52,980 bases of DNA, taken from assembly GCA_030601425.1 (NCBI GenBank), contig JAUVTR010000001.1, forward strand, positions 1 through 52,980, given 5' to 3'. The notes below the pieces were generated by a model. That model made no database searches, was not told the DNA's origin, and saw only the letters and a list, made by a program, of their open reading frames with translations. This document shows, in pieces, positions 1 to 52,980 of the stretch (positions are counted from its first letter, which is position 1; every line of letters starts with the position of its first letter). The position numbers and the translations under genes are program-made. The DNA is from Desulfobacterales bacterium. GTDB taxonomy: Bacteria > Desulfobacterota > Desulfobacteria > Desulfobacterales > JAHEIW01.

Positions 1-1
1 T

Positions 2-499
2 ATGATTAAAGAGATGTTCAAGAAACTGGCCGGGCTTTCCATCGTAATTCTGACTTCGATGGCGGTCTTCTATGACTCAGCCTTGGCTGAACAGCGCTTT
101 ATTGACCATGGCAACGGAACGGTTACGGATCGCAAATTGGGACTCATGTGGGCCAAGACCGACAACCAGGCTGATATCTTCTGGAACGAGGTTCAAAGCT
201 GGCTGGAAAATGAGTTTCCGGACACCATCCCTCAAATTTACAATAACTGGCGCCTGCCGACGGTTTCGGAATTACAAAGCCTTTATGTGGAAGATCCTAA
301 ATATGAAGGATATGAAGTCGCCTGCGGACATCCGGTTAAAATCGTCCCTCAGATACGGCTCAGCTGTATACTCATCTGGACCTCAGATACCGCATTGGCG
401 TTACCGCTGGCGTTTAACTTCAATATCGGAAGCGCCTTTACCATAGACTTGCATGACAATAAGGGGTGCCGGGTGTTACCTGTAAGATTCTTACAGTAA
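2..499 (+). CDS. Secreted DUF1566-like (Lcl C-terminal domain) protein
   Basis: 165-aa ORF with an N-terminal signal-like hydrophobic segment (LAGLSIVILTSMAVFYDSALA). GTVTD..LGLMWAK and WRLPTVSEL motifs are typical of DUF1566. The ATG is at nt 2, so upstream context is not visible. Confidence 0.6.
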   Translation: MIKEMFKKLAGLSIVILTSMAVFYDSALAEQRFIDHGNGTVTDRKLGLMWAKTDNQADIFWNEVQSWLENEFPDTIPQIYNNWRLPTVSELQSLYVEDPKYEGYEVACGHPVKIVPQIRLSCILIWTSDTALALPLAFNFNIGSAFTIDLHDNKGCRVLPVRFLQ

Positions 500-752
500 C
501 AGCCTGATGGTGTGCTCACCTGCATGGCAGAAAACAAAAGATTCCAAACATCCGAGACAACAAGCACCCGCTTTCAATACACCCAATCATTAATTTTATC
601 ATGCCTGTCCGGCCCGGTTGTCCGGTTAAGCCGGTTTCACATTTAAAGCGTCCTCACCGTTACCATACGGATATATTTGGAAAGAGAGCCCTGAGATTCG
701 TGCTAAAATATTTCAAGGCCGCAATGGATCCAGCTCATAGGAGAATTTTTGA

Positions 753-1568
753 ATGATCGATATTTCAAAAATTAACTATTCAGTTCTAGATCGACCGGAG
801 ATACTGATGTTTCTGTTTCATCCGCGACCCGAATTCGGACGATCTATATCCTCATCTGACGAAGCCGACATCATGATACCGGTCGAAGCCGAAATTGGCG
901 TTGGGGCGCGATTTCATTTTTGTGATAAATCCGCCTGTAATATCCTTTTTTTTCACGGCAATGGGGAAATTGTCGCCGATTATGATGAATTCGGTCAGAT
1001 GGTTAATCAACTGGGGATCAACTTTTTAGCGGTTGATTATCGCGGTTACGGCCGTTCCACCGGACAACCCACTGTCAGCGCGATGATGCGGGACTGCCAC
1101 GTTATTTTCGATTATGTGATCCAATGGCTGCAAAAAAATGCTTATTTTGGCCCACTTATCCTCATGGGTCGATCCCTTGGCAGTGCATCGGTTCTTGAAT
1201 TAGCAGTTCATTATGCCCATCACATCGACGGTCTGATTGTTGAAAGTGGTTTTGCCTATGCCGGTCCATTATTGCAGCTTTTAGGAATCAATACCACAGC
1301 ACTGGGATTCGAGGAAGCTAAGGGATTTCGCAATATCGATAAGATCGCGTCTTTTAAAAAGACCACCCTGATTATCCACGCTGAACAGGACCATATCATC
1401 CCCTTTTCAGAGGGTCAGGCGCTGTTTGACGCGTGTGGAGCACCGCATAAATCACTGCTGAAAATTCCGGACGCAAACCACAATGACATCCTTATGCAAG
1501 GTCTTAAAGATTACATGGCTGCTATTCAGCAACTGGCAAATCAATTGAAGGTAAAAAAGGACAGATAA
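753..1568 (+). CDS. Alpha/beta-fold hydrolase
   Basis: 271 aa. HGNGE oxyanion-type motif and nucleophile elbow GRSLGS, with late D and H (ANHND) consistent with a Ser-Asp-His triad. AGGAG sits 8 nt upstream of the ATG. Confidence 0.8.
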   Translation: MIDISKINYSVLDRPEILMFLFHPRPEFGRSISSSDEADIMIPVEAEIGVGARFHFCDKSACNILFFHGNGEIVADYDEFGQMVNQLGINFLAVDYRGYGRSTGQPTVSAMMRDCHVIFDYVIQWLQKNAYFGPLILMGRSLGSASVLELAVHYAHHIDGLIVESGFAYAGPLLQLLGINTTALGFEEAKGFRNIDKIASFKKTTLIIHAEQDHIIPFSEGQALFDACGAPHKSLLKIPDANHNDILMQGLKDYMAAIQQLANQLKVKKDR

Positions 1569-1878
1569 GCATGATTGTGTCCGACACACCTCCGGGCTGA
1601 ATTGCCGGTTTCAGATGGATCAACCGACGCGATCATCGTAAATTTGATATATATTAAGCTGTTTACATATCTTATAAATAATAATCCATGCACGCCAACA
1701 ACCCCGCCACCGTTCTTCAACGAATTGCGCGACAATACCTGCCAGGTTAAAATTCTGCCGAATAGTCCCATTTTTCTATTTTTTCCTTAAGTTTATTTAA
1801 ATCTAAGACGATAATTGTCTATAGGTAAGATTGTTAGGAAATTTTGACGACTGTCGGAAGCAGCAGGGTTAATATCGT

Positions 1879-3102
1879 ATGGGTATAATTCACATCAATA
1901 AACTCAAACCGGGCATGGTTTTGGATGAAGCGGTCAAGGATATCAGTGGCAGATTGCTTCTGAAAAAGGGCAAAAATATCCAGTCAGCGCATATTAGAAT
2001 TTTTAAGATCTGGGGCGTAACAGAAGTCAATATCCGCGGAAATAATGGCAGTAAAAATACCTCTGACGGTAATCTGGATCCGGATAAGATCGCAAAAATA
2101 AAAGATAACACACAGAACCTGTTTCGGCATGCTGATTTGGAGCACCCCGCGTTAAAAGAAATATTTCGAATTTCAGTTGAGTTTCGCAGCCAATATAGTT
2201 TTCCGGAAAAAGAAAAGCAGGTTGATCTGGCGACAACCGAGTCCAAACAGGATACAGGTAATCACAATTTTCTGCAGGAACTGAATCAGGGAAACATTAC
2301 CCTGCCGGAGGTACCCTCAATCGTTTTTGAATTAAATGAGGTCATTGCCAACCCGTTATCATCGGCTGAAGATATTGCACAGGTGGTACACCGCAGCCCG
2401 AGTTTAACCGCACTTTTATTGAAAATAGTCAATTCGCCGTTTTACGGTTTCCCTTCTAAAATCGACAAAATTTCACTGGCGGTGACGTTGATCGGTACAC
2501 GCGAAATTTCGGGACTGGCACTCGGGATCAGCGTTATTTCACTGTTTAACAATATCCCAAAAGAAATACTCAGCATGCATTCGTTTCTGAGGCACAGCCT
2601 TGCGTGCGGCATTATTTCAAGAATTTTAGCGGCCCACAAAGGTCTCCCGCAGACGGAACAGTTATTCGTTTCCGGTCTTTTGCACGATTTGGGCCGTTTG
2701 ATTCTTTACAGCTATTTCCCGGAAGAATCGCTCAATATCCTAAGCCGGGCGCGATCAACAAATATGTTATTGTACCTGCAAGAAAATGATTCTCTAGGCT
2801 GCAATCACACTCACATTGTCAAGCAATTATTGCAACAGTGGAAGTTGCCGATGGTCCTTGAAAACAATGTGTTTTTTCACCACGATCCCTGTGAAGCGCC
2901 ACAACCGGTTCCCGCCATCCTGGTCCATCTGGCGGATATTATGACCAACGGTCTGGGAATCGGTACCAGCGGTGAGCGTTTTGTTCCGCCTCTGGATAAT
3001 AAAGCCTGGGATAGCCTGGGATTGTCGCCGTCCTGTTTTGATATTGTTGTTAAACAGGCGACCCATCAGTTTTTTGCATTAGAATCAATGTTGGAAATTT
3101 AA
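1879..3102 (+). CDS. HDOD-domain signalling protein
   Basis: 407 aa. The C-terminal 250 aa show the HDOD pattern (LPEVPSIVFELNEVIANP, SPSLTALLLKIVNSPFYG, LLHDLGRL, FFHHDP). Confidence 0.8.
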   Translation: MGIIHINKLKPGMVLDEAVKDISGRLLLKKGKNIQSAHIRIFKIWGVTEVNIRGNNGSKNTSDGNLDPDKIAKIKDNTQNLFRHADLEHPALKEIFRISVEFRSQYSFPEKEKQVDLATTESKQDTGNHNFLQELNQGNITLPEVPSIVFELNEVIANPLSSAEDIAQVVHRSPSLTALLLKIVNSPFYGFPSKIDKISLAVTLIGTREISGLALGISVISLFNNIPKEILSMHSFLRHSLACGIISRILAAHKGLPQTEQLFVSGLLHDLGRLILYSYFPEESLNILSRARSTNMLLYLQENDSLGCNHTHIVKQLLQQWKLPMVLENNVFFHHDPCEAPQPVPAILVHLADIMTNGLGIGTSGERFVPPLDNKAWDSLGLSPSCFDIVVKQATHQFFALESMLEI

Positions 3103-3109
3103 GGATTCC

Positions 3110-4876
3110 ATGAAAAACAATAACAGCTTTCATATGGATGCCAAAAAACTCTTGGCCCGCATCGATTATTTGGAAGAAAATCGTAGGTTTATCCAAAATG
3201 TTTTGGAAACGGCGCTGTCATTGGGCGATTTTCAGGAAAATATCAATAAGGGCTATGGATCCGAGTATATTTTGCAGGAAGCTGATAAACGAATCAACCG
3301 TCTAATTCCTTTCGAAGCCAATGCGCATTACATTGTAGACCAGGAAAAATCGGATTTCTCATTATCCGTATGCAATAAAGGCCACCTGAAATCGTTCATC
3401 AAGAATGAAGTCAACCACATGATCGACCAAGGTTATTTTGCCTGGGCGATAAGAGAAAGGCGCGGGGTTTTGATATCATCCAGCGATCATAGCTGGCGCT
3501 TTGTATTACATGTGATCGCCACCTATTCACGCACCCGGGGCATGTTCATCGGCCTGCTGCCGGATAAAAACCATACAATCCCCGATACGTCGCTGACCCT
3601 GTTATCCATTATTTTGCTCAATACAGCCAATGCCCTGGAGAGTCTTGAATTTTATTCTTTGCTGCGCAACCAAAATGAGACCCTTGAAAAAAAGGTCGAA
3701 GAGCGAACCAAAGAATTGGCTAAATATGAACGCCAGCTGCAACAGGTTCTAAAAATTCAAGCGATCGGCACCCTGGCGGGCGGTATCGCGCATGACTTTA
3801 ACAATATTCTATTTCCCATCGTCGGGTATACTGAATTGACTATGGATGAAGTTTCCGAAGACAGTGTCGCACACAAAAATCTTGAAGAAATTCTCAAAGC
3901 CGCGCATCGTGCCAAGAATCTGGTTCAGCAAATTCTGACGTTCAGTCGTCAGAGCGATCAGGAGCGCAAGCCGATAAAGGTACAAAGTATCATAACAGAA
4001 ACTCTCAGGCTTCTGCGGGCATCGATTCCGGCCTCTATTGAGATCATTCATAAAATACAAGACGATTGCGGCCATATTATGGGCGATCCCACCCAGATCC
4101 ATCAGGTCATCATGAATTTATGCACCAATGCTTATCAAGCCATGCAGGATAAAGGCGGCAAGCTGGAAGTGATTCTGACCGAAATCGATGTCGGCTACGA
4201 AGAAATGATCGATAAAGTCGGAATGCAGCACGGCAAGCATCTGAGACTATTAGTTAAAGACGAAGGATGTGGTATGGAAGCCTCGGTGCTGGACAGGATT
4301 TTCGAGCCGTATTACACGACTAAAGAACAGGGCAAAGGCACGGGTTTGGGATTATCTGTCATCCACGGAATTGTTAAAAACCACGGGGGCGATATCACCG
4401 TTAAGAGCACGCCGGGTAAAGGAACGATATTTCAGGTTTACCTGCCGCTGATCGAAGATGTTGACCCCGATGTAGAATTCGAATCCACCGATGGCGCGAC
4501 AAAAGGAGAGGAACGAATTCTACTGGTTGATGACGAAGAGCAAATTGTGGCTATGGAACAACAGATGCTCGAAAATTTGGGCTACCGGGTCACCGCCAGG
4601 ACTGACAGCGCGGAAGCCCTCAAAGTGTTTGCTGAACACCCTCAGGATTTTGACCTTGTGATCACAGATATGACCATGCCGCACATGACCGGTGATCAGC
4701 TGGCTCAAAAAATGCTGGATATTGAACCCAATATTCCTGTCATTCTATGCACCGGTTTTAACCAGGGCATTACCGAAGAAAAGGCTCTGGCAATGGGTAT
4801 TCAAAAATTTGTAATGAAACCGGTCGTAAAAAAGGAATTAGCCACCACGATTCGCACCGTGTTGGATCAAAACTAG
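3110..4876 (+). CDS. Hybrid sensor histidine kinase / response regulator
   Basis: 588 aa. H-box GGIAHDFNNIL, N/G boxes (NLCTNAYQAM, DEGCGM, GTGLGLS) and a C-terminal receiver (LLVDDEE..DLVITDMTMPHMTG..KP). Starts 8 nt after the HDOD gene. Confidence 0.9.
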   Translation: MKNNNSFHMDAKKLLARIDYLEENRRFIQNVLETALSLGDFQENINKGYGSEYILQEADKRINRLIPFEANAHYIVDQEKSDFSLSVCNKGHLKSFIKNEVNHMIDQGYFAWAIRERRGVLISSSDHSWRFVLHVIATYSRTRGMFIGLLPDKNHTIPDTSLTLLSIILLNTANALESLEFYSLLRNQNETLEKKVEERTKELAKYERQLQQVLKIQAIGTLAGGIAHDFNNILFPIVGYTELTMDEVSEDSVAHKNLEEILKAAHRAKNLVQQILTFSRQSDQERKPIKVQSIITETLRLLRASIPASIEIIHKIQDDCGHIMGDPTQIHQVIMNLCTNAYQAMQDKGGKLEVILTEIDVGYEEMIDKVGMQHGKHLRLLVKDEGCGMEASVLDRIFEPYYTTKEQGKGTGLGLSVIHGIVKNHGGDITVKSTPGKGTIFQVYLPLIEDVDPDVEFESTDGATKGEERILLVDDEEQIVAMEQQMLENLGYRVTARTDSAEALKVFAEHPQDFDLVITDMTMPHMTGDQLAQKMLDIEPNIPVILCTGFNQGITEEKALAMGIQKFVMKPVVKKELATTIRTVLDQN

Positions 4877-4954
4877 CGGTTTTGCGACAGCATACCTCTA
4901 ATTTGTAAACGATCTTTGGAGCTCACCGTTCGCCTCACAAATACAGATGCTCGG

Positions 4955-5003
4955 TCCTGGGTTCTGGCATCTGGCTGCTGGTCTCTGGCTGCTTGTTCCC
5001 CGT
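4955..5003. repeat. In-phase heptad tract, NNCTGGC dialect
   Basis: tcctggg ttctggc atctggc tgctggt ctctggc tgcttgt tccccgt: 7 consecutive heptads upstream of the 83-aa ORF. Confidence 0.75.
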
Positions 5004-5068
5004 GTTGACCTCAATGTTGTTTTCAATTATGAAACACAGCATATTCAATTACAAGGAGCAGCTGAAAA

Positions 5069-5320
5069 ATGACCATTCACTCTCATAATTTTGTGGAAAC
5101 TTACAAAGGCCTGGTGGGTTTTGGTGCAGATCGAAATACAGATGAAAACACGGTCATATACTATCTTCAGAAATTTTCGGATGACCGGCTGATGAAAACG
5201 ATCATAAAACGCCTGCCAGACGAGGAGTTATCAGAGATATTTTTATTGATGACCCGGCTTCTAAAAAACCATCTCACCAGTTCCGAGTACCACCAAATCT
5301 TCTTAAAAGAGGAACCTTAA
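5069..5320 (+). CDS. Hypothetical 83-aa protein
   Basis: ORF with AAGGAG 9 nt upstream of the ATG. I recognise no family. It is flanked on both sides by heptad-periodic non-coding tracts. Confidence 0.5.
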   Translation: MTIHSHNFVETYKGLVGFGADRNTDENTVIYYLQKFSDDRLMKTIIKRLPDEELSEIFLLMTRLLKNHLTSSEYHQIFLKEEP

Positions 5321-5324
5321 GCTC

Positions 5325-5506
5325 GTTACTGGCTTCTCGTCACTGGCAACTACTTGATACAAAAAGCCAGCTGCCCATTCGTTAAAAGCTAGTGGCAGAC
5401 GGCCCGCCGTAAGAAGAAAGCAGTAAGCTGCAAGGAATCAGAAACCAGTATCCTGGAGCTAAAAGCCAAAGACAAGGTGCCAGAAGCAAGTGACAAACAC
5501 AGGAGG
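5325..5506. repeat. Spacer built of 26 in-phase heptads (CACTGGC / GCCAGAA dialects)
   Basis: Cutting 5325-5506 into 7-mers puts G at position 1 in 16 of 26 units (gttactg gcttctc gtcactg gcaacta ... gccagaa gcaagtg). The 3' part (5435-5503) is the complement type of 4955-5003. Confidence 0.75.
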
Positions 5507-5600
5507 GGGGACGTGCTAACTAAAAAACAGTTGGTCCGATATGCAGATGTGCTGATATGTCGGCTGTAATGAATCGGTTTTTTGCAAAGACGCGAAATTA

Positions 5601-5972
5601 TCACGCACTGATAGCGGATTTGGATGGATTATTTGCTACTTTTTTTACCGACTCCACCAAATCTAGCAGTGGAAACGGTTTGGGTAAAACGACATCGAAG
5701 CCCGAATCCTGAATAAGCCAGGGCGTCCCTGAAATGCCGATAATCGGAATGGAATTTTTATGAGAATTGCGAATATGTCGAACCACGCCTTTGCCATCAA
5801 GCCCCGGCATGCGAAGATCGGTAATCACGATATCAAAGCTGCCATCGTCAAACTTTTGAATACCTTCATAACCATCGGCTGCTAATTCAACTTGATGTCC
5901 GAATTTTGTTAAGGCTTCTTCGATCACGCGCAAGATACCTTTTTCATCATCGATAACTAAAATGGTGCACAT
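5601..5972 (-). CDS. Single-domain response regulator (CheY-like receiver)
   Basis: 123 aa. ILVIDDE..DIVITDLRMPGLDG..LPKPF receiver signature with no output domain. Confidence 0.85.
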   Translation of the reverse strand: MCTILVIDDEKGILRVIEEALTKFGHQVELAADGYEGIQKFDDGSFDIVITDLRMPGLDGKGVVRHIRNSHKNSIPIIGISGTPWLIQDSGFDVVLPKPFPLLDLVESVKKVANNPSKSAISA

Positions 5973-6513
5973 GATTCCTTCCCCAAAAGCAGTTTGATGT
6001 TTAAAATCTTACTGACTTTCTATTTATCATACTCAAGAACAGGACGCCTGTCAACAATATGTTGTGGACATTATTTTTCAAAACACAATATATGGACATT
6101 TCGAGGAAATTAAACGGCTTTGGCGGTGCAGATCCAATCGAAATCCACTGGCAGCAGGCCATCGTCAATACACTTATATTTGGATAAAGTACTGCAGATG
6201 TCAAGCCGGATTATAACGATTTTTAATTTCCGGATGGAGCAGGTTATCAACAACATGCATCTTGTTGAAATTTAAATATAAAAAATAAGCTTGGTCGATT
6301 AACTGATTAAATTCTATTACTTATGGAATGTTTCATTTTTCTTAAGCATTTTAGTGAGATCCCAAGTTATCAACACGTTATGAACAATTTGGGTTGAGAA
6401 ACCAAACTAGTAAAATCGCTCTTTTTTAATTGTTTTCTAACGGAATGGAAATGATGGGCCAAATGGCGTAAGAAACTATATTCGAAGCCTAGCGGGCAGG
6501 AAACCTTAAAAAA

Positions 6514-6539
6514 AGCGCCGAAGCAACGCTTCCGGCGCT
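6514..6539 (-). terminator. Intrinsic terminator downstream of the miaB-nuclease operon
   Basis: AGCGCCGAAGC / GCTTCCGGCGCT stem (11 bp with one bulge). On the minus strand it is followed by TTTTTTT (complement of the A-run at 6507-6513). Lies about 100 nt past the stop at 6648. Confidence 0.7.
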
Positions 6540-6647
6540 ATTTTATAAACATATTTGAGCTGAAATGATAAGCACAACCCAATCGTAATTGTCAAATGCA
6601 AAAGTAAGGTGAAGGTTTAAATTCGTGATTTGTACCCTTGATGAAGC

Positions 6648-7154
6648 CTAAATCTTGAACTTGCCGAAATCTTCCGGTGAAAGGCCTTCCAGATAGTCAG
6701 CCCATTTTTTGCCTTCTTCGCTGGTATCTAACACCTCTGCTTCACCGTCCCCCATTTTCGATTTTTGCATGACCTCGTCCGCCACATAGATAGGGGCGTC
6801 ATATCGAAGAGCCAGGGCAATCGCATCGCTGGGACGCGCATCCATTTCAAAATTTCCATCCTTGGATATAAAATGGATTTTAGCGTAAAAAGTGTTATCC
6901 TTCAAATCACATACTTCAATCTTTGAAATTGATATATCTAATCGTTCCGTGAATTTTTTAAAAAGATCGTGTGTCATGGGACGTTCGTATTTAATATTTT
7001 GGAGGGCCGATGCAATTGAAGTCGCTTCGAGCAATCCAATCCATATCGGAATAGACTGGTCGTTTTTCTCAGATTTCAATATGATAATCGGCGTGTTCGA
7101 AGCCGGATCCATTGTCAAACCCGCTATGCTCACCTTATGCAGCATAATTTTCAA
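6648..7154 (-). CDS. Bifunctional nuclease family protein (DUF151/BFN domain)
   Basis: 168 aa. PIWIG..EA..I, RPMTHDL and ARPSDAIALALR motifs are typical of the BFN domain. Its start overlaps the miaB stop by 20 nt. Confidence 0.75.
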   Translation of the reverse strand: MKIMLHKVSIAGLTMDPASNTPIIILKSEKNDQSIPIWIGLLEATSIASALQNIKYERPMTHDLFKKFTERLDISISKIEVCDLKDNTFYAKIHFISKDGNFEMDARPSDAIALALRYDAPIYVADEVMQKSKMGDGEAEVLDTSEEGKKWADYLEGLSPEDFGKFKI

Positions 7155-8553
7155 CTCCTTTCAACCTTCCAGCTGAGGGTTCTGCGTTTATCGCTTTGCC
7201 AAACAGTGAATGTGAAAAGGCTTTATCAATGCGAACACCAATCAGTTTGCCGGAAAGGCTTTCAGTGTCGGCCGGGAGCTCATCCATATAAAAATTTACA
7301 ATTTTGTTTGTGATGGTACGACCCATCCACTGCAGCGCTTGGCCAGTGCTTTCCGGTTCACCGGATACCTGTTTTTTACTCAGACCATCGGTCAGGATCA
7401 ACTGAGTGGAACCGACCAAGACCTTATTTTTTCTTCTTGTAAATTTCTCCTGTAAATCCAAGAGGGTCTGCAGCCGTTCTCTCTTTAGCGGCTCGGAAAT
7501 CTTATGAGGCAGTTCCACAGACGGGGCGCGGGGACGATCAGAATATTGAAAGGCAAATAGCCCGTCATATTCCACCGTTTTTACGAGTTCCAAGGTTTGT
7601 TCAAAATCGGCCTCGGTTTCTCCCGGAAAGCCGACAATCATATCCGATGTGATCGCTATCTCAGAACAAGTATCCCGCAGTTTCGCCACTTTGTCAAGAT
7701 ACTGCTCTTTGGTGTATTTGCGGTTCATGCGCTTTAAAACCCTGTTTGAGCCTGACTGAACCGGCAAATGAATATGGGGACACAATTTATCAAGATCCCG
7801 AAAAGCCGCGATAAGATTCGAGCTTAAATCCTTAGGATGAGATGTGGTAAATCGAATTCTTAAAAGCCCTTCGATTTCATTTATCCTTGCTAAAAGTTCA
7901 GGAAACATGTCCAAGTTTTGTTTTTTACCATAACTGTTTACATTTTGTCCCAGCAGGGTGACCTCCCTTACACCGTTTTCAACCAGCGCCCGGATTTCTC
8001 GAAGGATGCTTTGGGGCTCACGACTGGTTTCTCTTCCACGGACAAAAGGTACCACGCAGTAAGCGCAATAGTTGTCACAACCCCGCATGATGGTAACGAA
8101 TTTGGAGACTTGACTTTCAGCCTGGGTACCGGCAAGAAATTCAGGCATATCCGGGGCTTCATCCATATGCACATCAACAATCCGGCATCGTCTCGCTTCG
8201 ATTTGTTGAATCATGCCCGGAAGCCTGTCAATAGCCTGCGTACCAAATACAAAGTCAATGCAGGGCATGCGTTCCAGAATTTTTTGGCCTTCCTGCTGAG
8301 CCACACAACCGCCGACTCCGATTATCAGTCGTCTTTTATTGCGCTTCATCCTTGCAAGCCGGCCCAGTAAGCTAAAGGCTTTTTGTTCAGCTTTGGCCCG
8401 GACAGTACAGGTATTAACGATAATCAAATCAGCCCTGTCCATCGAAGCGGTCTGTTCACATCCTAAAGTTGCCAGCCGTATGGCTATTTGCTCTGAATCA
8501 TAAACATTCATCTGGCAACCGATTGTATGCAGATAAAAATACTTCGCATTCAT
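7135..8553 (-). CDS. miaB: tRNA-2-methylthio-N6-dimethylallyladenosine synthase
   Basis: 472 aa. N-terminal UPF0004 cysteines (GCQMN..), radical-SAM CDNYCAYC motif and a C-terminal TRAM region. Confidence 0.93.
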   Translation of the reverse strand: MNAKYFYLHTIGCQMNVYDSEQIAIRLATLGCEQTASMDRADLIIVNTCTVRAKAEQKAFSLLGRLARMKRNKRRLIIGVGGCVAQQEGQKILERMPCIDFVFGTQAIDRLPGMIQQIEARRCRIVDVHMDEAPDMPEFLAGTQAESQVSKFVTIMRGCDNYCAYCVVPFVRGRETSREPQSILREIRALVENGVREVTLLGQNVNSYGKKQNLDMFPELLARINEIEGLLRIRFTTSHPKDLSSNLIAAFRDLDKLCPHIHLPVQSGSNRVLKRMNRKYTKEQYLDKVAKLRDTCSEIAITSDMIVGFPGETEADFEQTLELVKTVEYDGLFAFQYSDRPRAPSVELPHKISEPLKRERLQTLLDLQEKFTRRKNKVLVGSTQLILTDGLSKKQVSGEPESTGQALQWMGRTITNKIVNFYMDELPADTESLSGKLIGVRIDKAFSHSLFGKAINAEPSAGRLKGVENYAA

Positions 8554-8607
8554 GAAGAGTAAGGCTTTCGTTGCCGGGAAATCGAAGCTACCTTGATATG
8601 GAGATAT

Positions 8608-8841
8608 TTAATCGTGACCTGGCGGCCCGGGCATTACAGGCTCAATCAGGATGTCCTTTTTTAAATACTGCAAAATTTCCGCTACCTGCTTTTGGCAGCC
8701 CGGTGCGATGTGAAACGAAATAACCCCCCGGATCGGGTCTTCTGTTTTAATGGTGGCAATACCATCATAGGCTTCCAAAATAAATTTTAGAAAAGCAATT
8801 TCTCTGCGATCCACCCGGTAATACTTTTTTAGTGATTTCAA
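8608..8841 (-). CDS. DUF4911-like small protein
   Basis: 77 aa. The REIAFLKFILEAYDGIA pattern is characteristic of DUF4911. Lies upstream of and co-oriented with miaB. Confidence 0.55.
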   Translation of the reverse strand: MKSLKKYYRVDRREIAFLKFILEAYDGIATIKTEDPIRGVISFHIAPGCQKQVAEILQYLKKDILIEPVMPGPPGHD

Positions 8842-8871
8842 AATTTCTTTACTGTCACAAAACCATTTAGT

Positions 8872-9046
8872 AGGTTTCAGGTTTCGGGTGTCAGGCGTCA
8901 GGTAAACAGACGACAGAGGTCAGAGGACAGAGGACAGAAAACAGAAGATACAGTTGTCAGAATTGACAGTGCTGAAACCTGAACACTGAAACCTGACACC
9001 TGAAACCTCCTTATTCCTGACACCTGACACCCGAAACCTAAAACCT
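8872..9046. repeat. Long heptad-periodic hairpin element A (GGTTTCA/GGTGTCA plus GACAGAG dialects)
   Basis: 8875-8951 holds 11 in-phase heptads ending in CAG(G). 8970-9046 holds about 11 heptads of the complementary CTGA type. The outer arms 8872-8902 and 9016-9046 pair at 29 of 31 positions. Confidence 0.9.
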
Positions 9047-9266
9047 AATTTTTGCTGAAACCTGAAGCCATAATAAAGGCATATTAAACTTTCGTTCCGG
9101 CAAGCGTTTCGGAGACGAGCAAAACCGCTATCAGGCGAGAGATGATGGTATTAAAAGACGGTCTATTGAGTATAACCACATCTCCATTATTTGCAATAAA
9201 AAACACCTTGTGCATTTGATCAATTTTAGGTTGTCCAATCTGCGGTTATACGGTATAGGGCCGTCA

Positions 9267-10985
9267 ATGGAAAAAAAATGGCAAATACTGCAACCGGACG
9301 CCGAGGCCGTAAACGAATTGAGTGCAAGATTGCATTGCCATCCGATCACTGCGACTATTCTTCTCAACCGAAACTTGACATCCGCGCAGGAAGCCTCAAG
9401 CTTTGTCGCCGCCTCTTTGAGCAAGGTTCGCTCACCATTCAGCCTAAAAGATATGAACGGTGCGGTTCAGCGCATCTATCGTGCAATTATAGATCATGAA
9501 AAGATCTTAATCTTTGGTGATTACGATGTTGACGGCATCACCGCCACGGCTGTACTTTTGGATTTTTTCCGGGAAATCGGAGCCCGGGTATCCGCCTATA
9601 TCCCCCATCGAATAAAAGAAGGATACAGCCTGCAGACGCATCATATCCATGACTACGCTCTGCCCAACCGGATCCAATTGATTATCACCGCGGACTGCGG
9701 TTCCGGCAGCCATGATGCCATAATCGCAGCCCTCAATTCGGGGATCGATGTGATTATTACCGATCATCACACGATCTCTGAAAAAATACCTCCCGCTGCG
9801 GCCGTACTGAATCCAAAGCGTCATGATTGTCAGGCCGGCATGCAAATGCTGGCCGGTGTTGGCGTGGCCTTTTCACTCTTGATCGGTTTGCGGAAATATC
9901 TGCGAGATCTTCATTTTTGGAAAGACCGGCCGGAACCGAATCTCAAAAATCTTTGCGATCTCGTCGCTCTGGGTACGATCGGTGATAGGGTTCCCCTTGT
10001 TGAAGAAAATCGTATTTTTTCAAAAGTCGGACTTGCCCTCATAAATTCTTCAACAAGGCCCGGGTTGAGCGCCTTGCGCAAGGTGGCCGGTATTGCGAAT
10101 GAACCGACAGATGCCGAAGATATTGCTTTCAGACTGGCCCCACGATTAAACGCCGCAGGTCGCATGGATCATGCCTCGGTAGCGTTGAAGTTGCTGACAA
10201 CTGGAGACAACACCACCGCCCGGCAGCAGGCCGAATACCTGAATAGCTTGAACAGCCGACGTCAAGAACAGGAACGTTTGATCCTCGATGCTATTTTTTC
10301 AGACTTTCAGCGCTACCCGGAACGCCTCAAAAAAAGGACCCTTGTATGCTGGCATCCCGAGTGGCATCAGGGCGTAATAGGAATTGTCGCATCCCGTATC
10401 ATGGAAAGGTATTTCCGACCGGCTGTCGTGATTGCAATTGATGGCGAAATTGGCAAGGGGTCGGCCAGAAGCATCCCCGGACTGGATTTATTCAACGCTT
10501 TGCAGGACTGTCAACATTGCCTCGAAAATTTTGGCGGTCATTCGATGGCGGCCGGATTGACCATCAGAGCCAAAAAATTAGTAGAATTCCAACACGCTTT
10601 TGAAGAAGCTGTTACCCAAATGACCCGACCCGATGATTGGATACCCAAAATGACCATCGACGCCGAAATCAATTTCTCCGATATATCGGACAACCTGATC
10701 AATGAGATCGAGACCTTAAGCCCCTTTGGTAACGGAAACCCGGAACCCGTATTTATGGCTCGCGACGTTAAAGTGCTATCTTCAAAAATTGTGGGGAAAA
10801 ATCATCGCAAAATGGTGCTGGCTCAGGACGCCGGCCGTGTGCAAAATACGTTTCAAGCGATCCGGTTCAATGCCGACGGTCGAATGCAAACCGAGACAGC
10901 GTTCACCCAAATCGCTTTTCGGCTGCGGTGGAATCGCTGGAACGCAAATAAAATTTCTCAGCTGATTATTGAGGATGCCCGCTAG
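9267..10985 (+). CDS. recJ: Single-stranded-DNA-specific exonuclease RecJ
   Basis: DHH motifs (GDYDVDGITA, ITADCG, ITDHH) and DHHA1 (GGHSMAAG). I chose the ATG at 9267 (MEKKWQIL), because the ORF-track start at 9210 adds an unconserved leader. Confidence 0.92.
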   Translation: MEKKWQILQPDAEAVNELSARLHCHPITATILLNRNLTSAQEASSFVAASLSKVRSPFSLKDMNGAVQRIYRAIIDHEKILIFGDYDVDGITATAVLLDFFREIGARVSAYIPHRIKEGYSLQTHHIHDYALPNRIQLIITADCGSGSHDAIIAALNSGIDVIITDHHTISEKIPPAAAVLNPKRHDCQAGMQMLAGVGVAFSLLIGLRKYLRDLHFWKDRPEPNLKNLCDLVALGTIGDRVPLVEENRIFSKVGLALINSSTRPGLSALRKVAGIANEPTDAEDIAFRLAPRLNAAGRMDHASVALKLLTTGDNTTARQQAEYLNSLNSRRQEQERLILDAIFSDFQRYPERLKKRTLVCWHPEWHQGVIGIVASRIMERYFRPAVVIAIDGEIGKGSARSIPGLDLFNALQDCQHCLENFGGHSMAAGLTIRAKKLVEFQHAFEEAVTQMTRPDDWIPKMTIDAEINFSDISDNLINEIETLSPFGNGNPEPVFMARDVKVLSSKIVGKNHRKMVLAQDAGRVQNTFQAIRFNADGRMQTETAFTQIAFRLRWNRWNANKISQLIIEDAR

Positions 10986-11150
10986 TGTCAGGGTTCAGAG
11001 TTCAGAGGACAGAAGTCAGAGGTCAGAAAACAGAGGTCAGATGACAGAAGACAGATGGTAAGAACTGTAGGATGGAGCACCTTTTCTGACGTCTGTATCT
11101 TCTGTTTTCTGACATCTGTACTCTGTCCTCTGACACCTGACACCTAAAAC
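10985..11150. repeat. Heptad-periodic hairpin element B (GTCAGAG/GACAGAA dialect)
   Basis: Ten exact-phase heptads at 10987-11056. The reverse-complement arm is 11086-11150, about 80% complementary with one heptad indel. The loop is 11057-11085. It starts on the last base of the recJ stop codon. Confidence 0.9.
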
Positions 11151-11297
11151 GCTGGCACCTGTTTCCTGAAATTGCTGTCATCCAGCAAAAAACTTTAGGT
11201 ATATGTCGGGCGAATATTTTGCTTGCAAACAGGCGTGTTACCCATTATGATGCCACCACAATTCCGGTACTAATCATTTCAACCAGAAGGTGAAACC

Positions 11298-11720
11298 ATG
11301 GCTAAGGTATTTCGGCCAAGCACCCGCGAGGCCAGTATCCTATCCAAAATTGAATCTCAAAAAGAGTATGAACGCAAACGCGCAATTAATGCCATCAAGG
11401 ATTGCATCGATCCTCTATCCAATGCAATTGCGATGAAACTGGTAGACAGCAAACTGGTGGAAACCACCAACAAAAATGCGCTTGAAGAGCAAATCAAAGG
11501 GTGTCTGGAAAAATTGGGGCGCGCCGACGACTTTGAGATCGATTATCAATTGGCGCCGGTTCGAAACGTTGTTCCGCAGCCTCATATTGTCAGTCTATTT
11601 CTGACGTCCTTTGTCATTGAAAAGCTTATTAAGCATAAAGACGTAATAGATATTTTTGGATCAGATGAAGATATCTATCTGAATATCCATCAGCAAGTTA
11701 AAAAATTCCTACCAACATAA
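11298..11720 (+). CDS. Hypothetical 140-aa protein
   Basis: ORF with GAAGGTGA upstream. Its stop overlaps the start of the next gene (TAATG). No family recognised. Confidence 0.5.
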   Translation: MAKVFRPSTREASILSKIESQKEYERKRAINAIKDCIDPLSNAIAMKLVDSKLVETTNKNALEEQIKGCLEKLGRADDFEIDYQLAPVRNVVPQPHIVSLFLTSFVIEKLIKHKDVIDIFGSDEDIYLNIHQQVKKFLPT

Positions 11721-12742
11721 TGCGTCCGCGTTTTCACCCCAGGTTGATCAACGGGCCAAATGATGACCCCGGTTTATACGTCCCTTTTCTATTTGAAAAC
11801 CGGGCGATAATCTTTGACCTGGGTGATACCCATCCGCTGTCCACCAGAGATCTGCTCAAGATCAGCCACGCGTTCATCACCCACACGCATATCGATCATT
11901 TTATCGGTTTTGACCGAATTCTGCGCATCTTCTTAGGTCGGGAAAAAAACCTCCATCTGTACGGACCACAGGGATTTCTTAAAAATGTAGAAGGGAAATT
12001 GGCTGCCTACGCCTGGAACCTAGTTAAAAATTATAAATACAAACTTGGGCTGCATCTGACAGAAGTCCATCGCGATTATCTGCTGACCCGCGAGTACCTG
12101 TGCCAGAATGAATTTGTGCCGATCCACAATGCCGTAAAGCACGCCTTTAATGAAGTTTTATACGAAGAGCCTGCATTTAGGGTTTCGGCTGCTATTTTGG
12201 ACCACAGCATCCCCTGCCTGGGGTTTGCGATCAAAGAGCGATTCCACGTCAATATCAACAGAGACAGAATCGCTGCCTTGGAGCTTCACACCGGACCCTG
12301 GCTCACCGAATTTAAACAGGCGTTGTATGATGGCAAGGATGCTAAATCTAAATTTGAAGTTAAATCCGGCAAAGAAAAGATTCATCGATTTCGGCTGGGC
12401 GAACTGGCCGATCAGATTGCCATGATAACCCCGGGCCAGAAGATTACTTACATCGCCGATGTGGCATACAACTCAATAAATAAGAATAAAATTGTTTCCC
12501 TGGCAAAGGACTCCGATCACCTGTTTATTGAGGCCGCGTTTCTGGAAGCGCACAAAGATATTGCCGCTGAAAAAAATCATCTCACCGCCCGGCAGGCCGG
12601 CGCCCTGGCCGCAATTGCCCGGGTAAAGCAGTTTACTATTTTTCATTTTTCACCGCGCTACACCGATCAGGCGCATTTACTGCAGGAAGAAGCCAGGAAG
12701 GCCTACGAAAGTATAATGAGCCCGTCAATGGAGCAGAGCTGA
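11720..12742 (+). CDS. MBL-fold metallo-hydrolase (RNase Z-like)
   Basis: 340 aa. HTHIDH metal-binding motif, later D/H ligands and a C-terminal FHFSPRY typical of the RNase Z/BN-like branch. Confidence 0.8.
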   Translation: MRPRFHPRLINGPNDDPGLYVPFLFENRAIIFDLGDTHPLSTRDLLKISHAFITHTHIDHFIGFDRILRIFLGREKNLHLYGPQGFLKNVEGKLAAYAWNLVKNYKYKLGLHLTEVHRDYLLTREYLCQNEFVPIHNAVKHAFNEVLYEEPAFRVSAAILDHSIPCLGFAIKERFHVNINRDRIAALELHTGPWLTEFKQALYDGKDAKSKFEVKSGKEKIHRFRLGELADQIAMITPGQKITYIADVAYNSINKNKIVSLAKDSDHLFIEAAFLEAHKDIAAEKNHLTARQAGALAAIARVKQFTIFHFSPRYTDQAHLLQEEARKAYESIMSPSMEQS

Positions 12743-12820
12743 GGTCGGGGAGGCGGAAAGATGGAAACAGGCACAAATCTCAAATCATAGCGCCTCATAC
12801 CCAATTGCCAACTTCCAGCC

Positions 12821-14194
12821 TCAATCATCCACCTGATGTCCCATTTGGATCTGGATCAGGGCCAGCGGCCGGTCATCCGTATTTTCGATGCTGATGTAAC
12901 TCTGGCCTGTAAAGGTTGCAGACTGGCCGTTTTTTATGATTTGGCTCTGCTGATTGGCGCTGACCTTGGCGTTGCCGTCGAGGACGACCAGGTGGTGGGT
13001 ACTTTGGGGGGTAACGTCTAACTCCATACTGGCGCTCGGGTTCAGGACGAGCCTGGCAGTTTTGACATCACCTTTATCTTCGAGCACGGTTCGATTGCCC
13101 CAGGGGAAAATGACAGTTCGGTGCCGATGATACTCGGTGCGACCCTTTTGTTTTAGAATGGTGACAATTGATTTGACATCCCGGCTGTGCTCCATATCCG
13201 AAACAAAAATGGAGTCTGGTGTTTCCACCACAACCAGATCTTGCAGATGATTGACTGCAATGAGGCGTTCCTGGCCGAGGATAAAACAGTTTTCTGTATT
13301 TTCAACAAGGACATCCCCGTCAATCACATTTTTGTTTTCATCCTTGGGCAGGTAATCATAGAGGGATTTCCAGGAACCGATATCACTCCAGCCAAAATCC
13401 GAAGGCAGCACAACACCTTTTTCTGTTTTTTCCATAATGGCGTAATCGATGGAGATATCGGTCAGTTGATCGTAATCTTCTCTGGATATGAGTTTATGCG
13501 GATCAAAAATAGCTTCCATCTGTTTGAGTAATTCGGGCTGGTAGGTTTTAAATTCGCATAAAATGACCGAGGCTTTAAAGGCAAACATACCGCTGTTCCA
13601 GAAAAAATTGCCGGCTTTAATATATTTTTTGGCGGTTGGCAAATCGGGTTTTTCAACGAATCGCTTGAGCGCCAGGGCGCCATGTGACACTTTCTTTCCC
13701 CCTTCGACATATCCATAACCCGTCTCAGGATAATGGGGTTGAATTCCAAAGGTAACGATATACCCGTCGTTGGCTAGCTTTATGGCGGCATTGAGCCTGT
13801 CGTGGAAGCCGTCCAGATCTTTGATGACATGATCGGCCGGAAAAACGCATAGAATTGCATCCTTTTCAAAGGCCAGTATATGTAAGACGGCCAGTAAAAT
13901 TGCCGGAGCCGTATTGCGGCCGCTGGGCTCGCCAATCAATTTACCTTCCGACTTAAGGCCGAGATTTTCAATATGTTTGGCGGTTTCATGAAAATGCTGC
14001 TCGCCGCAAACCACTTTGACGTTTTCCGTATCCAGCACGGGCGGTAACCGTTTAATGGTGCCCTGCAGAAGGGAGTCATCCCCGATGAATTTGACCAGCT
14101 GTTTGGGATAGAGTTCTCTGGAGACCGGCCACAGTCGGGTCCCGGTTCCGCCCGCCAGCAGAATCGGATAAACCGTAAGGTCTAAATCCGTCAT
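12821..14194 (-). CDS. manC: Mannose-1-phosphate guanylyltransferase / mannose-6-phosphate isomerase
   Basis: 457 aa. N-terminal LAGGTGTRLWP nucleotidyltransferase motif and a C-terminal cupin (type II PMI) region. Confidence 0.9.
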   Translation of the reverse strand: MTDLDLTVYPILLAGGTGTRLWPVSRELYPKQLVKFIGDDSLLQGTIKRLPPVLDTENVKVVCGEQHFHETAKHIENLGLKSEGKLIGEPSGRNTAPAILLAVLHILAFEKDAILCVFPADHVIKDLDGFHDRLNAAIKLANDGYIVTFGIQPHYPETGYGYVEGGKKVSHGALALKRFVEKPDLPTAKKYIKAGNFFWNSGMFAFKASVILCEFKTYQPELLKQMEAIFDPHKLISREDYDQLTDISIDYAIMEKTEKGVVLPSDFGWSDIGSWKSLYDYLPKDENKNVIDGDVLVENTENCFILGQERLIAVNHLQDLVVVETPDSIFVSDMEHSRDVKSIVTILKQKGRTEYHRHRTVIFPWGNRTVLEDKGDVKTARLVLNPSASMELDVTPQSTHHLVVLDGNAKVSANQQSQIIKNGQSATFTGQSYISIENTDDRPLALIQIQMGHQVDD

Positions 14195-14253
14195 AAGACC
14201 CTCAATGTTTAGATTTTAAACGGGTGAATCATGCAAAATAATCAGGTAAAAAG

Positions 14254-14370
14254 AGTGCCTAAAATGAACTAAAATGAGCTAAAGTGCCTAAAGTTAAGGT
14301 GTCGCTTCGCTCCATCTTTTTAAATAAAAAAGACAGAATTCCTTAACTTTAGGCATTTTAGATCACTTTT
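14254..14370. repeat. Hairpin element C (GCCTAAAAT dialect) with a conserved core
   Basis: Arms are 14254-14299 and 14341-14370, whose inner 15 bp (tgcctaaagttaagg / ccttaactttaggca) are perfect. The core 14300-14340 is gtcgcttcgctccatctttttaaataaaaaagacagaatt. Confidence 0.85.
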
Positions 14371-14403
14371 AATCCCGCCTTATGGCGCTATCATTGGCGG
14401 GAC

Positions 14404-17400
14404 TCACTTGCTTTTGTAGGCGCTTCTCTTGGGTTCCGTCTTTGCTGCCATACACTGGGTTTCAACGGCGTTATAGCCCAGTAACTCATTAACTTCGTGG
14501 ATTAAGGCCCCACCGGCCTTTAGTTTCAAAGAATCCGGCAAGGCCACAATTGAGTCGGTGTTCTCAAGACTTCGCAAATGCAGGTAAGCGCGGCACCCAC
14601 CCGGATGTCCTTGTAATATTTCATGGAGTTTTGCTAGGGCCTCGCGATCGGTGCGCGAGATTTCCAGATTAAAATGGATGCTGGCCGTCCAGGTCTCCTC
14701 GGCCTTATCCATGGCGACAACCTTTTCAGCCAAAATTTTAACCGATTGTTCATCCTTTTGTACCTGTCCCTGAATCAAAACCGGATTATCCTCCACGAGC
14801 AGATCCGTCACACTGGCATACACCCTCGAAAACACCGTGGCCTCAACCGCACCGTGCAGATCCTCAATGGTGACAAAGGCCATCAAATCACCCCTTTTTG
14901 TTTTGATAATTTTGGTGCTGCGAATCAGCCCGCCGATTCGAACGGCGCCGCCGTTTGTTAACTCTTTAATGGAGATCGCATTGGCATTGGTAAATTTGTC
15001 GAGTAAATCCTCATAGCGCTTCAGGGGGTGTCCGCTGATGTAAAACCCAAGGGATTCTTTTTCAAAAGCCAGGCGCTGATTTTCCGACCATTCCTCGATT
15101 TCCGGAAAGGCCGGTGCGTTGATAACTTGTGGATTTACCGTACCGTCAAATAGCCCTATTTGAGGATCGAGGCGTTCCTTTTGCACGCGCTGGCCGTAAT
15201 CCAACGCATCTTCCAGAGACGCCATCATCTGGGAGCGGTTAAAACCGGTAGAATCAAAAGCGCCGCATTTAATGAGCGATTCAACCACCCGTTTATTTAC
15301 TTTTTTTAAATCTACCCGCTCACAAAAATCAAAAAAAGACGAGAACCCTTCGTCTCCACGGGACTCAATGATGGCCTCGATGGCACCCTCACCCACATTC
15401 TTGACCGCTACCAAACCGAACCGGATCTTATCACCATAAACATTAAAGGCTTTATCGCTGTAATTGATATCCGGTGGCAAAACCTCAATCCCGTGACTGC
15501 GACACTCAACGACGTATTTTACCACACCATCGGTGGAATGCATTTCACTGGTCAGCAATGCGGCCATAAATTCGACCGGAAAGTGGGCCTTGAGATAGGC
15601 TGTTTGATAGGCAATCAGTGCATAGGCCGCGCTGTGGGATTTGTTGAACCCGTACCCTCCGAATTTTTCCATCAGAGAAAATATCGGTGCGGCCTCATCG
15701 GAGGCAATCTCGTTTTCAGTGGCTCCATTGACAAAGCGCTCCCGGTGCTCGGCCATGATCGCTTGAATCTTTTTGCCCATGGCCTTGCGCAGATCGTCGG
15801 CTTCCGCCATAGAATAGTTGGCCAGATCGTTGGCTATTTTCATGACCTGTTCCTGATAGACGATCACGCCATAGGTTTCTTTTAAGATCGGCTCCAGCTG
15901 AGGCAAAAGATACTCCACCTTCTTTTTACCATGCTTGCGCGCCACATAATCGTCAATCATGCCGCTTTCCATCGGCCCGGGGCGATAAAGAGCCACCAAA
16001 GCGATAACATCATCAAATAATTCCGGTTTGAGCCGGACGAGCAAATCCTTCATTCCCGGACTTTCAAGCTGAAACACTCCGGTGGTATCTCCGGCAGACA
16101 GAAGGCGGTAAGTGTCTGCATCGGTCAACTCGATGTTCTCAAGATCCGGCGGGGTTTTCTGCTGGCCGGCGATTAGGGAAAGAGTGTTGGCAATGACCGT
16201 CAGGTTGCGCAGGCCCAGAAAATCAAATTTTACCAGTCCAATTTTCTCGACCATCTTCATATCGTACTGGGTCACCACCTCACCTTTTTTCCCGCGGTAA
16301 AGCGGCATATAGTTGACCAGGGGCTCGTCGGCGATGACCACACCGGCGGCATGGGTCGATGCGTGTCTTGGAAGGCCTTCTAAAACCCGGCAAATTTTGA
16401 TGAGCTCATCGATTTCAGGCTTTTGGCGCGCGAGTTCGCGCAGCCTGGGTTCCCGTGCCAGAGCCCCGTCAAGACTGATATTTAAGATATCGGGAACCAT
16501 TTTGGCGATCGCATCCACCTCCGCCAGCGGAATATCCAACGCACGACCGACATCCCGGATAACCGCCCGGGTTTTCAGTTTCCCAAAGGTAATAATCTGG
16601 GCGACATAATCCCCGCCCCCGTATTTGTCGACCACATATTTGTAAACATCTTCCCGGCCGTCGATGCAAAAGTCAACATCGATATCGGGCATGCTCTTGC
16701 GGGCCGGGTTAAGGAAACGCTCAAAAATAAGACCATGGGCGATGGGATCCAGATCGGTAATTCCCAGGCTATAAGCCACCAGACTGCCGGCGGCCGAACC
16801 CCGCCCGGGCCCGACGGGTATATCATTTTCTTTGGCGTAACGAATAAAATCAGCAACAATCAAAAAATAGCCTGAAAATCCCATATCGCGTATGACCGAT
16901 ATTTCATATTCCAGGCGATCGCGATAAAGCGCTTCATCTATTTGCGGATCCTTTTCTTTAATCCGCTGTATTCGCAGCTCAAATCCTTGCCGGACATTTT
17001 GGGCAAATAGCTCATCGCTGCTCAACTCTGACTCATCGGCAAAGCGTGGAAAGTGATATGTATTAAAATCAAAGTCGATATGACATCGGTCGGCAATATC
17101 CACGGTGTTGCTCAGCGCCCCCGGATAGTCCTTAAACGCGGCGTGCATCTCAGCTTTGGATTTGAAATAAAGCTGATCGGTCCGAAACTTAAGGCGGTCT
17201 TTATCCTGAATCGTTTTGCCGGTTTGAATGCACAGCAGCACATCATGCGCGCGCACATCTTCTTTACTCAGATAATGACAGTCATTGCTGGCCACCAGGG
17301 GAATCGACAGCCGTTGGCTGATATCTAAAAGCGTCTGATTGACCTGCTCTTGCTCTATGATCCCGTTGTTTTGTACTTCCAGAAAAAAATTATTATCCCC

Positions 17401-17910
17401 AAAAATTTCACGATACCCGCGAACCACCTCCTCAGCCTGATCGATGCGTCCCTGCTGGATGCAACGCGGGATCTCGCCGTGCAGACAGGCGGTTAAGCCG
17501 ATCAAGCCATTGCTGCAATCTTTGAGGATTTGTTTATCAATACGAGGCTTATAGTAAAAGCCTTCAAGCTGTGCAGCTGTGGCCAGCTTACACAGGTTGC
17601 GGTAACCTTCTTCATTTTTGATCAGCAAAATTAGATGCGAAAGATCTTTATTGTCCAGGGGCGTCTTATCAAACCGGGTCCTGGGAGCCACATAGATTTC
17701 GCAGCCGACAATCGGCTTTATCCCTGCCGCGGTGGCCTTTTCATAAAATTCTACCGCCCCGAACAACGTCCCGTGATCGGTAATGGTTACGGCTTTCATT
17801 TCAAATTCAGCGGCACGTCTTAAAAGATCATCAATCCGGATGGCGCCGTCTAAAAGACTATACTGGGTATGGACATGCAGATGAACAAAATCAGGAATGG
17901 CCTCGGTCAT
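14404..17910 (-). CDS. dnaE: DNA polymerase III alpha subunit
   Basis: 1168 aa. N-terminal PHP (FVHLHVHTQYSLLDG), palm/fingers (GPGRGSAAGSLVAY, PDIDVDF) and an OB fold near the C-terminus. Confidence 0.97.
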   Translation of the reverse strand: MTEAIPDFVHLHVHTQYSLLDGAIRIDDLLRRAAEFEMKAVTITDHGTLFGAVEFYEKATAAGIKPIVGCEIYVAPRTRFDKTPLDNKDLSHLILLIKNEEGYRNLCKLATAAQLEGFYYKPRIDKQILKDCSNGLIGLTACLHGEIPRCIQQGRIDQAEEVVRGYREIFGDNNFFLEVQNNGIIEQEQVNQTLLDISQRLSIPLVASNDCHYLSKEDVRAHDVLLCIQTGKTIQDKDRLKFRTDQLYFKSKAEMHAAFKDYPGALSNTVDIADRCHIDFDFNTYHFPRFADESELSSDELFAQNVRQGFELRIQRIKEKDPQIDEALYRDRLEYEISVIRDMGFSGYFLIVADFIRYAKENDIPVGPGRGSAAGSLVAYSLGITDLDPIAHGLIFERFLNPARKSMPDIDVDFCIDGREDVYKYVVDKYGGGDYVAQIITFGKLKTRAVIRDVGRALDIPLAEVDAIAKMVPDILNISLDGALAREPRLRELARQKPEIDELIKICRVLEGLPRHASTHAAGVVIADEPLVNYMPLYRGKKGEVVTQYDMKMVEKIGLVKFDFLGLRNLTVIANTLSLIAGQQKTPPDLENIELTDADTYRLLSAGDTTGVFQLESPGMKDLLVRLKPELFDDVIALVALYRPGPMESGMIDDYVARKHGKKKVEYLLPQLEPILKETYGVIVYQEQVMKIANDLANYSMAEADDLRKAMGKKIQAIMAEHRERFVNGATENEIASDEAAPIFSLMEKFGGYGFNKSHSAAYALIAYQTAYLKAHFPVEFMAALLTSEMHSTDGVVKYVVECRSHGIEVLPPDINYSDKAFNVYGDKIRFGLVAVKNVGEGAIEAIIESRGDEGFSSFFDFCERVDLKKVNKRVVESLIKCGAFDSTGFNRSQMMASLEDALDYGQRVQKERLDPQIGLFDGTVNPQVINAPAFPEIEEWSENQRLAFEKESLGFYISGHPLKRYEDLLDKFTNANAISIKELTNGGAVRIGGLIRSTKIIKTKRGDLMAFVTIEDLHGAVEATVFSRVYASVTDLLVEDNPVLIQGQVQKDEQSVKILAEKVVAMDKAEETWTASIHFNLEISRTDREALAKLHEILQGHPGGCRAYLHLRSLENTDSIVALPDSLKLKAGGALIHEVNELLGYNAVETQCMAAKTEPKRSAYKSK

Positions 17911-18131
17911 AAATCACTCGTTTCAAAATTGAATTTAGCTTGAAAAATTAAAGTTTAAATAAAGATCAATCATTTGTGAGGGCAAATGGGCAAGACTTCT
18001 ATTTATACCATAAATGAGATTTTTTTTCGATGCTCGATTTTCTGCTAAAAGACGAAGGCGCATAAACGGATTAAAAGCTAGCATGCGAGCATTTTAAGAA
18101 GCCCATAACGAAACTATTGCGCATTAGATAA

Positions 18132-18209
18132 CGAGAACGAGGACGACGACGAGTACGAAGCGAGAAGGAACGTTGTCTAACCTCGTATTCGTCGTCGTCC
18201 TCGTCCTCG
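18132..18209. repeat. Hairpin element D (GAGGACGAC dialect)
   Basis: 18132-18160 pairs with 18181-18209 at 26 of 29 positions, with a 20-nt loop. Lies 25 nt downstream of the guaB stop. Confidence 0.85.
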
Positions 18210-18233
18210 AGAATGGCATTTTTGAGATGGGTT

Positions 18234-19697
18234 CTACTCCAGGGAATAATTGGGCGCCTCTTTCGTGATAATCACATCATGCACGTGGCTTTCGCGCATA
18301 CCGGCAGCGCTGACTTTCACGAATCGGGCCTTTTCGCGTAGCTCATCTAAGTTGCGACAGCCCACATACCCCATGCCGGCCTTTAATCCGCCAATCAGTT
18401 GCAAGATCGTTCCGGCGAGAGTTCCGCGGTAAGGTACACGGCCGACAATACCCTCCGGAACCAGCTTGTCTTCATCGGCTTTTTCAGTTTGATAATAGCG
18501 GTCCTTGCTTCCTTTTTTCATGGCCTCGATGGAACCCATGCCGCGGTATACTTTATAGCTGCGACCCTGAAAAAAAATCTGCTCCCCTGGAGTCTCTTCG
18601 GTGCCGGCAAATAAACCGCCGATCATAACTACATGGGCGCCGGCACCGATCGCCTTGGTAATATCTCCTGAAAACCGGATGCCGCCGTCTGCGATCAAGG
18701 GGACACCGGTTTTACCGGAAATGGCCCGGCAGTTCATAATGGCGGTAAATTGAGGAATACCAATACCTGCAATGATGCGCGTGGTGCAGATGGATCCCGG
18801 GCCGATGCCGATTTTGACACCATCAGCACCGGCATTTATCAAATCTTCCGCCCCTCTGGCCGTGCCGACATTGCCGGCTATAAGCTCGAGGTCCTTGTGG
18901 TTACTCTTTAAAGTTTGAACGGCAGAGATGACATTTTCAGTATGTCCGTGTGAGGTATCAATTAAAACCACATCAGCACCGGCGCTTAACAGGACCGTTA
19001 CGCGTTCTTCCATATCCGGACCGACCCCAACAGCCGCGCCGACCCTCAACCGGCCCATCCTGTCCTTACACGCATTCGGATATTTTTTTAGTTTCTCAAT
19101 GTCTTTAATGGTGATTAAACCGGTCAAGCGACCCTTTTTGTCAACCACCAACAGCTTCTCAATTCGGTGCTGATGCAACAGTTTTTTCGAGTCTTCCAGG
19201 GTAATTCCTTCAGTAACGGTCACCAGATTTTCTTTGGTCATAACATCCGAAACATTTTTTCCAAGATCGGTTTCAAACCGTAAATCCCGGTTGGTAACGA
19301 TCCCCACGAGTTGGTCCTCCTTGGTCACCGGCAGCCCGGATATGCGGTAGTTTTCCATTAACTTGAGGACTTCGCTCACTTTCTGTTCGGGGTGAATCGT
19401 AACCGGATCTACAATCATACCGCTTTCTGATTTCTTTACTTTGTCAACCTCCATCGCTTGACTTTGGATGCTCATATTGCGATGGATGAAACCCATACCG
19501 CCTTCCCGGGCGATGCTGATGGCCGTATTCGCTTCGGTAACGGTATCCATGGCGGCACTGACAATCGGTATGTTTAAGGTGATATTTTGGGTCAGACGGG
19601 TGCTGGCATTCACATCTTTGGGTAACACATCAGAATAATTCGGAATAAGTAATACATCGTCAAAGGAATATGCTTCTTCAGGCGGTATTTTTGGCAT
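18234..19697 (-). CDS. guaB: IMP dehydrogenase
   Basis: 487 aa. CBS pair inserted in a TIM barrel, with the catalytic loop [11 protein letters not shown]. Confidence 0.97.
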
Positions 19698-19874
19698 GTG
19701 TTTTCTCCGTTAGATTCGTTTAGGCACCCGAATAGCAAAACACACCGCCTTTAGCAATCATTAATTTGCTTCCTTGACAAGCAGCCTATTTGCATAATAG
19801 AAGCTATCTCCAAAATGCATTTTATCCGCCTCAGATAGGCGGGATTTCACATTAGAATATGGGGTTTTTGAAAT

Positions 19875-20483
19875 ATGCTGATTAAAGTAAATCCAATCAA
19901 CCCCCAGACTCGACTCATTCAAAGGGCGGTCAACATCCTTATAAATGGCGGCATCGTCGTCTATCCAACCGATACCCATTACGGCATCGGCTGTGATATC
20001 CTGAATAAAAAAGCCATTGAACGCATCTACCAATTGAAACAACGAAATAAAAGCAAGCCCTTTAGTTTTATTTGTTCAGATCTCAAAAACATCAGTCATT
20101 ATGCCAAGGTATCCAATTATGCCTATAAGACCATGAAAAGGCTTTTACCGGGCCCCTATACCTTCATCCTTGAAGGTTCCAAACTCGTACCCAAAATTAT
20201 GTTGACCAAACGCAAAACCGCTGGAATTCGTGTGCCGGATCATAAAATATGTCTCGAGCTGGTAGAGGGGTTGGGAAATCCCATTATCACCACCAGCGCC
20301 ACGATGCCCGATGGCAGCATCCTGAATGATGCTTCCCTGATTCATGACGTATTTAAAGACCGCATTGATATGGTGATTGATGGAGATATCGTCTCGGGAA
20401 AACCGTCGAGCGTTATTTCCTTGATAGATGACACACCTGAGGTTATCCGCAAAGGGATGGGGGATGTAAGTATTTTTGAGTAA
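19875..20483 (+). CDS. tsaC: L-threonylcarbamoyladenylate synthase (YrdC/TsaC type)
   Basis: 202 aa. YPTDTHYGIGCD, KQRNKSKPFS and GIRVPDH motifs of the YrdC/Sua5 domain. Confidence 0.85.
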   Translation: MLIKVNPINPQTRLIQRAVNILINGGIVVYPTDTHYGIGCDILNKKAIERIYQLKQRNKSKPFSFICSDLKNISHYAKVSNYAYKTMKRLLPGPYTFILEGSKLVPKIMLTKRKTAGIRVPDHKICLELVEGLGNPIITTSATMPDGSILNDASLIHDVFKDRIDMVIDGDIVSGKPSSVISLIDDTPEVIRKGMGDVSIFE

Positions 20484-20588
20484 AAAACCTCTGCCCAAGC
20501 GAATAAATATTTCCTAAACAGGTTTACGAAGGTTGGCCATCACAAACCCAGTCCAGATATTCATTCTGCTGCATGGGCAGAGATTTTT

Positions 20589-22433
20589 TTAGTCGTCGTT
20601 TAATTTCTCTTGCAAGTTCTCGCGCAAAATTTCGCCAAAAGAGGATGTAGCGGGCCTTATATTATTCGCATAGTCGCTGAGCAGGTTTTGTTCATCCTCA
20701 ATTTCGAGTCGTTTGATTGAAAGACCAATGCGCCTTTCTTCAGTGTTGATGTTCATGACTCTGGAAGTAATGACATCGCCCACCTTAAATTTTTCCGTCG
20801 GTGATTTTATTTTATCTTTGCTGATCTCAGAGATATGTACAAGGCCTTCAATCCCTTCTTCCAGCTCAACAAAGACTCCGAAATCCGTCAGGTTGGTGAT
20901 GGTTCCGGTTATTTCTTTGCCAACTTCGTACCGTTCGGACACCGACTGCCATGGATCATTCTGTAACTGCTTGATGCCCAGGGAAAACCGCTCGTTGTTT
21001 TTTTCAATATCTAACACGATAGCCTGGACAACATCGCCTTTTTTATACAGCTCAGAGGGGTGTTTAATCCGTTTTGTCCAGGAAATATCGGAAATATGAA
21101 CCAGCCCGTCAATGCCCTCATCAATACCGATAAACAACCCAAAATCCGTAATGTTTTTTATTTTCCCTTCAATGGTGGTACCGATCGGGTATTTTCCGCT
21201 GATCACATCCCATGGGTTCGGAACAACCTGTTTCATCCCCAGAGAAATCCGACGGCTTTCGGGTTTTATATCCAGCACAACAGCTTCCACCTCATCTCCG
21301 ACAGACACCACCTTGGATGGATGCCGAATTTTGCGTGTCCAAGACATTTCGGACACGTGGATGAGTCCCTCGATGCCCTCTTCAAGCTCTATAAATGCAC
21401 CGTAATCCGTCAGGCTGACGACCTTGCCCGTCACACGGGAACCAACGGCGTATTTTTCAGCAGCCGTGGTCCACGGATCTTCGGCAAGCTGTTTCATTCC
21501 CAATGAGACTCTTTCGTTTTCCAAGTCCAAATTTAAGATTTTAACGGTAATATCATCGCCGATTGAAAAAAGCTCTGAGGGATGCTTCACCCGTCCCCAT
21601 GATATATCGGTAATGTGAAGCAGTCCGTCAACACCGCCGAGATCCACAAATACGCCATACTCGGTTATGTTTTTAACGGCGCCTTCAACAACCTTGCCTT
21701 CTTCGATATTGGCCAGGGTGGCGGTACGTTTTTCGTCGAGTTCTTTCTCTAAAATGGCCCGCCGGGAAAGAACAATATTACTGCGTTTACGGTTGTATTT
21801 TAGAATCTTGAAATCAAATTCTTTGCCGACCATTTCATCAAGATTTCGAATCGGTCGCAAATCCGCCTGGGAGCCGGGTAAAAACGCCGGAACGCCGATG
21901 TCCACTGAAAATCCACCCTTGACCCGGTTGGTAATCGTTCCTTTGACGGTACCTTCTTCATCATAGGACGTCTTAATCGATTCCCAGATTTTTATATTGG
22001 CGGCTTTATCCTTGGATAACAGGACGCGCTCCTCTTCATCGTCCCACCATTCAACCATAACCTCGATGGCATCTCCCACTTTGGCCGTGATATTGCCGTT
22101 TTCATCTAAAAATTCTTGCATCCGTACTTGGCCTTCAGATTTGTATCCGATGTCAATCAGAACGTGATCTTTATCTATCGAAATAATCCTGCCGGTGACC
22201 ACTTCTCCCTCGGCAAAGCGCTTAAAACTTTCTTCATACATGTCCATTACGCTTTCCATGCTGTCACCCGCATCTTTTGGAATATCTTCGGATGAGCCAT
22301 CCGGTGATTCCTGGGCTTTGACTTCTTCCTTTTGCGGTTTACTTTCGGTTTTCAATTGCTCAGCAGCCATGTCATCAGTAATTTCAGTTTGCTCTTCATT
22401 TTGAGTTTCATCCTTGTTTGTTTCATCAACCAT
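20589..22433 (-). CDS. rpsA: 30S ribosomal protein S1
   Basis: 614 aa. Six S1 repeats (G.V..I...G.FV.L..G..GL.H.SE). An acidic, low-complexity extension of about 75 aa sits at the N-terminus. Confidence 0.95.
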   Translation of the reverse strand: MVDETNKDETQNEEQTEITDDMAAEQLKTESKPQKEEVKAQESPDGSSEDIPKDAGDSMESVMDMYEESFKRFAEGEVVTGRIISIDKDHVLIDIGYKSEGQVRMQEFLDENGNITAKVGDAIEVMVEWWDDEEERVLLSKDKAANIKIWESIKTSYDEEGTVKGTITNRVKGGFSVDIGVPAFLPGSQADLRPIRNLDEMVGKEFDFKILKYNRKRSNIVLSRRAILEKELDEKRTATLANIEEGKVVEGAVKNITEYGVFVDLGGVDGLLHITDISWGRVKHPSELFSIGDDITVKILNLDLENERVSLGMKQLAEDPWTTAAEKYAVGSRVTGKVVSLTDYGAFIELEEGIEGLIHVSEMSWTRKIRHPSKVVSVGDEVEAVVLDIKPESRRISLGMKQVVPNPWDVISGKYPIGTTIEGKIKNITDFGLFIGIDEGIDGLVHISDISWTKRIKHPSELYKKGDVVQAIVLDIEKNNERFSLGIKQLQNDPWQSVSERYEVGKEITGTITNLTDFGVFVELEEGIEGLVHISEISKDKIKSPTEKFKVGDVITSRVMNINTEERRIGLSIKRLEIEDEQNLLSDYANNIRPATSSFGEILRENLQEKLNDD

Positions 22434-22600
22434 GAATAATTAGTCCCCCTTAGCCTATTTTATTGCAGCCAGATAGAGCCCTGGCGCAACCTCCTATCTT
22501 TAACAGAATGGCGAAAAAATGCAATCCTTTATTTAATTTTTGGTAAAATCCGTGGATCAGAACTATTGAGATTAGGAATAGCAACTATTCTCCAATTTAT

Positions 22601-23266
22601 TTATAGCTTTTTTTCGATGTACGACAGCATTAAATCAACCACCTTCTCAACAGATAAACCGGTGGAATCAATCCGAATCGCGTCATCAGCCGGTTTTAGA
22701 GGCGCCAGGCTCCGCGTGCTGTCATTTGTGTCGCGCTTTTTCATATCCTGCGCAACCTCTTCCAGAGACTGGCTTGATTTAGATTCGAGCTCTTGATACC
22801 TACGCAGGGCTCGGGTTTTTGATGATGCATCCAAAAAAAATTTAACATCAGCCTCGGGGAAGACGATGGTTCCCATATCGCGTCCTTCAAAAACCGCCGC
22901 TTTCTTTTGGCCAATATCTCTTTGCACTTCAAGCAAATAATCCCTCACAATCGATTTAGCCGAAACTGCCGATGCCAGCATGCTAATTTCCGGAGTGCGT
23001 ATAGGGTCTGAAATGTCGACCCCATCTGAATAGAGCCGCAACCCCGTCCCTTTCGATTCAAAACCAAGCTGAATTAGATGACAAAGTTTCTGCAACTTGG
23101 CTTCATTTTCCGGGTTGATTCCGCGACGTTTAACCTCATAAGCCACCCCGCGATAAAGGGCGCCGGTATTGATATAACGGTATCCCAGCCGGTCGGCGAG
23201 CGCCCGGCTCACGGTTGTTTTTCCGGCCCCGGCAGGCCCATCAATGGTGATCAATAGTTTCTTCAT
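22601..23266 (-). CDS. cmk: Cytidylate kinase
   Basis: 221 aa. ITIDGPAGAGKTT P-loop and typical CMP-binding region. Confidence 0.93.
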   Translation of the reverse strand: MKKLLITIDGPAGAGKTTVSRALADRLGYRYINTGALYRGVAYEVKRRGINPENEAKLQKLCHLIQLGFESKGTGLRLYSDGVDISDPIRTPEISMLASAVSAKSIVRDYLLEVQRDIGQKKAAVFEGRDMGTIVFPEADVKFFLDASSKTRALRRYQELESKSSQSLEEVAQDMKKRDTNDSTRSLAPLKPADDAIRIDSTGLSVEKVVDLMLSYIEKKL

Positions 23267-23270
23267 AGTC

Positions 23271-23417
23271 CTGGTGTCAGGTGTCAGGTGTCAGGTTTCA
23301 GGCCACTGGCTACTAGTTACTGCTACCCGTCACTGGTTTCCGGCAGCCGCAGAGGGCTGCCCTTCTCCGGTTTTCATCTATCTTCTGACTTCTGACTTCT
23401 GTCTTCTGATTTCTGAT
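23271..23417. repeat. Element E: the whole cmk-hisC spacer as 21 in-phase heptads
   Basis: ctggtgt caggtgt caggtgt caggttt caggcca ctggcta ctagtta ctgctac ccgtcac ... ttctgac ttctgac ttctgtc ttctgat ttctgat. The left GGTGTCA arm is 23273-23302 and the right TTCTGAC arm is 23381-23416. A central GGCAGCC/GGCTGCC hairpin lies at 23342-23361. Confidence 0.9.
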
Positions 23418-23420
23418 CGC

Positions 23421-24512
23421 TTAAATTACCTGTTCAAACGCTTCTAAAAAACGAATATTTTCCTCATGTTTTCCAATATTTACCCGGATATATTCCGAAT
23501 ATCCGTAAGATGTCAATGAGCGTACGATCACCCCTTGTTTAAGAAGATTTTCGAAAACCTCATCCGCGGTTCTCCCATCTCCAACCTTGACCATAAAAAA
23601 ATTGGCCTGGGATCGAATATAAGGCATCTCCAGCTTTTCCAGAACGCCATATATAAATTCGAGCTCGTTGTGAACCAGATCGACAGTCTTTTGCAGGAAT
23701 TCAGTATCGTTAAGCGCAGCGGACGCTGCCACCTGGGCAAGTGTATTGACATTAAACGGTTGTCTGACCCTGTGAAGGAGTTCGGCCAAAGCCGACGGCA
23801 TCACGCCGTAGCCCACACGCAGTCCCGCTAAACCGAAAGCTTTGGAGAACGTGCGTATCCCCACAATGGCTTTATCGGTTCTCAAAAATTCAAAACTGTT
23901 AGCGCAATTCGATTCTCTGACAAATTCGATATAGGCTTCATCCAACACAATGACGATTTGGGGCGGAATCTCTGCGATAAATTCTTCAAAATCATGTCTT
24001 GATATAATAGTTCCGGTCGGATTGTGGGGAACATTTATAAAGATCATGCGGGTTTTCGGGCTTATTTTCCGTAACATGCCTGCCAGATTCGTTTCAAACG
24101 ATTTTAGGGGAACCCAGACCGGAATAGCACCGGAGGTAAGAATCGAAATTTCATAAAATAGAAAGGACGGTTGCGGTAAAATAACCTCGTCATCAGGTCT
24201 CAACAAAACCCGCGCCAGCAAAGCGATGATATCGTCGGATCCGTTTCCTAAAACAATATTTTCCGGAGCAATGTTATTCTTTTCAGCAATAGATTGAATC
24301 AGTTCGTAGCCACCGGCGTCCGGATACCGATGCAGTTTTGCTATTGCCCGGCGGATGGCTCCAACAGCCATCGGTGACGGTCCCAATGGGTTTTCATTGG
24401 ACGCCAGCTTAATGGGATTATCGATCCCATATTCCCGCTGAACTTCCTCGACAGGCTTCCCGGGAACATAGGGTTTAATCTTTGAGAAATAATCCGGGAT
24501 TTTCAGTTTCAT
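23421..24512 (-). CDS. hisC: Histidinol-phosphate aminotransferase
   Basis: 363 aa class-II aminotransferase. LASNENPLGPSP, NPNNPTG-like PHNPTG and RTFSKAFGLAGLRVGY (PLP lysine). Confidence 0.9.
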   Translation of the reverse strand: MKLKIPDYFSKIKPYVPGKPVEEVQREYGIDNPIKLASNENPLGPSPMAVGAIRRAIAKLHRYPDAGGYELIQSIAEKNNIAPENIVLGNGSDDIIALLARVLLRPDDEVILPQPSFLFYEISILTSGAIPVWVPLKSFETNLAGMLRKISPKTRMIFINVPHNPTGTIISRHDFEEFIAEIPPQIVIVLDEAYIEFVRESNCANSFEFLRTDKAIVGIRTFSKAFGLAGLRVGYGVMPSALAELLHRVRQPFNVNTLAQVAASAALNDTEFLQKTVDLVHNELEFIYGVLEKLEMPYIRSQANFFMVKVGDGRTADEVFENLLKQGVIVRSLTSYGYSEYIRVNIGKHEENIRFLEAFEQVI

Positions 24513-24576
24513 TTTAGGTATAAAGCGTTAATATTACAAGTTAATACATTTTTGAGATTAAAAATATAATTTAAAA

Positions 24577-24662
24577 AATTACCACGAAATCACGAAAACA
24601 TAAAAGCACGAAATATTCTTTCTTTTTCGTGTTTTCGTCATTTCGCGCTTTCGTGGTAAATT
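24577..24662. repeat. Hairpin element F (CACGAAA dialect)
   Basis: aattaccacgaaatcacgaaaacataaaagcacgaaa (24577-24613) versus tttcgtgttttcgtcatttcgcgctttcgtggtaaatt (24625-24662). About 30 of 38 positions are complementary, with an 11-nt loop. Confidence 0.88.
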
Positions 24663-24714
24663 ACTTTTCGATTTATTAAGTATAGATTCGGGTACAGAAA
24701 TTATTCGATCTTTG

Positions 24715-25254
24715 TTAAGTTGCCATTGCGGCTTTTTGGCCCTCTTCCAGTGCCTTCATGTTAAGCGGGATCAGTTTTTCTTTACTGGCAAATTTGACTT
24801 TTACCGATTCACGCAACCGCTCAAAGTCGACCACCTGGCTGCGACTGACGAATGCCGCCAGTGCCACGATATTGGCAGCTTTAACATTTCCCAATTCCTT
24901 GGCAATTTCGATAATCGGAACTTTAAGAACGTCCACATCGTCCCGACCGGCATCAATCGAAATGATGGAACTATTGATAAAGATGATGCCGCCGGATTTT
25001 ACAGCCGGTGCGAATTTTTCAAGAGAAGGGCGATTCATCGCTACCAGATGTTTCGGATTCCGAATAATCGGAGAACCGATAGGCCGGTCGCTGATCACCA
25101 CCGTACAATAAGCCGTACCCCCTCTCATTTCCGGCCCGTATGACGGAATCCAAACGACTTCATAGCCTTGATCCATGGCAGCCTGAGCCATAATCTGACC
25201 CATTAGCATAATTCCCTGGCCGCCGAATCCGGCGAATTGAATTTCGTTTTGCAT
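24715..25254 (-). CDS. 2-oxoacid:ferredoxin oxidoreductase, gamma subunit
   Basis: 179 aa. The GFGGQGI motif is typical of POR/KOR/VOR gamma subunits. Substrate specificity is not resolvable from sequence. Confidence 0.85.
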   Translation of the reverse strand: MQNEIQFAGFGGQGIMLMGQIMAQAAMDQGYEVVWIPSYGPEMRGGTAYCTVVISDRPIGSPIIRNPKHLVAMNRPSLEKFAPAVKSGGIIFINSSIISIDAGRDDVDVLKVPIIEIAKELGNVKAANIVALAAFVSRSQVVDFERLRESVKVKFASKEKLIPLNMKALEEGQKAAMAT

Positions 25255-25285
25255 TATACCTCCTCCCCTAACCCGGACGAGCCGG

Positions 25286-25432
25286 TTGGAGCGAAGCAGA
25301 AATCCCGGTTTATCGGGGAATTGAAAATTGAAGATTTCAAATTGAATATTTATGGATGTCGCTTCGCTCCGTCCTTTTTAAAATGGAAAGAATTCCTTAA
25401 ATATTCAATATTCAATCGAAAATATTCAATCG
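25286..25432. repeat. Hairpin element G (ATTCAAT dialect) with the conserved core
   Basis: Arms are 25318-25355 and 25395-25432, and the core is 25356-25394 (gtcgcttcgctccgtcctttttaaaatggaaagaattcc). An extra upstream ggagcgaagc (25288-25297) is exactly complementary to 25361-25370. Confidence 0.85.
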
Positions 25433-25458
25433 TTACAAGACAGTAAAGAGCAATGGAT

Positions 25459-26238
25459 TTAACCATTTTTTGCGGATGACGAACTCGTTGCGCTCTCCTC
25501 TTCTTCAGGTCTTTTAAAAACGCCTAAAGAATAATAAGGAAGCATTTTTTCTTCAGCCCACTTGATTGCATCCAGCGGCGTCATCCCCCAGTTTGTTGGG
25601 CAGGTGCTGACCAATTCGACAAAACTAAAACACGTATTTTCTATTTGATAGGTAAAAGCCTTTTTGATAGCCTTTTTCGCTTTGTTGATATATTTGGGAT
25701 TTAGCAGTGTCTGACGGGTTATATAGGCCGGCGTCTGAAGTGCGGCCAGCATTTCAGACATTTTTATCGGCATCCCGGTATCCAGAATTTTGCGCCCAAA
25801 GGGTGAGGTGGTGGTCCGCTGATCCGGCATGGTTGTGGGCGCCATCTGACCGCCGGTCATACCATAGACTGCGTTATTGATAAAAATAACCGTAAACTTT
25901 TCCCCCCGGTTGGCTGCATGCACAATTTCACCCATCCCGATGCTGGCCAGATCCCCGTCACCCTGATAGGTAAATACAACCAGATCAGGGCGCACACGTT
26001 TAATGCCGGTCGCCATCGCCGGCGCGCGACCGTGGGCGGCTTCCTGAAAGTCGAAGGTGAAGTAGTTATACATCAAAACAGCACACCCCACTGGCGCAAT
26101 ACCAACGGTTCGGCCGCGGATGTCGAGTTCATCGATCACTTCCGCCACGAGTCGATGCGCCACACCATGCGTACAGCCCGGGCAATAGTGAGTGATCGTA
26201 TCGGCCAGGGCTTCGGGTTTCTGAAATGTTTTCCCCAT
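25459..26238 (-). CDS. 2-oxoacid:ferredoxin oxidoreductase, beta (TPP-binding) subunit
   Basis: 259 aa. CPGCTHG, the GDGD..IG TPP motif and NN.VYGMTGGQ. Confidence 0.9.
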   Translation of the reverse strand: MGKTFQKPEALADTITHYCPGCTHGVAHRLVAEVIDELDIRGRTVGIAPVGCAVLMYNYFTFDFQEAAHGRAPAMATGIKRVRPDLVVFTYQGDGDLASIGMGEIVHAANRGEKFTVIFINNAVYGMTGGQMAPTTMPDQRTTTSPFGRKILDTGMPIKMSEMLAALQTPAYITRQTLLNPKYINKAKKAIKKAFTYQIENTCFSFVELVSTCPTNWGMTPLDAIKWAEEKMLPYYSLGVFKRPEEEESATSSSSAKNG

Positions 26239-26257
26239 TTATTTTCTCCTATATTTG

Positions 26258-26366
26258 GTCGATTTGTTGAATGGTTAACTGGTTAATTAGTTTGATGAAA
26301 AAAGCACTGACGGTTAAACCTAATAACTATTCAACCCATCGACTATTTGACTATTTAACTATTTTG
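26258..26366. repeat. Hairpin element H (GTTAACT/CTATTTA dialect)
   Basis: 26258-26290 pairs with 26320-26343 at 21 of 24 positions with a 9-nt bulge. It is followed by ctatttga ctatttaa ctatttt, which overlaps the stop of the alpha-subunit gene. Confidence 0.75.
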
Positions 26367-27421
26367 CGAACTTCTTCCATGACCTCTTCGGGAGTGGGAA
26401 CTTCACCGCCACATTTGCCGTACCAATGCACCGGGCGCCGGCCGGAAACACTGCGTTCAACATCTTCCACCATCTGTCCCATGGACATTTCCACGCACAG
26501 CACAGCCCGGCAGCTTTGCCTGTCAACCGCAGCGTAGATGGCAGTCTTTGGAAACGGAAATACGGTCTGGGGTCTGATCATACCCACTTCAAATCCCTGC
26601 TCTTTGAGATTATCAATGGCAGTTCGACATACCCGGCTCATGGTGCCGTAGCTGACGATAAGCACGCGATAGTCCCCATCGACATTGTAGGCTTCATAGC
26701 GCACCTCTTCCCGTTCCATCTGCTCATACTTGGCTTTTAACATCAGATTGTGAGAATTGAGTTCCTCGGGATCCAGATAGAGCGTTTTAACCAGGTTGCG
26801 CCGCTTGCGATTGCGCGTCGCCATGCCGTTGGTGGCCCAATCATCTTTGTTGGTGGGTTCGGCTTTAAGCGAATCCGGGAATTCCACCGGTTCCATCATC
26901 TGACCGATAAGCCCGTCTCCCAGGATCATTACCGGATTGCGGTATTTCTCGGCCAGAGCAAATGCGCCCATCATCATCTCAACGGCTTCCTGAACACTGG
27001 CCGGTGCCATGACCAGCAGTTTATAGTCTCCGTGCCCGCCCCCTTTTACCGATTGCATATAGTCGGCCTGAGAAGGAAGGATACCACCCAATCCCGGCCC
27101 GCCGCGCATGATGTTGACAAACACCGCCGGGCACTGGGCCGCGGTGATATAGCTGATGCCTTCACTCATCAAACTGATGCCGGGGCTGGAAGAGGTTGTA
27201 AACACCCGCTCCCCGCAGGCAGCGGCGCCAAAGATCATATATGATACGGCCACTTCGCTTTCACCCTGCAAAAACACACCGCCTGCTTCCGGTAATCGGC
27301 GGGAGAGATATTCAGCAACTTCAGATTGAGGCGTGATTGGATAGGCAAAATAATTCAAACAGCCTGCCCGAATAGCGGCCTCTCCAATGGCTTCATTGCC
27401 TTTCATCAATACTTTCCCCAT
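26351..27421 (-). CDS. 2-oxoacid:ferredoxin oxidoreductase, alpha subunit
   Basis: 356 aa. KGNEAIGEAAIRAGC..YPITPQSE is the N-terminus typical of KorA/VorB-type subunits. Confidence 0.9.
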   Translation of the reverse strand: MGKVLMKGNEAIGEAAIRAGCLNYFAYPITPQSEVAEYLSRRLPEAGGVFLQGESEVAVSYMIFGAAACGERVFTTSSSPGISLMSEGISYITAAQCPAVFVNIMRGGPGLGGILPSQADYMQSVKGGGHGDYKLLVMAPASVQEAVEMMMGAFALAEKYRNPVMILGDGLIGQMMEPVEFPDSLKAEPTNKDDWATNGMATRNRKRRNLVKTLYLDPEELNSHNLMLKAKYEQMEREEVRYEAYNVDGDYRVLIVSYGTMSRVCRTAIDNLKEQGFEVGMIRPQTVFPFPKTAIYAAVDRQSCRAVLCVEMSMGQMVEDVERSVSGRRPVHWYGKCGGEVPTPEEVMEEVRKIVK

Positions 27422-27433
27422 AATATCCTCCGA

Positions 27434-27667
27434 TTATTTTTTCGCTGCCGCTTCTTCTTCAATTTCTCTGATGGTTATGGCGACATCCGGGCACATCGTG
27501 CAGCATAGTGCGCAAAAAATGCAATCTTCAGGACGCGCCTGATATGCCGGAAAATAGCCTTTGGTGTTAACATTATTGGAAATTTCTAAAACGTTCTTAG
27601 GGCAAACGGCTACACACAACCCGCAGCCTTTACATTGATCCTCGTCAACTGAATGCTGATATGTCAT
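27434..27667 (-). CDS. 2-oxoacid:ferredoxin oxidoreductase, delta (2x[4Fe-4S]) subunit
   Basis: 77 aa with two CxxCxxCxxxCP-type motifs (CKGCGLCVAVCP, CIFCALCCTMCP). Lies 12 nt upstream of the alpha subunit. Confidence 0.85.
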   Translation of the reverse strand: MTYQHSVDEDQCKGCGLCVAVCPKNVLEISNNVNTKGYFPAYQARPEDCIFCALCCTMCPDVAITIREIEEEAAAKK

Positions 27668-27750
27668 AGATCAAAACTCCTTCACCGAGCTTTAAAACCG
27701 ATTTTTATTTTATCTAAAATAATATAATTTACTTGCATATTTGGATTCAA

Positions 27751-27834
27751 CCACGGAGTTCACGAAGGCCACAAAGTGAGGAATAAAAAATCTCTGGCCT
27801 TAATCTTTGTGACCTTTGTGCCTTTGTGGTGAAC
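27751..27834. repeat. Hairpin element I (CACAAAG/CACGAAG dialect)
   Basis: The left arm contains gttcacgaaggccacaaagtgagg. The right arm is ctttgtgacctttgtgcctttgtggtgaac. This is an imperfect inverted repeat. Confidence 0.7.
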
Positions 27835-27896
27835 AAAATCAATAGCTACTTTTTTGCCGGATCCATAATAGCGCCAGAAGCTTTAAATCGCAACCA

Positions 27897-28610
27897 TCAT
27901 CCCGATGGGCTCTGTTTTTCAAATGGGAGCGCCTTTTTCCACGGCGGAACCAGCTGTCTTTCTATCGACAAAACCGGGCAGGAAAATCGCCGCACATCGA
28001 TCGCGGGCAATAATTCGCGGGCAACAGTAATAAATTCAAGCGCTAAACCACTTTGTTCGGATAATCCGTTAACAAATTCATAGCCGTCATAAATATCATC
28101 CGCTGAGGTTTCATCAATTAAATTAGCGTTGCCGATAATGCCATCGACAGCCAACTTGGCGGCCTGCTCGATCTCTTTGCGGACTTTGAGACAGCCTTCA
28201 AATGTTTCCGTAAAAGGTCTTAACGGATTGACCACCTGCAAAACCCTTATGAGTCTGTTTTTAAAAGCATCTTCAAGTGTCGCCAGGATGGTCGCGCCAG
28301 CATCATCACCGCCGACATCCAACAGCGTCAACTCAGCGGGCTGGCGTATCATTCCGGCAACAAGCGGACTTAGAATTGGAAGATCGGCATGCAGGTATTG
28401 ATCCGGCGGGAGCACAACCTCAATTCCCATTTCTGAAAGCGGCCCTTTGGCTTCACGCGTTCGAAAATACGGGTTAACCAGATCAAGATCGGCAATGCGC
28501 ACATCCACCCCGGCGCGTTTGCGGTGCACAGCCAGGTTAATGGACACTTCGGTCTTACCGCTGCCGTAGTTACCGACGACAACGACAATTCCTGTTAAAT
28601 TAATTTCCAC
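27897..28610 (-). CDS. P-loop NTPase (SIMIBI-like, possibly a GTPase) of unknown role
   Basis: 237 aa with a GTG start. Walker A GNYGSGKT, DVGG (DxxG-like) and NLID (NKxD-like). Lies upstream of and co-oriented with the oxidoreductase operon. Confidence 0.6.
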   Translation of the reverse strand: MEINLTGIVVVVGNYGSGKTEVSINLAVHRKRAGVDVRIADLDLVNPYFRTREAKGPLSEMGIEVVLPPDQYLHADLPILSPLVAGMIRQPAELTLLDVGGDDAGATILATLEDAFKNRLIRVLQVVNPLRPFTETFEGCLKVRKEIEQAAKLAVDGIIGNANLIDETSADDIYDGYEFVNGLSEQSGLALEFITVARELLPAIDVRRFSCPVLSIERQLVPPWKKALPFEKQSPSG

Positions 28611-28820
28611 CAGTTATCAACTCAATAGCCTAACCCGGAAAAACCGGAAAAGTTAATAGTGCAAAAATAATTATTAAGAGGCTAATGTGGTTCCGATACG
28701 ATGTAAAATGGGCAAAACACACAGGCAACCCAACCAAAAATAGCCTGCATTTGTAAGAATTATTCCCTGTGATGTCAAGCTTTTTCACTTTGAATACGGA
28801 CAGCAATATGATAATAAAAA

Positions 28821-29112
28821 AGTGCCTACAAAAAAAAGTGAGCTAAAATTCAAAATGATCTAAAATGCCTAAAATTAATGAATTCTGCCCGTCGAGAGCC
28901 TCTGGGTCGAACGACTGAGTCGAACGATCCATTTTATTTAAAAAGATGGAGCATGGCGACTCCATAACCCTGGCCCAGACCCTGATTACAGATTTAAGGG
29001 GTTACTCGAAATCCTCCACGTTAACTGAAGTAATCGCATGATAGTATTTTATAGCGCGAGGGCGGGCTTTAGGCACTTTAGATCATTTTAGGCATTTTAG
29101 GCATTTCAGGCA
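28821..29112. repeat. Element J (GCCTAAAAT dialect) enclosing a 191-nt interior with the inverted conserved core
   Basis: 28853-28875 (aaaatgatctaaaatgcctaaaa) pairs with 29067-29089 (ctttaggcactttagatcatttt) at 21 of 23 positions. The interior 28881-28961 carries the reverse complement of the C/G core, with a 38-nt insertion. Confidence 0.8.
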
Positions 29113-29146
29113 ATACATGGGGTTATAAACACCCTTCAGAATAGGA

Positions 29147-30328
29147 GTGACTTTGACGACCGTACAAACCGGACTGGAAAGATTTTTAGAATCACCGCCA
29201 AAATGGATTGCGGACAGCCGTTTGGGACTTTTGTGTAATCCGGCTTCAGTAGACCGGATGCTCAATCATGCCCGATTTCTGGTCGATCGCCGCTTCCCGG
29301 GCAAACTGACCGCCCTGTATTCTCCCCAGCATGGATTTTTCGCAGAAAAACAGGATAACATGATTGAATCCGGTGATATGATTGATCCGGTATTGCACAT
29401 TCCAGTTTACAGCTTATACGGGGAAACTCGAATCCTCACCCAAGAAATGCTTGACCCCATTGATGTACTTATCGTCGATCTCCAAGATGTCGGTACCCGG
29501 GTCTACACCTTTATATATACGCTCTCCCATTGCCTTGAAGCCGCCAAAACGTTTAATAAAAAGGTGTTGGTTCTCGACCGGCCTAATCCGATTAATGGCA
29601 TGACGATAGAAGGCAACTGCTTGAATCCAGATTGGAGCTCATTTGTCGGACGCTATCCCCTGCCCATGCGGCATGGATTAACCATGAGTGAACTGGCCAG
29701 ATTATTTAATGAGCACTTTGACATCGGCTGTGATCTTGACATCATCTCGATGAAGGGCTGGCAGCGATCCATGTTTTTCCAGCAGACGGGACTTCCGTGG
29801 GTTGCACCGTCGCCAAATCTTCCCAGTCCCGTATCGACCATGGTTTATCCTGGACAGGTTATATGGGAGGGCACCAATGTCTCTGAAGCTCGCGGGACAA
29901 CCCTGCCCTTTGAGCTTTTTGGCGCCCCTTACCTGGATCCGCAAAGAATTCTTTCCGCTCTTGACACACAATCAATGCCGGGCATTATCCTCAGACCGGC
30001 AGCATTTGAACCGACAGCAAACAAATGGCAGGCTCAACTATGCCGGGGATTTCAGATTCATGTCACGCAGCCGGAAACATACAGACCGTATGAGACCAGC
30101 CTGCGGCTGCTTCGTGCGGTCATCAAACATTACAAAAACGACTTCAAATGGAAGCAGCCGCCCTATGAATACGAAACCCTGCGTCTGCCTATCGATCTGA
30201 TTATCGGGGATGGCAAAATTCGCAGTCGCCTTGAAAATATGGAGCCCATCGAAACGATTATAGAATCCTGGCAAGCCGAACTTCATGAATTTTTTGAAAT
30301 CAGCCGAACGTTTCACCTTTACAAGTGA
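29147..30328 (+). CDS. namZ: DUF1343 family exo-beta-N-acetylmuramidase (NamZ-like)
   Basis: 393 aa. LLCNPASV, LYSPQHGF, PVYSLYGETR, DLQDVGTRVYTFIYT, VLDRPNPING and PMRHGLTMSELA match the YbbC/NamZ family. No signal peptide is visible. Confidence 0.8.
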   Translation: MTLTTVQTGLERFLESPPKWIADSRLGLLCNPASVDRMLNHARFLVDRRFPGKLTALYSPQHGFFAEKQDNMIESGDMIDPVLHIPVYSLYGETRILTQEMLDPIDVLIVDLQDVGTRVYTFIYTLSHCLEAAKTFNKKVLVLDRPNPINGMTIEGNCLNPDWSSFVGRYPLPMRHGLTMSELARLFNEHFDIGCDLDIISMKGWQRSMFFQQTGLPWVAPSPNLPSPVSTMVYPGQVIWEGTNVSEARGTTLPFELFGAPYLDPQRILSALDTQSMPGIILRPAAFEPTANKWQAQLCRGFQIHVTQPETYRPYETSLRLLRAVIKHYKNDFKWKQPPYEYETLRLPIDLIIGDGKIRSRLENMEPIETIIESWQAELHEFFEISRTFHLYK

Positions 30329-30460
30329 CCAGAGGTCAGATTACAGAGGACAGAGGACAGCAGTCAGATGACAGAGAACATGCGTTAGAAAATGGTGCCA
30401 GCATTCAGTCTACTGTCTTCTGTTATCTGTTTTCTGACTTCTGACATCTGACATCTGACA
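30329..30460. repeat. Heptad-periodic hairpin element K (GTCAGAG/GACAGAG dialect)
   Basis: The left arm 30329-30380 starts on the base after the namZ stop. The right arm 30408-30460 is about 70-75% complementary in heptad register. Confidence 0.85.
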
Positions 30461-30478
30461 AAGTGGGGAGAAACACAA

Positions 30479-31120
30479 GTGGAAACGGATAATCCGGAAT
30501 GGAAGCGAATGCGCTTTAAAAAAAACAAGGTCTGGCTGTCAGTTGATTCTGTCGGAAATCCGGTTGAACAGAACGGAAAGGTTTTAATCAAATATCAGCT
30601 GGATCAGCCGCATGAATATTGGGTTCGCAAAAGCAACATAAAACCCCTGGATACAAAGCCGGTGAAAACTCAACGGTCAGAAAAGAACACAGCGGCGCGT
30701 AAGCCGGGCGGCCGGGAAGAAATCTGCATATTTTCCGACGGCGCTTCATCCGGAAATCCCGGTCCATCTGGAATCGGAGTCGTGCTGCGCTTTGGCGAAC
30801 ATGAAAAAGAAATATCAGAATATATCGGCATGGCAACCAATAATATCGCCGAGCTTAAAGCGATCCAGGCGGGATTGCAGGCCATAAAAAATACCGATCT
30901 TCCGGTACGGATTTTCACTGACAGCAATTATGCACACGGGGTCCTGGCACTTGGCTGGAAAGTTAGGGCAAACAGGGAAATGGTGGAATCTATAAAAAAA
31001 ACAATGGCAAAATTTAAAAATCTAAAGATCGTTAAGGTAAAAGGCCACTCCGGCGATGAAGGCAATGAGCGAGCGGATTTTTTGGCCACATCCGCAATCA
31101 AACATGCCCCCAAAAAGTAA
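30479..31120 (+). CDS. rnhA: Ribonuclease HI with an N-terminal extension of about 85 aa
   Basis: The C-terminal 130 aa carry the RNase H fold motifs (DGASSGNPGPSG, NNIAELKA, TDSNY, HSGDEGNERAD). GTG start with GGGGAG 8 nt upstream; an alternative ATG is at 30509. Confidence 0.85.
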   Translation: METDNPEWKRMRFKKNKVWLSVDSVGNPVEQNGKVLIKYQLDQPHEYWVRKSNIKPLDTKPVKTQRSEKNTAARKPGGREEICIFSDGASSGNPGPSGIGVVLRFGEHEKEISEYIGMATNNIAELKAIQAGLQAIKNTDLPVRIFTDSNYAHGVLALGWKVRANREMVESIKKTMAKFKNLKIVKVKGHSGDEGNERADFLATSAIKHAPKK

Positions 31121-31126
31121 AAAATA

Positions 31127-31162
31127 ATCAGAGCCCGGCATGTCGGCATCCCGGGCTCTGAT
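31127..31162. terminator. Bidirectional terminator-like hairpin between convergent genes
   Basis: ATCAGAGCCCGG / CCGGGCTCTGAT form a perfect 12-bp stem with a 12-nt loop, followed by GGTTTTCC on the plus strand and GATTATTTT on the minus strand. Confidence 0.6.
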
Positions 31163-31184
31163 GGTTTTCCAAATTTAAAAGCCG

Positions 31185-31469
31185 CTATTCCTTCTTGAGC
31201 GTTTCGATCTCGTCTTTAAGACCGTCGATTTCTTTTTTATATTCCTCTACATCCTCACCTCCACTGCTTTCGGGAACGGGCTCAGCGGCTTCATCCGATT
31301 TCCAAGTATCTTTAAGTTCGTCAAAGCCGAGATAAACAGCTAAAGCACCGCCCAGCAAAAGCATCGCTGGGACAATTCCGGCCAAAACCATTAAGAATTG
31401 TCCCCACCAAATGACGAGACCAACGAGGCCCAGTGCCGCTGCGATTGCGCCACCAATTAAAGTTTTCAT
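31185..31469 (-). CDS. Small membrane protein with an acidic coiled-coil tail
   Basis: 94 aa. Two predicted TM helices, then an E/D/K-rich C-terminus. Strong RBS (AAGGAGG) upstream. Confidence 0.6.
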   Translation of the reverse strand: MKTLIGGAIAAALGLVGLVIWWGQFLMVLAGIVPAMLLLGGALAVYLGFDELKDTWKSDEAAEPVPESSGGEDVEEYKKEIDGLKDEIETLKKE

Positions 31470-32054
31470 ATAAAATTAACCTCCTTTCACATAAAATCAA
31501 TTCAAAAGATGAGACTGGCTTTACAAATGGATAACACAATATTATTAATATGATTAGTTGAGAGCGTCAAATAAAAATTACAGGTAAAGGCAAGAATCCA
31601 TTCGATTTTATGCTTCTGTGCACTTTTTTAGAAACAGAACGGCATAGACGCGCGCGCGATAATGTTTGAAAATGCAGCAGGAATCAGGAATTCTGTAATA
31701 TTATTTGCTATCACAACCTATGTGTTTTCACAAGCTTAATTTACACTTTTTCAGATCGGGTGCACCGGGGAGAAGAAGCATATCAGGAAAGATAAACACC
31801 GGCGGGGTTCTGTCACCCTGGCATATTTATGGAGTCACAGAAGTCAAAACCAAACAGAACGAATAAAATATTGCAAAGCACTCTTTGTTCTGTTAGCCTT
31901 AAATTTTATAAATTTGTAAATACTTAGACAAACTCCAACAATCAATCCTCCGAATTCCATGTAGAACATATCGGTCTTCATCCAAATAGTATCAACGTTA
32001 TCTGTAATTTGAAATCAAACGTAGCATTCGAACACAAAACCAAAGGTTGATTAG

Positions 32055-34673
32055 ATGGCGGCAAAATTCAGCCGGAAATGGAACCGATCGATCGGAAAGA
32101 TGCTGAAAGGCACCCACAACCACTATAGTTGCGCCCTTCCGAAGAACCTCGGGCTGTTTTCATCACTTATCCTAAAACTTTTTTATTCCGGCATTAAGAC
32201 TGATAAAAGTCAAACCGACTTACTACAACAACTTGAAGACGACGCCGTCATTGTATACGCTACAAAATATAGAAGCTATTTTGAATACCTGTTTTATTAC
32301 ACCCGATACCAGCAGATTAATCTTCCGTATCCGCAAATTGGCTTTGACTATAGAATCTATTTCTGGCAGCCACTTTCCCGCCTGCTAAAAATGCTTGTGG
32401 CACATGTCGATTACTTTATTCACAAGCGGGCGTTCCCCAACTCATATAAAAGTGGCTATATTCGGCAGGCCCTGCTGGAAAACAAAGCCGGTTTTCTTTC
32501 CCTGGTCAGCAAAAGAGGATTTTACCGCCGCTTTGTGAAATCCCAAACTGATCCAATCCAATATTTAATTGAATTGCAAAAATCCACCGATCGACCGGTT
32601 TATGTTATTCCGCAACTTATGTTCTTCAGTAAAAACCCCCATCGCGCCAATCCGACCCTTATCGATATTTTATTCGGTCCCGAAGATAAACCTGGACGAA
32701 TCCGACGCTTGATCGCATTGTTCAAAAATCCCGGCAAAGTCTTCTTTGAGCTCTCAGAACCGGTGAATCTAAAAACGTATCTCCAAAATGATTCCATTCA
32801 AAACCAACCACTGGAGTATCAATCATTGGTGCTGCGACGCAATCTGCTTGTTCAGCTGAACCGTCATCGCCAAAGCATTACCGGTCCCATTCGCAAGAGC
32901 AGACAAGAGTTGAAGGAAAGCATTCTGACAAGTTCACGCTTTCAGCAATTCATGGACACCTATTCCAAAAACCGAGAACTCCCCATACTTGAAGTCCGCA
33001 AAAAAGCAGATGCGTATATCGAAGAAATTGCCGCCGGCTATAACCCGGCCTATATAAGGATCTACGCAGCTATTGTTGGGTGGATTACTCGCACTATATT
33101 TGACGGGGTCACAATCGATAATAATGCGCTAAATAAAATCAAAAGATTGGCGCTAAAAGGGCCGTTAATCCTGATTCCCTGCCACAAAAGCCATATTGAC
33201 TATCTAATTTTGTCCTATCTGCTGTACAATAATAATATGCCGGTGCCATTGGTTGCGGCCGGCAAAAATCTGTCATTTTGGCCGATGGGGCCTTTATTCC
33301 GCAGTGGCGGAGCCTTTTTCATCCGTCGCACCTTTAGCGGGGCTGTCCTGTATTCAAAAGTTTTTGCTGAATATATCCATAAACTGCTTGAAGAAGGATT
33401 TAACATTGAACAGTTTATCGAAGGGGGCCGCAGCCGAACCGGCAAACTGCTAATGCCCAAACTGGGTTTGCTTTCGATTCTCCTCAATGCTTTCAAAAAC
33501 GGCGCCTGTGATGAAATGATAATCGTGCCGATTTATATCGGCTATGACAGGGTACTGGAAGAAAAGTCGTACCTGCAAGAGCTTGAGGGCGTGCAAAAAG
33601 AACCTGAAACTCTGCGAGGGGTTATCAGGGCCGGAAAATTTCTAAAACAACGCTATGGCAAAATATACATTGAATTTAACGAGCCCATCCTGGTGAATGA
33701 GCTGGTGGAAAAATTGGGTGCCCCCCTGGCGGAAATGAAACCCAAAGAACAAAATGCCTTTTGCCGCAATCTGGGTTACCGGGTCATCAACTCTATTAAT
33801 CGAGCCGCTGTTGTCACCGCCTATGGGCTGGTTGCCAGTGCGATTCTAAACTGTTCCAGAGATCAATTCACATACGGTCAAATGACGTCGATAATCGACA
33901 CTTACATCAAATTCTTAACGACGCAGAACGCCAAGCTGGCCGATACACTGGTACTGGATCAGATTCACGCAATTGAACATGCACTGGATGCCTATGTGCA
34001 AAGTAAATTCATAGAACCGGTTTCAAAAGATAAGGAGATACCTTATTCAGAAAGAAGCTATATAATCAACGTCGCCCGCAGACCCTCTCTTGAATACTAC
34101 AAAAATAATTTCATTTCTTTTTTTATTCCCGCTGCCTTTACAGGTATGGCGATTCTTGAAAAAGATGCCTTTCAATTTTCAGCGGCCGATCTGCATTCCG
34201 ATTATAAATTCTTGCAAAGTTTTTTTAAATTCGAATTCGCTTATGATGTCGACCAAACACCCGAATACTACGTCCGTAAAACCATCAAGGCTTTTATTGA
34301 CGATGCCATTTTAATGCCGCACCAGACCTTGCCTGATACGTATAATGTCACATCAGCAGGCTTACGAAAATTGAAGCTTTTTTCTATTTTCTTAAAAACG
34401 TACTTTGAATCCTACTGGATCGTATTAAACTTCTTGCAGAACAATTCTCAGAACTCCATGAAAGCCAAAGATCGCTTGAAGAAAATAGAAACCAACGCAA
34501 ACCGCATGTATAAACGACATGAAATTGATAACCCGGAAGCGCTTTCTAAAGTCAGTTACAAAAATGCAGTCGAGTTCTTTACCAGCCGAGGAATTAAAGG
34601 ATCAGACGATATCGAGAAGATCGACTTCTACAAAGAAACCATTCGAAAATCACTGAAGACCCTGCAACCTTAA
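32055..34673 (+). CDS. plsB: Glycerol-3-phosphate acyltransferase (PlsB type)
   Basis: 872 aa. The HKSHIDYL H(X)4D acyltransferase motif and FIEGGRSRTGK. Length and layout match PlsB. Confidence 0.85.
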   Translation: MAAKFSRKWNRSIGKMLKGTHNHYSCALPKNLGLFSSLILKLFYSGIKTDKSQTDLLQQLEDDAVIVYATKYRSYFEYLFYYTRYQQINLPYPQIGFDYRIYFWQPLSRLLKMLVAHVDYFIHKRAFPNSYKSGYIRQALLENKAGFLSLVSKRGFYRRFVKSQTDPIQYLIELQKSTDRPVYVIPQLMFFSKNPHRANPTLIDILFGPEDKPGRIRRLIALFKNPGKVFFELSEPVNLKTYLQNDSIQNQPLEYQSLVLRRNLLVQLNRHRQSITGPIRKSRQELKESILTSSRFQQFMDTYSKNRELPILEVRKKADAYIEEIAAGYNPAYIRIYAAIVGWITRTIFDGVTIDNNALNKIKRLALKGPLILIPCHKSHIDYLILSYLLYNNNMPVPLVAAGKNLSFWPMGPLFRSGGAFFIRRTFSGAVLYSKVFAEYIHKLLEEGFNIEQFIEGGRSRTGKLLMPKLGLLSILLNAFKNGACDEMIIVPIYIGYDRVLEEKSYLQELEGVQKEPETLRGVIRAGKFLKQRYGKIYIEFNEPILVNELVEKLGAPLAEMKPKEQNAFCRNLGYRVINSINRAAVVTAYGLVASAILNCSRDQFTYGQMTSIIDTYIKFLTTQNAKLADTLVLDQIHAIEHALDAYVQSKFIEPVSKDKEIPYSERSYIINVARRPSLEYYKNNFISFFIPAAFTGMAILEKDAFQFSAADLHSDYKFLQSFFKFEFAYDVDQTPEYYVRKTIKAFIDDAILMPHQTLPDTYNVTSAGLRKLKLFSIFLKTYFESYWIVLNFLQNNSQNSMKAKDRLKKIETNANRMYKRHEIDNPEALSKVSYKNAVEFFTSRGIKGSDDIEKIDFYKETIRKSLKTLQP

Positions 34674-34688
34674 ATCAAGACATCAAAG

Positions 34689-36413
34689 ATGAAAGCATTG
34701 ATCCTGGCAGCGGGCCTGGGAACCCGGTTGCGGCCCTACACGGACCACACCCCCAAACCGCTTTTCCCCATCCTGGGCAGACCGCTCCTGGATATTATGA
34801 TTACCAAACTGATCGATGCCGGTTGCAAAGCGGTTATTATCAATACGCACCACCTGCACGACCAAATCGAATCGTTTATCGCGCACCAAGCTTACCCCAT
34901 CCCGATCCAAACACGCTATGAACCGAATATTCTTGGGACCGGCGGTGCCATCAGAAATGTTAAAGATTTCTGGAACGATCAACCCTTTATGGTGATTAAC
35001 GCAGATATTTTCACGACAATCGATCTCAAAAGAGTTTACGATTTCCACTGTCGGCATTCGCATCCGGCAACTCTCGTGCTTGCGGACGACCCCGATTTTA
35101 ACAGTATCGTTTGCGACAGCGATGGTTTTGTTACCGAATTTCATCACCGTTCAGACACGACTGATCGATCCTCGATCGCTGCGCTCACCTTTACAGGCAT
35201 CCAGGTATTGGATCCGGAAATCTTAAATTTTATACCTGTTGAGGCGCCATCCAGCAGTATTGATGCCTATACCCGTATGATTGCGGAAGGAAAAAAAATA
35301 AGAGCCTATCTCTCCAAAAAAACTTACTGGAAAGATATCGGTACCGCTGAACGCTACAAATTAGCGGTATTTGAAGTCACAGCACCCGAGGTATTTAAGC
35401 AAGTTTTCCCCGACTTGCAAATCGGCCCTATTTGCCGTGAACCGCTTAAAGGCGATGGGTCCGACCGGCAATGGTCGCGATTAAAAATGGGTACAGCGTC
35501 AATGATAGTCGTTGATCATGGCATCAAGAAAGCCGCTCGGGTAGATGCGGCCGATGCCTTTGTAAACATTGGCCGCCATCTGTTCGACCGGGGCGTGCCG
35601 GTTCCGCAAATCTATGATGGAGATACCTTCGCCGGATATGTGTTTTTAGAGGATCTTGGAAATCTCGATTTGCAAACCATTGTGCAGCAAACCGACAATT
35701 TTGAAAAGATCATCAGCCTGTATCAATCCGTGATTCATCTGCTGACAGAATTTTCGGCATCCGGTGCGGAACAATTCAACGTGGCCTGGACCTATCAGAC
35801 GCCCCGCTATAACAAAAAACTGATTCTGAAAAACGAATGCCGCTATTTTGTAGAAGCGTTTTTAAATACATACCTCGGGTTAGAAGTCATATATGATGAC
35901 TTTAAAAAGGAATTTGAATATCTGGCTGAAAATGCCCTGCAACATGCCTTAGAGGGCCTGATGCACCGGGATTTTCAGTCTCGTAATATTATGGCTAAAA
36001 ATGATGAGTTTTATTTTATCGATTTTCAGGGAAGCCGCCTGGGACCCATCCAATACGACCTGGCATCGTTACTGATTGATCCCTATGTCCAGTTACCGCA
36101 AGACATCCAAACTCAGCTGCTCGGATACTGCGTGGAAAAACTGGAAGCGGATATGAACCTGAATGCCGATAATTTTCGCCGCTGCTATCGGTACTGCCGT
36201 TTGACGCGCAACCTGCAGATTCTGGGGGCATTTGGGCATTTGAGCCGTGTCAAAGCAAAACCCCATTTTGAACAATATATTCCGCCAGCCGTCCGAACGC
36301 TTAGAAACAATCTTAAAAAACACGAACAAAAAACACTGCCAATGCTAAACGCCCTTATGGATAAGATCATCAAACATAATCAAATTCAAAACCCGGTTCG
36401 AAAGGCGACTTGA
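34689..36413 (+). CDS. Fused MurNAc-1-P uridylyltransferase-like (MurU) and MurNAc/GlcNAc kinase-like (AmgK) protein
   Basis: 574 aa. N-terminal LAAGLGTRLRP sugar-nucleotidyltransferase fold, and a C-terminal APH-type kinase with HRDFQSRNIM and IDFQG motifs as in AmgK. Confidence 0.75.
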   Translation: MKALILAAGLGTRLRPYTDHTPKPLFPILGRPLLDIMITKLIDAGCKAVIINTHHLHDQIESFIAHQAYPIPIQTRYEPNILGTGGAIRNVKDFWNDQPFMVINADIFTTIDLKRVYDFHCRHSHPATLVLADDPDFNSIVCDSDGFVTEFHHRSDTTDRSSIAALTFTGIQVLDPEILNFIPVEAPSSSIDAYTRMIAEGKKIRAYLSKKTYWKDIGTAERYKLAVFEVTAPEVFKQVFPDLQIGPICREPLKGDGSDRQWSRLKMGTASMIVVDHGIKKAARVDAADAFVNIGRHLFDRGVPVPQIYDGDTFAGYVFLEDLGNLDLQTIVQQTDNFEKIISLYQSVIHLLTEFSASGAEQFNVAWTYQTPRYNKKLILKNECRYFVEAFLNTYLGLEVIYDDFKKEFEYLAENALQHALEGLMHRDFQSRNIMAKNDEFYFIDFQGSRLGPIQYDLASLLIDPYVQLPQDIQTQLLGYCVEKLEADMNLNADNFRRCYRYCRLTRNLQILGAFGHLSRVKAKPHFEQYIPPAVRTLRNNLKKHEQKTLPMLNALMDKIIKHNQIQNPVRKAT

Positions 36414-36445
36414 ATATTCAATAGTCAATCGAAAATATTCAATCC
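36413..36445. repeat. Solo ATTCAAT arm, a near-identical copy of the right arm of element G
   Basis: aatattcaatagtcaatcgaaaatattcaatcc matches 25400-25432 at 31 of 33 positions. It fills the gap between the murU-amgK stop and the dapB RBS. Confidence 0.9.
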
Positions 36446-36462
36446 AGTTGGGAGGTAGTAAA

Positions 36463-37293
36463 ATGAACCCTACAAAAGTAATGGTGAACGGAATTCCTGG
36501 CAACATGGCCGTAAATGTGGCCCAGCATATTTTGGCTGACAAACGGTTTGAACTTGTACTCTATTCACTGACAGGACCGGAAATTCAAGCGGCTGAACAC
36601 AAAGTCGAAGCGGCCTCCGTGCGCCTGCTTAAGCCGGATGAGCGGGAGCAGGTCATTGAAGAAATCGCACAAAAAGAAGGCGCTTTTCTCAGTGTAGACT
36701 TTAGCCACCCATCGGCAGTCAATGCCAATGCCGAGTTTTATTGTAATTACCATCTGGCGTTTGTCATGGGTACAACCGGGGGGGACCGTAATCAGCTCGA
36801 AGAAACCGTGCGGGTATCCTCCATCTCGGCCGTCATTGCACCGAATATGGCCAAACAGATTGTCGGATTTCAGGCCATGATGGAATATGGGGCCCAAAAT
36901 TTTCCTGATCTTTTCAAGGGCTATGCTTTGGAAATTAAAGAAAGCCATCAAAACGGAAAAGCAGACACCAGCGGTACGGCGAAAGCCATGGTTCGATATT
37001 TCAATCAGATGGGGTTAAGCTTTAACGAGGATCAAATTGTTAAAGAACGGGATCCTGAAATGCAATCATCCCAATGGGGCATCCCGCAGGAATACCTTGC
37101 CGGCCATGGCTGGCACACCTACGCCCTGATTTCCGGCGATAAAACCGTCCGCTTTGAATTTACCCACAATGTCAACGGCCGCGACGTTTATGCCAAAGGT
37201 ACGTTAGATGCTCTGGTATATTTAAGCGCCAGGATCAGCGAAGGGAATAAAGGAAAAGTTTACACGATGATTGATGTGTTGAAAAACCGCTAG
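36463..37293 (+). CDS. dapB: 4-hydroxy-tetrahydrodipicolinate reductase
   Basis: GTTG, APNMAKQ and E.HQ..K.DTSGTA motifs. I chose the ATG at 36463, 8 nt after GGGAGG, because the ORF-track TTG at 36448 overlaps that RBS. Confidence 0.85.
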   Translation: MNPTKVMVNGIPGNMAVNVAQHILADKRFELVLYSLTGPEIQAAEHKVEAASVRLLKPDEREQVIEEIAQKEGAFLSVDFSHPSAVNANAEFYCNYHLAFVMGTTGGDRNQLEETVRVSSISAVIAPNMAKQIVGFQAMMEYGAQNFPDLFKGYALEIKESHQNGKADTSGTAKAMVRYFNQMGLSFNEDQIVKERDPEMQSSQWGIPQEYLAGHGWHTYALISGDKTVRFEFTHNVNGRDVYAKGTLDALVYLSARISEGNKGKVYTMIDVLKNR

Positions 37294-37307
37294 AATGCGT
37301 TTGTTTA

Positions 37308-37439
37308 AAATAGTTTAAAAGCCCCATAGTTTGTTCGATGGCAAGGCGCAATTCGCCTCAAAAGCGGAGCGTACACGTAAGTACGTGAGCATTTTGATGT
37401 GAATTGTAACACAGCCAGCGGGCAAAATATGGGCCTTTT
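37308..37439. repeat. Structured convergent spacer L
   Basis: aaatagtttaaaa (37308-37320) is identical to 41287-41299 in element M. The outer stem aaaagccccata (37317-37328) / tatgggcctttt (37428-37439) pairs at 11 of 12 positions. Inner small hairpins are ggcgcaattcgcc and cgtacacgtaagtacg. Confidence 0.6.
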
Positions 37440-40065
37440 AGCTGTTTTCGATGACTTTGTAGGCCTTTTGTAAGGCCTGATCCAGCTTTTCAGGTTTTGT
37501 ACCGCCGGCCTGGGCCATATCCGGTCGTCCCCCGCCGCTGCCTCCCACTGTTGAGGCGATTTGTTTAATGACATTGCCGGCATGAAAACGGTCGGTCAGA
37601 TCTTTGGTCACCACCACGATTAGAAATGCTTTGGGACCGTTGGCACTGCCCAGCACAACGATACCCGATTTTAGCTTTTCTTTGAGCCTGTCAGCTAAAT
37701 CTCTGAGCGCGGCGGGATTATTCACCGACACCTTTTGAATCAGAACCTTTGTATTGTTGACTGATTTGATGGCGTCGCCGCCGACTTCGGCCGAATCGGA
37801 TGCGATTTTAGCCTTAAGGCGCTCAACCTCTTTTTCAAGCGTTTTCAAATCACTTAGTATCTTTGCGACTTTTGAAGTTACGGCATCCGGTTTGTCTTTG
37901 ACCAGATGCGCGGTATCCTCCAAAAGCCTGGATGTCTTCTGGACATACTGAAGTGCCCCTTCTCCGGTTAAAGCCTCGATTCGCCTGACGCCGGAGGCAA
38001 TGCTGGACTCGCTGACAATTTTAAAAAGTCCGATGTCGCCGGTTTTAGCGGTATGGGTACCCCCGCAAAACTCTTTGCTGAAATCGGATAAGGAAACCAC
38101 CCGAACATGATCGCCGTACTTCTCTTCAAAAAGCGCCGTGGCGCCTGATTTAAAAGCCGCCTCGGCCTCCATCTCTTCAGTATGAGTGGCAACGTTCTCA
38201 CGGATTCGCCGATTGACACGGGTTTCGATTTCAGCCAGGGTTTCGGGGTCGACCGGGGAAAAATGCGTAAAATCAAAGCGCAGTCGATCCGGTGCGACCA
38301 GCGAGCCGGCCTGTTTGACATGTTCGCCAAGCACCTCGCGCAATACAGCATGCAGAATGTGCGTGGCCGTATGATTCAAGGCAGTTGCCTCGCGTTTGGC
38401 CCCATCCACATGAAGCGTGACCTTTTTTCCTTTTTTTACCTTTCCGGAAATTATATGGCCTTTGTGGATGATCAGCCCGGTGGGGTCTTTGATCGTGTCC
38501 ACAACTTCCATTTCAAAGTTTTTATGGGTGATTTCCCCGGCATCGCCGACCTGGCCACCGGCTTCTGCATAAAACGGCGTTTCTTCAGTAACCAGCTCAA
38601 TGGTTTGGCCCGCATTGGCTTCAGAAATTTCAGAACCGTCCGCAACGATAAGTAAAACCTTTGATTCGGAGGTCAGCATCTGGTAACCGCGAAACTCCGG
38701 TTTGAATCCTTTAGCCGATAAATTTTTATAAGCCTCGCTGATGCTTGCAAAGGTGGTCACCGACCGGGATCTGGCACGCTGTTTCTCCATGGCGCTGTCA
38801 AATCCTTCCATATCGAGGCTCATGTTTTCATCCCGGACCACATCCCGGACGATATCCGCCGGAAAGCCATAAGTGTCATAGAGTTTGAAAATGATATCAC
38901 CGGGTACCTGGGTTGCACCCTTGGCCTTGATCTCAGAGAGCGTATCGTTTAGCAGCTTCAGACCCGTGTCCAGTGTTTCCAGGAATCGGACCTCTTCATT
39001 TTCAATGACGTTGGTGATAAAGGCAGACGCCTCGGCGAGTTCGGGATAGGCGGGCTGCATGATATCAAAGACCACCCTTGCGGTTTTGTGCAGAAACGGC
39101 CGATTCAAGCCGATATTGCGCCCGTAGCGAATTGCGCGGCGCATAATGCGGCGCAACACATATCCGCGGCCTTCATTGGAAGGCATAATACCGTCACCGA
39201 TCAAAAATGCGGCCGCCCGGCTGTGATCGGCAATGACTTTCATGGCCACATCGGTAGGTCCGGATTCACCGAATCGTTTCTCAGCCAGTTTTTCAGTCTC
39301 CTGGATGATCGGCTGGATAAGGTCAGTATCATAATTGGTCGGAACGTCCTGAATGAGCGAAACGATGCGTTCAAGCCCCATTCCGGTATCAATGCTGGGC
39401 TTGGGCAGCGGCGTCATTTTCCCTGAGGCATCCCGGTTAAATTGCATAAAGACCAGATTCCAGATTTCAAGATAGCGATCACACTCGCAACCCACAGTAC
39501 AATCCGGCTTACCACATCCATATTGTTCGCCGCGGTCGATAAGAATTTCAGAGCAGGGACCACAGGGCCCGGTATCTCCCATGGACCAGAAGTTATCTTC
39601 TTCTCCAAAGCGCATGACCCGCTCCTCCGGCAGACCGATGTTTTTGCGCCACAACTCATAGGCCTCGTCGTCGTCAAGATAAATGGAACCGTACAATTTA
39701 TCTTGCGGCAGCCCATAGCCGTTGGTTAACAAATCCCAGGCAAATTCGATGGCACCTTCTTTAAAATAATCTCCAAAAGAAAAGTTGCCCAGCATTTCAA
39801 AAAAGGTATGATGTCGAGCGGTATAGCCAACATTTTCCAGGTCATTGTGCTTGCCCCCGGCGCGCACGCATTTCTGAGACGTTGTTGCGCGCACATAATC
39901 TCTTTTGTCTTCACCTAAAAAGACGCGTTTAAACTGCACCATGCCCGCATTGATAAACAGCAAGGTGGGATCATCCTGGGGGACCAGCGAAGAACTGCGA
40001 ACAATCCGGTGATGGTGTTTTTCAAAATAGTTTAAAAATTGCGTACGAGTCTCATTGCCTGTCAT
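37438..40065 (-). CDS. alaS: Alanine--tRNA ligase
   Basis: About 875 aa. Class II motifs, the HxxxH/CxxxH editing site, and a C-terminal DHHA1 with GGGG. The ATG at 40065 follows GGAG; the track start at 40077 is a TTG. Confidence 0.96.
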   Translation of the reverse strand: MTGNETRTQFLNYFEKHHHRIVRSSSLVPQDDPTLLFINAGMVQFKRVFLGEDKRDYVRATTSQKCVRAGGKHNDLENVGYTARHHTFFEMLGNFSFGDYFKEGAIEFAWDLLTNGYGLPQDKLYGSIYLDDDEAYELWRKNIGLPEERVMRFGEEDNFWSMGDTGPCGPCSEILIDRGEQYGCGKPDCTVGCECDRYLEIWNLVFMQFNRDASGKMTPLPKPSIDTGMGLERIVSLIQDVPTNYDTDLIQPIIQETEKLAEKRFGESGPTDVAMKVIADHSRAAAFLIGDGIMPSNEGRGYVLRRIMRRAIRYGRNIGLNRPFLHKTARVVFDIMQPAYPELAEASAFITNVIENEEVRFLETLDTGLKLLNDTLSEIKAKGATQVPGDIIFKLYDTYGFPADIVRDVVRDENMSLDMEGFDSAMEKQRARSRSVTTFASISEAYKNLSAKGFKPEFRGYQMLTSESKVLLIVADGSEISEANAGQTIELVTEETPFYAEAGGQVGDAGEITHKNFEMEVVDTIKDPTGLIIHKGHIISGKVKKGKKVTLHVDGAKREATALNHTATHILHAVLREVLGEHVKQAGSLVAPDRLRFDFTHFSPVDPETLAEIETRVNRRIRENVATHTEEMEAEAAFKSGATALFEEKYGDHVRVVSLSDFSKEFCGGTHTAKTGDIGLFKIVSESSIASGVRRIEALTGEGALQYVQKTSRLLEDTAHLVKDKPDAVTSKVAKILSDLKTLEKEVERLKAKIASDSAEVGGDAIKSVNNTKVLIQKVSVNNPAALRDLADRLKEKLKSGIVVLGSANGPKAFLIVVVTKDLTDRFHAGNVIKQIASTVGGSGGGRPDMAQAGGTKPEKLDQALQKAYKVIENS

Positions 40066-40113
40066 TGATATCTCCAAAGATTATCGATGCCTTCAGGGAG
40101 ATTGTGTATCCGA

Positions 40114-41154
40114 TTAGACCTTTTCCGCTTTCACGTCTTTCGCTTGCTCTTTGGCCTGATCCAAAAGCCCCAATGCCTCTCTGGCTTTAAGATACATCGA
40201 TTCATAAAGGTCCGGGTTGTCTTTTAAAAATTTTTTGACGTTTTCCCGCCCCTGGCCGATGCGTTCGCCGTCATAGCTGTACCAGGACCCGCTTTTTTCA
40301 ACAATGCCGGCTTCAACCCCCACATCAATTAAATCTCCGAATTTTGAGATGCCTTCTCCGTACATGATATCAAATTCGGCTTCGGTAAATGGGGGTGCCA
40401 TCTTGTTTTTGACAACCCGAACCCGCGTGCGGTTTCCGACGACTTCCTGCCCGTCCTTGATTTGTCCAATTCTCCGGATGTCGATCCTGACCGAGGAATA
40501 AAATTTTAAGGCATTACCGCCGGTGGTTGTTTCCGGGTTTCCGAACATCACCCCAATTTTCATCCGAATCTGGTTGATAAAAATAATTGAAGTCAGGGTT
40601 TTGCTGATCGTGCCGGTTAACTTGCGCATGGCTTGAGACATCAGCCGCGCTTGAAGACCCATATGGGAATCACCCATCTCGCCCTCAATTTCTGCGCGCG
40701 GCACCAGTGCGGCCACTGAGTCAATCACCAGGATGTCCATGGCACCGCTTCTCAACAGCATATCCACAATTTCAAGCGCCTGCTCACCGGTGTCGGGCTG
40801 AGCAACGAGCAGGTCATCGCAATTGACTCCCAGCTTTTTAGCATAGGCCGTGTCAAGGGCGTGTTCCGCATCGATAAAGGCCGCGATGCCGTCTTGCTTC
40901 TGGGCTTCGGCAACCGCATGCAGGGCAAGCGTGGTTTTACCGGATGCCTCGGGGCCATAAATTTCAATAACTCTTCCCCGGGGCAAGCCTCCGATTCCCA
41001 GCGCTTTATCAAGGGCAAGCGAACTGGTCGAGATAACCGGTACATCAATAACCGGACGGCTTCCCAATTTCATAATGGCACCTTTGCCGAACTGACGCTC
41101 GACCTGTGACACAGCGGTTTCTAGTGCTTTTTCTTTATCCGGTGAAATAGCCAT
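40114..41154 (-). CDS. recA: Recombinase A
   Basis: 346 aa. [10 protein letters not shown] Walker A, L1/L2 loops and high similarity to RecA throughout. Confidence 0.97.
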
Positions 41155-41256
41155 AATCCCTCCTCTTTGCTTAATACGCGTTGCTCGATGCGGGTTACTC
41201 GATTACTTTATTGATTGTCGTTCCTGAGGATTATCGAGCCCCGGAACCCATAGGTA

Positions 41257-41350
41257 TAGTTAAATGGTCAATTAGTTGATTCGTTAAATAGTTTAAAATG
41301 GATTGAATCCTTTGACTAATTGACAATTCGACGAATTAACTAATTGACTA
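41257..41350. repeat. Hairpin element M (GTCAATTAG/TTAACGA dialect)
   Basis: Centred on ggattgaatcc (41301-41311). 41275-41324 is the reverse complement of 51346-51396, about 90% identical over roughly 50 nt. Confidence 0.88.
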
Positions 41351-41416
41351 AAACTGCGAGCCGCTGAACCCAGGACCCTGATCCCACAGGATAAATACAA
41401 CGACAATAATTGATTG

Positions 41417-41992
41417 TTAGAGTGTTGCCAAGGTAACCCGCTGCACCTTGCTATAAACCGCACCGGTCGGCTGCAACTCGCTTTTAAACAAAATAATCTC
41501 GTTGATTTCAAACGATTCCGATTCAAACCCTTTTAATTTTTCAATCGCCGTTTTCATCCGGGCAGAGGCGATTTTCCCTTTAACACGCCCCAATGTCAAA
41601 TGGCCTTTAAACGCGCGGGTTTCTTTGGGAAAGCCCAAATCCGCCAAATGGCCGTCAAGAGTCTGCTGCAAGTTTTCCAGTATTTTGAGCTGTCCGTTAA
41701 GGCCGACCCATATTACCCGCGGCCGTCTGATGTCCGGGAAAACCCCAATTTCTTTAGCAGACAGAGACACGCCTGTAGAATCTTTTGCCGCTAAGGTCAT
41801 CGCCGCAACGATCTTATCGATATTGCCTGGATCAATATTACCTAAAAATTTAAGGGTCAGATGAATATTTTGCGGTCGAACCCATTTTACCCGAAACCTA
41901 AAGGACTTGAGTATCTCCTGAGTCTCCCCCAGAAAGGATCGGATGCTTGCAGGCAGATCGATGGCGATAAAGGCGCGAAAGGTTTCAGACAT
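41417..41992 (-). CDS. thpR: RNA 2',3'-cyclic phosphodiesterase (2H family)
   Basis: 191 aa with two HxT/Sx motifs (HLTLKFLG and HLTLGR). Confidence 0.85.
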   Translation of the reverse strand: MSETFRAFIAIDLPASIRSFLGETQEILKSFRFRVKWVRPQNIHLTLKFLGNIDPGNIDKIVAAMTLAAKDSTGVSLSAKEIGVFPDIRRPRVIWVGLNGQLKILENLQQTLDGHLADLGFPKETRAFKGHLTLGRVKGKIASARMKTAIEKLKGFESESFEINEIILFKSELQPTGAVYSKVQRVTLATL

Positions 41993-42019
41993 AGTAAATT
42001 GGGGACTCGATCCACTGAA

Positions 42020-43423
42020 TTATTTATGAGCCGGGGCAGCCGGCAGCACTTCGATCTTGGATAAGATATTGTTTTTTATCCAGGCCGCATCCCACCATTC
42101 GATCGGATTGACAAAAGTGTTGTGAATAAGGATGCCAAAATGAAGATGGTCACCGCCCGCAAGACCGGTGCTGCCGGTACGGCCTATTGTCTCTCCCTTG
42201 GACACCCGCTGCCCTTGGCTGACATCGCTACGATTTAAGTGAGCGTACATGCTGAACAGGCCGAATCCGTGATCAATGAGAACGGTTTTCCCATAAATAC
42301 CTAAAGGCTCACTGAAAATGACGACTCCGCTGTTGGCAGCCGGTACCGGCGCGTGCGTCACCGATGCCAGATCCAGGCCGAGGTGAACCTGGCGGTCAAT
42401 TACCTTACCTTTATAATAATACACACGATGGTCGGCAAATCCCGCCTGATTCGCCGACCCGGGCATTCGTAAAAACACGCCTTTCCACAGTTTGACTGTC
42501 GCTGTCTTTTTGGCCAGCTCAGTTATTTGCTGATAATTGGCTTTCCGTAATTCCCGGTTGATCTTTATAAATTTATCCACCAAAGAACCGGTCGATTCCG
42601 ACGTGATAGTGTTCTCAAATTCGGGCATTTTCCAGTTTAAAAACCGATCCGAAATCCGGATGTCATCATTTCTAAAAACTTTTTTACGAATGTGATGCCT
42701 GACCCCTGCTTTGGCAGTATTTCCGGCTTCATCAACTGCTTTTATCGAAATCCGGGTTCCGGGACCCTGTTGATAACCGAGCCCGATAAATGCCATCCGA
42801 ATCTGAGGGTTTTTATAATAGCCGGCATAACCGGGGAAAAAATTGTCACCGACCTGAATCCCGCTAAGTCGACAATCTTCTGAAGTGCTGTAGATGACAA
42901 GCCCGGCGCCGCCCTGAGTCAAATTGTGTGCCCGGCTAATCACTTCAATTTCCGGCGGGTGCGTATCAATAATCAGGCTCTTTTCAACATAGGTTTGATT
43001 ACCCTTCCACCACCCGCGCCATGAATAATCCCAGACCGCCAGGCGTAATATGGCTTTTCCGTCGGAGAATTCATGTTTTTCAGGCTCAAATGTGATGTTC
43101 AGGGTTTTGGTTTTAATTTTTCCACCGCTGAATAACCCGGCTGAAGGAAGTTCATCATCGGAGAGCACCACTTCTTTTCCATTTTTGATCATCGCGACCC
43201 AAATTTTTCGCAGCCCGCTCTTTTTATCCTCGAGCGAGATTGAAAACTCATGGAACTTTCCGATAAAGGGCGATGTGAGTTCAAGAACAATTTCGGGTTT
43301 TTGGCCTTCGAACCGAATCAATAAGAGCCAAAGAACAGGCAACAATAAGATGGCACCGATAATTCCCACACGCCATCGTTTTCTATTTTTATTTTTTTCT
43401 TTCAACGGGTTACGCTCCACCAA
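42020..43423 (-). CDS. M23 family metallopeptidase with an N-terminal membrane anchor
   Basis: 467 aa. C-terminal HLGLD..., GRTGSTGLAGGDHLHF and LytM-type HxH motifs, with one TM helix near the N-terminus. Confidence 0.85.
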   Translation of the reverse strand: MVERNPLKEKNKNRKRWRVGIIGAILLLPVLWLLLIRFEGQKPEIVLELTSPFIGKFHEFSISLEDKKSGLRKIWVAMIKNGKEVVLSDDELPSAGLFSGGKIKTKTLNITFEPEKHEFSDGKAILRLAVWDYSWRGWWKGNQTYVEKSLIIDTHPPEIEVISRAHNLTQGGAGLVIYSTSEDCRLSGIQVGDNFFPGYAGYYKNPQIRMAFIGLGYQQGPGTRISIKAVDEAGNTAKAGVRHHIRKKVFRNDDIRISDRFLNWKMPEFENTITSESTGSLVDKFIKINRELRKANYQQITELAKKTATVKLWKGVFLRMPGSANQAGFADHRVYYYKGKVIDRQVHLGLDLASVTHAPVPAANSGVVIFSEPLGIYGKTVLIDHGFGLFSMYAHLNRSDVSQGQRVSKGETIGRTGSTGLAGGDHLHFGILIHNTFVNPIEWWDAAWIKNNILSKIEVLPAAPAHK

Positions 43424-43571
43424 GAGGAAGTAGTCAAATTCGTTTTAATAACAGCTCGGCCTGGGAGAATCAAGGTCTCTTTTCGTTTCTTGACTTTTAA
43501 CGGTGTGCAGGATAAATATTCTTTTCCGAAATTTCAGACCTCTGGCATTCCCAACCGACAGCGAAATTTGC

Positions 43572-43664
43572 ATTTATAATCCACAGATTACGCAGAAATA
43601 AATATTCAATAATTTCTTTATAATTTTTTAAATCTGTGTAAATCTGCGAAATCTGCGGATAAAT
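43572..43664. repeat. Hairpin element O (CGCAGAT dialect)
   Basis: atttataatccacagattacgcagaaat (43572-43599) versus aatctgtgtaaatctgcgaaatctgcggataaat (43631-43664), with an AT-rich 31-nt loop. Confidence 0.8.
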
Positions 43665-43734
43665 AATCTGATTGATGAGCTGGCGGCGCAGCGCGGAATT
43701 GTGTCGGGTCGTTTGTCTATAAAGCAGCATATTC

Positions 43735-44316
43735 ATGGCCACTGAATATAAAAAACCCAAAAAGATAAAAATATTTCTGCTGGCGACGATATTAATTACA
43801 CTCGGCGGCGTTATCGGGGTTTACATTGGTTTTCGGCAGGATTCAAAAATTTCAGAATCAGTTCCGGAATCTGTCGAGCCCGATGCAACCTTGTCGGTCG
43901 GCAAGATCCAACAAACGGCTACCCGTAAAGGAAAGAAGGAATGGAGCCTTGAGGCCAACTCGGCCTATTATATCCAAAAGATGAATCAAATGGTTCTTAA
44001 AGACCTGACGGTCACATTTTTTCTCAAAGATAATAGTGAGGTTACCCTGGTAGCCGATCAAGGCATATTGAAAACCGATTCAAACGATATTGAAGTATCC
44101 GGCAATGTCATGGTAAATAACAACGAATACCGATTGTTAACCGAAAAACTGAGTTACGCTCATAATCGGCGCGTACTGTATTCGAGTGTTCCGGTAACTA
44201 TCTCCGGAACTTCAACGCAGGTAGTAGCTGATTCGATATCATTTGATCTCAATTCAAAAAAACTTACGCTGGAAGGAAGCGTTGAAGCCACTATTGCTAA
44301 AAATTTTAAACTTTAG
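43735..44316 (+). CDS. lptC: LPS export protein LptC
   Basis: 193 aa. N-terminal anchor plus an OstA-like beta-jellyroll. Position immediately upstream of lptA-lptB-rpoN. Confidence 0.75.
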   Translation: MATEYKKPKKIKIFLLATILITLGGVIGVYIGFRQDSKISESVPESVEPDATLSVGKIQQTATRKGKKEWSLEANSAYYIQKMNQMVLKDLTVTFFLKDNSEVTLVADQGILKTDSNDIEVSGNVMVNNNEYRLLTEKLSYAHNRRVLYSSVPVTISGTSTQVVADSISFDLNSKKLTLEGSVEATIAKNFKL

Positions 44317-44329
44317 ATTCGGTCACCGC

Positions 44330-44875
44330 ATGGCATTGATCGGTGGGCTGGGCACACTCATCATGGCAACGGTATTTATATGGGCACATGCAACCGTTAC
44401 GGCCTCCGAAACAATTGCTACAAATGTCAAAAAAAATAAAAATAATCAAATTCGAATTATGGCCGATAAGCTCTTTGCTGAAGTTGATGCCGGCGTAATT
44501 GAATTTGTCGGAAACGTCAAAGCCACCCATGCTGAAACCGTAATCACCGCAGATCACCTTATAATTTTTTATGATCCGGATGCAATTAAAAGCCAAACTA
44601 ACACGCTCAAAAACGAATCCATCGAAAAAATCATCGCCACCGGGCACGTAAAAATAATATATGAGGATATCATCGCTGAAACGGACAAGGCTGAATATAT
44701 AATGAAATCGGAGGTTCTTATCCTTACCGGTAAGCAGTCCAAAGTCACCCAGGGAGGCCATTCGATCACCGGAGCGAAATTTACATTGCAGGGCTTAGAT
44801 GGCAAGCTAACCGCGGAAAGCAGCGAGGAAAATCGTGTCAAGGCTGTGATTCAACCACCGGAAAAAGATAAGTGA
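44330..44875 (+). CDS. lptA: LPS transport periplasmic protein LptA
   Basis: OstA_N-like repeats after a signal peptide. I chose the ATG at 44330 (MALIGGLGTLIMA), because the longer track ORF overlaps lptC. Confidence 0.8.
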   Translation: MALIGGLGTLIMATVFIWAHATVTASETIATNVKKNKNNQIRIMADKLFAEVDAGVIEFVGNVKATHAETVITADHLIIFYDPDAIKSQTNTLKNESIEKIIATGHVKIIYEDIIAETDKAEYIMKSEVLILTGKQSKVTQGGHSITGAKFTLQGLDGKLTAESSEENRVKAVIQPPEKDK

Positions 44876-45024
44876 ATTCCGGCATGGACGATATCCGGAC
44901 CATCTGAAGGGTTGCATTTTTCGAGCATCTCATCTAAAATAAGATAGTTGAGTCGATGCGTCGTCAGTGAGTATCGAAGCATCAAATCAGCTCAAGCGCG
45001 AACGCATCGATTAAACCGGAGCAA

Positions 45025-45747
45025 ATGACAACACTTTATCTTAAAAATCTAATTAAGAAATATGGGGCAAGGCAGGTTGTAAATTCGGTTAGCTTAAATG
45101 TTGAAAGTGGCGATGTCGTCGGCCTTTTGGGACCCAACGGTGCCGGCAAAACGACAACCTTCTATATAACCGTGGGAATGGTAAAGCCCGATGGGGGAAA
45201 TGTACTTCTTGACGATGAAGATATCACTGATTATCCTATGCACATCAGATCTCGCAAAGGTCTCGGATATCTTCCCCAGGACACATCGATATTCCGAAAG
45301 CTGTCTGTGAAACAAAACATCATGGCAATTCTTGAAATTCTACCGATTTCGAATTCAGAGCGAGCTGAGCGGGCTGATATGCTTCTTGAAGAGTTAGGCA
45401 TCAAACATCTCTCCAAACAAAAAGCCAGCTTGCTCTCCGGTGGAGAAAAAAGGCGGCTTGAAATTACGCGATCACTTGCCACAAATCCTTCATTTATTCT
45501 TTTAGACGAACCGTTTGCCGGCGTCGATCCTTTAGCGATAAACGATATCAAAAAAATAATCGGTCACCTTAAACGACGCGGTATCGGTATCCTTATTTCC
45601 GACCATAATGTCAGGGACACATTGGGTGTCTGTGACAAGGCGTATATATTATGTGAAGGGGAGGTAATCGAATCCGGCTCTCCGCAAAAAATTGCGAACA
45701 GTGAAGCGGCCTGCCGGGTATATTTGGGAGACGAGTTCAGATTATAA
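45025..45747 (+). CDS. lptB: LPS export ABC transporter ATP-binding protein LptB
   Basis: 240 aa. GPNGAGKTT, LSGGEKRRLEI and ILLDEPFAGVDP. Confidence 0.93.
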   Translation: MTTLYLKNLIKKYGARQVVNSVSLNVESGDVVGLLGPNGAGKTTTFYITVGMVKPDGGNVLLDDEDITDYPMHIRSRKGLGYLPQDTSIFRKLSVKQNIMAILEILPISNSERAERADMLLEELGIKHLSKQKASLLSGGEKRRLEITRSLATNPSFILLDEPFAGVDPLAINDIKKIIGHLKRRGIGILISDHNVRDTLGVCDKAYILCEGEVIESGSPQKIANSEAACRVYLGDEFRL

Positions 45748-45748
45748 G

Positions 45749-47185
45749 ATGGCACTTGAATTACGACAACAACTCAAACTAACTCAACAGCTCATCATGA
45801 CGCCGCAGCTGCAAATGGCGATCAAATTGCTGCAGCTGTCAAGACTGGAGATGCTGGACACGATTCGCCAGGAATTGGAGGAAAATCCGGCCCTGGAAGA
45901 AGTTCAGGATCGCGGGTCGGATGAAAATCTACCGGAGCAGCCTGAAACCACAAATTCGGATACATCCCAAACCGAGGAAGTCACCATCAAAGAAAAAATT
46001 CATGATGACATTGACTGGAGTATTTATCTGGGTGAATACAATACTCCCGGCAGGGTCAGTTATGAAGCCGAAAGTAAAGATGCACCGCAATATGAGGCTT
46101 TTATCGCGCCTAAAAAATCTTTAAAGGATCATCTGTTATGGCAATTCCTGATGACCAAGCCGGCCAGGAATGAAGAGGAAATCGCCAGCCAGATTGTCGG
46201 CAACCTCAACAAAGACGGTTTTCTCGATGGTTCAGTTGAAGAAATTGCAACAATGAGCGAAAAACCGGTTGAAGAGGTTGAATACATTCTAACGAAAATG
46301 CAGACCTTTGACCCTGTCGGTGTATGTGCCAGAGATCTTAAAGAGTGCTTGATTATCCAGGCCAAGCATTTCGGTTTTGAAAATACAATTATCACCGACA
46401 TCATCAGCAATCATCTGCATGATCTGGAGAAGAAAAATTATAAGGGAATCTGCAAAGCATTAAAAACAACCCTGGACGATGTGATTGCCGCCGTCAATGT
46501 CATTAAAGCCTTCGAACCCAAACCCGGCCGACAATTCAGCGATGAAACACCGCAGTATATTAATCCGGACATTTACGTCTACAAATTGGATGACGATTTT
46601 GTGGTTATGCTCAACGATGACGGCATGCCCAAGCTTCGCGTCAACTCATTTTATAAAAATACCATCAGTCGGGGCAAGAAGATTTCGGGGGAAGCCGAAG
46701 ATTACATCCATGGTAAGATCCGATCGGCCGCCTGGCTGATTAAAAGCATCCATCAACGCCAAAAGACCATTTACAAAGTCATGAACAGTATTTTGGAATT
46801 CCAGAGGGAATTTTTCGAAAAGGGAGTGACCCATCTCAAACCAATGGTTCTTAGGGATGTTGCTCAGGATATCGGGATGCATGAATCCACCATCAGCCGG
46901 GTGACCACGAACAAATACGCTTACACTCCCCAAGGAATCTTTGAGTTAAAATACTTTTTTAATAGTTCGATTAGGCGGGCCCACGGTGGAAATATTGCTT
47001 CCGCCAGTGTTCAGGAAAAAATTAGACAGATCATTCTCAATGAAGATTCTAAAAAACCTTACAGTGACGATAAAATTTCACAACTTTTAAAAGAAGAACA
47101 TCACATTCATATCGCACGCCGAACTGTTGCGAAATATCGTGAACTGTTAAAAGTATTACCGTCAAACAAACGCAAGCAAATTTAG
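45749..47185 (+). CDS. rpoN: RNA polymerase sigma-54 factor
   Basis: Region I MALELRQQLKLTQQLIMTPQLQ and the RpoN box ARRTVAKYR. The ATG at 45749 lies 1 nt after the lptB stop. Confidence 0.95.
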   Translation: MALELRQQLKLTQQLIMTPQLQMAIKLLQLSRLEMLDTIRQELEENPALEEVQDRGSDENLPEQPETTNSDTSQTEEVTIKEKIHDDIDWSIYLGEYNTPGRVSYEAESKDAPQYEAFIAPKKSLKDHLLWQFLMTKPARNEEEIASQIVGNLNKDGFLDGSVEEIATMSEKPVEEVEYILTKMQTFDPVGVCARDLKECLIIQAKHFGFENTIITDIISNHLHDLEKKNYKGICKALKTTLDDVIAAVNVIKAFEPKPGRQFSDETPQYINPDIYVYKLDDDFVVMLNDDGMPKLRVNSFYKNTISRGKKISGEAEDYIHGKIRSAAWLIKSIHQRQKTIYKVMNSILEFQREFFEKGVTHLKPMVLRDVAQDIGMHESTISRVTTNKYAYTPQGIFELKYFFNSSIRRAHGGNIASASVQEKIRQIILNEDSKKPYSDDKISQLLKEEHHIHIARRTVAKYRELLKVLPSNKRKQI

Positions 47186-47196
47186 GGGGATTCCGT

Positions 47197-47730
47197 ATGC
47201 AGACATCGGTAACGTTTAAAAATCTTGACCCTTCCGACACGTTGAAATCCTATGTTGGAGAGAAACTTGATCGATTCGATCGTTTACTTGACAATCCAGC
47301 CGAAGCCAATGTGGTTTTATTGGTTGAGAAATTCCGCCATACTGCTGAAATTAGTATTAATGGAGACCGACTTACGATAAATGGTAAAGAAGAAACCAAT
47401 GATATGTACTCAGCGATTGATATTGTGCTGGACAAGCTTGAGAAACAAATAAAAAAGAGCAAGGATAAAATCAGGAAACGCCGAACCGGCGCCAGGGCCA
47501 AAAACAAGAACATGATGCAAACAGAGATAAACTTGCCGGACGAGGAACTCGAACGGCAAGTTAAAATCAAAAATATTGAGTATAAGCCCATGGATGTCGA
47601 GGAAGCTGTTTTACAGATGGACTTGTTAAATGATAATTTTTTAGTGTTCTCCAATGCCCGTTCTGACCAGGTCAATGTTTTGTATCGCCGCAAGGACGGC
47701 CATTATGGATTGATTCAACCCAACAGCTAA
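47197..47730 (+). CDS. hpf: Ribosome hibernation promoting factor (long HPF)
   Basis: 177 aa. S30AE N-domain plus a C-terminal dimerisation domain (KPMDVEEA...F.VF). Confidence 0.9.
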   Translation: MQTSVTFKNLDPSDTLKSYVGEKLDRFDRLLDNPAEANVVLLVEKFRHTAEISINGDRLTINGKEETNDMYSAIDIVLDKLEKQIKKSKDKIRKRRTGARAKNKNMMQTEINLPDEELERQVKIKNIEYKPMDVEEAVLQMDLLNDNFLVFSNARSDQVNVLYRRKDGHYGLIQPNS

Positions 47731-47738
47731 ATCAAATG

Positions 47739-47805
47739 CGGGTAGTGAGTTTTAATTGCCGCAATTATCGAAAGATAGTATAACTCGCTACCCGATTTTA
47801 TTTTT
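47739..47805 (+). terminator. Intrinsic terminator after hpf
   Basis: CGGGTAGTGAG / CTCGCTACCCG form an 11-bp stem including one G-T wobble. The 34-nt loop holds a small inner hairpin, and ATTTTATTTTT follows. Confidence 0.6.
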
Positions 47806-47980
47806 GATCAAATCAAAATCGAAGAAATTCCCCAGGTAAAGACGCAGAGGGCCAAAAATAAGTTTCCCTATTGATTTTAATGATTTTAGAATTACCTTTA
47901 TGCGTCTGGCGGCCTGGCATGAAAACGACCCAATAAAATTGTACGAAACTATTTAGGATTTTTATCCGCACGAGCTTAAC

Positions 47981-48439
47981 ATGAAGATTCTTGATGTCAT
48001 GCAAAAAGAAGCGATTATAGATGATCTAAAATCGCAAACCAAAAAGGGTATTCTCGAAGAAATGGTAGCGCCGTTGGCCAACATCACCGGTCGGGATCAT
48101 AAGGACCTGGTTCGGGTCTTAATGGATAGGGAACGGCTCGGAAGTACCGGTATCGGGGGGGGCATCGGAATCCCGCATGGAAAGATAAAGGATCTCGAAT
48201 CTCTTGTTCTCGGTTTTGGCCTCAGCCGCAAGGGCGTCGATTTTGAAGCGATTGACGGAGAGCCCACACATATCTTTTTTATCCTGATAACGCCTGAGAA
48301 TTCAACCGGTCTTCATCTGAAACTTTTGGCACGGATCTCCAGAATTCTTAAAAACGACCATTTCAAGGAACGACTGCAAAACGCGACTGACCGCGATGAA
48401 ATATTCGATATTATCAAAGAGGAGGATGAAGACTTTTAA
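47981..48439 (+). CDS. ptsN: PTS IIA-like nitrogen regulatory protein PtsN
   Basis: 152 aa EIIA(Fru/Ntr) fold with GIGIPHGK (phosphorylatable His). Canonical position after rpoN-hpf. Confidence 0.85.
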   Translation: MKILDVMQKEAIIDDLKSQTKKGILEEMVAPLANITGRDHKDLVRVLMDRERLGSTGIGGGIGIPHGKIKDLESLVLGFGLSRKGVDFEAIDGEPTHIFFILITPENSTGLHLKLLARISRILKNDHFKERLQNATDRDEIFDIIKEEDEDF

Positions 48440-49325
48440 TCCGAATCGTTCTAATGTGAAACAGTTAACCATCATCATTATAACCGGACTTTCGGGATCC
48501 GGGAAAAGCACCGCAATGGCAGCCTTTGAAGATTCCGGCTTTTATTGCGTTGATAATATGCCTGTCGCCCTCCTTCCGAAGTTTCTCGAATTGCCCATCG
48601 AAAGTGAAACTGAAATCGCCGGTATTGCCTTCGTGATGGATTTGCGCGAAAAGGGATTTCTTTTAACCTATGAGGGCATATTCCAATCTCTTAAGAAAAA
48701 AGGATACCATTTTGAAATCCTTTTTCTGGAAGCCGACGAAGACATTTTGGTGCAACGTTACAGCACCACAAGAAGACAACATCCACTTTCACAGGGCAAG
48801 GGACTTATAGACGGTATTACGGCTGAAAAAGAACAGTTAAGAGATCTCCGGGCGGCGGCCGGCAAAATCATTGACACATCCAATTATAATGTCCACGAAC
48901 TCAAAGCCAAGATTCTTGAATTTGCCCGCAAAAGCAAAAAACTTGTACCCATGCGGATCCAAACTGTCTCATTCGGTTTTAAATACGGTGTGCCGCATGA
49001 GGCCGATCTGATAATAGATGTCCGCTTTCTGATAAACCCGTATTTTGTTCCGGAATTGAAAGCGCTGGATGGTGAGAACCCGAAAATTAAAGATTTCATT
49101 TTAAACCCTGTTGAAACCCGAACCTTTTTGAAAAAGTATTTAGATCTCCTTGACTATTTGATCCCCATGTACGAAAAAGAAGGCAAAGCCTATTTGACCA
49201 TTGCCATCGGCTGCACCGGAGGCCGGCATCGGTCGGTGACCATCGCGCGCACCATTTTTAATCACATTCGAAAAACAAAAAAACAGGTCGAAATTATCCA
49301 TCGTGATATTGACCAATCCCAATAA
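48426..49325 (+). CDS. rapZ: RNase adapter protein RapZ
   Basis: ITGLSGSGKS P-loop and the C-terminal GCTGGRHRSV motif. The ATG at 48426 is preceded by GAGGAGG and overlaps the ptsN end. Confidence 0.92.
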   Translation: MKTFNPNRSNVKQLTIIIITGLSGSGKSTAMAAFEDSGFYCVDNMPVALLPKFLELPIESETEIAGIAFVMDLREKGFLLTYEGIFQSLKKKGYHFEILFLEADEDILVQRYSTTRRQHPLSQGKGLIDGITAEKEQLRDLRAAAGKIIDTSNYNVHELKAKILEFARKSKKLVPMRIQTVSFGFKYGVPHEADLIIDVRFLINPYFVPELKALDGENPKIKDFILNPVETRTFLKKYLDLLDYLIPMYEKEGKAYLTIAIGCTGGRHRSVTIARTIFNHIRKTKKQVEIIHRDIDQSQ

Positions 49326-49350
49326 CTTGAAGCTATCTCAAAAAAACAAA

Positions 49351-49510
49351 TGAGCTAAAGCTGAAAAGCGGAAATAATTCATTTTATTTGATACTCACGC
49401 AAAGCCGCTAAGCTCGCAAAGAATAATGATTTAAACAATTAAAAAACTCTTGGCGTCTTTGCGCCTTTGCGTGAGGCCTAAAGTATTCGTTCATTTTAGG
49501 CACTTTTTTT
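49351..49510. repeat. Nested element P: outer GCCTAAAAT-type arms, inner CGCAAAG hairpin
   Basis: The inner 49394-49422 pairs with 49447-49475 at about 24 of 29 positions. The outer right arm gttcattttaggcact (49489-49504) is the exact reverse complement of 14254-14269. A T-run at 49504-49510 follows. Confidence 0.85.
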
Positions 49511-49521
49511 AAAGGTGATTT

Positions 49522-49935
49522 ATGATCGGTATCGTTATCGTTACGCATAGTCAATTAGGTGATGCATTAATTGAAGCTGCTGAATTTATAATCGGCAAAC
49601 GCCCTGAAGCACTGGTTTCGGTTTCCATTGATTTGAATGAGAGCGCCGACATGCTGCGTAGAAAAATTGCTGACGGCATAAAAAAGGTCAAATCAAAAGA
49701 TGGTGTGCTCATCTTAACAGACATGTTTGGTGGGACACCTTCCAACTTGAGCTATTCGTTTCTTGAAGAAGGACAAATTGAGGTACTCTCCGGGGTAAAT
49801 CTTCCAATTTTGATCCAGGCAGCAAACACGCGAGCGAAAGTGGACCTCACCAAATTGGCCGTCAAATTGGAAGCATTTGGTAAAAAGAGTATCTCATTGG
49901 CAAGCGGCTTACTAAAAGGAAATAAACGGAGCTAG
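49522..49935 (+). CDS. PTS EIIA component, mannose/fructose family
   Basis: 137 aa. IGIVIVTHS (active-site His near the N-terminus) and the TDMFGGTPSN motif. Confidence 0.8.
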   Translation: MIGIVIVTHSQLGDALIEAAEFIIGKRPEALVSVSIDLNESADMLRRKIADGIKKVKSKDGVLILTDMFGGTPSNLSYSFLEEGQIEVLSGVNLPILIQAANTRAKVDLTKLAVKLEAFGKKSISLASGLLKGNKRS

Positions 49936-49965
49936 AGGGTTGAGGGAAAAGTATAGGGAGAGACT

Positions 49966-50970
49966 ATGACGGTTAAACTTGGCATTAATGGTTTTGGAAG
50001 GATCGGGCGCCTCGTCTTTAGAGCGGCCTTAAAAAATCCTGAGGTTGAAGTCGTTGCCATCAACGACCTTACAAACGCGGCCACAATGGCCCATCTGCTT
50101 AAATATGATTCAGTACATGGCACATTGGATGTCGATGTTAGCGCTCAAGATGACCGGCTGGAAGTGGATGGCAAAGCCGTTGCCATCCGATCTATTAAGG
50201 AGCCTGAGAATCTCGGGTGGAGCGAACTCGGCGTAGACGTTACCGCGGAATGCACCGGGTTGTTTCGTGATCGCGAAAGTGCCTCCAGGCATCTGGCTGC
50301 CGGAGCACGTAAAGTCATCATATCGGCTCCAGCCAGCGATCCCGATATTACAATTGTCATGGGAGTCAACTCGAATCAATATGATCCGCGACAGCATCAT
50401 ATTATTTCAAATGCCTCGTGTACAACCAATTGTCTGGCGCCGGTAGCCAAAGTACTTTTGGAAAATTTCGGCTTGAAAAACGGATTGATGACCACCATCC
50501 ATGCCTATACCGGTGATCAACGACTGTTGGACTTTCCTCACAAAGATTTGCGCCGAGCCAGAGCAGCAGCGCTTTCAATGGTACCCACCACCACGGGTGC
50601 GGCCAAAGCCGTGTCGCTGGTGCTGCCGGAATTGTCCGGCAAACTTAACGGACTTGCCGTCCGTGTCCCCATCCCCAATGTTTCGATGGTGGATTTTGTG
50701 GCCACCTTGGAAAAAACCGACATTACCGTCTCAGAAGTCAACGCAGCCTTGAAAAATGCTTCGGAAGAATCCCTGGCCGGCATTCTGGGATACAGCGAAG
50801 CGCCTCTGGTTTCGATCGACTTTAACGGATCCACACTGTCCTCAATCGTGGATGCCCCCACCACCCATGTTATCGATAATATGGTAAAGGTGCTTGCCTG
50901 GTATGATAACGAAGCCGGCTATTCACATCGAATGGTGGACCTGGCGGTCATGGTGGGAGCGGAGCTATAG
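49966..50970 (+). CDS. gap: Type I glyceraldehyde-3-phosphate dehydrogenase
   Basis: 334 aa. INGFGRIGR and the SNASCTTNCLAP catalytic motif. Confidence 0.96.
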   Translation: MTVKLGINGFGRIGRLVFRAALKNPEVEVVAINDLTNAATMAHLLKYDSVHGTLDVDVSAQDDRLEVDGKAVAIRSIKEPENLGWSELGVDVTAECTGLFRDRESASRHLAAGARKVIISAPASDPDITIVMGVNSNQYDPRQHHIISNASCTTNCLAPVAKVLLENFGLKNGLMTTIHAYTGDQRLLDFPHKDLRRARAAALSMVPTTTGAAKAVSLVLPELSGKLNGLAVRVPIPNVSMVDFVATLEKTDITVSEVNAALKNASEESLAGILGYSEAPLVSIDFNGSTLSSIVDAPTTHVIDNMVKVLAWYDNEAGYSHRMVDLAVMVGAEL

Positions 50971-50984
50971 CTCTGGTTTCAGAG

Positions 50985-51013
50985 TCCGCAGATTTCGCAG
51001 ATTTCCGCAGATA
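50985..51013. repeat. Solo CGCAGAT arm
   Basis: In tccgcagatttcgcagatttccgcagata, the first 20 nt are identical to the reverse complement of 43641-43660 in element O. It starts 15 nt after the gap stop. Confidence 0.85.
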
Positions 51014-51016
51014 ATA

Positions 51017-51302
51017 AAGCTGTTAAGCTAGTACCTGAATTTTGCACGAGTCGGAGGCTTTCATGTGCAAGGCACTTAAGGGCGAAGCCATAGTGAACTA
51101 TTGCGAGCCCTTAATAACGCAGCAGATGGAAGCCTCCGGCTCGCCCGCAGGGTGAAAAGTAATGAGATAAAATGATTTTCATCCATTATACCTGATAGGT
51201 ATTTTGGTTTACTTCGCTGGTTTGCTTAACCTGTTGTCATTAAAAATAATCTTAACTTCTCATTAATTTTCATGAAAGATCCAGGTAGTAAGCTGTTGAG
51301 CT
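51017..51302. repeat. MITE-like 286-bp block with imperfect terminal repeats
   Basis: aagctgttaagct-agtacctg (51017-51037) versus caggtagt-aagctgttgagct (51282-51302). I see no target-site duplication. Confidence 0.45.
51047..51143 (+). ncRNA. Candidate structured RNA (unknown family)
   Basis: An 18-bp closing helix 51047-51064 / 51126-51143 has 16 Watson-Crick pairs plus 2 T-G positions that pair only in the plus sense. Inner hairpins are gtgc-aag-gcac and ttaagggc(51076-83)/gcccttaa(51107-14). Confidence 0.45.
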
Positions 51303-51339
51303 GATATGCCGATAAGATGTTGGCACCTGGTTAAATGTT

Positions 51340-51467
51340 CAAATAGTCAATTAGTCAGAGGATTCAATCCGTTTTAAAACTATTTAACGATTCGACGATT
51401 TAACCAATTAACTTATCATTTTACTAATTGACTATTCGATTAATTGACCATTTAACGAATTAACGAT
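51340..51467. repeat. Hairpin element N (GTCAATTAG/TTAACGA dialect), the partner copy of M
   Basis: Centred on ggattcaatcc (51360-51370). It equals the reverse complement of element M with an internal insertion of about 44 nt. It ends 27 nt before the tpiA ATG. Confidence 0.88.
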
Positions 51468-51494
51468 GCCCCACCGGGCGAGAGGACGATAAAA

Positions 51495-52256
51495 ATGGGA
51501 AATCGCAGACCTCTGATTGCCGGTAACTGGAAAATGTACAAAACCCCGCAGGAAGCCGCTGATACTGCAAAGCAGCTGGTTGAACAGGTGCGCGAAGTCG
51601 CAGACGTCGATATCATGATTGCCCCGCCATTTACGGCTCTTGAATCGGTATCCAGGGTGATTAAAAACAGCCCGGTTGCGCTGGGCGCTCAGAATCTTTA
51701 CTGGGAAGATGAAGGCGCATATACGGGTGAGATATCGGCCCCCATGCTTAAATCAGCGGGCTGTCAATACGCCATCATCGGCCATTCCGAGCGTCGCCAG
51801 TATTTCGGCGAGACCGATAAAACCGTCAACCAAAAAATCCAGGCAGCGATCCAGATTGGCCTGAAACCGGTTTTTTGTATAGGTGAAACCGAACAAGAGC
51901 GGGAAGCGGAGCAGACGTTATCCGTACTTGACAAACAGGTTAGGAAGGGGTTAGAAAGGCTGCTTCCGGAACAACTGGATACGCTGATCATCGCTTATGA
52001 ACCCGTGTGGGCCATTGGAACCGGCAAAACCGCCACAGAGGATCAGGCCCAGGAGGTTCATCAGTTTATCCGGTCTCTGATTGAGAAAAGTTTTGGAAAT
52101 GACCTTTCCAAATCCATCAGAATATTGTATGGTGGCAGTGTTAAACCGGATAATATTTTGAATTTAATGGCAATGCCGGACATTGATGGCGCCCTTGTCG
52201 GGGGAGCGAGTCTAAGCGCCGACTCCTTTAGCCGGATTATAAAGTTTAAAGGGTAA
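51495..52256 (+). CDS. tpiA: Triose-phosphate isomerase
   Basis: 253 aa. AGNWKM, GHSERR, YEPVWAIGTG and GGASL. Confidence 0.95.
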   Translation: MGNRRPLIAGNWKMYKTPQEAADTAKQLVEQVREVADVDIMIAPPFTALESVSRVIKNSPVALGAQNLYWEDEGAYTGEISAPMLKSAGCQYAIIGHSERRQYFGETDKTVNQKIQAAIQIGLKPVFCIGETEQEREAEQTLSVLDKQVRKGLERLLPEQLDTLIIAYEPVWAIGTGKTATEDQAQEVHQFIRSLIEKSFGNDLSKSIRILYGGSVKPDNILNLMAMPDIDGALVGGASLSADSFSRIIKFKG

Positions 52257-52264
52257 GAAATATT

Positions 52265-52621
52265 ATGTCTCTAATACTGATAATCATTCATATTTTCGTA
52301 TGTATCGCCCTGATCATGATTGTATTGCTCCAAACAGGCAAAGGAGCTGATATGGGTGCGGCGTTTGGCGGGGGTTCCAGTCAAACTCTGTTTGGCAGTA
52401 CCGGGGCTTCGACATTTTTGAGCAAGGCCACCACTGCTGCCGCCATAATTTTTATGCTCACGTCCTTGAGTCTTGCATGGATGTCCGGTCATCGAACCGG
52501 AGATTCGATCATGGACAAAGCCCGGGCCCCTGTAGAACAGCCGGCTCCGGCTTCACCAGCCCAAGGTGATACTTCAACACCGGAAACACCGACTCCGGCT
52601 AAACCGGCGCAAACAGAATAA
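52265..52621 (+). CDS. secG: Preprotein translocase subunit SecG
   Basis: 118 aa. LLQ.GKGA..GAAFGGG motif, two TM segments and a Pro/Ala/Thr-rich tail. Canonical position after tpiA. Confidence 0.85.
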   Translation: MSLILIIIHIFVCIALIMIVLLQTGKGADMGAAFGGGSSQTLFGSTGASTFLSKATTAAAIIFMLTSLSLAWMSGHRTGDSIMDKARAPVEQPAPASPAQGDTSTPETPTPAKPAQTE

Positions 52622-52655
52622 GCCGTGAATGATTACGTTTCGTATTTACGCAGAT

Positions 52656-52742
52656 GCCGAAGTGGTGGAACTTGGTAGACACGCTATCTTGAGGGGGTAG
52701 TGGCCAAAAGCCGTGCCGGTTCAAGTCCGGCCTTCGGCACCA
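52656..52742 (+). tRNA. tRNA-Leu (anticodon GAG)
   Basis: 87 nt. Acceptor GCCGAAG/CTTCGGC, T-arm GCCGG-TTCAAGT-CCGGC, long variable arm, anticodon stem CTATC/GGTAG with loop TTGAGGG (GAG at 52691-52693), and an encoded CCA. Confidence 0.9.
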
Positions 52743-52935
52743 GCTAATTTAGAGGCAGCAATTGAAACGGTTGCAGCCTTATTCCTTTTCGATCCTTGTA
52801 TTTTAGAAAATATCGAACTAAGAATAGCCCGTATACATTATAATATTGCGATATTTTAGAATAGCTGTTATTTTAAATACTTGAAATCAATCAGCAGAAA
52901 GAAATCCATACTGCATATCAACGGCGAATAGATCA

Positions 52936-52980
52936 TGGAAAAAATTCTCAACATTCATATCAAGAAACTGCCGGAAGGTG
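52936..52980 (+). CDS. 5' end of an ORF running off the window (possibly a HicB-like antitoxin)
   Basis: Only 15 codons are visible (MEKILNIHIKKLPEG). The resemblance to HicB/UPF0150 N-termini rests on recollection only. Confidence 0.2.

What the first reader, a model, noticed from the sequence alone, without database searches (positions are those of the whole stretch)
51047..51143. 97-nt strongly structured candidate RNA with strand-informative wobble pairs inside a MITE-like block
cgagtcggaggctttcat (51047-51064) pairs with atggaagcctccggctcg (51126-51143) over 18 consecutive positions. Sixteen are Watson-Crick, and two (51051 with 51139, 51061 with 51129) are T opposite G. Those two form G-U pairs in a plus-sense RNA but would be A-C mismatches in the minus sense. 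Inside are gtgc-aag-gcac and an 8-bp helix ttaagggc/gcccttaa, whose 23-nt loop has its own atag/ctat stem. A related segment lies at 18083-18135, about 70% identical over roughly 55 nt, including gaagcc(c)ata..gaa(a)ctattgcg and ataacg. It lacks the closing helix. The whole structure sits in a 286-bp block (51017-51302) bounded by imperfect terminal repeats. I do not recognise an Rfam family.
Basis: seen in the sequence. Interest (0 to 1): 0.65.

Follow-up and report, generated by a model that had tools for sequence, protein, structure and literature searches.

The report
Conserved hairpin inside a high-copy MITE
The 97-nt hairpin is real, but it is not a stand-alone RNA gene: it is the conserved, strand-specifically folded internal module of a very abundant, recently mobile miniature transposon (MITE) of marine sulfate-reducing Desulfobacterales that landed between gap and tpiA.

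Summary
The hairpin at 51047-51143 exists as described (18-bp closing helix, two U.G pairs, -57.2 kcal/mol, z = -9.6). It belongs to a 252-bp insertion (51034-51285) with terminal inverted repeats CCTGAATTTTGCA / TGCAAGATTCAGG and a 5-bp target duplication (TAGTA). Contigs with an identical Gap protein exist with and without the insert. In sediment metagenomes the element ends are about 100-300 times deeper than the flanks. More than 200 copies were recovered from Desulfobacterales MAGs and metagenomes, each with its own AT-rich 5-bp duplication. It is therefore a MITE; no autonomous partner was found.

The fold is conserved with compensatory changes (74 compensated cells against 12 in shuffles). 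A second MITE family with different termini and a different outer stem has the same architecture. In both families the module splits an otherwise roughly 28-bp left inverted repeat after 13-14 nt. Variants that spread are G.U-type on the + strand and almost never A.C-type, and the + strand folds better in 91 of 97 copies.

The claimed relative at 18083-18135 is chance. The claimed 286-bp boundaries are host repeats. No Rfam family matches. The kind is ordinary, with an unusual conserved single-strand module of unknown role.

The parts
51029..51033 (.). Left copy of the 5-bp target-site duplication (TAGTA)
   Evidence: The empty alleles L003, L006 and L008 carry a single TAGTA here. Other copies each have their own 5-bp duplication.
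51034..51046 (+). Left terminal inverted repeat, outer part (CCTGAATTTTGCA)
   Evidence: Twelve of the 13 positions are invariant and the first is nearly invariant (at least 90%) in 97 distinct copies. Note that the metagenome search pattern fixed this 13-mer and the genome pattern fixed 12 of its bases. It matches the reverse complement of the right end. Contigs break into unrelated flanks at 51032/33.
51047..51143 (+). 97-nt hairpin module: 18-bp outer stem, conserved internal loop (AUGCAAGGCA / UAACGCAGCAG), 8-bp inner stem, small apical stem-loop
   Evidence: Fold. Covariation. Covariance model: 116 bits on + and 60.5 on -. The same architecture occurs in family 2.
51144..51152 (+). Mini stem CCC-NNN-GGG directly abutting the hairpin; the stem is conserved and the triloop is hypervariable
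   Evidence: In one search, CCC and GGG are at least 90% conserved while the three middle bases have no majority. In family 2, L043, L071, L155 and L189 have CCU...AGG, a compensated change.
51153..51168 (+). Left terminal inverted repeat, inner part (TGAAAAGTAATGAGAT), separated from the outer part by the module
   Evidence: On the consensus of 100 copies, removing the module gives CCTGAATTTTGCATGAAAATTAATGAGAA, which matches the reverse complement of the right end at 28 of 29 positions. Inverted repeat I6.
51169..51256 (.). AT-rich variable core of the MITE
   Evidence: Column identity is low. Metagenome depth is lowest here (200-1100 against 10,000-28,000 at the ends). This part is deleted in the 45-, 61- and ~200-bp derivatives.
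51257..51285 (-). Right terminal inverted repeat (29 nt, TTCTCATTAATTTTCATGAAAGATCCAGG). This copy differs from the family consensus at 2 of the terminal 13 bases.
   Evidence: Depth is 12,000 in run X1 and contigs break at about 51291.
51286..51290 (.). Right copy of the 5-bp target-site duplication (TAGTA)
   Evidence: A joint 51030>51288 that skips 257 nt (252 + 5) is present in metagenome runs X1, X3 and X5, so the empty allele coexists with the filled one.

Best explanation
The 97-nt hairpin is the conserved internal module of a 252-bp non-autonomous transposon (MITE). The MITE inserted recently into the gap-tpiA spacer of a marine-sediment Desulfobacterales bacterium.

SHOWN. The element has 13-nt (ancestrally about 29-nt) terminal inverted repeats. 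It makes 5-bp AT-rich target duplications. It is present or absent between otherwise near-identical genomes. It occurs in very many dispersed, almost always intergenic copies, together with deletion derivatives of 45, 61 and about 200 bp. This is the signature of mobilisation in trans by a DDE-type transposase that makes 5-bp staggered cuts.

ALSO SHOWN. The hairpin is not made by the terminal repeats. It is a 106-nt module (hairpin plus a CCC-NNN-GGG mini stem) that interrupts the left inverted repeat after 13 nt. A second MITE family with unrelated termini has the same module at the same place. The pairing is kept through compensatory changes. Only the + strand (reading inward from the left end) keeps a fully paired stem, because its non-Watson-Crick pairs are G.U.

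INFERRED. The module is selected as a single-stranded fold in the lineages that proliferate, not in each decaying copy. The most likely form is RNA in the sense direction from the left end, which is where the parental transposon would place its transposase leader. There it would control transposase expression or transcript processing, or otherwise serve propagation.

In this window the copy is a passenger. It places a -57 kcal/mol hairpin in the sense strand of the gap-tpiA intercistronic region, which may incidentally affect that transcript. My confidence is about 0.9 that this is a MITE module and about 0.35-0.4 that it acts as RNA in the transposon's own regulation.
For: - Presence/absence: eight contigs (window, L002, L004, L005, L007, L009, L010, L011) carry the insert and three (L003, L006, L008) lack it exactly, leaving one TAGTA. 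All encode the identical Gap protein.
- Copy number: depth is 20-130 in the flanks against 10,000-28,000 at the element ends in four metagenomes. Loose ends at the element boundaries are heterogeneous and AT-rich.
Hosts are mostly Desulfobacterales MAGs, the Olavius symbiont Delta 1 and Eth-SRB2.
- Termini and duplications: 57 full-length hits have conserved termini, and many are flanked by matching 5-bp sequences that differ from site to site (taatt, tgata, tacta, tatga, tataa and others).
- Length classes: 45, 61, ~200-216 and 250-259 bp (105 copies in the last class).
- Location: 1 of about 90 classifiable copies lies inside an ORF.
- Structure: 95.8% of cells pair, against 33-47% when the partners are slid. 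Eighteen pairs show double changes against 6.9 +/- 1.7 in shuffles. There are 74 compensated cells against 12.2 +/- 3.0, with 0 of 500 shuffles reaching this.
- Between families, 8-14 of the 18 outer-stem pairs differ on both sides yet still pair, and U.G at stem position 5 is kept in all.
- Polarity: the covariance model scores 116 bits on + and 60.5 on - in the window. Family-2 copies score 63 against 28 and 61 against 24.
- Strand asymmetry: G.U and A.C singletons are 13 and 13. Among states present in at least 4 copies there are 12 G.U-type and 2 A.C-type; among those in at least 10 copies, 4 and 0. The + strand is more stable in 91 of 97 copies (mean -53.0 against -46.6). Family 2 gives -53.4 against -36.8.
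- Split repeat: shown on the consensus of 100 copies and in family 2.
- Transcription: the family occurs in metatranscriptome contigs that run on into flanks.
Against: - No autonomous element was found. Long pairs of termini are chance matches in ordinary genes. Orphan ends abut host genes. No multi-copy transposase-like protein occurs in the 1.5 Mb fetched. That the module sits in a transposase leader is therefore conjecture.
- There is no strand-resolved RNA evidence. The RNA runs are unstranded contigs, show no discrete ~100-nt species, and may contain DNA.
- The + strand advantage also holds with DNA energy parameters (94 of 97), so RNA and single-stranded DNA cannot be separated.
- The copies are related by descent, so cell counts and the Wilcoxon p-value overstate independence. 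The independent support amounts to about a dozen distinct stem positions plus the second family.
- The genome-contig search pattern fixed the first 7 nt of the 5' arm, which biases that subset. The metagenome pattern left the hairpin free, and that subset still gives 167 G.U against 37 A.C cells.
Confidence: 0.8

Rival explanations
1. DNA-level switch. The module folds as a single-stranded DNA hairpin, for example on one strand during replication or transposition. Folding brings the two halves of the split left inverted repeat together and so recreates the contiguous ~29-nt transposase site found at the right end. Fold-dependent end recognition would couple mobility to replication or strand state.
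For: The module splits the inverted repeat at the same place (after 13-14 nt) in two families with unrelated termini. Removing it restores 28 of 29 identity with the right end. The + strand is more stable with DNA parameters as well (94 of 97). The CCC-NNN-GGG mini stem abuts the hairpin with no spacer, so both would be extruded together. The bias in spreading variants fits selection on transposition competence.
Against: I know of no precedent among elements that make target duplications and have inverted termini. A double-stranded cruciform would also need the - strand to fold, and there the wobbles become A.C. The 45- and 61-bp derivatives lack the 3' arm yet occur in several copies, so the full hairpin is not strictly needed for mobilisation, unless those copies arose by deletion in place.
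Confidence: 0.2
2. Neutral palindrome. The hairpin has no function. Its pairing is kept by DNA-level processes that homogenise the two arms of long palindromes (intra-strand template switching or gene conversion) and by descent from a few master copies.
For: Individual copies decay symmetrically: singletons are 13 G.U and 13 A.C. L005 has a 2-nt deletion in the 5' arm. Many copies carry nested insertions or deletions in the hairpin. Long palindromes are known to undergo templated correction (my own knowledge, not tested here).
Against: Template switching produces Watson-Crick pairs and gives no reason for spreading variants to be G.U on one strand only (12 against 2, and 4 against 0). It does not explain conserved asymmetric loop motifs with fixed polarity across families. 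It does not explain a U.G kept at one position while 8-14 of the 18 other stem pairs change. It does not explain replacement of the apical stem by an unrelated hairpin (L034).
Confidence: 0.12
3. Host-level RNA element. Once inserted, the transcribed hairpin serves the host as an mRNA stabiliser, RNase III site or insulator between genes, as proposed for Correia/NEMIS and ERIC elements, and is kept for that reason.
For: Copies are intergenic and occur in metatranscriptome contigs that continue into neighbouring sequence. In this window the + strand of the module is the sense strand of gap and tpiA. For the precedent of MITE RNA hairpins affecting neighbouring transcripts see PMC2229807.
Against: Copies are not enriched in the sense orientation (21 sense against 37 antisense between co-directional genes). 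The insertion here is polymorphic, so it is dispensable. Symmetric singletons argue against purifying selection on individual copies. No terminator-like U tract and no promoter is found in the element.
Confidence: 0.1
4. Stand-alone small RNA or cis-regulatory RNA of the gap-tpiA operon.
For: A very stable fold, + strand wobble pairs, and a location between two glycolytic genes.
Against: It is absent from near-identical spacers of strains encoding the same Gap protein. There are hundreds of copies next to unrelated genes. It is bounded by transposon termini and a target duplication. No Rfam family matches.
Confidence: 0.02
5. Nested mobile hairpin. The 106-nt module is itself a tiny mobile element (REPIN-like or similar) that targets the inverted repeats of these MITEs.
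For: It interrupts an otherwise continuous inverted repeat in two families. A Y1-transposase/DnaA_C gene lies a few kb away in L002 and L004.
Against: Of 214 module hits, 198 follow the family-1 terminus directly. The other 16 are a mix: family-2 copies (L016, L145, L051, L043, L071, L155, L111, L189), family-1 copies with insertions in the 5' part or a diverged terminus (L040, L154, L235, L134, L192, L197), L203 and a 29-nt fragment. One of them, L203:1640-1736, lies in an ordinary intergenic region with no recognisable element boundaries. Its outer stem and the following CCC-NNN-GGG fold, but its inner part looks decayed and it scores only 46 bits. So a stand-alone copy is not excluded, though no intact one was seen. 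The position is the same in both families, which fits inherited architecture better than repeated targeting. No flanking duplication of the module is visible.
Confidence: 0.06

Closest known systems
Bacterial MITEs whose transcripts fold into hairpins: Correia/NEMIS (Neisseria), ERIC/IRU (enterobacteria), RUP (pneumococcus), YPAL (Yersinia) (review PMC2229807)
   Same: Small, non-coding, dispersed and mostly intergenic. They have terminal inverted repeats and target duplications, filled and empty sites between strains, and are co-transcribed with neighbours. The RNA hairpins are proposed to matter.
   Different: In those elements the long hairpin is largely the pairing of the two halves or termini of the element itself. 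Here the hairpin is a separate internal module placed inside the left repeat, with conserved asymmetric loops, fixed polarity and + strand-only wobble pairs, and it is shared by two families with unrelated termini. The duplication is 5 bp rather than TA.
IS1380-family insertion sequences (e.g. ISEcp1) as possible source of the transposase
   Same: ISEcp1 makes 5-bp duplications of AT-rich targets such as TATGA (PMC2887853). From memory, this family's ends begin with CC and its duplications are 4-5 bp. Both MITE families here begin CC(T/C) and make 5-bp duplications.
   Different: No IS1380-type transposase with these termini was found. From memory, ISEcp1 repeats are about 14 bp with no known internal hairpin. 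The resemblance of the termini (CCTrAATT...) rests on my memory of the ISEcp1 repeats and was not checked.
TIMEs, Tn3-family-derived miniature elements (PMC4133298)
   Same: Similar size (262 bp), 5- or 6-bp duplications, insertion into AT-rich DNA, non-autonomous.
   Different: TIMEs have 38-bp Tn3-type repeats and are usually single-copy. Here the repeats are 13 nt (29 nt if the module is removed), start with CCTG and occur in hundreds of copies.
Structured 5' leaders and fold-back hairpins at the left ends of insertion sequences (IS200 leader stem-loop, IS10/IS50 fold-back inhibition; from my own knowledge, not checked here)
   Same: A stable RNA hairpin just inside the left end, in the sense of the transposase, acting on the element's own expression. 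This is the working model proposed here.
   Different: In those cases the hairpin overlaps the ribosome-binding site or includes the terminal repeat. Here no transposase gene is known, and the module splits the repeat rather than pairing with it.
REP/REPIN elements mobilised by RAYT (Y1) transposases
   Same: Abundant intergenic hairpins about 100 nt long; single-strand folding matters for their mobility.
   Different: REPINs have no terminal inverted repeats of this kind and make no target duplication. Here both are present and the hairpin is only one part of a 252-bp unit.

Membership tests
MITE (non-autonomous DDE-type transposon) | Short and non-coding (below about 500 bp) | tested here: met
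   The element is 252 bp. The only ORFs are 36-37 aa and run across the palindrome.
MITE (non-autonomous DDE-type transposon) | Terminal inverted repeats | tested here: met
   CCTGAATTTTGCA and TGCAAGATTCAGG are conserved in 57 full-length hits. The match is 28 of 29 once the module is removed.
MITE (non-autonomous DDE-type transposon) | Target-site duplication of fixed length that differs between sites | tested here: met
   The duplication is 5 bp: TAGTA here, and taatt, tgata, tacta, tatga, tataa, atatt and others elsewhere.
MITE (non-autonomous DDE-type transposon) | Many dispersed copies and filled/empty site polymorphism | tested here: met
   Depth is 100-300 times that of the flanks. More than 230 loci were recovered. 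Empty alleles are L003, L006 and L008, and the joint 51030>51288 is seen in metagenome runs.
MITE (non-autonomous DDE-type transposon) | A cognate autonomous element with the same termini and a transposase | tested here: inconclusive
   None was found in the window or in 1.5 Mb of loci.
IS1380-family derivative | 4-5-bp duplication and ends beginning CC (definition recalled from memory; the 5-bp ISEcp1 duplication is cited from PMC2887853) | tested here: met
   Family 1 begins CCTG and family 2 begins CCCT. Both make 5-bp duplications.
IS1380-family derivative | Termini matching those of an IS1380-type transposase gene carrier | not tested
   No such transposase was retrieved, so no comparison of repeats was possible.
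Tn3-derived TIME | 38-bp Tn3-type terminal repeats (PMC4133298) | tested here: not met
   The repeats are 13 nt (29 nt with the module removed) and start CCTGAAT.
Any Rfam 15 RNA family | Covariance-model score at or above the family's gathering threshold | tested here: not met
   There were 0 matches at gathering thresholds over the whole window. At E up to 10, only chance microRNA or snoRNA matches of 15-22 bits appeared.
Intrinsic transcription terminator | GC-rich stem-loop followed by a U tract | tested here: not met
   The scan found 0 terminator-like sites in 50900-51560. The hairpin is followed by CCCGCAGGGUGAAAAG on the + strand and by UGCAAAAUUCAGG on the - strand.
REP/REPIN | No target duplication and no transposon-type termini; the hairpin itself is the mobile unit | tested here: not met
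   A duplication and termini are present. The module is found almost only inside the MITE (198 of 214 hits).
Integron attC site | Core sites RYYYAAC and GTTRRRY at the base of the folded site (recalled from memory) | tested here: not met
   The base of the hairpin reads CGAGTCGG...CCGGCTCG. GTTRRRY-like strings occur only in the host repeats AGCTGTTRAGCT outside the element.

The most novel reading that the evidence does not exclude
The module (long hairpin with conserved internal loop, an invariant U.G, and an abutting CCC-NNN-GGG mini stem) is a functional single-stranded device that belongs to the left end of an uncharacterised clade of DDE transposons in Desulfobacterales. It could be an RNA that the transposase or its expression depends on. 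Alternatively it could be a fold-dependent switch that reconstitutes a split terminal repeat. Either way, transposition of a cut-and-paste-type element would be gated by a nucleic-acid fold embedded within its own inverted repeat.
Probability: 0.25. Interest if true: 0.7.

Novelty: new variant of a known kind. Interest (0 to 1): 0.45.

Why it matters
For annotating this window, the finding removes a false lead. There is no locus-specific RNA gene between gap and tpiA, only a recent, polymorphic transposon insertion.

For transposon biology, it defines two related, very abundant MITE families in the dominant sulfate reducers of marine and cold-seep sediments, including a gutless-worm symbiont. 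I could not find them described in the searchable literature or in Rfam. Their conserved part is not the usual pairing of termini. It is an internal, strand-specifically folded module that splits the left inverted repeat.

That architecture is more conserved than the termini themselves and is biased in the lineages that spread. This makes a concrete question testable: does a nucleic-acid fold inside a terminal repeat control mobilisation?

The copies are also useful markers of strain-level variation, and they are a likely cause of assembly breaks in these metagenomes.

Tried and rejected
1. Rfam, at gathering thresholds over the whole window and at permissive E-values over the spacer: nothing real.
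2. The claimed relative at 18083-18135: chance-level alignment, and not hit by the family model.
3. Looking for an autonomous element:
   - Pairs of termini 0.5-8 kb apart, including window 25782-27532, are 2-mismatch chance matches inside ordinary genes such as the 2-oxoacid:ferredoxin oxidoreductase subunits.
   - Orphan right ends and left ends abut host genes (MiaB-like, aldehyde dehydrogenase, DapF, GalE and others).
   - Clustering 683 proteins of at least 250 aa from the loci gave only housekeeping orthologue groups.
4. A scan of viral contigs for the module core: 0 hits.
5. RNA evidence: only unstranded Logan contigs were available. They show presence in transcripts but give no strand and no discrete ends.
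6. Orientation bias relative to neighbouring genes: there is no sense enrichment and if anything a weak antisense excess, 21 against 37, p = 0.048, with crude ORF calls.
7. Promoter and terminator scan: nothing inside the element. Two promoter-like sites downstream are no more than expected by chance.
8. attC, REP/REPIN, retron, bridge-RNA or omega-RNA type readings were considered and dropped. The element has inverted termini plus a 5-bp duplication, which those systems lack, and none of their defining motifs is present.
9. I ran no further search on guessing a transposase family, because there was no seed protein from this system.
Full report
**1. The observation.** 51047-51064 pairs with 51126-51143 over 18 consecutive positions, with T.G at 51051/51139 and 51061/51129. 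As RNA, the + strand folds to -57.2 kcal/mol (z = -9.6 against dinucleotide shuffles). The - strand folds to -46.3 (z = -6.8). Rfam 15 gives nothing at gathering thresholds in the whole window. At E up to 10 over the spacer it gives only chance microRNA or snoRNA matches of 15-22 bits.

Three details do not hold:
- The small gtgc/gcac helix depends on G51065, which is A in about 96% of family depth in run X1 and in the consensus.
- The 'related segment' at 18083-18135 scores 27 in local alignment. Of 100 shuffled queries, 38 do as well somewhere in the window.
- The 13-mers said to bound a 286-bp block are host sequence (see section 2).

**2. What the surrounding block is.** The hairpin lies in the 524-bp spacer between gap (49966-50970) and tpiA (51495-52256), downstream of rapZ and an EIIA gene and upstream of secG. 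A look-up of the exact Gap protein returned ten further contigs from sediment and seep metagenomes and MAGs.

Aligning their spacers shows a clean presence/absence polymorphism. The window, L002, L004, L005, L007, L009, L010 and L011 read ...GCTAGTA[CCTGAATTTTGC...GATCCAGG]TAGTAAGCTG.... L003, L006 and L008 read ...GCTAGTAAGCTG.... The insert is 51034-51285 (252 bp), and TAGTA is duplicated at 51029-51033 and 51286-51290.

**3. It is a high-copy mobile element.** I laid Logan contigs of four metagenomes on 50900-51560. Depth was 20-130 in the flanks and 10,000-28,000 at 51038-51060 and 51268-51290. Loose ends with heterogeneous AT-rich sequence appear at 51032/33 and 51291. A joint 51030>51288 (skipping 257 = 252 + 5) shows the empty allele in the same samples. 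Many internal joints (about 51064 to about 51257) show deletion derivatives.

The metagenome scan (pattern CCTGAATTTTGCA, N90-115, GGGTGAAAA) gave 120 stretches. The scan of GTDB species genomes (pattern CTGAATTTTGCACGAGTCGG) gave 110. The carriers are mostly Desulfobacterales/Desulfobacteraceae MAGs, the Olavius symbiont Delta 1 and Eth-SRB2, with several loci per genome. A few bins carry other phylum labels.

Fifty-seven full-length BLAST hits show the conserved termini CCTGAATTTTGCA and TGCAAGATTCAGG. Many have matching 5-bp flanks that differ from site to site (taatt, tgata, tacta, tatga, tataa, atatt, taata and others), with a TAnTA-like, AT-rich preference. The length classes are 45 bp (12 copies), 61-66 bp (7), about 198-216 bp (22) and 250-259 bp (105). 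Copies are intergenic: 1 of about 90 classifiable copies lies inside an ORF.

This meets every structural criterion of a MITE. The window copy has two mismatches to the consensus in its right terminus. L005 has lost 2 nt from the 5' arm. Both are signs of decay after insertion.

**4. No autonomous partner was found.**
- Termini pairs 0.5-8 kb apart, including one in the window at 25782-27532, are chance matches within ordinary genes.
- Orphan ends abut host genes.
- Clustering all ORFs of at least 250 aa in the 1.5 Mb of loci gave only housekeeping orthologue groups. These groups also show that some insertions sit at orthologous sites.

A 5-bp AT-rich duplication and termini starting with CC are what I recall for the IS1380 family. 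The 5-bp ISEcp1 duplication (TATGA) is documented in PMC2887853. Tn3-derived TIMEs share the size and the duplication but have 38-bp Tn3-type repeats (PMC4133298), which these elements lack. The transposase family therefore remains a lead and not a result.

**5. The hairpin is a conserved module, not a by-product of the termini.** On 97 distinct copies (alignment A1) the window's MFE structure has the following support:
- 95.8% of cells pair, against 33-47% when the 3' partners are slid by 1-3 columns.
- 18 pairs have changes on both sides, against 6.9 +/- 1.7 in shuffles.
- 74 cells are compensated, against 12.2 +/- 3.0, and 0 of 500 shuffles reach this.

RNAalifold recovers the outer, inner and apical helices. 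The 2-bp helix at columns 39-40/87-88 shows no covariation and is doubtful.

The unpaired motifs AUGCAAGGCA (5' side) and UAACGCAGCAG (3' side) are conserved. A CCC-NNN-GGG mini stem with a hypervariable triloop abuts the hairpin.

On the consensus of 100 full-length copies, removing positions 14-119 (window 51047-51152) leaves CCTGAATTTTGCATGAAAATTAATGAGAA. This equals the reverse complement of the right end, CCTGAATCTTGCATGAAAATTAATGAGAA, at 28 of 29 positions. So the 106-nt module interrupts an otherwise continuous ~29-nt inverted repeat after 13 nt.

**6. A second family has the same design.** A profile of the hairpin found 214 modules in the loci, and 198 of them directly follow the family-1 terminus. 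The other 16 are a mix:
- Family-2 copies: L016, L145, L051, L043, L071, L155, L111 and L189.
- Family-1 copies with insertions in the 5' part or a diverged terminus: L040, L154, L235, L134, L192 and L197.
- The L203 variant and one 29-nt fragment.

Family 2 is another element. It is 256-257 bp long, with termini CCCTAAATGAGCG and CGATCATTTAGGG and duplications TTAAA/TTAAA and TATTA/TATTA. The module again lies 13-14 nt inside the left end. Removing it restores CCCTAAATGAGCGATAAACAAAATGGGA, against CCCTAAATGATCGTAAACAAAATGGGA at the right end.

The covariance model built from family 1 matches these divergent modules over their full length and with polarity: 63 against 28 bits, 61 against 24, and 46 against 24.

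Compared with the family-1 consensus, 9 (F2), 14 (F2b) and 8 (the L083 variant) of the 18 outer-stem pairs differ on both sides yet still pair. The U.G at stem position 5 (GUCG/CGGC, i.e. 51051.51139) is kept in the one representative examined of each version. In family 2, L043, L071, L155 and L189 have CCU...AGG in the mini stem, a compensated change. The core of the module is thus more conserved than the termini of the elements that carry it.

One divergent copy, L203:1640-1736, lies upstream of a histidine-kinase gene with no recognisable element ends. Its outer stem and the CCC-NNN-GGG that follows still fold, but its inner part looks decayed and it scores only 46 bits. I could not decide whether it is a degraded element or a stand-alone module.

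**7. Strand specificity.** In family 1, non-Watson-Crick stem cells are G.U-type on the + strand in 230 cases and A.C-type in 45. In the metagenome subset, whose hairpin was not constrained by the search pattern, the counts are 167 and 37.

Because copies share ancestry, the frequency spectrum is more informative than the totals:

| State frequency | G.U-type | A.C-type |
|---|---|---|
| Singletons | 13 | 13 |
| At least 4 copies | 12 | 2 |
| At least 10 copies | 4 | 0 |

Both A.C-type states present in at least 4 copies lie in the doubtful 2-bp helix.

The symmetric singletons indicate that mutational input is symmetric and that individual copies decay neutrally. What spread, however, was restricted to changes that keep the + strand paired.

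The + strand is more stable than the - strand in 91 of 97 copies (mean -53.0 against -46.6 kcal/mol). The margin is larger in family 2: -53.4 against -36.8, -52.1 against -34.3, -41.6 against -29.9 and -44.7 against -36.8. The same holds with DNA parameters in 94 of 97 copies.

**8. What this does and does not say about function.** The fold is selected in a single-stranded form of the + strand, in the lineages that proliferate. The + strand reads inward from the left end, which is the sense in which an insertion sequence normally places its transposase leader. My preferred reading is therefore an RNA structure of the parental transposon's left end, acting on transposase expression or processing.

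This step is inferred. It cannot be separated from a single-stranded DNA role, because G.T is tolerated in DNA too. One DNA model is attractive because of the split repeat: folding of the module would bring the two repeat halves together.

A host-level role is not supported:
- Orientation is not sense-biased (21 sense against 37 antisense).
- The insertion here is dispensable.
- No promoter or terminator signal lies in the element.

Metatranscriptome assemblies contain the family, and the contigs run on into flanks. They are unstranded and show no discrete ends. A purely neutral palindrome kept by arm homogenisation does not explain the one-strand wobble bias, the conserved asymmetric loops or the invariant U.G.

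**9. Comparison with known things.** In kind, this is a bacterial MITE, like Correia/NEMIS, ERIC, RUP or YPAL, whose RNA hairpins have been linked to transcript processing (PMC2229807). It differs in that the hairpin is an internal module embedded in one terminal repeat and shared across families.

Full-text searches for MITEs in Desulfobacter-type or sulfate-reducing bacteria, and for IS1380-related MITEs, found nothing describing it. It is not in Rfam. ISfinder could not be consulted.

**10. Verdict.** The hairpin is real and structurally conserved, but it is a transposon module and not a gene of this locus. The MITE identity is close to certain. The role of the module is open, with RNA-level self-regulation of the parent element the most likely (about 0.35-0.4), a single-stranded DNA end switch next (about 0.2), and no function after that (about 0.1). 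I rate it a new variant of a known kind, of moderate interest.

Noticed in passing
window 51321-51473 and 41258-41348: An AT-rich array with 8-nt periodicity (TTAAC/TTGAC/TTCGAC units, 7 registers) lies just upstream of tpiA. It recurs inverted at 41258-41340 (83% identity) and is about 10 times deeper than its flanks in metagenomes. It is a second dispersed repeat family in the same spacer.
   Followed up: partly
window 50985-51012 and 43632-43659: CGCAGATTT(C) short tandem repeats lie right after the gap stop codon and recur inverted at 43.6 kb (28 nt, 93%). Metagenome depth there is 500-1700 against about 100 in gap, so this is a third repeat type.
   Followed up: no
window 8871-9047, 11002-11141, 14256-14373, 18132-18209, 24576-24662, 25357-25431, 28848-29103, 30335-30460, 31121-31168, 36409-36444: The window holds many other palindromic or mutually similar intergenic repeats, for example 11002-11141 with 30335-30460, and 14256-14373 with 28848-29103. 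These are probably further MITE/REP-like families.
   Followed up: no
window 51013-51341 (metagenome runs X1, X3): Some contigs replace this whole stretch, including the MITE, with 23 nt (TTAGTCGATTAGTTAATTCGTCG). This is a third allele of the gap-tpiA spacer in natural populations.
   Followed up: no
L003 and L008, at the position of window 51290-51302: Empty alleles L003 and L008 carry an extra AGCTGTTG unit next to the insertion site, and L006 does not. The target region is itself a small variable tandem repeat.
   Followed up: no
L002:12889-15221 and L004:3448-5781: Downstream of secG, some strains carry a tyrosine integrase plus a Y1-transposase/DnaA_C-domain gene and small HTH/HicA genes. 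L005 has a different integrase and L006 has none. This strain-variable island lies next to the locus.
   Followed up: no
L034, L024, L197, L155, L158/L186, L235/L134, L226, L173 (family-1 copies): Several copies have the apical stem replaced by an unrelated GC-rich hairpin (ATCCCGC...GCGGGAT) or carry 20-60-nt nested insertions inside the internal loops. The module tolerates, or attracts, secondary insertions at defined places.
   Followed up: partly
L163, L175, L207 (Nitrospinaceae-labelled MAG), L140 (Omnitrophota), L184 (Actinomycetota), L136 (Pseudomonadota): A few carriers of the MITE are bins labelled outside Desulfobacterota. This means either mis-binned contigs or horizontal spread of the element.
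   Followed up: no
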